A stretch of DNA of 63,903 bases, filler included, from Reclinomonas americana ATCC 50394 (GCA_048213135.1; 28 parts of 28 records of this genome joined end to end with filler, not necessarily neighbours in it); one strand, 5' to 3'; shown: positions 1-63,903, counted from the first letter of the whole stretch. The notes: generated from the letters alone by a model not told the origin. Program-made: numbers and translations.

Positions 1-13126: not shown

Positions 13127-14037
13127 NNNNNNNNNNNNNNNNNNNNNNNNNNNNNNNNNNNNNNNNNNNNTTAATTAATTAANNNNNNNNNNNNNNNNNN
13201 NNNNNNNNNNNNNNNNNNNNNNNNNNACACACATTCAGTGAGAGAGAGAGAGAGAAGAGAAGAGAAGAAGAGAGAGGCACAGAACTTGAGCAGTGCCGCG
13301 ACACCCGAGAACATCTGTGAAATGCACGCGCCCGAAAAGGTGTCCTGATTGACGACTTCACACAAAAGCTGTGGATGTACGTTGGCATCCAAGCAGCACC
13401 TAAGCTCCCTTAATCAGTAATCATGTCTTTCAACAACGACTTCGAGGCGCAAAGATTTCGGCGACGTTGATATCGATATCAATTTCCCAGCAAGGAAGAC
13501 CGTCAGCGCAAGCAAGATTAGAACTGCAAGCAAGAGCGCACGTCCAATCACCGCGAAAGCAGAACACAAAACCAGAGTGCAAAGCAGCAAGAAAATTGCA
13601 GATCGCCGCAGAGCACCAACAGGACCTCTGATCTCCGTGCAAGCACAACCTCAAGCGAACGCAGAACTACGGAATAGATCCACTGAACTACAGTCACCAC
13701 TCGGCACAAAGAGAACCTCCATGCAAGAAACTCTCCGACCGCCACAACGCAAGCAGAACGCTTGCCAAGGATCGCAGCACAGAGCACAACAACACTCCAC
13801 GACGGTCGCAACAAAAAAACCCTGCCATAGCATGTCACCGCCCTGCAGGAAGCTCCCCAACCCCTCGATCAGCCCTCTCCCCACCCCCCTCCCCTCCTCC
13901 CAGCCTTCCCCCTAGCTTCCCCCTTTCCCTAAATCCACGTTTTTTGTCTTTTTATAATACTTTCAGCGATCCCTCAACCGCCATGGTGATAGCAACAAGC
14001 AGGGAGTTGTCTGTGTGTCTGTGCGAGTCGAGCATCA

Positions 14038-15862
14038 TCACTCCATCGCCACATCGTACTCGCCCTTGGCGGCGAGGCCGTTCATGTGTGCGCGCTTGAA
14101 GAAGGCATCCTGTCCAGCCTTGAAGTTCTCGGACTTGCCTGCAACATCACACAAACTCTCGTCAGTCATCAAGTTTCACCCCAGAAAGCACCCTTCTCAT
14201 TCCCCACAAACCATGCCACGCCTCAATGCACGAGTGCTGCAACGCACGGCCGTACGAGAACGACAGCGCCCACGGGCGGTTGGCGCCCAAAATCTTGTTC
14301 ATCAGGTCCAGGTGCAGCGTCGACTCCACCTCCTCCTGACCGCCGGACAGGAACACAATGCCGCGCACCGCAGCCGGCACAGCGGACTTGAGCACGCGCA
14401 CCGTCGCCGCCGCCACGTCCTGCGGGCCAGCGCGGCCCTCAGAGTCGTAGCCCGACAGCACCATGTTGGGCTTCAGAAGAATGCGCGAGATGTCGACGTG
14501 GTGGGCGTGCAGCGCGGCGAACACCGACGAGAGCACTGAGTGGGGGGAGAGAGGAAGGGAGTTTAGTAAAAGGGACAGGGAGGGGAGAGGGGCGGAGAGG
14601 GGGGGAGAGGTAGGGGGAGAGGGGGGGAAGGAAGGGAGAGGGGAGAGAGAAAGAGCGCGCACGACGGGAGAGAGCGACAGCGAGCGCCCAGAGAGGGAGA
14701 GAGCGACAGCGAACGCCCAGAGAGGGAGAGAGCGACAGCGAGCGCCCAGAGAGGGAGAGAGCGACAGCGAGCGCCCAGAGAGGGAGAGAGCGACAGCGAG
14801 CGCCCAGAGAGGGAGAGAGCGACAGCGAGCGCACGCAAGGGAGAGAGCGACAGCGAGCGCACGCAAGGGAGAGAGCGACAGCGAGCGCACGCAAGGGAGA
14901 GAGCGACAGCGAGCGCACGCAAGGGAGAGAGCGACAGCGAGCGCACGCAAGGGAGAGAGCGACAGCGAGCGCACGCAAGGGAGAGAGCGACAGCGAGCGC
15001 TCAGAGGGGGAAGCATCTCTTACTCCTTTCCCCTCTCATCTCTTCCCTTGCTCACTCTCCTTGCACTCTTGTCCATCCGCACTCCTTGCCCTTCTCCTTC
15101 ACTCCCTTTCCCCTCACTCCCTCCCCCCTAATTCCCCTCCCACCCCTCCCCCTTCAACCCCCATTCCTCACCAGCCTCAGTCACCTCCGCCGAGCGCTGG
15201 ATCGAGTGCCTGCCGTCCATCAGAATCTCCGGCTCGACAATCGGCACCAGGCCGTTCTCCTGGCACGTGGCAGCGTAGTGTGCCAGACCCTCGGCGTTGG
15301 CAGCCATGCACAACGACGACGGCAGCGAGTCTGTGATGGTGTACACCGCGCGCCTGCAACCCCAATAAAAGAGTGAGAAGACGAGGAGGGTGGAGAAGAA
15401 AAGATTGACACCCAAACGCACCACTTGGCGAAGCGGGCGCCGGCCGCGTAGTACTCGGCGCAGCGCTTGCCGAGGCCGTCGAGGCCAGCCGTGTACGACT
15501 CGCCCTGAGTGCCCGGAAGGGTCACCACACCCTTGTCGACCTGCGAGAAGAGAGTGAGCTTGTGCTTGTCCCTTGATGCACACAAGTGGGCCACACAAAC
15601 CTTGATGCCGGGGATGATGCCGTTGGCGCGCATGTGCTCGACCATTGGGCGGCCATCCAGAGCCGTCTGGAACAGGGTCTCCTCGAAGAGGATGGCGCCG
15701 GAGATGTAGTCGCCGATGCCTGCGATTGGAGAAAAGGGTGGGTGGAGGGACAGGAGGAGGGGGGAAGGAGGGAGGGAGGGGAGGAGAGAGTGAGAGCGGA
15801 GAGAGAGAGAGGGAGAGGAGAGGAGGGGACGGAGAGAGGAGAGAGGAGGGGAGGGGAGGAGG

Positions 15863-15928
<66 letters not shown>

Positions 15929-16992
15929 NNNNNNNNNNNNNNNNNNNNNNNNNNNNNNNNNNNNNNNNNNNNTTAATTAATTAANNNNNNNNNNNNNNNN
16001 NNNNNNNNNNNNNNNNNNNNNNNNNNNNGGCACAGGGAACGAGCAGAGGCAGGTGGAGACGGAGAAACCCAAAGACAAGAAAGGACGGAGAGACGAGAAG
16101 GCACGCAGCAAAGGCGACTGCTGCACCTCGACACGGAAAACAGGAAAATGAAGAGACTTGCGGAGCACGACGACAGCGAGCAAGAGGAGCAAGTATAGCA
16201 CCAACAAGAGATGGCGTGCACAAGGACGACTGTTGCAAGAAGCAACGCACGGAGGGCGAGGAACGAGAAAAGCATACGAGTGCTGCACCTCGACATAGAA
16301 AACAAGAAAAGACAGAAAAAGTCCACACGATGAGGAGAACACGAAAAGCGTGTGTGCTCTCCACCACACCAGTTGCCACTGAGAAAAGATGCGCACACAG
16401 CAAGAACAGGCAAGTAAAACTAATGAGCACAGAATCACAGGATCTTGGTGCACCAGTCGGGAGGAAGAGCATCATGACGCGCACACCCATCATGACACTG
16501 ATGCACGACGACAAGAGCACAAGCAAGCGGCGCGAGAAGAGAGAGAGAAAGTGCGCGCGCGCGCGGAGAGAGACAAGTGCGCCATTTCGCAATGGCCATC
16601 ACCCCCGCGACAAACAAACACGCAAGCAAACCTCCGGGGGTGGTGAACAGCAGCGTGCGGTAGGCGCGGCGGTTGTCCTCCTGCACGCACGCACGGAAGA
16701 CCACAGTGAGCAGGGGTGGTGCGACATGGCACGCACTTTTGTTTACGCGCGAAGACACACACACACCGTGTTGGGCAAGTTGATCGACTCGAAGCGCTTG
16801 CCAATGGTGCCAGTGCTCTCGTCAGCAGCGAGGATGCCGCGGCCCGGGGCAATGATGGCCGTCTGAGGATAAAGATGAGCATTTTTTTGTGTTGTTTGCG
16901 TCAGGGAATCTCAGCACAAGACGCACAATGGTGGCATCCATTTCCTCCGCGAAGGCACCGCAGATGGTCGGCGATGAAGATGAAGAGGCCAT
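14038..16992 (-). CDS. FBA: Fructose-bisphosphate aldolase class I, 8 exons, 351 aa
   Basis: Exons 16992-16927, 16862-16767, 16680-16632, 15719-15601, 15540-15422, 15353-15172, 14535-14212 and 14138-14038 join in frame at GT-AG borders. Motifs [35 protein letters not shown] (Schiff-base Lys), FLSGG and SFSYGRALQ. Intron 3 spans an N spacer. Confidence 0.97.
14666..15000. repeat. Intronic 28-29-bp minisatellite, about 12 copies
   Basis: GGGAGAGAGCGACAGCGAGCGC followed by CCAGAGA or ACGCAA, head-to-tail in aldolase intron 6. Confidence 0.92.
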
Positions 16993-17243
16993 GATGTGTG
17001 GAGAAGTGAAGGGTTGAGGGGTGGGAGGGAGCGAGGATCGCGCGCGAGGGGAGCGTGAAAGAAAAGTGGTGGTTTTGGACAGGAGGGATCGACTGAATGG
17101 AGTGTTGGTGGGAAAAGAGTTGTCTCGGCGGCGGGGGAAGGGGCGGGGCGCGGAAGAGGCGAGAGGGGGAGAGGGAGTGTGTTAAATGAATGCGATTTGC
17201 AGAAGAGCTTGGGCGTCAAGAGAAAGGGCAAGGAAAAATAAAT

Positions 17244-17512
17244 ATGGAGAAGAAATCGATCGCGAACGAAAGTCAATTGCGCAGCTTTCTGACGGAAGTG
17301 GTGGACAAAATGCAATGTGTACGCTGAGGCACTTTCTTTCTTCGTCGCCACTTTCTGTTTCGTGCGTTTCACTCGCGGCTTCGAATTCGAATTCGCAACA
17401 GCTGTCCAGGCAGTGCGTGCGGCGTTATCGGCACCCAGCGTTCTCGTGATACACCGCTTCGAACTCACGGATCCGGACCTGGCATGCACAGTTCTTGACT
17501 TGCAAAACGCAC
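17244..17512 (+). CDS. Possible first exons of a gene divergent from aldolase
   Basis: ATG 17244 gives MEKKSIANESQLRSFLTEVVDKMQ. A putative intron ends in CAG near 17401, then VQAVRAALSAPSVLVIHRFELTDPDL follows. No family recognised. Confidence 0.3.
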
Positions 17513-17697
17513 GTGAATTCTTTGGTCTTCGAATTCTTCGCTTTGCTTCGATTGCCTGGCTCTGACCTTTTCCTGAATTGGATGTACCGATGATGTANNN
17601 NNNNNNNNNNNNNNNNNNNNNNNNNNNNNNNNNNNNNNNNNTTAATTAATTAANNNNNNNNNNNNNNNNNNNNNNNNNNNNNNNNNNNNNNNNNNNN

Positions 17698-18436
17698 CGA
17701 CAAGCTGGTCGAGAGCGACGTCAAGGACAAGAACCCCTTCAAGGACATCAAGGTGCGCGAGGCGCTCTACCGCGCCATCGACATCGACGCCGTGCAGAAG
17801 CGGGCGATGCGCGGCCTCTCGCGCAACACGGGCGCCCTCGTCGCCCCGGCCATCCCCGGCTACGAGCCCTCGCAGGACCAGCGCCTGCCCTTCGACCTTG
17901 CGGGCGCCAAGAAGCTGCTGGCCGAGGCCGGCTATCCCAACGGCTTCTCTTTCCTGATGAATTGCCAGAGTGACTCGCTCGTCAACGAGGAGGAGTTCTG
18001 CCAGGCGGTGGCGGCGATGTGGTCGCGCGCCGGGCTGAAGCCCAATCTCAGCCTCGCCCCGCGCAGCCAGCAGACGCCGAAGCGGGTCAAGGGCGATTTC
18101 GATGTGATCTCCTTCGGTTGGGCCAACGAGCCGATGATCGACGCCTATTCGCTGCTGGTGCAGGTGCTGCACTCGAAGAGCGGCACGGGCGGCGTGTTCA
18201 ACTGGGGTAATTGGGGCGATCCGCGCATCGACGCGCTGATCGACAAGGCCGGCGTCGAGCTCGATACCCCAAAGCGCATCGAGATGATGAAGGAGGCGCT
18301 GAAGATCGCCAAGGCCGAGCAACTCTTCATCCCGCTGCACCAGCAGCCGATGGCCTGGGCGATGCGCAACACGGTCGCCTCCACCGTGCAGGCCTCGGAC
18401 AACAAGCCGCGCCTGTGGCTGACCATGATGAAGTGA
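17698..18436 (+). CDS. ABC peptide/nickel transporter substrate-binding protein (family 5), 5' partial
   Basis: NPFKDIKVREALYRAID, FDLAGAKKLLAEAGYPNGF and NWGNWGDPRIDALI are DppA/OppA-type C-terminal motifs. Confidence 0.93.
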
Positions 18437-18440
18437 CAGA

Positions 18441-18574
18441 TTGTCATTCCGGGGCTTCGCGCAGCGAAGAACCCGGAACCCACGACTGGGCTGTACGCGC
18501 AAATCGACATGAAGGCGCCGCTCACCCGATCGTGGGTTCCGGGTTCACGCCTCCGGCGCGCCCCGGAATGACAA
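18441..18574. repeat. Alphaproteobacterial intergenic palindromic element (RPE/RIME-like)
   Basis: Outer inverted repeat TTGTCATTCCGGGGC...GCCCCGGAATGACAA. Inner inverted repeat GAACCCGGAACCCACGA (18469-18485) / TCGTGGGTTCCGGGTTC (18530-18546). Confidence 0.85.
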
Positions 18575-18607
18575 AAGCATCCGCTTAGCGCAGGGAGTCG
18601 CAAGACC

Positions 18608-19600
18608 ATGCCGGCCTTCCTTTTCAAGCGCTTCGTCAATGCCGCCGGCGTCATGCTGGCGGTGGCGTTCCTCGCCTTTCTGACCTTCCGCTTCGTCGGC
18701 GACCCCGTCGAGCTGATGCTGAACGAGCAGGCGAGCCAGCAGCAGCGCGACGAACTGCGCACCAGGCTCGGGCTCGACAAGGGCTTCGTGCTGCAGTTCG
18801 CGACCTTCGTCGGCAATGCCGTGCGCGGCGATTTCGGCATCTCCTACCGCAACCAGCAGGAGGTGTTCACGCTGATCGCCGAGCGTTTTCCGGCGACGTT
18901 CGAGCTGGTGCTGGTCGCGACCTTCCTGTCGCTGGCGGTCGGCATACCGCTGGGCGTCTACACCGCGATCCGACGAGAGAGCGTCCTCGCCAAGGCGCTG
19001 CAGTTCATCTCGGTGCTCGGTGTCTCTCTGCCCAGCTTCGCGCTCGGCATCCTCTTCATCCTGGTGTTCTCGGTGAACCTGCAATGGCTGCCGGCCTTCG
19101 GCCGCGGCGAGGTCGTCCAGCTGGGCTGGTGGAGCACCGGGCTGCTGACCTCGTCCGGCCGCAAGGCGCTGATCCTGCCCGGCATCACGCTGTCCCTGTT
19201 CCAGATCACGCTGGTGATGCGGCTGGTGCGGGCCGAGATGCTGGAGACGATGCGCACCGACTTCATCCGCTTCGCCAGGGCGCGCGGCCTGCCGGCGCGG
19301 GTGGTGAATTTCCGCCACGCTTTGCGTAACTGCCTGATGCCGGTGATCACCGTGACCGGCCTGCAGATCGGCAACCTCATTGCCTTCGCGCTGGTCACCG
19401 AGACGGTGTTCCAGTGGCCGGGCATGGGCATGCTCTTCGTCCAGGCCGTCACCTTCGTCGATATCCCGGTGATGGCGGCTTATCTGATCGTCGTCTCCTT
19501 CATCTTCGTCTCGCTCAACACGCTGGTCGACCTGACCTATGCCTGGGTCGATCCGCGCCTGCGCGAGGACGCGCTCTCGGGAGGCGCCAATGCCCGCTGA
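18608..19600 (+). CDS. ABC peptide transporter permease (DppB/OppB family)
   Basis: GDFGISY, RFPATFEL, EAA loop DFIRFARARGL...HALRN, ETVFQWPGMG and C-terminal DPRLR. Confidence 0.95.
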   Translation: MPAFLFKRFVNAAGVMLAVAFLAFLTFRFVGDPVELMLNEQASQQQRDELRTRLGLDKGFVLQFATFVGNAVRGDFGISYRNQQEVFTLIAERFPATFELVLVATFLSLAVGIPLGVYTAIRRESVLAKALQFISVLGVSLPSFALGILFILVFSVNLQWLPAFGRGEVVQLGWWSTGLLTSSGRKALILPGITLSLFQITLVMRLVRAEMLETMRTDFIRFARARGLPARVVNFRHALRNCLMPVITVTGLQIGNLIAFALVTETVFQWPGMGMLFVQAVTFVDIPVMAAYLIVVSFIFVSLNTLVDLTYAWVDPRLREDALSGGANAR

Positions 19601-20364
19601 TGCCGCCAAACCAAGCCGTCTGCGCCGCTTCCTCGACAGCGATGTCGGCTGGAGCTTCCGGCAGACGCCGGCAGCCTGGCTCTCGGCGCTGGTGCTGACG
19701 ATCCTGGTGCTGACCGCGCTGTTCTGCCCGCTGATCGCACCACAGAACCCGCACGACCTCGCCCAGGTCTTCATCGACAAGGCCGAGATTCCGCCGATCT
19801 GGGCGCCGGACGGCGAGTGGCCCTTCCTGCTCGGCACCGACCCGCAAGGGCGCGACGTGCTCTCCGCCATCCTCTACGGCACCCGGGTCTCGTTGATCAT
19901 CGGCTTCTCGGCGGTGCTCGTCTCGATGCTGATCGGCGTCTCGATCGGCCTCGCCGCAGGCTTCTATGGCGGGCGCATCGACAACCTGCTGATGCGGCTC
20001 GGCGACACCGTGCTGTCGATCCCGACGCTCCTGATGGCGATCCTGGTCTCGGCGATCTTCCGCGAATTGCTGCCGCCTTCGCTGCGCGAGCCCTTTGCCG
20101 CGGCGGTGCTGGTGCTCTCGATCTCGCTGACCAACTGGGTGCAATACGCCCGCACCGTGCGCGCCTCGACGATGGTCGAGCGGCGCAAGGAATATGTGCT
20201 CGCGGCGCGCATCATCAAGGTGCCGGCCGGGCGGATCATGCGCCAGCACATCCTGCCGAACACGCTGACCCGGTCGAGTGGTCGCAGCCACGCTCAATCT
20301 CGGCCTCGCCACTCCTCTCGGAGCGACCCTGTCCTTCCTCGGCGGTCGGCATGCCGACTCACCC
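19590..20364 (+). CDS. ABC peptide transporter permease (DppC/OppC family), 3' partial
   Basis: LLGTDPQGRDVLSAILYGTRVSL and EYVLAARI...HILPN. ATG overlaps the upstream permease. Frame breaks near the contig end. Confidence 0.93.
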
Positions 20365-20463
20365 NNNNNNNNNNNNNNNNNNNNNNNNNNNNNNNNNNNN
20401 NNNNNNNNTTAATTAATTAANNNNNNNNNNNNNNNNNNNNNNNNNNNNNNNNNNNNNNNNNNN

Positions 20464-21181
20464 NGCCGGCCGCGGCCGAGCATTCCGGGGCGCGGCCGGA
20501 ATAGTCGGCGTCGAGATATTGGTGGAAGTCGTAGGCATAGCGGTCGAGCGGATCGAGGACGCCAAGAAGATCGCGGCCATTGTTGCCGACCGGGAGATCG
20601 GAGGTCCAGCTATGGGCGCCGCCGAAGGCGGTGCCCGTGACCAGCAGGAGCTGTTTCGCGCCGGCCTTGCGGATCGCGGCGATGGCGATGTTCTGGATCT
20701 TCGCCCAGTTCGCGCTGGTGATGTCGTATGGCTCGTTCATCAGCGAGAAAACGAGTCTCGGCCGGTCGCGATAGTGCTCTGCGAGCCTGCGCCAGACATC
20801 GGCCAGCGCCTCGGCCTGAAGCTCCTTCGAGCCGAGCTGCTTCTTGGCGTAATAGCCGTAATTATGCAGGTCGATGATCGCGATCAGCCCGGCCTCGTTG
20901 ATCCGCCTGACGGTCTGGTCGAGATAGGCCAGCTCCATGATGTCGAGCCCGCCGTTGAGATCAGGCTGGATGCGCTCCCAGCGGAAGGGCAGGCGGATGG
21001 CGCTGGCGCCGAGCTTGCCGAGCCGCTGGATCGCGGCTTCGCTCGGATAGGTGTAGTCGGTGTCGACCTTGCCGGGCGTGTCGCCGAATTCGGCGCCCGA
21101 CAGGTTGACGCCGCGCAGGCAGGTCTCCGCCTGTGCCGGCGTGGCGGCGAGCAGGGCCAAGGCGAATATGGCCCGCTTCAC
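20464..21181 (-). CDS. Glycoside hydrolase family 5 (endoglucanase-like), 3' partial
   Basis: Signal peptide, GVNLSGAEFG, IRLPFRWERIQP, IIDLHNYG, LMNEP (acid/base Glu) and DFHQYLD. Confidence 0.93.
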
Positions 21182-22083
21182 GGCGCGACGATCCGCATGA
21201 GCGCATCCAGCAGCCGGCGCCCGGCTGCAAGATGCGTAAAATTGTGGTCGGCGTCGGCGAGCATGGTCAGCGAGGCATTCGGATAGGCGGAAAGGCCCTT
21301 GCCGGCCTCGCCGAAATAGGTCTCGAGCTCAGCCAGGCCGACATCGCCATCGGCATAGAGCAGCGAGAGTTGGACATTTCGCGCCGCGAGCGTGGCGAAA
21401 TGACGATGGCACTGATGATGGAGCCGGCCATGCTTGGTCAGGCGCCCGAGAACGGGCGCGAGCTTGACCGAGAGCCGCTTGCGATAGCGCCAGATCAGAT
21501 AGCGCCCCGCCGGTCCGACGCGGAGCTTGCCGGTGAGCAGGCGGCGCAGCCCGTCCTTGCGGGCGAGCGTCGCGCCGAGATCACCGGCGCTGCGATGGGC
21601 ATAGCGGATCGCATCCTCGACGCTCTCGTCGGGGTCCCAGACGAAGCGTTCATTGTTGACGATGACGAGGCGGCGGATGCGCGCGTCGACGACGGCGGCG
21701 TGGAAGGCGGCATAGGCGCCGCTGCAGCGCCCGATCAGGACGGGCGCATCGAAGCCGCGCGCATGCATGGCGTCGATGGCGAGGCGGACATCGTCGATCT
21801 GCGCCTGCGAATAGAGGATTTCCTCCGGGCCATCGGCAGCGATCCCGCTGTCGCCGACGCTGCTGGCGTCGAAGCGCAATGAAGCGACGCCGCGCCGGGC
21901 GAAGGCGCGCGCCTGGATGACGCTGACCCGGGCCCAGCCGATATGGTAGTCGCGCCCGGCATTGACGAAGATGATGGGCTCGCGTGCCGCCGGCCCGAGC
22001 GGCTCGCAAAGCACGCCGAAGAGCCGGCCATCCGGGCCGAAGCGGATCGGCCGCTCGACGAAACCGTCGCCGAGCAGGCCCTC
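21178..22083 (-). CDS. Alpha/beta-fold hydrolase, 5' partial
   Basis: LRFDASSVGDS, nucleophile-elbow GRCSGA and C-terminal ADHNF. Its stop overlaps the GH5 start. Confidence 0.8.
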   Translation of the reverse strand, partial: EGLLGDGFVERPIRFGPDGRLFGVLCEPLGPAAREPIIFVNAGRDYHIGWARVSVIQARAFARRGVASLRFDASSVGDSGIAADGPEEILYSQAQIDDVRLAIDAMHARGFDAPVLIGRCSGAYAAFHAAVVDARIRRLVIVNNERFVWDPDESVEDAIRYAHRSAGDLGATLARKDGLRRLLTGKLRVGPAGRYLIWRYRKRLSVKLAPVLGRLTKHGRLHHQCHRHFATLAARNVQLSLLYADGDVGLAELETYFGEAGKGLSAYPNASLTMLADADHNFTHLAAGRRLLDALMRIVAP

Positions 22084-22183
22084 NNNNNNNNNNNNNNNNN
22101 NNNNNNNNNNNNNNNNNNNNNNNNNNNTTAATTAATTAANNNNNNNNNNNNNNNNNNNNNNNNNNNNNNNNNNNNNNNNNNNN

Positions 22184-22722
22184 CGGTCTCGCCGATCACC
22201 GCGTCGACGAAGCGCGAGTTCAGCTTCTTGCCATAGGAGGTCACCTGGCAGGAGCTGCAGGCGCGCCCACAATTGTCGTTTGCCCTTCCACATGCTGCCC
22301 TTCCAGCAGAGCAGGAAGGTGCTGCGCAGGATATGGGCGACCGGTACGCCGCAGCTCTTCGCCGCCGCCCAGGTTGCGACATTGATGTTCTCGATCGAGT
22401 CCGTCAGCACGATGTCCGGCCGCAGGCGCCTGATCTCGCGGCGCATGACGATGAAGGCGCGCGGATTGAAGTTTTCCAGCGCATGCCAGATCGCCTTCTT
22501 CCAGCCCGGACGCGGCAGGCGGTAGTTCCAGTCGATGTTGAGCGAGCGCAGGCGGTGCACCGGCACGCCGTCATAGGTCTCGTGCTTGTCCTCGCCGGAG
22601 ACGTTGACGACGGTCAGGTCATGGCCGGCCGCGAGCAGCAGCTTGGCGACGATCATCGCCGAGATCGGCCCGCCGCCGTCGATGAAGGGCGGGAACGCTG
22701 CACAGGCCATCAGGATACGCAT
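22184..22722 (-). CDS. Glycosyltransferase family 4, N-terminal part (3' partial)
   Basis: MRILMACAAFPPFIDGGGPISA...GHDLTVV...RPDIV. A one-base frame break near 22286 continues as ANDNCGRACSSC...VDAVIG. Confidence 0.85.
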
Positions 22723-23041
22723 GCTGTCTGGACTCGTCCTCGTCACGGCGCCTTTGCCGGCCGGCCTTTCCCAAGGGCAGGAATAGCCGGCGCGAGCTAA
22801 GCAAAGGTTGGCGTGACCGCGGGATTTCTTCCTGTTGTAAACGAGGCGTGAACGGGATCGCACAAGCCGCGTGCAAGCTGGCGAGACAGTGCGCCGTTCA
22901 AGTGGATTTTCATAAATATTGAACTATCACCTGCGGTCCCGGAACGGAATGTTCTTTCGAACTGCTTTGGTTGCTTAGTTAATTTTCCGGGAGGGGAAAG
23001 CTCGAATACTTGATCGGAATCGTAATGATTCCGTTACCGGA

Positions 23042-24276
23042 ATGTTAACCACGGATCGTCAGGATGCGCGGTGGAATTCCAGCCGAGACCGTCGGCGCGT
23101 CCGGCCGCGGATGCGCCGGGCCGGGCGGGATCGAGGAGGCTTGTGGGTGTCGGCTGCGTTGGAGGCGGGAGGACGTGATGGCGCGTCGGCGGAAGGCCGC
23201 GCCTCCGCTGCTTTCAGCCTGTCCGAACTGCTCAAGCTGTTGCGCCGCCGCCGTCGGCTGGTGATCGCCAGCGCTGCCGTCTGCCTGCTGTTTGCACTCG
23301 CTTATCTCGCGGTGCAGGTCCCGGTCTACCGCGCCACCGCCGAGCTGCTGGTCGATCCGCAGGCGCTGCAGGTCGTCGGCAAGGACATCGTGCGCACCGA
23401 CACCTCCGCCTCGATCGATTTCGCCAATGTCGACAGCCAGGCCCTGGTGATGACCTCCACCGGCGTGCTGCGGCAGGTCATCGACGAACTCGACCTCGAG
23501 AACGATCCCGCTTTCGTCCGGCCGCCGGGGCTGGTCTCTCGCCTGCTCGGCCGCCTGGTGCAGCCGACGCCGGAGCAGCGCCTGGCCCAGGCGGTCGATG
23601 CGCTCAAGCGCGCGATCGTGATCCAGCGCGTCGACAACTCGCTCGTCTTCCGTATCACCGTCTCGCATCCGCAGGCGCAAAAGGCCGCCGACATCGCCAA
23701 TGGCCTGGCGCAGGTCTATTTCCGCCAGGGCAATGACGGGCGCCGTGCCGTGGTCGAGCGTGCCAACACCTCGCTGATCGGTCAGATCGCCGGCCTGCGC
23801 ACGCAGCTCGACGAAGCCGAGCGCGCGGTCCAGAACTTCCGCAGCCAGCACAGCCTGGTCAGCACCGGCGAGGGCGGTCTGATCATCTCGCAGCAATTGC
23901 GCGATCTCTACGGCCAGATCAGCCAGGCGGAGGCCGAGCTTGCGCGCCAGCAGGCCAGGCGCGACCAGCTCGCCCGCTATCAGAGCCGCGATCCCCTGTC
24001 CGACACGCTGCCGGAGGCGCTCACCTCCTCGGTGGTGACCTCGCTCAGGGGGCAATACGCACAGAGCGCGCGCGAAGCGGCGAGCCTTGCCCAGACCCTT
24101 GCGCCGCAGCATCCGCGCCTGATCGAGATCCGGGCCGAGCTCGCCGAAACGCGCAGGCTGCTGTCCGGAGAACTCGCCCGGCTGCGTTCGACGGTGCAGG
24201 AAAGCTATCGCCAGACCGAGGCCAACCTCGGCAATCTCAGGAAGCGGGCGACGGAGCTGACCAAGTCGCAGGAGGT
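23042..24276 (+). CDS. Polysaccharide chain-length determinant (GumC/Wzc/ExoP family), 3' partial; start uncertain
   Basis: N-terminal TM, PVYRATAELLVDP, SQALVMTS, KAADIANGLA, coiled coil and APQHPRL. Confidence 0.88.
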
Positions 24277-24376
24277 NNNNNNNNNNNNNNNNNNNNNNNN
24301 NNNNNNNNNNNNNNNNNNNNTTAATTAATTAANNNNNNNNNNNNNNNNNNNNNNNNNNNNNNNNNNNNNNNNNNNN

Positions 24377-26388
24377 CCTGCGCTGGTTCCGCACCAGCGC
24401 GCTCGGCTCGATGCCGGGCTGGTGCCCGCCCGGCCTGCCGATCGGACCGTATCGTCCCGTGCTGCGGATCGAGAGCGAGGCGAATGCGCCGAAGATCGAA
24501 TCCGTCGATCTGCGCACCCGCTATGATGGGCAGACCGGCACCGTCGCGCTATCGGTCACGCTGGCCGCGAACTCGCGGCTGCCGCTTAGGGCGGTCATGC
24601 GCTGCGCCGGCGGCGAGACGGCCTTGCACGCAGATGGTGACGGTCAATTAGCCGGAACATTGTCGCTCCCCGGCATCGCGCCCTGGTTCCCGCATACCCA
24701 TGGCGAGCCGGTGCTGCACGATCTCACCCTACTGCTCGATGGCGAGACGGTCGAACTCGGCCGCGTCGGCTTCCGCTCGCTCGAGGTTGACCGCGGCGAC
24801 GATGGCGAGGGCTTCGGCCTGATCGTCAACGGCGTACCGGTGTTTTGCCGCGGCGCCTGCTGGAGCAATGCCAATGTCACCACGCTGGCCGGTGGCCGCG
24901 GGTCTTACGAGCCCTGGCTCCGGCTGGCGCGCGATGCCGGCATGAACATGATCCGCCTGCCGGGCGTGATGACCTATGAGGACGACGCCTTCTTCGCGCT
25001 CTGCGACGAGCTTGGCATCATGGTCTGGCAAGAGATGATGCTGGCCAATTTCGACTATCCGCAGGGCGATGCCGGCTTCCGCGCCGCCATCAAGGCGGAA
25101 GCCGAGGCACTGCTGGATTGCACACAAGGCTCGCCCAGCCTCGCGGTGCTCTGCGGCGGCAGCGAGGTCTTCCAGCAATCGGCGATGCTAGGCGCGCCGC
25201 CGGAAGCCTGGTCCGGCCCGATCTTCGACGAGGTCCTGCCGGAGGCGGTCGCCACTTTCAGGCCCGACATCGCCTATGTCCCGAACTCGCCCTCGGGCGG
25301 GCCGCTGCCCTTCGTCGCCGACAAGGGCGTGACGCATTATTACGGAGTCGGCGCCTATATGCGCGGTCTCGACGATGCCCGCCGCGCCAATGTCCGCTTC
25401 GCCGCCGAGAGCCTCGCCTTCGCCAATGTGCCGGAAGAGGTCTCGCTGCGTTCCGGCAAGCCGCCGGCGATCACCCATCATCCCGACTGGAAGCGCGCCG
25501 TGCCACGCGATGCCGGCGCCTCCTGGGATTTCGAGGATGTGCGCGACCATTATCTCGAACGGCTCTACGGCCTCGAACCGGCGCGTCTGCGGCGCGAGGA
25601 CCCGGAGCGCTATTTCGCCCTATCACGCGCAGTTGTCGCCGAGGTGATGGAGGAGACCTTCGCCGAATGGCGCCGGCCAGCCTCGCCGACGCGAGGGGCG
25701 CTGGTTTGGCTGCTGCAGGACCTCCAGCTCGGCGCCGGCTGGGGCGTCATCGCCAGTGACGGCGAGCCGAAATCGGCCTGGCACGGGCTCGCCCGTGCTT
25801 TCCGTCCGGTCCAGCTCACGCTCACCGACGAGGGCGTCAACGGGCTCAGCCTGCATGCCCTGAACGAGCGTCCGGAGCCGCTGGCTGCCACCGTCGAGCT
25901 GACCTGCTGGCGCGCAGGCGAGGTCGCGGTGATCAAGGCGAAGCGCGAGATCGCGCTCGCTCCGCGCGCGGCGGTGACGCTCTCGGCCTTCGACCTGATC
26001 GGCCGCTTCTTCGACATCGCCTATGCCTATCGCTTCGGCCCGCCCGGCCACGACGTGACCTCGGCCGTGCTGCGCGATGCCGCGAGCGGCGCGGTGCTGG
26101 CCGAAGCCTTCCACTTTCCGCTCGGGCGCGGCCATGAACGCCATCAGTGCGGGCTTGCCGCAAAGCTGGAGCGCGAAGGCGACGACTGGAGCGTGGTGAT
26201 CTCGACCCAGCGCTTCGCGCAATCGGTCGAGATCGTCGATCACGCCTGGCGGCCGGAGCGGAGCTGGTTCCATCTCGCGCCAGGCGAGCCGCGACGGGTC
26301 CGTCTGCTCCGCCGCGTAGGCGCGAGCGGCGAGCCGTCAGGTGAGGTTCGCGCGGTCAACGCACTCGACCGGGGGCGGCTACGCGGCG
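24377..26388 (+). CDS. Glycoside hydrolase family 2 (beta-mannosidase-like), partial
   Basis: WFPHTHGEPVLH, VNGVPVFCRGACW, GMNMIRL, LCDELGIMVWQE and SPSLAVLCGGSE. Confidence 0.9.
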
Positions 26389-26488
26389 NNNNNNNNNNNN
26401 NNNNNNNNNNNNNNNNNNNNNNNNNNNNNNNNTTAATTAATTAANNNNNNNNNNNNNNNNNNNNNNNNNNNNNNNNNNNNNNNNNNNN

Positions 26489-26589
26489 TCGACCGCTTCC
26501 GGCGTGACGGCGATGGGCGCCTTCTCCCTAGAGACACGGACGATCTCGTCGATCGTCAGGTCGAAGCCGGTGATGTCGACATGGCTCAT
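26489..26589 (-). CDS. Probable aromatic amino-acid/histidine ammonia-lyase N-terminus (fragment)
   Basis: MSHVDITGFDLTIDEIVRVSREKAPIAVTPEAV resembles HAL/PAL N-termini. RBS-like AGGA upstream. Only 33 aa visible. Confidence 0.5.
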
Positions 26590-26755
26590 GATCGCTCGTC
26601 CTGTCCTTCGGCGCATTTGCGCTCGCTTGCTCAATAAAGCGAAGCTTCGAGGCGGGGAGGGGCGCGGCCTCGATTTCACTTCGCGAAACGCTGCGCAGGG
26701 CGCCGAGCCGAGTTCCGTCATTCGACTAGTTTCACGCCCTCGAACGGGCGGGCGC

Positions 26756-27625
26756 ATGGCAATCACCTACGAGCTGGTCAAGGAGGTCACCGCCAATCTC
26801 TATGATTGGTCGCTGCGCCGTATTCCTGAGTCCTCCAAGGCCGAGTTCCGCAAGGCGCTGGCGAGCGAAACCGAGCCGCAGGCCCGCCAGACGCTCGCCT
26901 TCATGCTCGACAGCGCCGAGCGGGCCGAGACGACTGGCAAGTTCCTCTGCTCCGATGCCGGGGTGCCGAGCTACTCGATCAAGATCGGCTCCGGCGCCCG
27001 CATGGAGGGCGACATCCGCCAGGCGATCGTCGACGGCTTCGCCGAGCTCACCCGCACAATCCAGCCGCCGCTGCTGCGCTTCGTCACCAACCCGCTGACC
27101 AATGAACGCAGCTTTCACGGCAAGGACATGCCGCTGGTCTCCTGGGACCTCGTCGGCGAGGGCGATTATCTCGACATCACCTGCGCGCCCAAGGCGCTTG
27201 GCGGCGGACGCTGGGCCGCGATCGAGATACTGGTCAGCCCGAGCCTCGACGAGATCGAGCGCTGCATCCTTGAGATCGTATTGCGCGCCGGCGGCCAGCA
27301 TTGCCCGCCGGTGGTGATCGGCGTCGGCATCGGGGGCACCTTCGACCATGCGGCCAAGCTCTCCAAGGACGCGACCTTGCGCCCGTTCGGCGAACGCAAT
27401 TCCGAGCCGATGGTCGCGGAGATGGAGGAGCGCCTGACCCGCGCCGTCAACCAGATGGGTTTCGGCCCGATGGGCGTCGGCGGCGCGACCACGACCTTCG
27501 GCGTCCACATCGAATACGCCTCCGGCCATGGCTTCACCCCGGTCGCCGTCTCGTTCAATTGCTGGATCAACCGGCGGACGCGGGCACGGATCTACAATTC
27601 CGGCGTGGTGGAGCGGATCGAATGA
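26756..27625 (+). CDS. Fe-S hydro-lyase alpha subunit (tartrate dehydratase/class I fumarase family)
   Basis: Three Cys motifs LCSDAG, HCPPVVIGVGIGG and NCW, plus GFGPMGVGG. Confidence 0.9.
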   Translation: MAITYELVKEVTANLYDWSLRRIPESSKAEFRKALASETEPQARQTLAFMLDSAERAETTGKFLCSDAGVPSYSIKIGSGARMEGDIRQAIVDGFAELTRTIQPPLLRFVTNPLTNERSFHGKDMPLVSWDLVGEGDYLDITCAPKALGGGRWAAIEILVSPSLDEIERCILEIVLRAGGQHCPPVVIGVGIGGTFDHAAKLSKDATLRPFGERNSEPMVAEMEERLTRAVNQMGFGPMGVGGATTTFGVHIEYASGHGFTPVAVSFNCWINRRTRARIYNSGVVERIE

Positions 27626-27799
27626 CGAGTCTGTCTCCCATCCGCCTGACCCTGCCGCTGACGCCAGAAGCGGCCCGCGCGCTTAAGGTCGGCGATGTCG
27701 TGCTGCTCGACGGCGATGCCGTCGCGACGGTCGGCATGCCCACCCAGAAGCGCATGGTCGCGGGGGTCGAGGCTGGGGGCGAGCTGCCGCTTTCGCTGC
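27622..27799 (+). CDS. Fe-S hydro-lyase beta subunit, 3' partial
   Basis: ATGA overlap with the alpha subunit. LTLPLTPEAARALKVGDVVLLDG is the typical beta N-terminus. Confidence 0.85.
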
Positions 27800-27899
27800 N
27801 NNNNNNNNNNNNNNNNNNNNNNNNNNNNNNNNNNNNNNNNNNNTTAATTAATTAANNNNNNNNNNNNNNNNNNNNNNNNNNNNNNNNNNNNNNNNNNNN

Positions 27900-28742
27900 C
27901 GTGGCCTCTACCCGCCGCCGCCCGGCGCCACCGACCTGCCCGGGCTCGATGTTTCCGGCGTGGTCGAGGCCGTCGGTGCCGAGGTCGCCTGGCCGAAGGT
28001 CGGCGATTCCGTCTGCGCGCTCGCAAATGGCGGCGGCTATGCCGAGTTCTGCGCCGTGCCGGCCCTGCAATGCATGCCACTGCCGGAGGGCTTCTCCTTC
28101 GCTGAGGCGGCGGCGCTGCCGGAGGTGTTCTTCACCGCCTGGAACAATGTCGTCTGGCTCGGCCGGCTCGCCGATGGCGAGACCCTGCTAGTCCAGGGCG
28201 GCACCAGCGGCGTCGGCATGGCGGCGATCCAGATCGCCAGGCAATTGCGTGGCGCCCGCGTGATTGCGACCGCCGGGTCCGCTGAGAAACGCGCCGTCTG
28301 CCTGGAGATCGGCGCCGATTTTGCCGTCGATTACCGCGCCGACTGGGTCGCGGAGATCGAGGCGGCGATCGGCAAGGAGAAGGTCGATGTCGTCCTCGAT
28401 GCGCAGGCCGGCCCCTATACCGAAAAGCAGCTGCAATTGCTGGCGCCCGATGGCCGCGTCGTGCTGATCGCCAGCCATCTCGGCCAGATGGCCGAGGTCA
28501 ATGTCCGCAATATCGTCCGCCGCCGGCTGACCCTGACCGGCTCGACTCTGCGGCCGCGCGATGCCGCCTATAAGGGGCGGATCGCGGCCAAGCTGGTTGA
28601 GAAGGTCTGGCCGCTCTTGGAGAGTGGGGCGATCCGCAGCCATATCTGCGCGAGCTTCGACTGGCGCGATGTCCGCGACGCGCACGCGCTGATGGATGCC
28701 GGCGACCAGGTCGGCAAGGTCGTCCTGACCATGCCGGAATAG
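27900..28742 (+). CDS. NAD(P)H-quinone oxidoreductase (PIG3/MDR family), 5' partial
   Basis: GLYPPPPGATDLPGLDVSG, GGGYAEF, AAALPEVFFTAW, GGTSGVG, LTGSTLRPR and GKVVL. Confidence 0.93.
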   Translation, partial: RGLYPPPPGATDLPGLDVSGVVEAVGAEVAWPKVGDSVCALANGGGYAEFCAVPALQCMPLPEGFSFAEAAALPEVFFTAWNNVVWLGRLADGETLLVQGGTSGVGMAAIQIARQLRGARVIATAGSAEKRAVCLEIGADFAVDYRADWVAEIEAAIGKEKVDVVLDAQAGPYTEKQLQLLAPDGRVVLIASHLGQMAEVNVRNIVRRRLTLTGSTLRPRDAAYKGRIAAKLVEKVWPLLESGAIRSHICASFDWRDVRDAHALMDAGDQVGKVVLTMPE

Positions 28743-28827
28743 TCCGGCCGGCTGCGCGAATAACTATCCCGTCGCGAGAATTCTCATCTAGAACAGCGGT
28801 TCGTGCTCGCTTAGCCGGATCCGCCGC

Positions 28828-29631
28828 GTGTTCTCCTTCGCGCCCGTCCAGTCCGTTCTCAAGGCGCTGCGGCTGCTGACCGAGGTCAACCGCTGTAGCG
28901 TCGCGACCGTGGGCGAATTGCATCGCCGCACCGGCATGCCGAAGCCGACGATCGTGCGCCTGCTCGAGACGTTGATCGAGGCCGGCTATGTCGTGCGCGA
29001 CGAGCGCATGCGCGGCTATCTCGTCACCTCGCAGGTGGCGCATCTGAGTTCGGGCTTCCATGGTGCGCCGCTGGTGATCGAGGCGGCGCGGCCCTGGGCG
29101 ACGGCGCTGACGCGCCAGATCAAATGGCCCTGCGCCGTCTGCCTGCTCGACTACGATGCCGTGGTCGTGCGCTTCTCGACGATCCCCGACAGTCCGATCT
29201 CGCCCTTCCATGCGACGCTCGGCTACCGTCTCAACTTGGGTGGCCGGGCGCTCGGGCGCGCCTATCTCGCCTTCTGTCCCGACGAGGAACGTGAGGTGCT
29301 GCGCGCCGCGATGCGTGGCTCGGCCGAGCCCGAGAACAGCAGTCTCAGCGACGAGGACGTCGAGCGCATGATCGAGCAGGCGCGCTGGCGCGGTTATACC
29401 GAGCGTGATCCAGCTGCCGAACCGAAGAATTCCGCGACGATCGCGGTGCCGATCAAGCTCGGCGAGCGCGTGCTTGCAACCTTCGGCGTCACCTTCTTCC
29501 GCGCCGCGGTGTCCAACCCCGAGGACAAGGCCAGGATCATCCATCCGCTGAAGAAAGCGGCTTCGAATATCGAGGCCCAGCTGGAGGCGCTCTCGCAATC
29601 CATGGGCGTTGCGTTTCAAGGCGAGAAATAG
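28828..29631 (+). CDS. IclR-family transcriptional regulator (MhpR-like)
   Basis: N-terminal HTH ELHRRTGMPKPTIVRLLETLIEAGYV. Effector domain with ALGRAYLAF and IAVPI. Confidence 0.92.
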   Translation: MFSFAPVQSVLKALRLLTEVNRCSVATVGELHRRTGMPKPTIVRLLETLIEAGYVVRDERMRGYLVTSQVAHLSSGFHGAPLVIEAARPWATALTRQIKWPCAVCLLDYDAVVVRFSTIPDSPISPFHATLGYRLNLGGRALGRAYLAFCPDEEREVLRAAMRGSAEPENSSLSDEDVERMIEQARWRGYTERDPAAEPKNSATIAVPIKLGERVLATFGVTFFRAAVSNPEDKARIIHPLKKAASNIEAQLEALSQSMGVAFQGEK

Positions 29632-29715
29632 CGGCGCTTTCCGAAGGGGCGCGCACCAGCCGTGCCTAGTGTCCGGACAACCGCTGCAAAGCGATCTTGT
29701 CCGGAGGAAACCTCA

Positions 29716-30702
29716 ATGATGCGGCCGATCTCTCGCCGTGGCTTCATGGCGTCGCTTGCAGGCGCCAGCGCGCTGGCTGCCGGCGGGCGGGCTCTTGCCG
29801 ACATTTGGCCGAGCCGGCCGGTCACCATCGTCGTGCCGTTCCCCGCCGGCGCCTCGACCGATGTCGTCGCCCGTCTTCTGGCGGAAAAGCTGCGCAGCGA
29901 GCTCGGCCAGGGTTTCGTCGTCGAGAACAAGACGGGTGCCGGCGGCAATATTGCCGCGACCGGCGTCGTCCGGGCCGCGGCGGACGGCTATACGCTGCTG
30001 TTCTCGTCCTCGGGGCCGCTCGCCACCAACAAGCTGCTCTACAAGAAGCTCACCTTCGATCCGCTCGCCGATTTCGCTCCAGTCGCATTGCTCGGCGACG
30101 TCCAGGGCATCGTCGCGGTGCATCCCTCGCTGCCGGTCAAGTCCTTCGCCGAGCTCGTGGCCTACGGTAAGGCCAATCCGGGCAAGCTCACCTTCGGCAG
30201 CCCCGGCTTCGGGCTGATGGGCCATGTCACCGGCGAGCTGATCCAGCGCAAGGCCGATTTCCAGATGACGCATGTGCCCTACCGCGGCTCGGCCCCGCTC
30301 TCGACCGACCTGCTGGCCGGCACGGTCAACGTCGCCATCGACTTCATCCCGGCCTATATCCCGCATGTCAAAAGCGGCGCCATCCGCGCGCTCGCGGTGA
30401 CCAGCGACCAGCGCGCGCCGCAATTGCCTGATGTGCCGACCCTGGTCGAGGCCGGTCTGCCGGACGTCAACGCGACCGGCTGGTTCGCGATGGTCGGGCC
30501 GAAGGGACTGCCCGAGCCGATCATCGCGCGCATCGCTGCGATCACGCGGGCCTATGTCGAGAGCGCGGAAGGGCGCGAGAAGCTCGCGACGATCGGCGTG
30601 CGTTCGCTGAGCGGCGATGCGGGGGCCGTGAAGGCTGCGCAGACCCAGGAGGTGGCGAAGTGGGCGGATGTCGTGAAGGCTGCGGCGATCTCGCTGGATT
30701 GA
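29716..30702 (+). CDS. Bug/TctC tripartite tricarboxylate transporter substrate-binding protein (Tat signal)
   Basis: SRRGF Tat motif, WPSRPVTIVVPFPAGASTD, VENKTGAGG, HVPYRGSAP and LPDVPT. GGAGG RBS. Confidence 0.95.
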   Translation: MMRPISRRGFMASLAGASALAAGGRALADIWPSRPVTIVVPFPAGASTDVVARLLAEKLRSELGQGFVVENKTGAGGNIAATGVVRAAADGYTLLFSSSGPLATNKLLYKKLTFDPLADFAPVALLGDVQGIVAVHPSLPVKSFAELVAYGKANPGKLTFGSPGFGLMGHVTGELIQRKADFQMTHVPYRGSAPLSTDLLAGTVNVAIDFIPAYIPHVKSGAIRALAVTSDQRAPQLPDVPTLVEAGLPDVNATGWFAMVGPKGLPEPIIARIAAITRAYVESAEGREKLATIGVRSLSGDAGAVKAAQTQEVAKWADVVKAAAISLD

Positions 30703-30719
30703 TCCGAGAGTTACGAAAC

Positions 30720-30762
30720 GGGAGCTTGGCCTGAGGTTCGCCTAGGCCAAGCCCCTGTTTTC
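30720..30762 (+). terminator. Probable intrinsic terminator
   Basis: Stem GCTTGGCCT (30724-30732) / AGGCCAAGC (30744-30752) followed by TGTTTT, just after the Bug gene. Confidence 0.55.
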
Positions 30763-30999
30763 CATTTGGTTATGACTCGTCGAGCTGCGTGACGTGGCCA
30801 AGGTGGCGATTGGGCCATGCAGCCGACCTTCGATCACGGCCGGAAAGCAGACATAACCGGGCGACCGTTGCTGACTGACCGCTATCGGCTCTCAGCGGGC
30901 ATTCGCAAGAGTCCCTGCTCACCAAGCGAGCTACGGGCTGGTCAGTGCACCCCGATTTCCTCCCCTGGGCCAATTTGTCGCCCCGAGCCTGCCCTGCCC

Positions 31000-31015
31000 C
31001 TAACTCGCCATTAAC
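31000..31015 (+). promoter_or_regulatory. CtrA-box-like site upstream of motA
   Basis: CTAA-N7-TTAAC, one mismatch to TTAA-N7-TTAAC, about 75 bp before motA. Confidence 0.55.
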
Positions 31016-31090
31016 CTCAATCGTTCATTTCCTCAGAGGAGTAGTGGCTTCGCGCGGGCTGTAGCCGCTGCGGTGCGAGGGTGACACACC

Positions 31091-31277
31091 ATGCGGCTGA
31101 TCGTCGGCGCAATCATTGTCTTCGTCTGCGTCTTCGGCAGTTACGCGGCCATGGGTGGCCATCTCGAGGTCCTTTGGCAGCCGTTCGAGTTCGTCATCAT
31201 TCTCGGTGCAGCGATCGGTGCCTTCGTCATCGGCAATCCCCGCCGGTGCTCAGGCCGTGCCGTCCATGCTCGGCACG
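31091..31277 (+). CDS. motA: Flagellar motor stator protein MotA, 3' partial
   Basis: MRLIVGAIIVFVCVFGSYAAMGGHLEVLWQPFEFVIILGAAIGAFVIGN. Confidence 0.92.
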
Positions 31278-31377
31278 NNNNNNNNNNNNNNNNNNNNNNN
31301 NNNNNNNNNNNNNNNNNNNNNTTAATTAATTAANNNNNNNNNNNNNNNNNNNNNNNNNNNNNNNNNNNNNNNNNNNN

Positions 31378-32213
31378 GAGAAGATGTCGATCATCTGGTT
31401 CAGCCCGGGCAGGACCGAGCGCGAGGTGTGGATCGAGGGCGGCGGGATCACGGTCAGCGACGGCGCTGCCATCAATTCATGCTCGTCCTCGCGCCAGATC
31501 CGCATGTCCGGCGTCCACGGCCAGCGGATGTCGTGGATGTAGCCGCCATCGATCACGAGGGAGCCCTGCTCGAAATCGTCATGGTGATGCGGCGAGAGCG
31601 CGGTGACGTCGCGCAGGCCGAGGCGCGGGTCGAGCATGTTCACCATCAGCGTCGTGCAGCGGAAGATGCGCCCGAAGCGGCCTTCGCCGCCGCCGGCTTC
31701 GAGGCTGTAGGCGCGGACCTTGAAGCCGCCACGCGGCTCCGGCCAGGGCTCGAGCAACGCGACATTGGCATGGGGCTGCGCATAGGAAGCGGCGTTCGAG
31801 CAGGCCGCCGCCAGATCGGCCGCGACGCTGGAGAAGATGCGGATGACGCGCCCGGCGCCCTTCAGCGTGATGCGCGATGCACCCGGCGGCACGAAGACGA
31901 TCGAGCCGCCCGCGACCTCGACCGTCTCGGCCCCGGCCGTGACCGTCGCGCTAAGCTCCTTCTCCGGCAGGATCAGGCAGTATTCGTCCGGCTGCGCCGC
32001 GCGCGCCAGCACGGCGCCCGGCTGCACGTCCGAATAGGCGACGATGAAGTTCTGGCCGCGGGCTAGCCAGGTGCGCTCGTTTTCGCCCGTCTGCTGCGGT
32101 TCTTCGGCATAGAAACGGGCATAGTCGGCGCCGGCATAGGCCTTGACCGGGGCGGCCTTGGCCGCGGCCGGAGCGGCGAGCTTCGAGCGCGGATCGCTGG
32201 AGGGATAGCTCAC
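31378..32213 (-). CDS. Hypothetical cupin-like (beta-barrel, His-rich) protein, 3' partial
   Basis: GTG start with RBS-like GGAG, GSIVFVPPG, SPHHHDDFEQGS and VIPPPSIHTS. Confidence 0.6.
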
Positions 32214-32226
32214 GGGTCGGTTTCTC

Positions 32227-32723
32227 CTATCGCGAGCCTGGGTTCTCGACCCGGCTCCTGGCTGTCTGCATCTGCGCCAGGGCTTCACTCGCCGCCTTGC
32301 GCAGAAAACCCTGGTCGGAGGAGAGGATGAAGGCGCTGGCGCCGCGCTCGGCGAACCCCGCGGATTCCTCGCCATTATCGGTCATCACGCAGACCGGCTT
32401 GCCGGCCTTCTTCGCGGCCCGCAGAATCGTGTCGACGGCGTCGCGGACCTCAGGCGCATCGCGGGTCGGCGCACCGAAGGCGACGGTGAGGTCACCGCGG
32501 CCGATGAAGACGGCATCGAGCCCATCCACGGCAAGGATCGCGTCGATCTCAGCCAGCGCCGCTGGGTCCTCGATCATGGCGATCGTCGCCACCGCCGCAT
32601 CGGCGGCATCGACGAGGTCCCACATCTTGCTGCCGCCATAGCGGCCGGCGCGGGTGACGCCGGAGAAACCGCGCTTGCCGCCGCGATAGCGGCAGGCGGC
32701 GACGAGCGCCTGCGCATCCGCGG
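32227..32723 (-). CDS. HpcH/HpaI aldolase family protein, 5' partial
   Basis: ACRYRGGKRGFS, IAMIEDP, IDAILAVDGLDAVFIGRGDL and SSDQGFL. Confidence 0.9.
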
Positions 32724-32823
32724 NNNNNNNNNNNNNNNNNNNNNNNNNNNNNNNNNNNNNNNNNNNNTTAATTAATTAANNNNNNNNNNNNNNNNNNNNN
32801 NNNNNNNNNNNNNNNNNNNNNNN

Positions 32824-33046
32824 CCTGTTGCGTTACCGCGACCCGCAGTGGCTCGAGGGCGTGGCTCTCAGGGATCTACCGGATTCCGGTGCGATTCGAC
32901 TCGTCGACCTCGTCGCGCTCCTCGACGACGCGCCAAACAGCGCACTCGGAGCGGCATACGCCCTCATATGGTCCGACATCGCTCGATGCGATCTCAGCCG
33001 TCCGCTGAGCATGTCCGCCGTAGTCCGATTCGGGCCAGACCGATGA
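32824..33046 (+). CDS. tnsA: TnsA-like endonuclease subunit, C-terminal fragment
   Basis: AYALIWSDIARCDLSRPLSMSAVV resembles the TnsA C-terminal winged helix. ATGA overlap with tnsB. Confidence 0.7.
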
Positions 33047-34298
33047 TCGTCCATCCCGGCGACTTGGTGAGATGGAACGACGAAGACCTGCAAGTCGTCG
33101 CTGTCCGGGCGACCTACACCACGCTGCGCAACGCCGAGATGGGCGAGGATCTCGAGGTACTGAACGCCGATCTCGCTGAGCGCGGCGAGCCAGCAACAGT
33201 GCGGTCGACGACCGACGTGTTGGACTTGGGTGTCCTTGACGAGCTCCCACCCGCCGACCGCAAAGTCGTGGACGTGTGGCTCGAAGAACTCGACCGACTC
33301 TCGGACCTCCTTGAAGCCGGGACGAAGAAGACGCCTGCCTACCAGGTGACCGTCGACAATGTGAATCGTCGACTTGGAACGGACTACAACGCGATCAAGG
33401 TGACGCGGCAGCTTGCCGCTCTCGACGAGTTCGGCGTCGCTGGGCTTCTTGACCGGCGCCGATTCGGGATGGCGGACAGGCCTCGATCAACACAGGATCC
33501 GCGTCTCATCGAAGCGATCGTCTCCGCGATGGACGGTCAGACTCGAGCGTCGACCGGCACGGCCGACCGTCTGATCTGGATGGTAGAGCGCGATCTCGAA
33601 ACCCGGTACGGAAAAGGCGCGGTTGACGTGCCCAGCAGGGCAACGGTCTATCGCCTGATGGAACGGTTGGAAGCCGGACGGCACACATTCGGAACGGCGC
33701 GCACGCGCAGGACGACGGCGAACCAGCCCAGCCACGTCTTCGGCAACCGGACTGGGATGCGCCCCGGCGAACAGGTCTTGATCGACACCACTCCGATGGA
33801 GATTCTCGTCGATTGCGACGGGGAACAGGTGCGTCCTGACCTCACGATCCTGCTCGACGAATGCTCTCGGAGCGTTCCGGGCGCGATCGTGACGATCGGC
33901 ACGCGCAGCATCGATCTCGTTGTCCTGCTCGCACGCGCTCTCGTCCCGTACGCCTACCGGCCCGAGGGTGTTCGCGCCAACCGTCGAAACATCGCCCAAG
34001 CCTGGGTGGGAGACGACGACCTCATTGCGCAACGCTTTGAGGACGCACGCGACGCGCAACAGTACATCTTCCCCGAGACGATCACCACAGACCGAGGAGC
34101 ATCCTATGTGTCGAGACACTTCACCGATGCATGNNNNNNNNNNNNNNNNNNNNNNNNNNNNNNNNNNNNNNNNNNNNTTAATTAATTAANNNNNNNNNNN
34201 NNNNNNNNNNNNNNNNNNNNNNNNNNNNNNNNNCTGCGTCCAGCTGGCCGGTGGCGCCTCCGTTCGGGCTCACGCGTCAAGCGGAAGGAACGGAGTGA
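33043..34298 (+). CDS. tnsB: TnsB/Mu-like DDE transposase, interrupted by an assembly gap
   Basis: HTH VPSRATVYRL, first Asp in RPGEQVLIDTTP, LTILLDECSR and second Asp in PETITTDRG. A short tail (...TRQAEGTE*) ends at 34298, overlapping the tnsC start. Confidence 0.9.
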
Positions 34299-35389
34299 TG
34301 TTCGACGATCTGCTCGCCCAGTTCGACTTCGATGCCCCGACCGTGAACTTCGATTACACGACGAAGGAAGGATGGCGGGAGTTCGTCGAGTTCGATGCTC
34401 CACGTCCCGCGCCTTGCACCATGAGCGCGTACGAGGAGATGGCCTCATCGGACCGAGCAATCTACAACATCGCTCGCGAGCGCTTCATGTCGGTGGGTGC
34501 TCGTATCGCCACACCCTCACTTCGGAGATTCGTTGCGGCAGCCAGCAGTGCGATGGCCGACAATCGCTCGCCCGACGCGAGCAAATCCGGAGTCGTCATC
34601 TCCGGACGACCAAGTATGGGGAAGACGACGGCCGTCCAAGAGTTCGGGCGAGCATATGAACGAGCGCGGCGAGAACGTGCGGGTACTCGAAGAAAGGACC
34701 TGATCCCCGTCGCCTTCGCTCAAGTGCCCACGCACGCGACCGAGAAGACGATGATGAAGAAGCTCGCGGAGTTCTACGCGCTTCCGTTCTCTCAGACAGC
34801 GTCCTACGAGACGCTGCTGGGTCGGGTGAGCAACGTGATGCGGGCCTGTGAGACGGAGATCGTCATCATCGACGATATCCATCGCCTCGATCTGCGCTAT
34901 CGCGCGAGCGAACAAGCGGCGGACGCGCTCAAGGAACTCTCGGAACGCTGCCCCGGAACGATGATCTACGCCGGAGTGAACGTCGCGCAGAACGGGCTCT
35001 TCTGGGGGTCCCGGGGAGAACAGATCATGGCCAGATTTGAGACTGTCCAGTTCGACGAGTACGACGTCGCAACCAACGAGGGAGCTGCGGTCTGGGGAAG
35101 GGTCCTCACTGAACTTGAAGACTCGCTCTGCCTCATCCGTCAGACTGAAGGCGACATTCTGAGGATTGCCGCGGAGCTTCGCGAGATCTCGCGAGGATCG
35201 CTGGGACGCATGGCCAAGGCGATTCGGCGTTGCGCTCGCGATGCGATTCGTGATCGTTCCGAACAACTCGACCTGGATCATCTCCTAGTGGTTCTCGAGA
35301 CGATACGGCGACTTGAAGATCGCGTAGCCGACGAAGCGGCACAGAGCACACGACGATCACGAGGGCGACGGGCGAAGGCTGGCCGATGA
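34295..35389 (+). CDS. tnsC: TnsC/TniB AAA+ ATPase
   Basis: Walker A GRPSMGKT, Walker B IVIIDDIH, IPVAFAQVP, TMIYAGV and QIMARF. Confidence 0.92.
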   Translation: MMFDDLLAQFDFDAPTVNFDYTTKEGWREFVEFDAPRPAPCTMSAYEEMASSDRAIYNIARERFMSVGARIATPSLRRFVAAASSAMADNRSPDASKSGVVISGRPSMGKTTAVQEFGRAYERARRERAGTRRKDLIPVAFAQVPTHATEKTMMKKLAEFYALPFSQTASYETLLGRVSNVMRACETEIVIIDDIHRLDLRYRASEQAADALKELSERCPGTMIYAGVNVAQNGLFWGSRGEQIMARFETVQFDEYDVATNEGAAVWGRVLTELEDSLCLIRQTEGDILRIAAELREISRGSLGRMAKAIRRCARDAIRDRSEQLDLDHLLVVLETIRRLEDRVADEAAQSTRRSRGRRAKAGR

Positions 35390-36391
35390 GAGTGCTGCCG
35401 GCGACGGTCAGCCCGTTCCCGGNNNNNNNNNNNNNNNNNNNNNNNNNNNNNNNNNNNNNNNNNNNNTTAATTAATTAANNNNNNNNNNNNNNNNNNNNNN
35501 NNNNNNNNNNNNNNNNNNNNNNCGGCCGGAGAACTCTGGACCGCCATCCGCAAGTCGAAGCAGGGGCTTCCATTGCGGACAACGCCGGCGGCCGCGCCCG
35601 ACGTGGTCGCGCAACTCGACGATCTACCAGCGAACTGGTTCGACCGAGACGACACCACCAACCGACTCTTCAGCCGCTGCATCCACAACAACTGGGCCCA
35701 CGCGCAATGCGCGCGCTGTTCCGCGCTTCCCAAGCCGGTCACGATGTGTCGGCGGTGCGCGAGTGGTATGAAGGTCGAGGTCCAATCTCGGGCCGGCGCC
35801 TTTTGTGCACGCCACGAGCGCTGGCACTACGACGGGCGCGACGAGGCGATTGGGATCCCCGTCGCGTATGCCCGCGCGGAACGATGCCTGACAGGAACTC
35901 TCTGGGCGCGTGGGATCGGCCTCGACACGGGCGAGATCGAGCTCGCCTGCGAGATCATCTCGACCTACCGTGAATTCGTCTACCGCGATAACTCCACCCG
36001 CAGCGCAGACCAGCGCCTGCGCGACTTCTATCCTGATGCTGTCGAACTGACCGCATTCCTCACGGCGCCTTCGGCACTGGCGTTCCTTCGCAACAGACAG
36101 ATCGGGCACCTTCCCGTCGCCGCGATGGTCGAGGCGGCTGTGACGGCAGTCGCGTCGAGGTCACGGCACCGACTCAGCTCCGTGCACGGGATGTTCCAGG
36201 CCTCCGGCCGTGAACTACGACTGGGCGATTCAGAAACCAAGCCCCTGCGGCACGGGCGCCCCCTTGAAGTTGGAGCGCTTGGTGGTCTGGTCCGTGACAG
36301 TGTCCCTCGTATTCGAGCGGTCTTTCTGCGCCACGACGACGCTCGTCGTCCACTGCCGACGCTGCGCGACCAACCTCCACGCCATCGATAG
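35386..36391 (+). CDS. tniQ: TniQ family target selector 1 (spans an assembly gap)
   Basis: ATGA overlap with tnsC. Starts MRVLPATVSPFP and resumes at 35525. Zn motifs RCIH...CARC and CRRC...CARH. Confidence 0.8.
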
Positions 36392-36396
36392 ACGCG

Positions 36397-37443
36397 ATGC
36401 GTACCCTGCCCATCTACGTCGACCCGGTGCCCGCCGAGACGGTCAGTGGATATATCGGGCGCATCGCCCAGACGCACTGCCTGGAGGTTGGGGAGATTCG
36501 CCGCATGCTGATTCGAGAGGCGGGGCGTTCAACGTGGAGCGACACCGATCCACGTATCGCGCTCGCGCTCGCCCGGCTCTGCGGCCTGCCCGATGATGCA
36601 CTCGAGGTGTCCTTCGAAGACCACGGGATGTGGACTCGCTGCGGTCATCCGCGCTGGAAGCCTCAGAAGTGCCCGCGGTGCCGCACGCTTGCCGAACCAC
36701 GCACTGCCTGCGTGGAATGTGCCGGTGGGCTCGCAACCACTACCCGAGCGAGAACCGGACCTCTCTGCCTGAGGCATGGCCGCTGGACGCTTCGCGGACT
36801 GGACATAAAGGTCTCCGTTGGGGCGTCCGCGCGCCGCGCCGAAGAGACCCTGCGCGGACCACTGTGGGAACGCGGCATCGCCCTGCACACCGGCGAGTAC
36901 AACCTCGCGACCGCAGCGGTACTCGCGTGGTCCCAAGGGCACGACGGTGACACGTTCCTCGACGAGCGCGCCCAACGGCTCGGCCTACCTGCACCGACCA
37001 CGTTTGAGGAGGTGATGTTGTGCGGCTATCCCGAAGTAGTGAGAGTTGTCGAAGTCGCGATGAGCCCACGAATACTCCGCGGCGTCCTTCAGGTGTCGCG
37101 ATCGGCACTACCGCAGATCGATGGCTTCGCAAACATCATCGCAAATGCGCTAAGTGCAACAGTAAACGAGCGCCTACACGACTGGGCGGGCGCCGTCATC
37201 GGTCACGCGCACCGCGCGGTCCTCTACGCTGCGGGGCTCAGACGAACCAAAAGCGCCAAGAACGCCCTATGCCCGCAAGATCGCGCGCTCATCGTCGCGT
37301 CCGGTACTCAACGGGCATGCCTGCTCCGACACGTCTCGCCACGAATACTGGACGGACTCATGCGAGGCCACACTGAGGGCACATCGCGACTGAGCGTGAC
37401 CCGAAGATCTCCCCTGGAACCAGATGAGTTGGCGCTGCCGTGA
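36397..37443 (+). CDS. tniQ: TniQ family target selector 2
   Basis: Canonical N-terminus LPIYVDPVPAETVSGYIGRIAQTH. Zn motifs RCGH...CPRC and CVEC...CLRH. Confidence 0.88.
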   Translation: MRTLPIYVDPVPAETVSGYIGRIAQTHCLEVGEIRRMLIREAGRSTWSDTDPRIALALARLCGLPDDALEVSFEDHGMWTRCGHPRWKPQKCPRCRTLAEPRTACVECAGGLATTTRARTGPLCLRHGRWTLRGLDIKVSVGASARRAEETLRGPLWERGIALHTGEYNLATAAVLAWSQGHDGDTFLDERAQRLGLPAPTTFEEVMLCGYPEVVRVVEVAMSPRILRGVLQVSRSALPQIDGFANIIANALSATVNERLHDWAGAVIGHAHRAVLYAAGLRRTKSAKNALCPQDRALIVASGTQRACLLRHVSPRILDGLMRGHTEGTSRLSVTRRSPLEPDELALP

Positions 37444-37444
37444 C

Positions 37445-37729
37445 CTAGCGGCTGCGGAGATCCGGGGCGCCGTCGGGGACTAAATCAGCCAGAGGCAGAC
37501 CAAGCACCTGCGAGAGCGCGAGCATCGTTCGAAGCGTCGGGTTCGCCGGGTTCCCAGGACGCGACTCTCCTTTTTCGTACTTCTGATACGTGTACCGCGT
37601 GAGGCCCGATCTGTATGCCACATCTTCCTGGCTCAGCCCGGCACGCTCGCGTGCGGAACGGAGCGAGGTCGCGAAGCGCTGGGAGTACGCGCTCCACTCC
37701 GCTTCAATCTCATCGTTCCGTCGGGGCAC
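37445..37729 (-). CDS. XRE-family HTH regulator
   Basis: LRSARERAGLSQEDVAYRSGLTRYTYQKYEKGE...NPTLRTMLALSQVL. Confidence 0.92.
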   Translation of the reverse strand: MPRRNDEIEAEWSAYSQRFATSLRSARERAGLSQEDVAYRSGLTRYTYQKYEKGESRPGNPANPTLRTMLALSQVLGLPLADLVPDGAPDLRSR

Positions 37730-37772
37730 CTACCAAGCGTCTCGACGGGCCACTCCTCGCATGGCCTAATCG

Positions 37773-37798
37773 GTATGGCATAATTCGGAAGGCCATAC
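37773..37798. promoter_or_regulatory. Inverted-repeat operator overlapping an extended -10-like element
   Basis: GTATGGC-N12-GCCATAC between the divergent XRE gene and the next ORF. TGGCATAAT overlaps the left arm. Confidence 0.5.
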
Positions 37799-37844
37799 GA
37801 AACAATCTCGTCCTCGTCGGATCGCTCCGCTCTTCCCTGCACGT

Positions 37845-38402
37845 GTGCTGCCCATCCCGATGACAGGCGGTCGCGTCGCGGGAAGGCCCGTGCGAGCGAC
37901 CGCGATTGTGATGGTTGAGATGCTCGAGTCGTACCCGATCTGGTGGCAGGAAATCGACTCGCCGCCGCCAGCTGAGTGGGTGTTCATGTTCGAGGACTTC
38001 ACCGGTGACGACACAGCCGAGCAGTGGGCGTTGGCGGCGGCGATCTTCATCGCTCAGACTCGTCGCCGCACAACAGCAGGTCCGACCTTTGCAGAGCTCT
38101 TCACACACCTTCTGCCAGACACTGACGGGCTCCCCGGACCCCTGCCACGAAACCTAGACTTCATGCAGCGGCGCCGCGCAGTCGCGGGCTTCCGCGGCCA
38201 CGCGGCAATCGAATGGCGCCGACGAGGAATGATCAGCTTCGACAACGGCGTCATGCGCAGCCTTCGCGTAGGACGCGAGTTTCGCGAGCGGTCGCGGCGT
38301 CGCCAACAGGCCCGAGAAGCCACACGCCATCAGTGCGAAACCGATCGCGAACCGAGCTCGGAACTCACCGTCATGACCGCCATCACGGAACGAGAAAGTT
38401 AA
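37845..38402 (+). CDS. Hypothetical protein with a LexA-like winged-helix region; start may be 37911
   Basis: GPTFAELF...AIEWRRRGMISFDNGVMRSLRVG resembles the LexA DNA-binding domain pattern. Confidence 0.5.
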   Translation: MLPIPMTGGRVAGRPVRATAIVMVEMLESYPIWWQEIDSPPPAEWVFMFEDFTGDDTAEQWALAAAIFIAQTRRRTTAGPTFAELFTHLLPDTDGLPGPLPRNLDFMQRRRAVAGFRGHAAIEWRRRGMISFDNGVMRSLRVGREFRERSRRRQQAREATRHQCETDREPSSELTVMTAITERES

Positions 38403-38403
38403 C

Positions 38404-38814
38404 TTGACCGAGAAATATCCGCCGGAACTCCAGGGCCTCCTCAAGCGGATCGCTCCAGGCTGGCCAGAACTGCTGGAAGTCGGAGCCGGCTGGTACCCGC
38501 TGCTGACCAGACTCGATGCGACACTGTCCGTCATCGCCCCGAACTACGTCATACAGCAGGTGAAATCGAAGTTTGGCGCCCTGAGCCTCTACGCCGACCC
38601 GTCTGATGACCCGTCGAGCTTCGATGAGGCATTTACGGAGGCGGTGCGTGCGGCTGAGTGGGAGAGTATCGAGACGTGCGAGGTATGTGGGGCGCAGGCT
38701 AAGCAGTATGTGATCAGAATGTGGGTCTCGACACTCTGCCTAGGTCACGCGGCCGAGACGAGAGGTGACGCGGTCCGAGAGGGCCTCGAAGGCGAGTACC
38801 GACTGTTCGAATAG
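38404..38814 (+). CDS. Hypothetical Zn-ribbon protein of a phage/mobile-element type
   Basis: VGAGWYPLL...QVKSKFGALSLY...TCEVCG...WVSTLCLGH. Confidence 0.65.
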   Translation: MTEKYPPELQGLLKRIAPGWPELLEVGAGWYPLLTRLDATLSVIAPNYVIQQVKSKFGALSLYADPSDDPSSFDEAFTEAVRAAEWESIETCEVCGAQAKQYVIRMWVSTLCLGHAAETRGDAVREGLEGEYRLFE

Positions 38815-38931
38815 GTGCAGGCCATGCAGGATCGCTCTGGATTCAAGTTCTTCAAACTCTTCAAGAAACCGAGTGCCAGCAGCCATGTGGTCGCGCCTAA
38901 CAACGGTGCGAGCGACACTTGATCGATTGCA

Positions 38932-38985
38932 ACTTGCGCGCGCAAGTGCGACCGGCTACAGTCATGTCAACTTGCGCGTGCAAGT
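38932..38985 (+). promoter_or_regulatory. MFS promoter with two LacI-type operators
   Basis: ACTTGCGCGCGCAAGT (38932-38947, perfect palindrome) and ACTTGCGCGTGCAAGT (38970-38985). TTGCGC-N17-TACAGT promoter. Confidence 0.75.
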
Positions 38986-39068
38986 TACCGCGCAGGTCCC
39001 GAATCCTGAGCGGTTTGCCGTCTAGCAACCGTGCCGAGTTCGGTACCCCCTTCGACAATGGAGTCATC

Positions 39069-40430
39069 ATGACCACGCCCTCTCATCCCGGCACTCCCGC
39101 CGAGGGATCAAGGACCGAGCTGCCGTCGCCACTTCCTCCCGCGCCTGGTGCGCTCCAGGAGGGCATCCGCACGGTTACGGGCCTCGTTCGTCCGCTTCAG
39201 GCCACGCGCTCATACATTTGGCTGCTCGTCCTGGCACAGTTCGGAATCTTCGTAGCGTTCATCACTCCGCTCGCGATCTCTCTTGCGGTGCGGGTGAGCG
39301 CACTGGCGCCGGGCTTCGAAGAGGTGTACCTGGGCTACATCACCGGGGCGGCCTCCATCGTCGTGATGATCATCACTCCTATTGTCGGAATCCTCAGCGA
39401 CCGGACGCGCTCGCGTCTGGGTCGTCGACGTCCGTGGATCCTCGGCGGAATGCTCGTCGGCGTGGGGTCGCTGTTCGTCATGGGTTTGGCGCCGAACGTG
39501 CTTCTGCTCGGGGTGGGTTGGATCCTGGCTCAGATCGGGTGGGGCCAGGCCCTGGCCATCCTCACCACCTCGATGGCAGATACCCTCCCTGAGCACCAGC
39601 GCGGCAAGGTCGCCGGACTTGTCGGGTTTGCCACTCAGGTCGCACCCGTCGCCGGTGTGATTATCGCCGGCACTCTCGTCGCGGATTCGCTCCTGCTCTT
39701 CTTGGTCCCCGGCCTGGTGGGCGTCTTCTTCCTCACCCTCTTCCTGCTCTTCTCTCGAGAGCAGGACAGCCGCGAGATGATTATCTCGGGCGTTCTCACC
39801 ATCGGAACGACGTTCCGGAAGTACCTGTTCAACCCTGCGAAGTACCCCGATTTCTCGCTTGTCTGGTCGGGCCGGTTTTGCTTCTACTTTGGGCTCACCC
39901 TGAACACCGCCTTCACCGCCTTCTTCTTTGCGGCTCGCCTGAACATCAGTGTCGAGGAGATCGCAGGCATTCTCGCCACTCTGAGCCTGGTCGGCATCGC
40001 AGCCACGACCATCGGGGCAATCGGTGGAGGTTTCCTCTCCGACAAGCTGCGCCGCCGTCGGCTCTTCGTTCTCCTGGCATCCGTGATCTTCGCCGCGGGC
40101 GTCGTGACGGAAGCTGTCGCGACGGACATCACGATGCTCTTCGTCGGATCGCTCATCGCGTCCGTGGGCATCGGAGCGTTCTCTGCAGTGGATCAGGCGC
40201 TCCTCCTGGACGTCCTTCCCGAGCGTGACACGGATGCGGGTCGATTCATGGGAATCGCCGGATTCGCCACTGCCATTCCGCAGGCGATCGCGCCGTTCGT
40301 TGCTCCGCTCATCCTCGCGATCGGGGTGACTTCGGCCGGGGACAAGAACTACACCTTGCTCTACTTCATCGCCGGAGCGATCACTCTGGTCGGCGGTCTC
40401 ATCGTGATGCGAGTTCGGCAAGTGCGCTGA
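39069..40430 (+). CDS. MFS transporter (sugar/glycoside)
   Basis: About 12 TM segments, GILSDRTRSRLGRRRPW and GFLSDKLRRRR. GGAG RBS before ATG 39069. Confidence 0.93.
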   Translation: MTTPSHPGTPAEGSRTELPSPLPPAPGALQEGIRTVTGLVRPLQATRSYIWLLVLAQFGIFVAFITPLAISLAVRVSALAPGFEEVYLGYITGAASIVVMIITPIVGILSDRTRSRLGRRRPWILGGMLVGVGSLFVMGLAPNVLLLGVGWILAQIGWGQALAILTTSMADTLPEHQRGKVAGLVGFATQVAPVAGVIIAGTLVADSLLLFLVPGLVGVFFLTLFLLFSREQDSREMIISGVLTIGTTFRKYLFNPAKYPDFSLVWSGRFCFYFGLTLNTAFTAFFFAARLNISVEEIAGILATLSLVGIAATTIGAIGGGFLSDKLRRRRLFVLLASVIFAAGVVTEAVATDITMLFVGSLIASVGIGAFSAVDQALLLDVLPERDTDAGRFMGIAGFATAIPQAIAPFVAPLILAIGVTSAGDKNYTLLYFIAGAITLVGGLIVMRVRQVR

Positions 40431-40444
40431 GTCGACAAGATGGC

Positions 40445-40478
40445 GGGGCCCGCAGCGACTAGCGTCGCTGCGGGCCCC
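40445..40478. terminator. Bidirectional hairpin between convergent MFS and LacI genes
   Basis: Perfect 15-bp stem GGGGCCCGCAGCGAC-TAGC-GTCGCTGCGGGCCCC. Confidence 0.8.
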
Positions 40479-40500
40479 GAGGGTGTGGATGTGAGCCCGA

Positions 40501-41368
40501 CTACTCCTGAGTGGTCGGGGTCACGGATGTCGACGCTCGGGCAATGAGCTTGACCGCGGACGTCTGCTCCCACTCCGGAGTCGGCGTTTCATCCATCGCA
40601 TGAATGGCCAGAGCGGCGAGGTAGTGCCCCAGGCCTGTCGAGTCGATCCGAACACTCGAGATACGCGGCTCGAACATCAGCGCCATAGGGGTGTCGTCAT
40701 GTCCGATGACCGCGAGGCTCTGAGGCACAGCAATCTCCGCACGCGCGGCGGCCCCGATGATGGCCGCTGCGACATCGTCATTGAACGCCACCACACCTGT
40801 GATGCCGGCTTCGATCCATTCCGAGACGGGCGGATCGACCTCAGAAGCTGCAGGATTGAGCTCGAGGGTAGCGGGCGTCTCGAGACCGAGTTCGATCGCT
40901 GCGGCCGTGGCCGCTTCCTCGCGGGCNNNNNNNNNNNNNNNNNNNNNNNNNNNNNNNNNNNNNNNNNNNNTTAATTAATTAANNNNNNNNNNNNNNNNNN
41001 NNNNNNNNNNNNNNNNNNNNNNNNNNGTGCGCGCGCCCTTCGTGCGGCGTATAGGTGATCAGCGCGTACCCGTGCTCATCGAGCGCGTGGGTCGCCTCAT
41101 CGATGTTCTCTCGAAGGCTGTACTCGATAGGCCAGTCCGGAAGAACGAGCAGTACGAGGTGACTTCGTCCACTGGCCAGAGCCCGCGCAGCGATGTGTGG
41201 CCGATACCCTAGGCGTCTCGCTTCCGCGAGCACGCGCTCGGTCGTCGCTGCAGAAATCGTCTGCCCGGGGGTCTCGTTGAGAACGAACCCCACGGTCGCT
41301 CGCGAGACTCCGAGTGATCGAGCGATGTCTGCCGCGGTTACCCGACGGCGTGATTTCTGCAATGCCAC
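40501..41368 (-). CDS. LacI-family regulator (split by an assembly gap)
   Basis: HTH VTAADIARSLGVSRATVGFVLN and GYRPHIAARAL from GTG 41368 (GAAGGAG RBS). C-terminal VAFNDDVA...VPQSLAVIGHDD...LIARAS lies on the neighbouring contig. Confidence 0.92.
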
Positions 41369-41437
41369 TGTCGCTCCTTCGTTGCAGGGTGTGCTCCTCA
41401 CCAAGTCCACCACAGCAAGGAACAGTCTGCAGGATTG

Positions 41438-41491
41438 ACTTGTGCGCGCTAGCACTCATGTTATTCTGATTGTTCACTAGCTCGCGCTAGT
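41438..41491 (+). promoter_or_regulatory. lacI/GH78 divergent promoter with two LacI-type operators
   Basis: ACTTGTGCGCGCTAGC (41438-41453) and ACTAGCTCGCGCTAGT (41476-41491), with an extended -10-like TGTTATTCT between them. Confidence 0.7.
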
Positions 41492-41555
41492 CAGTCAGAC
41501 AATGGAGTCTCGGCAGCCCGACTGTCGAAGCTCTCACTCAAGGAGCGCCGATCCG

Positions 41556-43511
41556 ATGCCCGAACCCCGATCCGCAAGTTTCGTCAGCCCGCCCTCTGCA
41601 CAGGGCGCCGTTGGGGAACATGCCTCGTACCTCCGCAAGGAGTTCGTCGCGTCGAGCGTCCCCCGCCGCGCCACCCTGCGGTCCACCGCCGTGGGACTCA
41701 TCGAGCCGCACCTCAATGGTGCCGTGGTTGGCGACGAGGTCCTCGCACCCGGATGGACCTCATACCGGCATCGGCTCGTCGTGAGTACCCACGACGTCAC
41801 TGACCAGATCACAGCAGGAGCGAATGTCATCGCCGCCGTGCTCGGCGAGGGGTGGGCCATCGGACGTTTGGGCTGGGAAGAGCGACGTCACCACTATTCC
41901 GATCGTCCTGCGGCGTGGTTCGAACTCGAGATCGAGTATGCCGATGGGAGTCGCGACACGATCGTCAGTGACACATCGATGACAGCGTCACGCGGCGGAG
42001 TAGGCGCGAACAGCATCTATGACGGGGAGACGTTCGACGCTCGCAACGAGCCGGATGGATGGGATCGGCCGGGCTTTGACGACAGCGAGTGGGGTCCGGT
42101 CGAGGCCTTCGACTGGCCGCTCGATGCCCTCACGGAGCCGATCGCGCCGCCGATCCGCCGCATCGAAGAGCTGACGCCGAAACAGACTCTGCGCACGCCT
42201 TCCGGCAAGCTCGTCGTCGACTTCGGGCAGAATATCTCTGGCTGGGTCCGTCTCACCGTTCAGGGCGACCCCGGGTCGACGATCACGCTGCGCCATGCAG
42301 AAGTCATGGTCGACGGGGAGATCGAGATCGAGACGCTGCGCACTGCTGCGGCCACCGATCAGTATGTTCTCCGTGGTGGTGCGGTTGAGACGTGGGAGCC
42401 GCGATTCACGTTCCACGGCTTCCGATACGTCGAGGTAGACGGGTGGCCTGGTGAGTTGGCGGACGACGCGATCCGAGCAATCGTCGTTCACTCCGACATG
42501 ACCCGGACGGGATGGCTGACGACCTCCAACCCGCAGTTGAACCAGCTGCACTCCAACGCCGTGTGGTCCATGCGCGACAACTTCGTCGGCATCCCGACCG
42601 ATTGCCCGCAACGTGACGAACGCCTCGGTTGGACCGGAGACATCAACGCGTTCGCTCCCACCGCTGCCTTTCTCTACGACGTCCGAGGTGTGCTCGGATC
42701 CTGGTTGAGAGATCTCGCCGTCGAGCAGGCGGAGAAGGGGTTCGTGCCCTGGGTCGTGCCGGACGTCCTGTCGACCCCTTCCTCTCCGACGGCCCTCTGG
42801 AGCGACGTGGCCGTGAGCCTTCCCTGGGCGCTGTACCGCGAATACGGCGACGAAAAGATCCTCGAGGACGCGTATGTGTCGATGAGCACATTCATCCGCC
42901 AGGTAGCCGACCTCCTCGATGACGACGGGCTGTGGAGCACCGGCTTCCAATACGGCGACTGGCTCGACCCCGACGCCCCCGACGACAACCCCGCCGGCGG
43001 CAAGACCGACCGCCACCTCGTCGCGGGCGCCTACCTGTGCCGCACCACACGCGAGATGGCGGACAGCGCGCGCATCCTCGGGCACGACGATGACGCGGCA
43101 GAGTTCGACGCACTCGCGTCGAGGGTGCGCGAGGCTTTCCGCCGCGAGTACGTGAGCCCGAACGGCCGCCTGGTCAATGAGACGGCGACCGCGTACGCGC
43201 TCGCGATCTCGTTCGGGATCCTCGATGAAGAGCAGACGCGCCATGCGGGTGATCGCCTGGCAGCCGTGGTCGCGCAAGCGGGCTATCGCATCTCGACCGG
43301 ATTCGCGGGAACGCCGCTGGTCACGGATGCTCTGACCTCGACTGGACACCTCGACGAGGCCTACCTCCTTCTCCTGGAGACGAAAGCCCCGTCGTTCCTC
43401 TACCCCGTGACCATGGGCGCGACGACGATCTGGGAGCGATGGGACTCCGTCCGCCCGGACGGAACGATCAACCCTTCTGGGATGACTTCACTGAATCACT
43501 ACGCGCTCGGC
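41556..43511 (+). CDS. Alpha-L-rhamnosidase (GH78), 3' partial
   Basis: LAPGWTSY, DFGQNISGW, FTFHGFRY, IPTDCPQRDERLGWTGD, GDWLDP, GATTIWERWD and MTSLNHYALG. Confidence 0.96.
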
Positions 43512-43611
43512 NNNNNNNNNNNNNNNNNNNNNNNNNNNNNNNNNNNNNNNNNNNNTTAATTAATTAANNNNNNNNNNNNNNNNNNNNNNNNNNNNNNNNN
43601 NNNNNNNNNNN

Positions 43612-43767
43612 CAAGGTTTCGGATACGTGCCGATGCTCCGCGCTGTCCATCAAGCACTGTCCACCGGCGCGACTCAACACTCGCACCATCCTCTGTCCGA
43701 CAGCATCGCGGTACTGGAAACGCTGGACATCCTCCGCTCCGAATGGGCAGTCACGGCGTCCGCCTGA
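43612..43767 (+). CDS. C-terminal tail of a probable Gfo/Idh/MocA oxidoreductase
   Basis: QGFGYVPMLRAVHQALSTGATQHSHHPLSDSIAVLETLDILRSEW fits the family C-terminal helix pattern. Not in the ORF track. Confidence 0.55.
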   Translation, partial: QGFGYVPMLRAVHQALSTGATQHSHHPLSDSIAVLETLDILRSEWAVTASA

Positions 43768-43801
43768 CTGCCTCTCCCTCGATCCTTCTCGAAAGGCAGC
43801 A

Positions 43802-46130
43802 ATGAGCCGTTCACCCCTCAACACCAACTGGACGTACCGCCCCAAGACCAGCATCTTCGCTGACGCGCATGGGCAATCGTCGCCCGGCGTGCCGGTTCAC
43901 CTGCCGCACGACGCGATTATCTCGCTCGAGCGGCATGCCGATGCACCCAGCGGCGCCGCCGGCGCGTTCTTCCCCGGCGGCGCATTCGAATACCGCACCA
44001 CGCTCGACGCGCCACTCGATTGGCGCGACAAGCACGTCGCCCTCGAGTTCGAGGGCGTCTATCGCGACGCGATGATCTACGTGAACGGCGCCTTTGTCGC
44101 CCAGCGTCCCAACGGGTACGCCGCATTCATCGTCTCCCTCGACGGCTACTTGGAGTACGGCGCTGAGAACACTATCCGCGTCGACGCCCGCGCTCACGCA
44201 GACTCTCGCTGGTACACCGGCGCAGGCATCTACCGCGAAGTTCACCTCTGGGTCAGCGAACGAATACACATCCCTGAACAGGCGGGCGTCCAGGTCATGA
44301 CACCGGACGTCGACGACGAGCGGGCCGTGGTGAGCGTCGTCACCCGCGTGACCAACACGGGCACCTTGACGCGCACAGCAACCGTGACGACAGAGATCCT
44401 TGACCCCCAGGGTCGAATCGTCGGCCTCGAGAACAGCCCCGTCACGACGTTCCCTCAGACAGAGGCGACCGTAAGGCAGCGCATCTACGTTCCCGCTCCG
44501 CAGCGGTGGAGCGTCGATAACCCTGCGCTCTACACCGCACGTACCACCCTCGACGGCATCTCAGACACGTCCGAGACTCGAACCACGCCTTTCGGCATCC
44601 GCACGCTGCAGCTCGATCCCGCCCATGGTCTCCGCATCAACGGTGACACCGTGAAGCTACGCGGCGCATGCATCCATCACGACAACGGGATCCTCGGTGC
44701 AGCCACCTTCGCAGACGCTGAGGAGCGCCGCGTCCTCCTCCTCAAAGCCGCGGGGTTCAACGCCATTCGCAACAGCCACAACCCCATGAGCGTCGCCATG
44801 CTCGATGCGTGCGACCGCCACGGCATGCTCGTCATGGACGAGACGTTCGACATGTGGGCCGAATCCAAGTCGCCCTTCGACTACTCGCTGGCATTCCCCG
44901 AGTGGTGGGAGAGAGACGTGGAAGCAATGGTGGCCACGGACTTCAACCACGCCAGTGTGATCATCTACTCGATCGGCAACGAGATCCCGGAGACGGGCAA
45001 CGCGATCGCGAGCCAATGGGGACGGAAGCTCGCCGAGAAGGTCCGTGAGCTGGACGACACACGCTACGTGACCAACGGCATCAACGGCTTCGTGTCCGCG
45101 CTGAGCGAGATCACCGACATGATCGAGGCCGTCGCCGCAGACACCGCTGCCTCGAGCGAGACTGCGGATGCCGAGGCCGACGGCGGAGTAAACGCCCTCA
45201 TGGGGAGCACCGAAGACTTCATGGACTGGGTCGCGACGTCCCCGCTGGTCACCGCAGCCACGGCAGAATCGTTTGCAGTCCTCGACATCGTCGGCCTGAA
45301 CTACGGGGACGCCCGGTATGAGATGGAGCGCCACGAACACCCCAATCGCATCGTGGTCGGGACTGAGACGTTCCCGTCGCGCATCGACCGCAACTGGAAA
45401 CTCGTGACAGAACACCCGCACGTGATCGGGGATTTCACCTGGTCCGGATGGGACTACCTCGGCGAGGTCGGAGTCGGGCGCGTGAAATACGAAGGCGAAC
45501 CCGACGCATTCGATGGCGAATTCCCGTGGCTGACGTCCTGGTCTGCAGACCTCGACATGACCGGGCACCGCCGCCCGATGTCGTACTACCGCGAGACCGT
45601 CTTCGGCTTGCGCACCGAGCCCTACATCGCCGTGCGGCGACCTTCGAACCACGGACGTGCGTTCACACTCGGACAGTGGAGTTGGACGGACGCCGTCTCC
45701 AGCTGGAGCTGGAACATTGAAGATGGCTTCCCGATGGCGCTGGAGGTCTACAGCGACGCCGACGAGATCAGGCTCCAGCTCAACGACCGTGTGATCGCCA
45801 CACAACGCGTTGGTGCTCGACGCGCGTTCGTGGCGGACTTCGAGATCCCGTTCGAATCCGGCGCTCTCACGGCGGTCGCCCTTCGAGACGGCGAAGAAGT
45901 CAGTCGCTCCATCCTGAAATCAGCTGCTGGCGAAGCGCTCCTCGATGTCCGACTCGACAAGACCACCGCAGAACTCCGAGACGGAACGCTCTTCTTCGCT
46001 GAGATTGAACTTCGCGACGGCGGCGGGAGCCTCATCAATGACGCCGATCGTCCAGTCACGGTGACGGTGACCGGGGCAGGGTCGCTGGCGGCCTTCGGCA
46101 GCGGCCGCCCTCGCACTATCGAGCGCTTCG
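43802..46130 (+). CDS. Glycoside hydrolase family 2 (beta-galactosidase-like), 3' partial
   Basis: LEFEGVY, SRWYTGAGIYR, LRGACIHHDNG, GFNAIRNSHNP, YSIGNE, VGTET and WSGWDYLGE. Confidence 0.95.
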
Positions 46131-46294
46131 NNNNNNNNNNNNNNNNNNNNNNNNNNNNNNNNNNNNNNNNNNNNTTAATTAATTAANNNNNNNNNNNNNN
46201 NNNNNNNNNNNNNNNNNNNNNNNNNNNNNNCTCGGCCGGAACGCAACACGCTGTCCGCACACTCCGAATCGATCCCCGCATGAATGGAGCACGA

Positions 46295-47068
46295 ATGACG
46301 GCCCGACTCGCCGACAAGATCATCATCGTCACCGGTGCCGGCTCTGGCATCGGACGAGGCACCGCCCTCCGACTGCTCGATGAAGGCGCGAACGTCGCCG
46401 CGCTCGACCTGCGCGAAGAAGACCTCGCTCACCTCGTCGATGCGGCACCGGAAGACGCGCGCTCGCGACTCCTCATCCACCGCGTCGACATCGCGGACGA
46501 GGAGTCCGTCCGCACCGCGGTCGCAGACGTCGTCTCTCGCTTCGGACGACTCGACGCGATCGTGAACGCCGCGGGCATCCTCTACGGGGATCACACTCAC
46601 GAGATGACCCTCGACCGCTGGAACCGCCTGATTCAGGTGAACTTGACCGGCACGTTCCTCATGGTGCGAGAAAGCCTTCCCCACCTCTTGACGACGGCGA
46701 ACGGTGTCATCATCAACTTCGCTTCCACCTCGGCGTTCTTCGCGCACCCCTACATGGCCGCATATGCCGCGACCAAGGGGGCGATCGCGTCATTCACGCA
46801 CTCGGTCGCCCTCGAATACGCCAGGCAAGGACTTCGCGCAGTCAACATCGTGCCCGGAGGGATCACGAGCGGGATCACCAACACGACCCCGCAGAACCTG
46901 CCTGCAGACACGGACTGGACCTTGCTCGAGCACCTCGGCGCTCCGCTGAACGACGGACGAATGGGCAGGCCTGAAGACGTCGCAGGAGTCATCGCCATGC
47001 TGATCTCGGACGACGGCGCCTTCATCACCGGAACGGAGATCAGGATTGACGGCGGCGCGCACACTTAG
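46295..47068 (+). CDS. SDR family oxidoreductase
   Basis: TGAGSGIG, NAAG, YAATK catalytic motif and FITGTEIRIDGG. Confidence 0.95.
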   Translation: MTARLADKIIIVTGAGSGIGRGTALRLLDEGANVAALDLREEDLAHLVDAAPEDARSRLLIHRVDIADEESVRTAVADVVSRFGRLDAIVNAAGILYGDHTHEMTLDRWNRLIQVNLTGTFLMVRESLPHLLTTANGVIINFASTSAFFAHPYMAAYAATKGAIASFTHSVALEYARQGLRAVNIVPGGITSGITNTTPQNLPADTDWTLLEHLGAPLNDGRMGRPEDVAGVIAMLISDDGAFITGTEIRIDGGAHT

Positions 47069-47084
47069 ACGCCTCGGATGTCAT

Positions 47085-47192
47085 CCGGTCAGGCCTCGGA
47101 CGTCGTCATCAGGATGGGATGCGGTGACGCCTGCCCGTTCTTCCCTGGCAAGCGATACGAGGACTGGAAGCTCGACGACCCTGCCGGTCAGG
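47085..47192 (+). pseudogene. arsC: Internal remnant of an LMW-PTP-type arsenate reductase
   Basis: QASDVVIRMGCGDACPFFPGKRYEDWKLDDPAGQ. The N-terminal P-loop and C-terminal helix are absent. Confidence 0.8.
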
Positions 47193-47247
47193 ATCGAGCA
47201 GTTGGTGAGCGAGCTGGTCTGAATCCCACTCAGAACCAACTGAGACT

Positions 47248-47766
47248 TCAGCGGTTCTGATCAGTGCGCTCGAGAACGGCGGCGATTCCGTCGACGTCCT
47301 CGAGCGTGAGACCCACATGTTTGTTCGGCCGCACGACGAACGAGGGAACCTCGGTCATTCCCGTGAGCCGTCGTTCGGCATCGTCTGGCGCACGGTCGTC
47401 CGCCCAGGCGACGGCGGCTGGCTTCACGTCGCGCACGTATGAGATCAGGCTTTGCAGTCGCCAGCCCTGTTTCGGCCAGTTCTGCCAGGGCACGTAGGGG
47501 CCTGAAAGCTTGCCGCGAAGAGGTTCCTGGATGAGCCAAGCGACTTGATCGTGAGGCCACGTTGTCAGCCACGCAACGTCAACTTCAGTGCCCTCGACGA
47601 GCGCGTCGAGGGCATCGACCACGTCATCGTCAACGCTCATCCACGAACGCCAACCAGGCTCGTCTTGATGCAGAACGCGCTCCTCGTCTCCGTAGATCCG
47701 AGAAATAGTTCCGTCGACGTCGAGCACGAGAAGCCTACGTAGGCGTTGCCGAGCTGACGGTGGCAC
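47248..47766 (-). CDS. HAD-superfamily protein (HAD_SAK/RNA-repair-like type)
   Basis: LVLDVDGT, VAWLTTW, VAWADD and P...VGLT. Confidence 0.8.
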   Translation of the reverse strand: MPPSARQRLRRLLVLDVDGTISRIYGDEERVLHQDEPGWRSWMSVDDDVVDALDALVEGTEVDVAWLTTWPHDQVAWLIQEPLRGKLSGPYVPWQNWPKQGWRLQSLISYVRDVKPAAVAWADDRAPDDAERRLTGMTEVPSFVVRPNKHVGLTLEDVDGIAAVLERTDQNR

Positions 47767-47808
47767 GCTCTCGGCTCCTTTTGGTCATCGTGCGCCGGTC
47801 AAGACACT

Positions 47809-48519
47809 TTAAAGCGGAGCATCCCAGGTCGCGATCGTGAGCTCGACGCGCTCCTCCTCGGATGCGTTCACTGTAATACGGGCATAGTTCCCGGACTGCA
47901 GGCGGATGCAGACGCGTCCATCCAGGCGATGAGGCTCAATCGTCTTCGTCGGAGCGTAGCCGGTGGCAACGGCGCAGGTCTCGTATGAGGCTTCTCCTTC
48001 GGGAAGTCGGAGTACGTCGATACCCCATAGCGACGTGAGGACTCCGTTTGCGAATTGGAGGGTGTCCTTCTGGATCCGATCAGCACCGTTTCCGAAGTTG
48101 GGGAGCGTCGAGTTCAGGTCGACCGAATCGCCGCCGGCGGCCAAAGTCACGGTGCCGATGTTGCGTGCATCAGGAACCTGCTCCGGCGGGATGCTCGGCG
48201 GGAGCGCGGCGAGGAGTTCGCGGTTCTCTGCGCGGAGGTCCTCGACGATCTCCTCGCGATCAGTGAGCAACGCCTCGGCGGTCGCCACATCTTGGTGCAG
48301 CCCATTGATCGTGGCGTTGAGATGCGCGACGTCTGAGTTCAAGCTTGTCACCCATACCCCGAGCGCGACGCTCACGATCGGCGCAACTACGGCTAGCGAG
48401 TTCGCGATCACGCCGAGCACGCTGGAATGCCGGCCCAATCGGAGATTGCCGCGCTCGACACGTAAAGGATTGAAAGAAGTCTCAGGCATGAATCGCATAC
48501 TGGATCCTGCCACCGACAT
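47809..48519 (-). CDS. Hypothetical membrane-anchored coiled-coil protein
   Basis: One TM segment, a heptad-like stretch and a beta-rich C-terminal region with a Cys pair. Confidence 0.6.
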   Translation of the reverse strand: MSVAGSSMRFMPETSFNPLRVERGNLRLGRHSSVLGVIANSLAVVAPIVSVALGVWVTSLNSDVAHLNATINGLHQDVATAEALLTDREEIVEDLRAENRELLAALPPSIPPEQVPDARNIGTVTLAAGGDSVDLNSTLPNFGNGADRIQKDTLQFANGVLTSLWGIDVLRLPEGEASYETCAVATGYAPTKTIEPHRLDGRVCIRLQSGNYARITVNASEEERVELTIATWDAPL

Positions 48520-48653
48520 CGTGACTGTCCCCGCTGACCGCCCGCGTGGTAATCAACTCATGGACACCGCCGCGTGCACCTAGTCCGCACCAAGGCATTG
48601 CTCACACAACCGCTCGGGCCCGCCAGGATGGCGCAAGATGTAGACGGGAGGCG

Positions 48654-48769
48654 ATGCCGATGAATCTCTACCTCGTAAGGAACCCCGACGGCGTGCCTGT
48701 CTGGGTGGCACTCGAAGATGACCAGAAGCGCCTGTACTCGTACGTGCAAAACACCGGGAAGTTTCATCT
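48654..48769 (+). CDS. Hypothetical protein, 3' partial
   Basis: GGAGG RBS, then MPMNLYLVRNPDGVPVWVALEDDQKRLYSYVQNTGKFH to the contig end. Confidence 0.5.
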
Positions 48770-48871
48770 NNNNNNNNNNNNNNNNNNNNNNNNNNNNNNN
48801 NNNNNNNNNNNNNTTAATTAATTAANNNNNNNNNNNNNNNNNNNNNNNNNNNNNNNNNNNNNNNNNNNNCT

Positions 48872-49369
48872 ATTCAACCGCGGTACGCGCGCGAGCTCCT
48901 CGGGTTCAATGACACGCTGATCCAGCTACGCGAACGGCCTGCGCTGGGGCTCGCCCGCGAGTTCGTCTATTTCGCTGCACCGAAGATGAGACACTGGGAC
49001 ATCCCGACTCGCGTGCTTTGGTATGTGACCAAAGATCCCAGGGCGCGAGAGAGCAGCGCCGTCCGAGCTGTGGTGGCACACTCCCGCGTACTCGATGCTG
49101 AAGTACTGGACGTCCAGGACGCGGCTGAGAAGTATCGATCACTCGGCGTCCTGCACCGAGACGAGATTCAAGGTCATGCGATTGACGGAAAGGTGCTTGT
49201 GCTGAGGTTCGAGGACACGCAGGTGCTTGACCAGCCCGTCGGCAAGCGCTCGTTCGACGCTCTGCTCCGCAAGCACGGAATCACGACGTCGCTACTCACA
49301 ACGCGTACCGGAGCTCCGGGTCTTTTCGACGACATCATCCGCACGCAGCCAGGATGGGACGCCAGATGA
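48872..49369 (+). CDS. C-terminal PUA/ASCH-like domain of a larger protein (likely GNAT-associated), 5' partial
   Basis: Open from the contig start: IQPRYARELLG...LGLAREFVYF...RVLWYVT...AVVAHS. Coupled (ATGA) to the ASCH gene. Confidence 0.6.
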   Translation: MQPRYARELLGFNDTLIQLRERPALGLAREFVYFAAPKMRHWDIPTRVLWYVTKDPRARESSAVRAVVAHSRVLDAEVLDVQDAAEKYRSLGVLHRDEIQGHAIDGKVLVLRFEDTQVLDQPVGKRSFDALLRKHGITTSLLTTRTGAPGLFDDIIRTQPGWDAR

Positions 49370-49819
49370 AGAGGGCGCTGCTGATCTCAGTGAAACCGCG
49401 CTACGCGCGCGCGATTCTCGAAGGACGGAAAAACCGTCGAAGTGCGACGGAGATTCCCAGAGGTGCCACCCGGCACCACAGTTGTTCTGTACTCCAGTTC
49501 CCCGGAGAGAGCTGTTCTGGGAACGGTGCGCCTCGAACAGACAATCACAGTTCCTTCCGATCGCGTGTGGGAGATGCACTCCAGCGCGATCGACATCGCC
49601 GAAGACGCGCTCGGCGAGTACCTTGAGGGCGCTGAAGACTCCACTCTGCTTGAAGTGGAGGACCCGCAAACGTGGGCACGCCCTGTCTCGTTGACGTCCT
49701 TGCGGGCTCTCCTCGGCCTTGAGCCACCTCAGAGCTTCCGCTATCTCGACGCGGATCAGGTGGCTCTAATCGCGACGAGCGGTGCGAACTCGACGCACTC
49801 GACGGGCCCGTCACAGTAA
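49366..49819 (+). CDS. ASCH domain protein with one extra A at 49429-49433
   Basis: LLISVKPRYARAILEGRK / TVEVRR (GxKxxExR motif split by the frameshift), VVLYSSSP and PPQSFRY. Confidence 0.85.
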
Positions 49820-50309
49820 CGGTTCGCTAGATTCTCCGACGCACTCTCGCTACTCGGCGCGTGGCGATGCACCAGTCCTCCGGCGGTTCTGCACACGGCT
49901 CGACCCGATCGCCCTTCGATTCAGCGCCGCGTGACGCCGTTGAGGAGACAGTGCGAGGATGCGAGGGTGGATCAGCTTCCTATGCCGTTGAAATCGGTCA
50001 ACGTTTGCGAGNNNNNNNNNNNNNNNNNNNNNNNNNNNNNNNNNNNNNNNNNNNNTTAATTAATTAANNNNNNNNNNNNNNNNNNNNNNNNNNNNNNNNN
50101 NNNNNNNNNNNAGCCGCGATGCGATGCGATGTTCTTACTGATGGCGGGGCCCGATCAACAACTCTGCACAGATCGCTCCGCTCATCATTGAGCTGCCGTT
50201 CGAGGTACCGCTTCCCGGTGAGTACGACGACATGGTCGCCAGACTGCAGGCCGCCGCGGTTTGTGTCGAGAAGACTGAAACCGCAAAGGCGGGCCATCGG
50301 CGCAGATTC

Positions 50310-50413
50310 TGACAACTCGGATGAGACGCATAGGGGCCGGCGCGTGCTTGAGATTTCGCGTGATTCCGGCTCAGTCGCGTCTCACCTCATGACAACTCCA
50401 GTGAGATCGGACA
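50310..50413 (-). mobile_element. Candidate Tn7-like transposon end
   Basis: Direct repeats TGACAACTCGGATGAGAC (50310) and TGACAACTCCAGTGAGAT (50390), and an inverted partial GCGTCTCA near 50377. The minus strand from 50413 reads TGT-CCGATCTCACTGGAGTTGTCA. Confidence 0.6.
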
Positions 50414-50429
50414 GTACGGTCCTTGTCGT

Positions 50430-50936
50430 CTACGGATTCCGGGATGCCAGCAACCATTCGACCGCTTCCTCCACCGTCATCTCGGTTCTCGTGCCGCCGG
50501 GGCTCAGCCGGGAGCCGAACAGCACGCGATGGTCGTAGCGGCTGCAGTTCTTGCGGAGAAGCTCGTAGTAGTAGTCGTCGAGATAGAGCTCGAACTCTTC
50601 GGCGAAGGAACCTGAGCGCGGCAGCCGGGGCGTCTTCAGCCAGTGCACGATGGCACGGATATCGTCGCTTCCGAGTGAGACGGTCGGGGGAGCCGGAAGC
50701 GACAGGCGGAAGGCCAGCACCTCGGCGCCTTCGCCTTCCCACCATTCCGCGAGGTTGAACGAGCTGGTGTCTTTTCCTGTCAGCTGTCGGATCCGGGCCG
50801 ACATCGACTCGTACACGGATCCGTTCTCGTCGCCGTGCTCATCAACGAATCGCGCGTACGCGTGCAACTCGTGCAGCACAGCGTCGTACCGAGCTTCGGC
50901 GGTCTCGAGGTCTGGTCGAAGCGGGCGCGGGATCAC
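50430..50936 (-). CDS. Hypothetical acidic protein (possibly an immunity-type protein)
   Basis: Clean 168-aa ORF with LTGKD...NLAEWWEGEGAEVLAFRLSLP. Function not established. Confidence 0.6.
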   Translation of the reverse strand: MIPRPLRPDLETAEARYDAVLHELHAYARFVDEHGDENGSVYESMSARIRQLTGKDTSSFNLAEWWEGEGAEVLAFRLSLPAPPTVSLGSDDIRAIVHWLKTPRLPRSGSFAEEFELYLDDYYYELLRKNCSRYDHRVLFGSRLSPGGTRTEMTVEEAVEWLLASRNP

Positions 50937-50996
50937 ACGGTCATGATATGGCGCGGTGCATCCAGCCGGCCGCCCAGCCGGTCCTAGATTGGACGG

Positions 50997-51911
50997 GTGA
51001 ACGAAGCAGATCGCGTGAAGCTCATCGCCGCTTCGTCAGGCATCTCCGTTCGCACCGTGACGATGCTTCCCGGTGGCAACGAGAACTTCGTGGCTCGGGT
51101 TCAGGGCGAGAACCACGACGTTGTCGTTCGTTTCGCGCGGGATCCATCGCAGATGGTCGATCCCTTCGACATCGAGCTCTGGGCGTTGGAGGCCGCAGCG
51201 GAGGTCGGGATACACACCTCTGCCGTCGTAGCCCGAGGTCGAGCCGCCGACATGTCGTATCTCGTGGTGGAGTACATCGCCGGTATGACCGCCTCCCCGG
51301 ATGACCTGGAAGCCTGGCACGCGATCGGTACCTCGTTGCGGGCGCTCTCCAGGGTCGATACGGCGACCGCCCCCAGCACGTTGTTCTCGCGGTTCGGGCG
51401 CGACCTGGACGCCGCGTGGCGCGCGCATGTCTCCTACAACCTCGCCATGCTCACCGACGAAGACCCGCTGATCCAGCTCGGGGTGTACCGGCGGAGCGAC
51501 CAGGAGACCATCCGTGCGATGCTCTCCTCGCAGCTGGATCGCGCGCTTCCCCAAGGCCTCATCCATGGCGACTTGTCGACACGGAACGTCGTAGCGGGCG
51601 TCCGATATGCGGTCATCGATTGGGGCGCCGCGCATGCAGGACCGGTTCCCTGGGGGGACCTCGATGTCCTGCACCGGTGGCACGTGATGGAGTCCCGGCA
51701 ATCCCCTGTCTCGGCAGCCGCGTGGGCCGAGGTGCTCCGCGGCGCCGGAATCGATCCTGAGACCGCGAGACCCGTGCTCTGGGAACTCGCGGTACTCGGG
51801 GCGTTGGACGTCGTCAGATGGGCACGCGAACAGCGTCCGGACCGCCTGGACGAGTTACGAGAATCCTCCCGCCGCGTCATCGATCGGATGCTGATGGCAC
51901 GGGACGCATGA
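50997..51911 (+). CDS. Aminoglycoside phosphotransferase/choline kinase-like protein
   Basis: GGNEN glycine loop, VVRF, HGDLSTRN and IDWG. Confidence 0.85.
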   Translation: MNEADRVKLIAASSGISVRTVTMLPGGNENFVARVQGENHDVVVRFARDPSQMVDPFDIELWALEAAAEVGIHTSAVVARGRAADMSYLVVEYIAGMTASPDDLEAWHAIGTSLRALSRVDTATAPSTLFSRFGRDLDAAWRAHVSYNLAMLTDEDPLIQLGVYRRSDQETIRAMLSSQLDRALPQGLIHGDLSTRNVVAGVRYAVIDWGAAHAGPVPWGDLDVLHRWHVMESRQSPVSAAAWAEVLRGAGIDPETARPVLWELAVLGALDVVRWAREQRPDRLDELRESSRRVIDRMLMARDA

Positions 51912-51932
51912 TGCTTCCCGCCGAGCGGCAGG

Positions 51933-52133
51933 TCAGTGACGAAGCGAGCGGATCGCAGCGATGAGTATCCCGAATGCGAAGACGGGGACAGCGCCGAATA
52001 CCGAGCGCCAGTTGCCGCTGCTCATCGGAAGCGCGGTCGCCACCAGCAGTCCGATCACGAAGATCGCGATGATGATGACGCGCCACAGCGTGTCCGTCTT
52101 GGTTCTGGCCCTGGGCTGAATCGGTTCGGTCAT
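51933..52133 (-). CDS. Small two-TM membrane protein
   Basis: 66 aa with two hydrophobic segments. GAGGA RBS. Confidence 0.55.
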   Translation of the reverse strand: MTEPIQPRARTKTDTLWRVIIIAIFVIGLLVATALPMSSGNWRSVFGAVPVFAFGILIAAIRSLRH

Positions 52134-52196
52134 GAATGCGTCCTCGCTCCGGTCGTTTCCTCCACGGTATCGACCCGGCTCGGGCGATCGAGCCCT

Positions 52197-52687
52197 CTAC
52201 CGAACGTGTCGCACCTCACGGTCCGCACCGGTCGTCGGCACCGTGATCGCTGCCGTCCGCGGCCACGTCCATGCCCACTTGAGGATGAAGACGAGAACGA
52301 TCAGCTCCAGGGCGACGCCGAGAACGTAGAAGGCCAACCACGACCCGCCCACTTCACCGACCGCGTTGAAGGCCGCGAACGGGACCTGTATCGCGGCCAC
52401 GATGAGGTTGGCGATGCGGGCGGCCCGGGCGGGCAGTGCGACCGACAGCACGACCATGAGGATCGGGATCGCCAGGAGGCTCAGCGCGGTGATCGCCCAG
52501 GTCTGGGTGATGTCGAACTGCCAGACGATCCCGACGAGGATGTCGTCGACGACGCCGGGTTTGTAGAAGGCGAGGATGTCCACGTAGATGTACAGGAACA
52601 TGAAGCTCGCCCAGGCGGCGGCGAGTTTGACTCGCACCGGCATCCGCTGCTCTTCGAGTGCCGTGGTGGTGGGGCGCGTGTTCTCAT
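52197..52687 (-). CDS. DUF6326-like four-TM membrane protein (one-base frame break near the start)
   Basis: KLAAAWASFMFLYIYVDIL...AWTWP. The AAGGAG-ATG at 52687 is out of frame by one base. Confidence 0.7.
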
Positions 52688-52712
52688 CTGGTGCTCCTTT
52701 GTCGGGTGTGGA

Positions 52713-53112
52713 TCAGGAAAGCGGGTCGACGTGGGCGATGCGCAGCACGACGTTGCCTCGCGTGCGCCCGGTGTCGACGTAGCGGTGCGCCTCGACGATG
52801 TCGGCCAGGTCGAAGGTGCGGTCGATGACGGGCCGGTAGTGACCGGAGTCGGCCAGGGCGACGAGGTAGGCGAGCTCGTCGGCGCCGGGCTTGCCGACGT
52901 TCCAGGTGACGAGTTTTCCCGATCGGCGGGTCTGCCAGCGGCTTCGCAGCATCGACCACAGGTCGCTGATGACGAGCAGCAGCGACCCGCCGGGAGCGAT
53001 CGATCCCTCGACGCGGCCGAATCCGGCATTGCCGACGCCGTCGACGATCACGTCGTAGGTCTCGTCGCCCGCGGTGAAGTCCTGTCGGGTGTAGTCGATG
53101 ACGCGGTCGGCG
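52713..53112 (-). CDS. NAD(P)-dependent MDR-family dehydrogenase, 5' partial
   Basis: ADRVIDYTRQDF, YDVIVDGVG and RPVIDRTFDLADIVEAHRYVDTGRTRGNVV. Confidence 0.88.
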
Positions 53113-53357
53113 NNNNNNNNNNNNNNNNNNNNNNNNNNNNNNNNNNNNNNNNNNNNTTAATTAATTAANNNNNNNNNNNNNNNNNNNNNNNNNNNNNNNN
53201 NNNNNNNNNNNNCGATCCGCTGCGTGGTGCTCATCCGATCACTCAAGCACCTCGTTCCCTGTTTCGGCAACGGAATTCCCACTACCGTGCCGCCGCCTGC
53301 CACGGTGGTGCCTGCGCCGCTGAAGCCGCGCGCAGTCACCCGATCGAAGGACAGACC

Positions 53358-53624
53358 ATGTCGAACCCTCAGCCCGCCACACGCCCCGCCGACCATGCCA
53401 TCACGAAGCCTCCGTCCGTGCATGTCCGCGCCGTGATCACCTGGCTCGCGATCTTCCCGCTCGTGACGCTCGGCTTCTTCGCGATCGCACCGTTCTCCGA
53501 GGGATGGAACCCCGTGCTCCGCGCGTTCGTCCTCACGATCGTGGTCGTTCCCGTCGCGGTCTACCTCGTGGTCCCGCAGCTGATGCGCCTGTACGCATCA
53601 CTGCAGGCCGGCATCCGACGCTGA
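53358..53624 (+). CDS. Small two-TM membrane protein
   Basis: PPSVHVRAVITWLAIFPLVT...VVPVAVYLVVP. GAAGGA RBS. Confidence 0.7.
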   Translation: MSNPQPATRPADHAITKPPSVHVRAVITWLAIFPLVTLGFFAIAPFSEGWNPVLRAFVLTIVVVPVAVYLVVPQLMRLYASLQAGIRR

Positions 53625-53708
53625 CGTTCGTGCGGCGTCTCGCGCACGGGGATGCGCGGAGCAGGCGCGTTCGGCGCCGCTAGTGGACTGCGCCCGGCGG
53701 AGATCCCG

Positions 53709-53933
53709 TCAGAGCAGCATCGCCTCGCTCAGGGGCACGCCGCTCCACTTCACGATCCCGAGACCCACGAGACACACTCCCGCGGTGACGGCCAGCAGGA
53801 TCCATGACGGCTGAGATCCGGTCGCGAGGAGCCAGACGCCCACCGCGCCGAAGAGGATGCTGAAGCACAGGCCGCCCCAGAACAGCAGGGCGCCGACGAG
53901 TCCGAGGAGGGGACGGGGTTCCGGGCGGCTCAT
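53709..53933 (-). CDS. Small two-TM membrane protein
   Basis: 74-aa hydrophobic ORF with GGAGG RBS. Confidence 0.65.
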   Translation of the reverse strand: MSRPEPRPLLGLVGALLFWGGLCFSILFGAVGVWLLATGSQPSWILLAVTAGVCLVGLGIVKWSGVPLSEAMLL

Positions 53934-53972
53934 CCCTCCACGATATCGGCTGACACCGAGCAGAATAGCTGC

Positions 53973-54914
53973 ATGCTCTCCGTCCGCGTCAGCGTCACCC
54001 AGGCTCTCTCTGATCAGGCGCAGGAGACTCTTTCAGGAGACCCCACGGTCTGTGGGCTGGCCGTCCTCCCCGGGGCCGCGATGGACGGACGCGGTGACGT
54101 GATCCTGTTCGAGATGACCAGGGAGAACGCGAACAACATCATGCGCTCGCTGCGGCACCTCGGCATCCCCGCCGAGGGCGCCATCGTCGTCTCGGAACCT
54201 CTGGTCGTGGTCTCCGATGCCGCCGACCGGGCTGAGACTCTCGCGCCCGGACACCCCGCCGACGGCGTGCTCTGGGCTCAGCTCGCCGGCAAGGCGGAGG
54301 AAGATGCNNNNNNNNNNNNNNNNNNNNNNNNNNNNNNNNNNNNNNNNNNNNTTAATTAATTAANNNNNNNNNNNNNNNNNNNNNNNNNNNNNNNNNNNNN
54401 NNNNNNNTCGGAACGCTCCTCGGGGGCGTTTGCCGCGTGCGCCGCCATCGCCTGGGCGATCTGGGCGATTCTCTACTCGACGGGCGTGATCACGTACGAG
54501 CAGGCGACCACCGGCCCCGCGACGGAGTTCATCGTCGCTCCGGACGCCTGGTCGTTCGTCATCGCGATCCTCGCGGGCATCGCCGGCGTGCTCTCGCTCA
54601 CCACGGCCAAGTCGTCGGCCCTCGTCGGGGTGTTCATCTCGATCACGACGGTGCCGGCGGTCGGAACCATCGGGCTCACGCTCGCCGTCGGCGCCTGGGA
54701 CGAGGCGCGCGGCTCCGCGATCCAGCTGCTCGTCAATCTCGCCGGTCTCCTGATCGCCGGTATCGCGACGCTGTACGTGCAGCTCATCACCGGCCGTCGG
54801 CAGGGTCGACGAGCCGCCCGCCTCCGCAGGACGCGTCAGCGGAGAAGCACCACTCGTCTGCGGATGCTCAGCATCGAAGATGACGGGCATCCGTCCCCAC
54901 CGCGTCAGGAGTAG
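53973..54914 (+). CDS. DUF389-like membrane protein (spans an assembly gap)
   Basis: Soluble N-terminus 53973-54307. C-terminal IAILAGIAGVLSLTTAKSSALVGVFISITTVPA...QLLVNL. Confidence 0.8.
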
Positions 54915-55012
54915 TTCGCTCTCCGCAACGGCGTCGCCTTCTCGCATGGAAACGGGGCGGGGCCGTATGGGTTCCGTCTGCATCCGCGCATCCGAGGTCC
55001 GCGCGGAGGAAT

Positions 55013-55570
55013 GTGGGGGACATGTCCCTCGTCCATCGTCCTCGATTCACAGCCTCCACCCCTGCCGTCCCCGCCGCGAGCCTGTCGGTGCCGCGTTGGG
55101 GCCATGTCTCACGCACGGTGAGCCACTACGGCACGGTCGCGTCCGTGCTCGCCATCTATCCGCCGGACTCCACCGATGCGGAGCGGCACCTCGCCGAGGC
55201 CAACCGCTTCTTCACGCCGCTCGCGCTCGGCGGTGGCGTCGTCGTCTGGGTGGGCCTCTGCGCCGTCGGAGTGCCACCGCTGCTCGCCGCGCTGGTGCTC
55301 GCGGCAGCACTCCTCCCGATCGGCATCTCGCTCTCGCGCCGTGCGCGCGGCATCCGTCAGCGCACCGTGACGCTGGCAGCGAGCCGGTCCGGCCTGCATG
55401 AGGAGACCGCCGAGGAGCGTTCACATCAGCGCCGGCTCGACACGATCGCGGAAGCTCTGCAGGATGCCGCCTTCGCCTGCAGACACGGCGTGATCAGTCG
55501 ACGGGAGTTCGACCGCGCCTGGCGAGCGGCGTACGCGCACGCCGGCGGACGACTGACATCGGGCCGGTGA
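55013..55570 (+). CDS. Hypothetical membrane protein
   Basis: RWG...HYG...LAIYPP, two TM segments and a C-terminal ISRREFDRAW. Confidence 0.65.
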   Translation: MGDMSLVHRPRFTASTPAVPAASLSVPRWGHVSRTVSHYGTVASVLAIYPPDSTDAERHLAEANRFFTPLALGGGVVVWVGLCAVGVPPLLAALVLAAALLPIGISLSRRARGIRQRTVTLAASRSGLHEETAEERSHQRRLDTIAEALQDAAFACRHGVISRREFDRAWRAAYAHAGGRLTSGR

Positions 55571-55582
55571 CGAGGACATCCG

Positions 55583-56510
55583 TCACTTTCGCCCGAGGAC
55601 CTTCTTCCACCGGGCGGCGTACGACAGCGGCACGAATCCGACTGCTTCGTTGACGTCGAGCATGTGGCGATTCTCCTCGGCATTCATCGTCTCGATGAGG
55701 CCGTGATCGGGGAACCCGTCGCGGAGCCCGCGGATGTTGGCGAGTTTCAACAGCATCCCGAGGCGGCGACCGCGATGATCTCGCAGCACCAGCGTGTCGC
55801 GCTGTTCCACGGATCGATCGGGCTCCGGCGGCACATCGAGCTCGGTGTAACCCGCCGCCGTTCCCGTGGCGTCGTCGACCACGATGGTCGTGAGCAGCAT
55901 GCGAGGGCTCGTCTCCCACAGATCGTCGAACGCGCCCACACGCTCGGTCGTCCAGAGGTCTTCGCTCTGCTCGATTCCGGCGTTCGGAGCATCCGTGCTC
56001 ATCCTGGTGCGCAGAAGGGCGATGCTCTCCATCCATTCGTGCGGCGTCCGGCCCTGCCACGTCACCGTACGGTAGCCGACGGCTGCCGCGGTCGTCTCGG
56101 CGAGCAGGGCCGAGAAGGCTTCCTCATCGACGGGCAGTGCGAGGCCGCTCAACCGACCGACCTGCTCGAGAGAGAAGCCGCGGTTCCGCAGGAAGCGCGT
56201 CGAGGGGAGCTCTGCCGGCACGGATCCGAAGCCGGTCGGGGCAGAGATGCTGTCGCCCGTGTCCGTCGCCGTCGCGATCGCAAGGAAGCTCGTCTGATTC
56301 TGGATCGTGGTTCGACCTCGGGCCCTGGCCGTCTGCTCGAGGCGCTCGTACAGCGCTGAGCCGATGCCCCGGTTCCTGTGGGCAGCAAGCACCGCGACGG
56401 AGGCCCAGCATTCGCTCGCATCGGCCGGGAGCGCCAGGCTGCCGCGCGCGACGACCCTGCCCTCGACCTTGGCGACGAATCCGAGCATCTCGGTGCTCTC
56501 GTCCTTCCAG
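55583..56510 (-). CDS. Tandem GNAT acetyltransferase, 5' partial
   Basis: VLAAHRNRGIGSAL, TLVLRDHRGRRLGMLLK and NAEENRHMLDVNEAVGF. Confidence 0.9.
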
Positions 56511-56610
56511 NNNNNNNNNNNNNNNNNNNNNNNNNNNNNNNNNNNNNNNNNNNNTTAATTAATTAANNNNNNNNNNNNNNNNNNNNNNNNNNNNNNNNNN
56601 NNNNNNNNNN

Positions 56611-56940
56611 CGCCTCCATCGCCTCCCGTGCCTCGGCCGCGTCCCCCCAGCCCGGGTCGCGGCGGCGCACCAGGTGCCCGCGGTCGAGGTCGTTCCGCGC
56701 ATAGACCTCAGGGCCGGTCTGCTCGTCGGCATCGATCCGTGGGTCGAGCCGCCACTCGCCCTCCCTGGCGAGGTCGCGGAGCTGCGCCCCGTCGATGTTC
56801 ACTGCGGTGACGCTCGCCAGCCGTCGCGCAGGGTCGAGCAGCACGGTGAACCGCGGGTACTCCAGCGCGCGAAACTCCCGCGCCGGCTCCGGCAAGGCAA
56901 CCGCAGCCCCCAGGAACTCCGCCTCGTACCCGTCTGTCAT
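56611..56940 (-). CDS. DNA/RNA non-specific endonuclease, 3' partial
   Basis: MTDGYEAEFLG...WRLDPRI...YARNDLDRGHLVRR (DRGH active-site motif). Confidence 0.88.
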
Positions 56941-57017
56941 ACGTCCATCTTGGTGCTCCCGTGGCCGTTGTGGCGGGTTCAAGAGCGAAACACCCGCCAC
57001 ACCGGCCACGGGAGCGG

Positions 57018-58106
57018 CTACACGTGACTGCGCTGCTCGATCAGAGGACAGCTGAAGACGTCGCGCTCGCCGAGGCCGACGCGGTTGATGTAGCGGACGA
57101 CGATCGCGTACGAGGCGAACAGGCCGATGCTGGTGTACGGCACCCCGAGCTCGCGGCAGTACGCCTCGACCACGGGAGCCGCGCGACGCAGGTGAGGGCG
57201 GGGCATCGAGGGGAAGAGATGATGCTCGACCTGGTAGTTCAGCCCGCCGAGAAGGACATCGACGAACCGGCTGCCGCTCACGTTGCGGCTCATCAACACC
57301 TGGCGCCGCAGGAAGTCCAGCGTCATGTCCCGCGGGACCACCGGCATCCCTTTGTGGTTCGGCGCGAACGCGATGCCCATGTAGAAGCCGAAGAGTCCGA
57401 GCTGCACGGCGAGGAACACGAAGGCGATGCCCGGGGAGAGCACGAGGAACACCAGCACCAGGTAGCCGATCATCCGCACGGCCAGGAAGACGATCTCCAC
57501 CCATCGTCGTTCGAGGCGGCCGCGGGTGAACACGCGTCGAACGCTCGAGGCGTGGAGCGACAGACCCTCGAAGAGGAGGATCGGGAAGAACATCAGGCCC
57601 TGATGCGCGCGCAGCCATGACACCAGCGGGCTGTGATGCCGTGCCGCACTTTCGGCCGTGACCGCGATGACGGGCAGCTCGATGTCGGGGTCGGCGCCGA
57701 GCTTGTTGGGATTCGCGTGATGTCGCGTGTGCTTGTGCTGCCACCAGCCGTAGCTCATGCCGACGAGCAGGTCGCCCAGGATCAGGCTGACCCAGTCGTT
57801 CCAGCGTCCGGAGACGAAGATCTGGCGGTGGGCGGCGTCGTGGCCGAGGAACGCGATCTGGGTGAACACGATCGCGAGCACGGCCGCGGTGAACAGCTGC
57901 CACCAGGTGTCGCCGATCCAGACGAACACGAAGATGCAGGCGATGAGCACCAGCGGCGCGCCCACGAGCTTCGACCAGTAGTAGCCGTAGCGGCGGCGCA
58001 GCAGTCCGCGCTCGCGCACGGCCTGCGCCAGCTCCGTGAAGGTGCTCGGCGTGCGGGTCGCGCTGTCGCGCGGACGGGTGCGGACGGTCGGACGGATGTC
58101 GTCCAT
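57018..58106 (-). CDS. Fatty acid (acyl-CoA) desaturase
   Basis: Histidine boxes HDAAH, HTRHH and QVEHH. Confidence 0.95.
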   Translation of the reverse strand: MDDIRPTVRTRPRDSATRTPSTFTELAQAVRERGLLRRRYGYYWSKLVGAPLVLIACIFVFVWIGDTWWQLFTAAVLAIVFTQIAFLGHDAAHRQIFVSGRWNDWVSLILGDLLVGMSYGWWQHKHTRHHANPNKLGADPDIELPVIAVTAESAARHHSPLVSWLRAHQGLMFFPILLFEGLSLHASSVRRVFTRGRLERRWVEIVFLAVRMIGYLVLVFLVLSPGIAFVFLAVQLGLFGFYMGIAFAPNHKGMPVVPRDMTLDFLRRQVLMSRNVSGSRFVDVLLGGLNYQVEHHLFPSMPRPHLRRAAPVVEAYCRELGVPYTSIGLFASYAIVVRYINRVGLGERDVFSCPLIEQRSHV

Positions 58107-58412
58107 GATGACCTCTTCGCGGGTGTCGCCCTAGTCGCGGGCGGGCCCCGCCTTCTTCCGCCCAGTCCGAGATGCGTGCCTCGTCGTCGTCGATCGCTGT
58201 GAGGGCGGCGTGGGGGTCGGGCGTCTGCACGATCGTCGGCGACCCAGAAGGCGCGTCGACGGGAGCGGATCCGTGACCCAGCGGTTCGGGGCTGTGCCCC
58301 GCGATCTTCACTNNNNNNNNNNNNNNNNNNNNNNNNNNNNNNNNNNNNNNNNNNNNTTAATTAATTAANNNNNNNNNNNNNNNNNNNNNNNNNNNNNNNN
58401 NNNNNNNNNNNN

Positions 58413-58825
58413 CTCCCTTCCACTCTTCCCCCTTCCGTCTTCCTCCTTCCGTCTTCCCCCTTCCGTCTTCCCCCTTCCGTCTTCCCCCTTCCGTCTTCCC
58501 CCTTCGGTCTTCCCCCTTCTCTTCCCCATCGTCTTCCCCCTTCGGCCTTCCCCTTCCGTCTTCCCCCTTCCGTCTTCCCCCTTCGCTTCCCCCTTCTCTT
58601 CCCCTCCTTCCCCCTTCTCTCTCCCCTTCTCTTCCCGCTTTGCTTCCCCCTTCTCCCCCCTTCGGTCTTCCCCCTTCGGTCTTCCCCCTTCGGTCTTCGC
58701 CCTTCTCTTCCTCTTCTCTTCCTTCTTCACTTCCCCTTGGCTTCCCCTTGGCTTCCCCTTGGCTTCCCCTTGGCTTCCCCCTTTGCTTCCCCTTTGCTTC
58801 CCCTTTGCTTCCCCTTTGCTTCCCT
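58413..58825. repeat. Pyrimidine-rich intronic tandem repeats (CTTCCCCCTTCCGT and CTTCCCCTTGG units)
   Basis: Degenerate 11-14-bp units are directly visible. Confidence 0.85.
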
Positions 58826-58853
58826 TATCCCGCCACTCACTTCTCTCGTGCAG

Positions 58854-59237
58854 GCGCCTCGGCTGTGGCACTCGGCGCATTCGGCGCACACGGTCTGCGC
58901 AACCGGGTCGATCCTGCCCTCATCAAGACCTGGTTTGCTGCCTCTCTCCCTCTCCCCTCTCCTCTTCCGCTGCTCTGACACCTCCTTTCACAAAAGGGAG
59001 ACCGCCGCGCACTACCACCTCCTGCACTCGGTGGTGCTGATGGTGATCCCGGTGGCGGCCAGCATGTTGAAGGCGTCGGCGACGTTGCCGTGCGTGTGCA
59101 TGTCGGCCGGCATGCTGCTCTTCTCTGGATCGCTGTACTTGTACACGCTGACGGGCAACAGGAAACTGGGGATGGTGGCGCCGATAGGAGGGACGTTGTT
59201 GATTGCGGGGTGGGTGGCACTGGCGATGATGGCGTGA
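58854..59237 (+). CDS. TMEM256/DUF423 family membrane protein, 5' partial, 2 exons
   Basis: Exons 58854-58932 and 58997-59237 give AVALGAFGAHGL...W/ETAAHYHLLH...LFSGSLY...APIGG. Confidence 0.92.
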   Translation, partial: APRLWHSAHSAHTVCATGSILPSSRPGLLPLSLSPLLFRCSDTSFHKRETAAHYHLLHSVVLMVIPVAASMLKASATLPCVCMSAGMLLFSGSLYLYTLTGNRKLGMVAPIGGTLLIAGWVALAMMA

Positions 59238-59651
59238 CGGTAGTGGATGGGTTGTGAGGACGGCCCTCTGCAGTTTTTAGTGAATGTAGGCTGTGGAGAG
59301 AATGGAGAGGAAGAGAGAAAGAGTTGCACTGGAACAAGGTGGGTTGCATCCGTACTGATGGGTAGCAAAGCCCAAGCGTTGCCCCACGGCATCGCTGGCC
59401 ACATGTTGTCGCCTTCTGCACGTTGCAGTAGATCATGAAATCGATATCGAAATCGATATTTCGGATCAGCGTCGCCTTTTGCTTCTGGGAAGCCTCCGTT
59501 TCTAGCGATGGCGATCTTCATGCAGCCATGGACTTAAAAGCTGTTGATTTTGATTGCCGACGCCCCATTTCTGGATTCCCGGCAAAGCCTGTCATCAGTC
59601 CCGTCGTCAATCATCGCATACGCAACGAAACACACGCACACACACACACAC

Positions 59652-61677
59652 ATGCAACGTTCGACCGACCCTTCAGGCTCGGGTATTCCCACCCTCCCAC
59701 TGGCCACTACAGCATCAGCCACTGCATACTCGTCATCAGTGACGCCACCTCGTTCGCCCACTCGCTCTTCCTCTGCTTCCTCTGCTGCTGCTGCTGCTGC
59801 TGGATCTTCAAGTCCGCGACTGCCGGACTTTGCGCCGCACTCGGGCGCCACACATCGTCTCTTTGAGGTGTTCAACTTGCTGCAGTCGGTCGCCACTCGG
59901 TGCGTGACTGATATCTCTCTTTCGCACTCTCACACACATAAAGGCGCTGTTTCTCCTTCTCACACTCTCATGCTCACACGTGCTTCTCTAGTCTATCCTC
60001 TTCTTGTCTACCACTGCACACTCTCTCTCTCTCTCTCTCTCTCATTTTCAAATCTATCTTCGTCTTCTTCCTGTCTTCTTCATTCCTTGTCCTCCCTTTC
60101 TCCTGTGCTTTCCTCTTTTTCTTGTGCCCTTCTCTCCCTCCCTCTTCTTCTCCTTCTCTCATGCCGCCTTGCTGCCTTCTTTCCCCTCTCGTCCTCTCCG
60201 GGGTTTCGTTCCTTTCCTTCTCTGTCACTCGCTCTCCCCTTCTCTCCCCTTCTCTCCCCTTCTCTCTCCTCCTCTCTCACTCGCTCTCCCCTTCTCTCCC
60301 CCTCTCTCGCCTCTCTCGCCTCTCTCGCGTCTCTCTCTTCCTTCTTTTTGCCTCTCCCCTTCTCCCTTCTCTCTCCCTCNNNNNNNNNNNNNNNNNNNNN
60401 NNNNNNNNNNNNNNNNNNNNNNNTTAATTAATTAANNNNNNNNNNNNNNNNNNNNNNNNNNNNNNNNNNNNNNNNNNNNTCTCCCTCTCTCCCTCTCTCG
60501 CCTCTCTCTCTCCTCTCTCCCTCCTCTCTCCCTCCTCTCTCCCTCCTCTCTCCCTCTTCTCTCCCTCCTCTGTTCTTTTGTTGTCTGTGAGTACATTTCT
60601 CCTTTGAGTCTTTCTGACAAGAAGTCATGCAGGCATCGATTGGACTTTGAGGTTCCGCGGATTGTGCTTCTTGGCAAGCAGTCCAGTGGCAAGTCGACGC
60701 TGATTGATGCATGTTGCGTGTGGGATGAGAAAGGGGATCGGGGTGAGAGAGGGAGGGAGAGGGAAAGGAAGAGAGAGAAAACTGAGAAAAGAGAGCGAGA
60801 GAGAGGATACACCTGGTTCTTGTCGCCGCTTCTCCTGTGCAGTCGCCGCTTCTCCTGTGCAGTCGCTGCTCTCCCTCGCAGTCGCTGCTCTCCTGTGCAG
60901 TCGCTGCTCTCCTGTGCAGTCGCTGCTCTCCTGTGCAGTCGCTGCTCTCCTGTGCAGTCGCTGCTCTCCTGTGCAGTCGCTGCTCTCTCCTTTGCAGTCG
61001 CTGCCCCTCTCGTGTCAGTCGCTGCTCCTCTCCTGTGCAGTCGCTGCTCCTCTCATGCCGTCTCACCCTTTCCCTTTTTGCCCCCTTCCCCCCTTCCCCC
61101 TTTCCCCCTTTCCTCCTTTCCCCCTTTCGCAGTGGTCGGCTTCCGCTTCAACTACACCGCCCGCGGCATCGGCACCCGCCGCCCGCTCATCATTCAGATG
61201 CGACGGGATCCGGCGCACCAGCGCCCCTCGTGCACCCTCCACGACCGTCTCTCCATCGGCCACGCTCGTCTCGGGCGCCCGCTGCAAGGGTTCGAGGTGT
61301 CGTCGTTGATTCACGAGGTTCGCCGGTATTGCCAAGTTCCCTACTTCTCGATTCTCACTCACCCTTCATCCGCAGCTGCAAGAAAAGACGTGCCCCGAGG
61401 GCCGCTTCAATGCCGAGCCGATTCTGGTGGAGGTCTCGTTCGCCAAGGCCTGCGATCTGACCGTGGTCGATCTGCCCGGCTTTGTCGGCCTGCACACGCT
61501 GGATGTGGAGTCTGACGAGCGATTCCGGGTGCGTGCTACTCTGTTCGCGTGGGTGTTGTTTTGTTAGCTGATTGTGGGGGGAATGTGCAGTCGGTCATGA
61601 CGCTGGTGGAGGAGCATGCGAGTTTGGAGCGCCATCCGAATGCGCTGTTGGTGTGCTTGCTGGACTCGACGGGGCAG
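59652..61677 (+). CDS. Dynamin-related GTPase, DRP5A/Dlp-type, 3' partial, 5 exons seen
   Basis: Exons 59652-59899, 60633-60712, 61133-61317, 61376-61528 and 61591-61677 splice in phase. Motifs LFEVFNLLQ, P-loop GKQSSGKS, ALVGFRFN, GTRRPLIIQM and DLPG. Confidence 0.9.
60830..61050. repeat. Intronic 19-bp tandem repeat (CTCCTGTGCAGTCGCTGCT), about 11 copies
   Basis: Head-to-tail units in dynamin intron 2. Confidence 0.9.
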
Positions 61678-62132
61678 GTGGGTGGGACGGGAGGGGGAAG
61701 GGGGAGCGAGGGGGAAGTGGGAAGGGAGAAGGGGGGAGGGGGAAGAGAGGAAGGGAGAAGAGAGGAAAGGGGAGGGGGAAAGGGAGGAAATATGCAGGGA
61801 GGGGGAGGGAGGGTGGAAGGGAGGGGAAGGGAGGATGGAAGGGGAAAGGGGAAGCGGGGAAGGGGCAGAGGAGAATGGAGGAGAGATAGAGAAGAGAATG
61901 GGAGAAAGGGAGAACATACAGGGAGGAAGAAAGAGGAACTAAGGCGGAAAGGAGGGAAGAGAGAAGAAGAGGTGCAGTTCAACCGTTGCCGTTGAATTAG
62001 TGATATCGAGACACCCTGGTCTCCGTAGCTCTGCCGTTCGTCGCACTTGTCGCGCTCGTGTTAACTGGAAAAGTCTTGCCTTTCGCTTGTTTTTTCTCTT
62101 CTGTCGCCCGCTGAAGGAGTGTCTCCTGCCAG

Positions 62133-62180
<48 letters not shown>

Positions 62181-62367
62181 ACTCTACGTACGTACGTTAC
62201 CGTTACCGTTCCGTTACCTACCGTACCTTACCCTTACCGTTACCGTTACCGTACGTACCGTACGTACNNNNNNNNNNNNNNNNNNNNNNNNNNNNNNNNN
62301 NNNNNNNNNNNTTAATTAATTAANNNNNNNNNNNNNNNNNNNNNNNNNNNNNNNNNNNNNNNNNNNN

Positions 62368-63195
62368 TGTTCATCCGCAGCTGCTCACCCGTCTCGAGTC
62401 GCTGGAGGTGCGTGATCGAGCGATGCAGGAACGTGAGGCAGCCGCACTTGAGCAACAAGCCAGGGAGCGCGAGGAACAGGCCAGAGAGCAGGAGGCGCGA
62501 GAGCAACTGGCCCCAGAGCCGGAGGAGCGGGAGCACGAGGCCATCCAACCGGTAATGGATCGTGACCGAGCGGAGAAAAAGGTCATCAATAGCGAATTGC
62601 TGAGTGCAGCGGACGGACGAGTGGTGCTGCAGTGGATACAGCAGGCGCGGGGAGGTGGCGATGTGGGCGCGCTCATTTTGAAGTCGCTGTTCAAGAGCAG
62701 TCGGCATGGGTTCGCCGCTGACACGTTCCATGAGCGATGCGATAACCGTGGGTGAGTGGGTAGGAAAAGGGAGGGAGAGAATAAGTTTGTCACACATTGG
62801 TGCGCAGCCCGACGCTGATTGTGGTCAAGTCATCGTCGGGACGAGTGTGCGGCGGCTACACGCCTGTCCCGTGGCAGTCCGCGCCCAACAATTTCGCTGC
62901 CGACCCGTCCGGCACCACCTTCCTCTTCTCGGCGTCGTGGAGTGGCGCCGGCATGCGACGCTTTGCGCTGAAAGACGACCGGAAACAGCAGGCCGTGGCT
63001 CACTGCGCCTCGTTTGGACCCTACTTTGCCGGTGGTCACGACCTTGTCTTGTACGACAGCTGCAACAGCAACTACAGCAGCTACAGCAACGCCGGCGCGT
63101 ATGAGAGCACCGATGGCGGGCCGTATGACGCGACGACGCTGATGGGGTCGCAGAGCTTCCAGGTGGAGGACTATGAGGTCTTCCTCATTGAGTGA
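62368..63195 (+). CDS. Coiled-coil plus TLDc domain protein, 5' partial, 2 exons
   Basis: Exons end at 62751 and resume at 62808: LFKSSRHGFAADTFHERCDNRG/PTLIVVKS...GGYTPVPW...FLFS...GPYFAGGHDL...FQVEDYEVF. Confidence 0.92.
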
Positions 63196-63202
63196 GGGGC
63201 GG

Positions 63203-63450
63203 GAGGGGAAAGGGGTCTTGTTGCAAGAAAGGCAGCAGGATAAGATAGCCACACCCAACAGTTGTTGTCTTTCGAAGTTTGGGACGCGATCAATCCCATT
63301 CATCGCAAGGCGGAGAGCAGGGATTGAGGGGAATGGGGTCTTGTTGCAAGAAAGGCACCACGACAATACAGCCACACCCAACAGTTGTTGTCTTCCGAAG
63401 TGTGGGACACAATCAATCAGCAACAGAGGAGAGCAGGGATTGAATGGAAT
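63203..63450. repeat. Two-copy direct repeat of about 123 bp after the TLDc stop
   Basis: GGGGTCTTGTTGCAAGAAAGGCA...AGCCACACCCAACAGTTGTTGTCTT...GGAGAGCAGGGATTGA. Copies start near 63203 and 63326. Confidence 0.85.
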
Positions 63451-63850
63451 CCGAGGATATGCACAAGGGCGCTGGATCTGCCTCTGCTGCTGCTGCTTCA
63501 GAAGGTGACAGGCAGGTTGTCCTCGAGCAGCAAGTGATATGTCGTGGTGGCGAACTGGGGTGCGAGTGGCGAGGTGTTGTTGGTGACACGGAGGAGCACG
63601 AGCGAGTGTGCGATGTGTTGCGAGTGGAGCGACCACTGCGAGAGGTGAGTTGTAAGGGTGGACGCTGCTGGTCATTCAAGCAGCTGATGTGGCTCGTGGA
63701 CAGCTGCATGGGCGGGTGCGAGAGCTTTCTCAAATGGTGGCCGACAGCAGGGAGCTACTTGTCGCGTGTACTGAGCAACTTGCGGTCGAGCGTCGATCGC
63801 GGCAAGTGCTCGAGAGGACTGCTGCTGAGGTCTATCGTGTGATTGCTCTT

Positions 63851-63903
<53 letters not shown>

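Follow-up and report, generated by a model that had tools for sequence, protein, structure and literature searches.

The window, a 63,903-nt stretch of DNA from the assembly of Reclinomonas americana ATCC 50394 (GCA_048213135.1), consists of 28 contigs joined by 27 artificial 100-nt spacers, each of the form N44-TTAATTAATTAA-N44, with a putative tns operon split over contigs 15, 16, and 17 (32824–34133, 34234–35422, and 35523–40926, respectively). Because the operon is divided in this way, tnsA, tnsB, and tniQ1 are present as fragments, with tnsC and tniQ2 the only complete core genes in the window; all five lie on the forward strand. Contig 15 begins inside tnsA, of which the last 73 codons and the stop are present (32824–33046), with a translation matching the C-terminus of TnsA from two related loci, L001 and L003. 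This fragment returned no Pfam match on its own; against the full-length L001 TnsA (247 aa), NF033179 (TnsA_like_Actin) scores 184 bits (cut-off 110) and PF08722 scores 28.5 bits (cut-off 26.5). The first 363 codons of tnsB (33043–34133), which share 92–96% nucleotide identity with tnsB of L001 and L003, are cut by the contig end, with the last 20 codons and stop found at the start of contig 16 (34236–34298; translation identical to the L003 TnsB tail) and ~286 codons missing between them. The larger fragment stops before or inside the rve-type domain and yields a weak HTH_32 match alone, with full-length L001 TnsB scoring 26.8 bits against rve_3, only just above the cut-off of 26.5, and 23.4 bits against rve, under its cut-off. 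The TGA stop of tnsB overlaps the GTG start of tnsC (34295–35389), which encodes a predicted AAA+ regulator of 364 aa matching PF05621 (TniB) at 69.8 bits (cut-off 22.4) and AAA_22 at 44.1 bits, with a dN/dS of 0.03–0.06 relative to its relatives. Profile searches thereby recovered the families proposed for these genes, those of TnsA and rve in the full-length L001 relative.

The first 12 codons of tniQ1 lie at the end of contig 16 (35386–35422), sharing an ATGA overlap with tnsC and encoding the peptide MRVLPATVSPFP, which is the N-terminus of L003 TniQ1. The gene resumes at ~codon 31 at the start of contig 17 and runs to its stop (35523–36391), with ~89–90% identity to L003 TniQ1; in relatives the full protein has 318 aa. 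It is followed by the complete tniQ2 (36397–37443; 348 aa), the product of which matches PF06527 at 32.4 bits, above the cut-off of 27, with full-length L001 TniQ1 falling below that cut-off (19.3 bits, E 0.0019) but clearly paralogous to TniQ2. TniQ2 has 41 homologous clusters, in which the organism-naming sources are Microbacterium and some members are labelled ‘TniQ family protein’, and TniQ clusters make up 29 of its 30 nearest neighbours in the ESM Atlas. The two predicted proteins are paralogs of similar size, with 32% identity over 158 residues in the window (E 2e-24) and 31% over 296 residues between full-length relatives (E 4e-36), in which the ORFs without obviously extended starts encode 299–338 aa for TniQ1 and 348–371 aa for TniQ2. 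The original prediction of a pair alike in size and aligning well beyond the N-terminus is supported, and the motifs it quoted are present.

The prediction of an extra Cys/His site ahead of the usual CxxC...CxxH was upheld on alignment, with C-x-H-x7-C-x2-C present in 4/4 Microbacterium-group TniQs and in none of seven other actinobacterial TniQs, and CxxC...CxxH common to all 11. Both TniQs retain eight Cys/His residues without exception, across alignments of 19 and 30 sequences. Similarity between the paralogs peaks in the N-terminal and zinc regions (identity 0.26–0.37), with the C-terminal regions sharing 0.47–0.59 inside each paralog and 0.19–0.22 between them; the C-terminal half of TniQ1 shares 0.49–0.50 within the TniQ1 lineage. 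Both proteins are core-sized, and profile searches of the window and L001 proteins revealed no recognised DNA-binding extension. Both tniQ genes are under purifying selection, with dN/dS in close pairs of 0.21–0.36 for tniQ1 and 0.15–0.22 for tniQ2.

A comparison of the ends of contigs 15, 16, and 17 revealed no shared overlaps between them. Nucleotide mapping, however, places all three colinearly and on the same strand in three related loci (L001, L002, and L003), one of which lies in a complete Microbacterium genome, so that the contigs are truly adjacent, as had been assumed for those carrying tnsC and the tniQ genes. In L001 they map to 5723–7031, 7891–9075, and 9127–12375, implying gaps of ~859 nt and ~51 nt, and both ends of contig 16, which hold the end of tnsB and the beginning of tniQ1, match proteins of the relatives. 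The genes run in the order tnsA-tnsB-tnsC-tniQ1-tniQ2, with products of 318 aa for tniQ1 and 348 aa for tniQ2. The ORFs and junctions of the coupled operon lie where they were originally described, with the tnsA stop overlapping the tnsB start at 33043–33046, GTGA at 34295–34298, ATGA at 35386–35389, and a 5-nt gap between the tniQ1 stop (36391) and the tniQ2 start (36397), but the operon is spread over three contigs, with tnsA, tnsB, and tniQ1 incomplete in the window.

Convergent with tniQ2 is a gene encoding an XRE-type HTH protein of 94 aa (37445–37729, reverse strand; HTH_3, 47.1 bits), which is kept beside both paired and single tniQ elements. Divergent from it are two conserved ORFs of 185 aa and 136 aa (37845–38814, forward strand), homologs of which follow tniQ in several relatives; neither matched a Pfam or NCBIfam family, and for the 185-aa ORF the closest Atlas clusters consist of hypothetical proteins from Actinomycetota. 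L001 and L003 cease to be homologous near 38773, and from 38815 to 50303 contigs 17–22 carry variable cargo with Pfam matches to an MFS transporter, a LacI fragment, an alpha-L-rhamnosidase, a GH2 glycosidase, an SDR, and a HAD-family protein. Positions 986–2539 of contig 20 pick up homology to G001, a complete relative, exactly where contig 17 drops off.

The left end of the element occupies 50304–50413 on the reverse strand, where a terminal TGTCC..TCTCAC repeat (50387–50413) is accompanied by a second repeat (50308–50327); it contains an exact match to the end motif and aligns to the left end of the G001 element. Synteny with the G001 chromosome on the downstream side of that element covers the sequence beyond 50413 and contigs 23–24; the G001 element spans 2081914–2104293 (22,380 bp, or 22.4 kb) and has GCGAG at both flanks. 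A single-TniQ relative of 19.4 kb in G494 is flanked by TGTCC, and a stacked insertion in G1158 by CACTC, giving a 5-bp target-site duplication in all three, which is not clear in G789. The tnsA-side end, which the window assembly lacks along with the attachment block, carries four to five contiguous ~20-nt repeats beginning TGT in the relatives, with two dispersed inverted repeats at the far end in G001, G494, G789, and the window. Such TGT...ACA termini with asymmetric repeat arrays are a feature of Tn7-like elements, and the repeats are presumably bound by TnsB. Contigs 15–22, from before 32824 to 50413, are predicted to carry a single cut-and-paste transposon of Tn7 type from a Microbacterium.

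Just outside the tnsA-side end, a conserved block was present in all six loci first examined, despite differing end repeats, with 59–67 nt separating the tnsA-proximal end from the conserved block motif. The block occurs once in each of 297 of 401 Microbacteriaceae genomes (about three quarters) and folds into two predicted hairpins, with compensatory changes in 14 of 28 predicted pairs; as a conserved, covarying non-coding locus to which no Rfam family matches, it is a notable by-product of this analysis. Insertion is site-specific, ~60 nt from this structured locus, for paired and single-TniQ elements alike. Among 23 paired elements, 19 lie at the block (two displaced by later insertion), three elsewhere, and one was unclassified, with the 19 single-TniQ elements divided into 11, seven, and one, respectively. 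The off-block share of determined cases is hence 3/22 for paired and 7/18 for single elements, with no excess of paired elements away from the block in this sample, so that a working second pathway is not visible in the element positions. No common target was found among the three off-site paired elements. One single-TniQ element occupies the block in G896, and one with an identical end has a different, plasmid-type site in G1008, suggesting that one TniQ may already suffice for more than a single site.

The TniQ group was found in just 6 of 401 Microbacteriaceae genomes, against 297 for the block. Of the 43 Microbacterium genomes with a TniQ-group match (401 searched), 21 contain intact adjacent tniQ pairs, 17 of them confirmed by ORF-level checks, showing that the pair is retained in relatives. 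The tniQ1 stop overlaps the tniQ2 start in six lineages (L145–L150), and the two are separated by 5 nt in L001. In a FastTree analysis of 46 proteins, for which the program warned of long-branch joins, 15/15 TniQ2 proteins and nine single TniQs form one clade (support 99), with the TniQ1 proteins excluded from it and divided between two other clades (support 99 and 100) and branching within TniQ1 mirroring that within TniQ2. On these trees TniQ1 is a separate lineage, co-diverging with TniQ2. Together, Microbacterium TniQ1, TniQ2, and single TniQs split from three other actinobacterial TniQs with a support of 100, with the order of the basal branches left open by the trees, of which the 17-row IQ-TREE was a quick search.

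Prototypic Tn7 uses TnsABC+D to insert at attTn7 downstream of glmS, and also TnsABC+E. The Microbacterium element differs in having neither TnsE nor a long TnsD bearing a DNA-binding region at its C-terminus, in its site, a non-coding locus rather than glmS at a spacing of ~60 nt, and in the extra Cys/His site of its TniQs. The Tn5053/Tn402 family has the arrangement tniA-tniB-tniQ-tniR, and shares with our element a TniB-type ATPase and a TniQ; assignment to this family was rejected, as TnsA is present, the core and scanned cargo yielded no resolvase, and insertion is site-specific in the chromosome rather than hunting res sites. No cas, tnsE, or recombinase families were found among the core ORFs or 14 ORFs of at least 143 aa between 41.0 and 53.1 kb, and the sole CAST-type PADLOC hit is the TniQ itself; a CRISPR-associated transposon was therefore also rejected. 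The identification as a CRISPR-less Tn7-like transposon, resting on the TnsC and TniQ2 profile scores and this lack of cas families in the scanned ORFs, stands.

The novelty suggested for its targeting arrangement is not supported, however, with the element matching, in part, an already characterised family. Faure et al. (2023, Mol Cell, PMC10293859) describe tandem tniQ/tnsD genes in 998 to 1,048 Tn7 loci, some with ‘two tniQ genes’, and trace them to recurrent duplication in situ with subsequent neofunctionalisation. The two-tniQ layout is not new in itself, and the Microbacterium element is a further member of this published class. It shares with the dual tniQ-tnsD transposons tandem TniQ-family genes right after tnsC in a non-CRISPR context, and each of its paralogs lies nearer to the group of the other than to the remaining actinobacterial TniQs, the pattern expected from duplication in situ and divergence. 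In contrast, one protein of that class is described there as ‘usually larger than 400 aa’, though not universally (PMC10293859), compared with 318 and 348 aa here. Two-TniQ CRISPR-associated systems likewise have two TniQ-family proteins, assigned to separate pathways in the literature (PMC11406308, PMC9881144, and PMC10293859), but here no cas genes were found in the scanned ORFs and neither TniQ is TnsD-sized. A small TniQ lacking a DNA-binding extension would need a partner, as in Tn6022, the TniQ of which is described in PMC10293859 as working with the accessory selector TnsF; unlike Tn6022, no TnsF-like or recombinase-like gene was seen near the Microbacterium tniQ genes, the conserved neighbours of which are the XRE-type HTH gene and two ORFs. 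According to Benler 2021 (PMC8649781), the Actinobacteria-dominated clade contains no experimentally tested element.

We lean, with little more than even confidence, towards a Tn7-like element in which TniQ2 is the attachment-site selector and TniQ1 an older duplicate with a probable second targeting route. TnsA and TnsB would form a heteromeric transposase with TnsC as the AAA+ adaptor, TniQ2 would pick the attachment site and recruit TnsC beside the conserved non-coding locus, and TnsC would there activate TnsA and TnsB. The role of TniQ2 as selector is suggested by its orthology to the sole TniQ of sister elements at the same site. TniQ1 most likely serves a second route, alone or via a partner, by analogy with the second TniQ of other Tn7-like elements, two TniQ proteins usually denoting two pathways according to a 2024 review (PMC11406308; likewise PMC9881144). 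Consistent with this, both tniQ genes are conserved and inherited together, and the C-terminal half of TniQ1 is conserved in its own lineage and unlike that of TniQ2.

It is possible, albeit unlikely, that TniQ1 and TniQ2 instead constitute one obligate hetero-oligomeric selector, both being needed for block recognition and TnsC loading. The core size of both proteins without a recognised DNA-binding extension would fit such a complex, as would the location of 19/22 determined paired elements at one block with no excess elsewhere, and a dimer of paralogs is plausible given that type I-F3 TniQ is reported as a homodimer (bioRxiv 10.1101/2021.05.25.445634). The stop/start overlaps or short gap suggest coupled expression, and the two lineages co-diverge, however linkage in one operon would also produce co-divergence and gene overlap, and single-TniQ elements of the TniQ2 clade, which lack TniQ1, insert at this site with an equal spacing. 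We give distinctly low credence to the broader proposition that the core-sized pair, each protein with its lineage-specific second zinc site and lacking a classical DNA-binding extension, is a hetero-oligomeric protein-only selector, or that TniQ1 with a partner opens a second, possibly plasmid-directed, route, the element in either case reading DNA at a structured non-coding locus that is specific to the family and absent from RNA libraries; if true, this would be a targeting mode new for Tn7-like elements.

In CRISPR-associated transposons of types I-D and I-B2, TnsD-directed homing falls when the small TniQ is expressed (PMC9881144 and PMC10293859), raising the prospect of TniQ1 as a modulator, one that would vie with TniQ2 for TnsC and dampen or time transposition while choosing no targets itself. 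The similarity of the paralogs in their N-terminal and zinc regions would suit this role, but a pure TnsC competitor would not need the conserved C-terminal half of TniQ1, and we consider it very unlikely. That the pair is a chimeric join of unrelated contigs, or a decaying duplicate, is scarcely credible: whilst only artificial spacers join the contigs and TniQ1 scores under the Pfam cut-off, a complete genome and two further loci carry all three contigs in the same order, both gene ends on contig 16 agree with the relatives, and the pair is intact in 21 genomes, with dN/dS well under 1 for both genes and the eight Cys/His residues invariant. Returning to TniQ2 as selector and TniQ1 as its older duplicate, Microbacterium offers a natural comparison within one genus of one-TniQ and two-TniQ elements at the same well-defined attachment site, making the contribution of the second small TniQ directly testable in a group of elements studied as natural site-specific DNA insertion machines. 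Elements of 89–96% identity in different genomes, one of them next to a divergent attachment block, hint indirectly at active transposition.

The CRISPR-less Tn7-like transposon originally predicted at 32824..37443 is genuine and is found intact in relatives, with the core genes of the window copy spread over three contigs (32824-34133, 34234-35422, and 35523-40926). The window comprises 28 contigs and 27 identical artificial 100-nt spacers, each N44-TTAATTAATTAA-N44, and no sequence overlap was found joining these three contigs. The genes of the predicted operon and their junctions are real, with ATGA at tnsA/tnsB (33043-33046), GTGA at tnsB/tnsC (34295-34298), ATGA at tnsC/tniQ1 (35386-35389), and a 5-nt gap between the tniQ1 stop at 36391 and the tniQ2 start at 36397, however the operon as a whole had been read across artificial contig joins. 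Three of the five core genes are present in the window as fragments: tnsA as 73 codons, tnsB as 363 codons plus its last 20, and tniQ1 as 12 codons followed by sequence from about codon 31. A search with TniQ2 returned three loci whose proteins are 90-93% identical to it, namely L001 from the complete chromosome of Microbacterium sp. PMB16 (genome G001), L002 from a contig of a metagenome-assembled genome (MAG) labelled Microthrixaceae, and L003 from Microbacterium sp. SD291. On each of these loci the three window contigs keep their order and share one strand, with 89-96% identity (L001 positions 5723-7031, 7891-9075, and 9127-12375, implying gaps of about 859 nt and 51 nt), and the tnsB tail and tniQ1 head of the middle contig match the proteins of these relatives. 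The adjacency of the contigs, which had been set as a test of the prediction, is thus borne out by this colinearity. Homology to G001 restarts at contig 20 (positions 986-2539) exactly where contig 17 stops, and contigs 22-24 correspond to chromosomal sequence of G001 farther downstream, indicating that contigs 15-24 stand in chromosomal order. Contigs 1-7 and 26-28 (window 1-17597 and 58413-63903) look different from the Microbacterium-type contigs 15-24: their G+C content is lower (0.52-0.60), their strand composition is extremely skewed (AT skew reaching 0.69), and contigs 2, 5, 6, and 28 overlap at their ends by 31-62 nt. They may derive from another organism or from repeats.

Profile searches place the core genes in Tn7-type families, with window TnsC matching TniB (PF05621) at 69.8 bits and window TniQ2 matching TniQ (PF06527) at 32.4 bits (cut-off 27), while the window fragments of tniQ1, tnsA, and tnsB gave nothing decisive in the family search. 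The full-length L001 TnsA (247 aa) scores 28.5 bits against PF08722 and 184 bits (cut-off 110) against the NCBIfam model NF033179 (TnsA_like_Actin, 'TnsA-like heteromeric transposase endonuclease subunit'), L001 TnsB matches rve_3 at 26.8 bits (cut-off 26.5), and L001 TniQ2 matches PF06527 at 29.8 bits; L001 TniQ1 (318 aa) is a weak match to the same family, at only 19.3 bits (E 0.0019). TniQ1 and TniQ2 are nevertheless paralogous as proposed, with 31% identity over 296 residues (E 4e-36). Eight Cys/His positions (C82-x-H84-x7-C92-x2-C95 ... C105-x2-C108 ... C124-x2-H127) are invariant in 19 TniQ1-centred and 30 TniQ2-centred sequences, and we infer that these residues bind zinc. The second half of the pattern (CxxC...CxxH) occurs in 11 of 11 aligned TniQ proteins, with the first half (C82-H84-C92-C95) confined in this alignment to the Microbacterium group (4/4, compared with 0/7 other actinobacterial TniQs), so the 'extra' Cys/His site of the prediction is both real and lineage-specific. 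This site is also present in single-TniQ elements. Searching solved structures by sequence with the TniQ profile yielded no significant hit; the top-scoring TniQ chain had an E value of 0.79.

Upstream of tnsA, relatives carry a terminal TGTCC..TCTCAC repeat and 3-4 more contiguous repeats of ~20 nt. The far end, beyond the cargo, was not found in G001, L002, L003, or the window with the TGTAGA-type repeats of the near end; a general terminal motif found inverted copies downstream. The G001 element so delimited extends from 2081914 to 2104293 (22,380 bp), with two dispersed far-end repeats and GCGAG flanking both sides, while a single-TniQ relative in G494 is 19.4 kb long and flanked on both sides by TGTCC, and another single-TniQ relative, in G789, spans 36.7 kb with an ambiguous duplication. 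The corresponding left end in the window lies at 50304-50413, such that the window element stops at 50413 and begins somewhere ahead of 32824, where its right end is not assembled. Bounding the element by an apparently empty site in G205 was rejected, as the sole G001 match is a homologous transporter gene ~86 kb away rather than a syntenic site, making the comparison misleading. Pfam families in the window cargo comprise an MFS transporter, a LacI fragment, an alpha-L-rhamnosidase, a GH2 glycosidase, an SDR, and a HAD-family protein; consistent with the original prediction, cas, tnsE, and recombinase families are absent from the window core and cargo ORFs scanned. The G001 cargo includes a 942-aa STAND-type NTPase (L001:14225-17053; NPHP3_N 30.2 bits, weak PADLOC hits), possibly a defence gene, which is without counterpart in the window copy. 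A search of plasmid records with the tnsC-to-tniQ2 DNA gave no match.

The TniQ pair is retained well beyond the window, with the combined TniQ1 and TniQ2 profile matching 43 of 401 Microbacterium genomes. By listed match positions, 21 of these genomes have two adjacent same-strand matches, 13 have a full-length single match only, one is cut by a contig end, and eight have weak or partial matches. Inspection of ORFs confirmed the pair in 17 of the 21, and showed a single TniQ directly after tnsC in all 14 single-type loci fetched. In a FastTree phylogeny of 46 proteins (16 TniQ1, 15 TniQ2, 12 singles, and three other actinobacterial TniQs, leaving out L068 and the near-duplicates L148, L157, L160-L162, and L166-L168), all TniQ2 proteins and nine singles form one clade with support 99, and TniQ1 forms two clades outside it (support 99 and 100), with a branching order that mirrors that within TniQ2; the basal order of this tree is unsettled, and the program warned of long-branch joins. 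In a quick IQ-TREE search of 17 rows, TniQ1 comes out as the sister lineage of a group made up of TniQ2 and the second L067 gene (SH-aLRT 90). A pair is not typical of all actinobacterial TnsA-type elements: among 16 loci (tnsC plus downstream DNA) drawn from 17 of 401 genomes, seven have one Pfam-detectable TniQ and none has two, in a scan of 74 same-strand ORFs of at least 150 aa within 4.5 kb with a profile that is weak for this group. The TniQs of these seven loci are 178-988 aa long, some with HTH extensions.

Nei-Gojobori estimates (own script; pairs with dS below 0.6) give dN/dS ranges of 0.21-0.36 for tniQ1, 0.15-0.22 for tniQ2, and 0.03-0.06 for tnsC. Averaged over residues 181-348, identity is 0.47-0.59 among sequences of the same paralog and 0.19-0.22 across the two, whereas the zinc region gives 0.65 and 0.37, respectively. 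Together these values indicate that both tniQ genes are maintained, each keeping its own C-terminal half, and a TniQ1 devoid of function is accordingly very improbable, for all that its family match is weak.

A block of about 165 nt adjoins the tnsA-side end in six loci (L001, L002, L003, L064, L065, and L067), with the first base of the transposon 59-67 nt from the conserved TATAACR motif of the block, and the end repeats differ among the six elements. The reference copy lies at L001:4836-5000 (G001:C1:2081743-2081907), and the block is absent from the window. It was found in 297 of 401 Microbacteriaceae genomes, with a single match in nearly all genomes listed, compared with six of 401 for the TniQ group; the block is a host feature outside the element, and an attachment site for several Tn7-like lineages. 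In a phylum-wide sample of 151 genomes, the covariance model built from the block had matches in just three. Alignment of 29 copies reveals an invariant 31-nt core and two hairpins, with compensatory changes at 14 of the 28 pairs predicted for the + strand and at 15 of the 36 for the opposite strand, and counts of G-U versus A-C pairs mildly favouring the + strand. On this strand, many copies also show another hairpin and, after it, a T-run that lies ~20-25 nt ahead of the insertion point. Rfam searches gave only two sub-threshold, chance-level hits for the L001 block (E up to 1) and nothing for the block in five other loci (E up to 0.1). In all probability the block encodes a small RNA or leader that annotation has missed, and the transposon would insert just downstream of this RNA with its tnsA-side end nearest, a geometry like that of Tn7 at glmS. 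In empty sites a recurring ORF pair without a Pfam family adjoins the block, and may be spurious.

Reading of the tnsA-side flank for 23 paired and 19 single elements shows that both types use the block, with 17 paired elements directly at the block, two at the block but displaced, three elsewhere, and one not assignable, and 11 single elements directly at the block, none displaced, seven elsewhere, and one not assignable. In both displaced cases a single-type element later inserted within the first 12-15 nt of the paired element's end and pushed the paired element away from the block; one such insertion is flanked by CACTC, and in these two genomes the later insertion cuts off the end of the older paired element. 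Among G1158:C33 (about 23.9-52.4 kb), G894:C15 and C35, G925:C1, and G850 (L182), a single block can hold a stack of as many as three Tn7-like elements, and some genomes have two block copies, 1.3 to 13 kb apart.

From these counts, off-site insertions exist and are not commoner for paired elements. The off-site paired elements are those of G947, inside a truncated FAD-binding monooxygenase gene, of G847, and of G925 contig 2, the same G925 element also occurring at the block on contig 1. On contig 2 the right ends of the paired element and a single-type element face each other across ~170 nt (L173:4490-4660), with ~160 nt of this spacer corresponding, at 97.5% identity, to an empty intergenic site in the 93.8-kb plasmid B of Microbacterium sp. 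No. 7 (NZ_CP012699.1:50549-50707), with genes for an M23 peptidase and a large ATP-binding protein annotated next to it. The same single-type end recurs in two other genomes, at the plasmid-type sequence (G1008) and at the block (G896). As the plasmid-type sequence adjoins both paired and single ends, one alternative site is common to both types, and this 160-nt sequence may be a second, plasmid-borne attachment site for single-TniQ and paired elements. The notion that the off-site paired elements mark one second site was rejected, with a monooxygenase gene, plasmid-type sequence, and unrelated DNA found at the three.

The two-TniQ layout belongs to an already catalogued class. Passages of Faure et al. 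2023 (PMC10293859) on such loci give 1,048 with tandem tniQ/tnsD genes (998 dual loci by another tally) compared with 2,905 single, describe their repeated origin by in-situ duplication and subsequent neofunctionalisation, and treat small, extension-free TniQs as characteristic of elements using additional selectors. One protein of such tandem pairs is, in the same account, usually longer than 400 aa (PMC10293859), whereas both TniQs here are core-sized. Two pathways usually stem from two TniQ proteins according to the relevant part of a 2024 Annual Review (PMC11406308), with which the corresponding part of Hsieh and Peters 2022 (PMC9881144) agrees. By the account of Benler et al. 2021 (PMC8649781), the Actinobacteria-dominated clade has no experimentally tested member. 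With TniQ2 grouping with the single TniQs and both element types found at the block, we tentatively favour an explanation in which TniQ2 selects the attachment site and TniQ1 serves a second targeting route, set against which are flanks that show no excess of off-site insertion in paired elements. An obligate TniQ1-TniQ2 heterodimer is possible but a good deal less probable; the mirrored branching of the two paralogs would suit it, and insertion of single-TniQ elements at the same block would not. A role for TniQ1 as a modulator seems unlikely, although in other elements with two TniQ proteins the pair is reported to interfere with each other (Hsieh and Peters 2022, PMC9881144). No paper on Microbacterium Tn7/TnsA elements or on a TniQ heterodimer was found, judged by titles and abstracts. 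New here are the core size of both TniQs, the extra Cys/His site, the orthology of TniQ2 with the single TniQs of sister elements, the co-divergence of the pair in roughly half of the related elements in Microbacterium, and the attachment locus.

An XRE-type HTH gene and two ORFs of unknown function (window 37445-38814; L152 and L165-L169) accompany diverged paired and single-TniQ cores, with L152 carrying near-identical genes of this module yet a different TnsC and one TniQ, which suggests that the module is exchanged between elements or has a role in the biology of the element itself; searches of these three genes against PADLOC and ESM Atlas returned nothing useful. Additionally, the L002 element (4245-13088) shares 91-95% identity with its Microbacterium counterparts, and the MAG that carries it is placed in another class; a 1.4-kb insertion takes the place of the HTH gene of other loci. 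Beside this element, at the same spacing, lies a divergent version of the block, so either the element entered a different host background, in a recent transfer between distant hosts, or the MAG contig is mis-binned.
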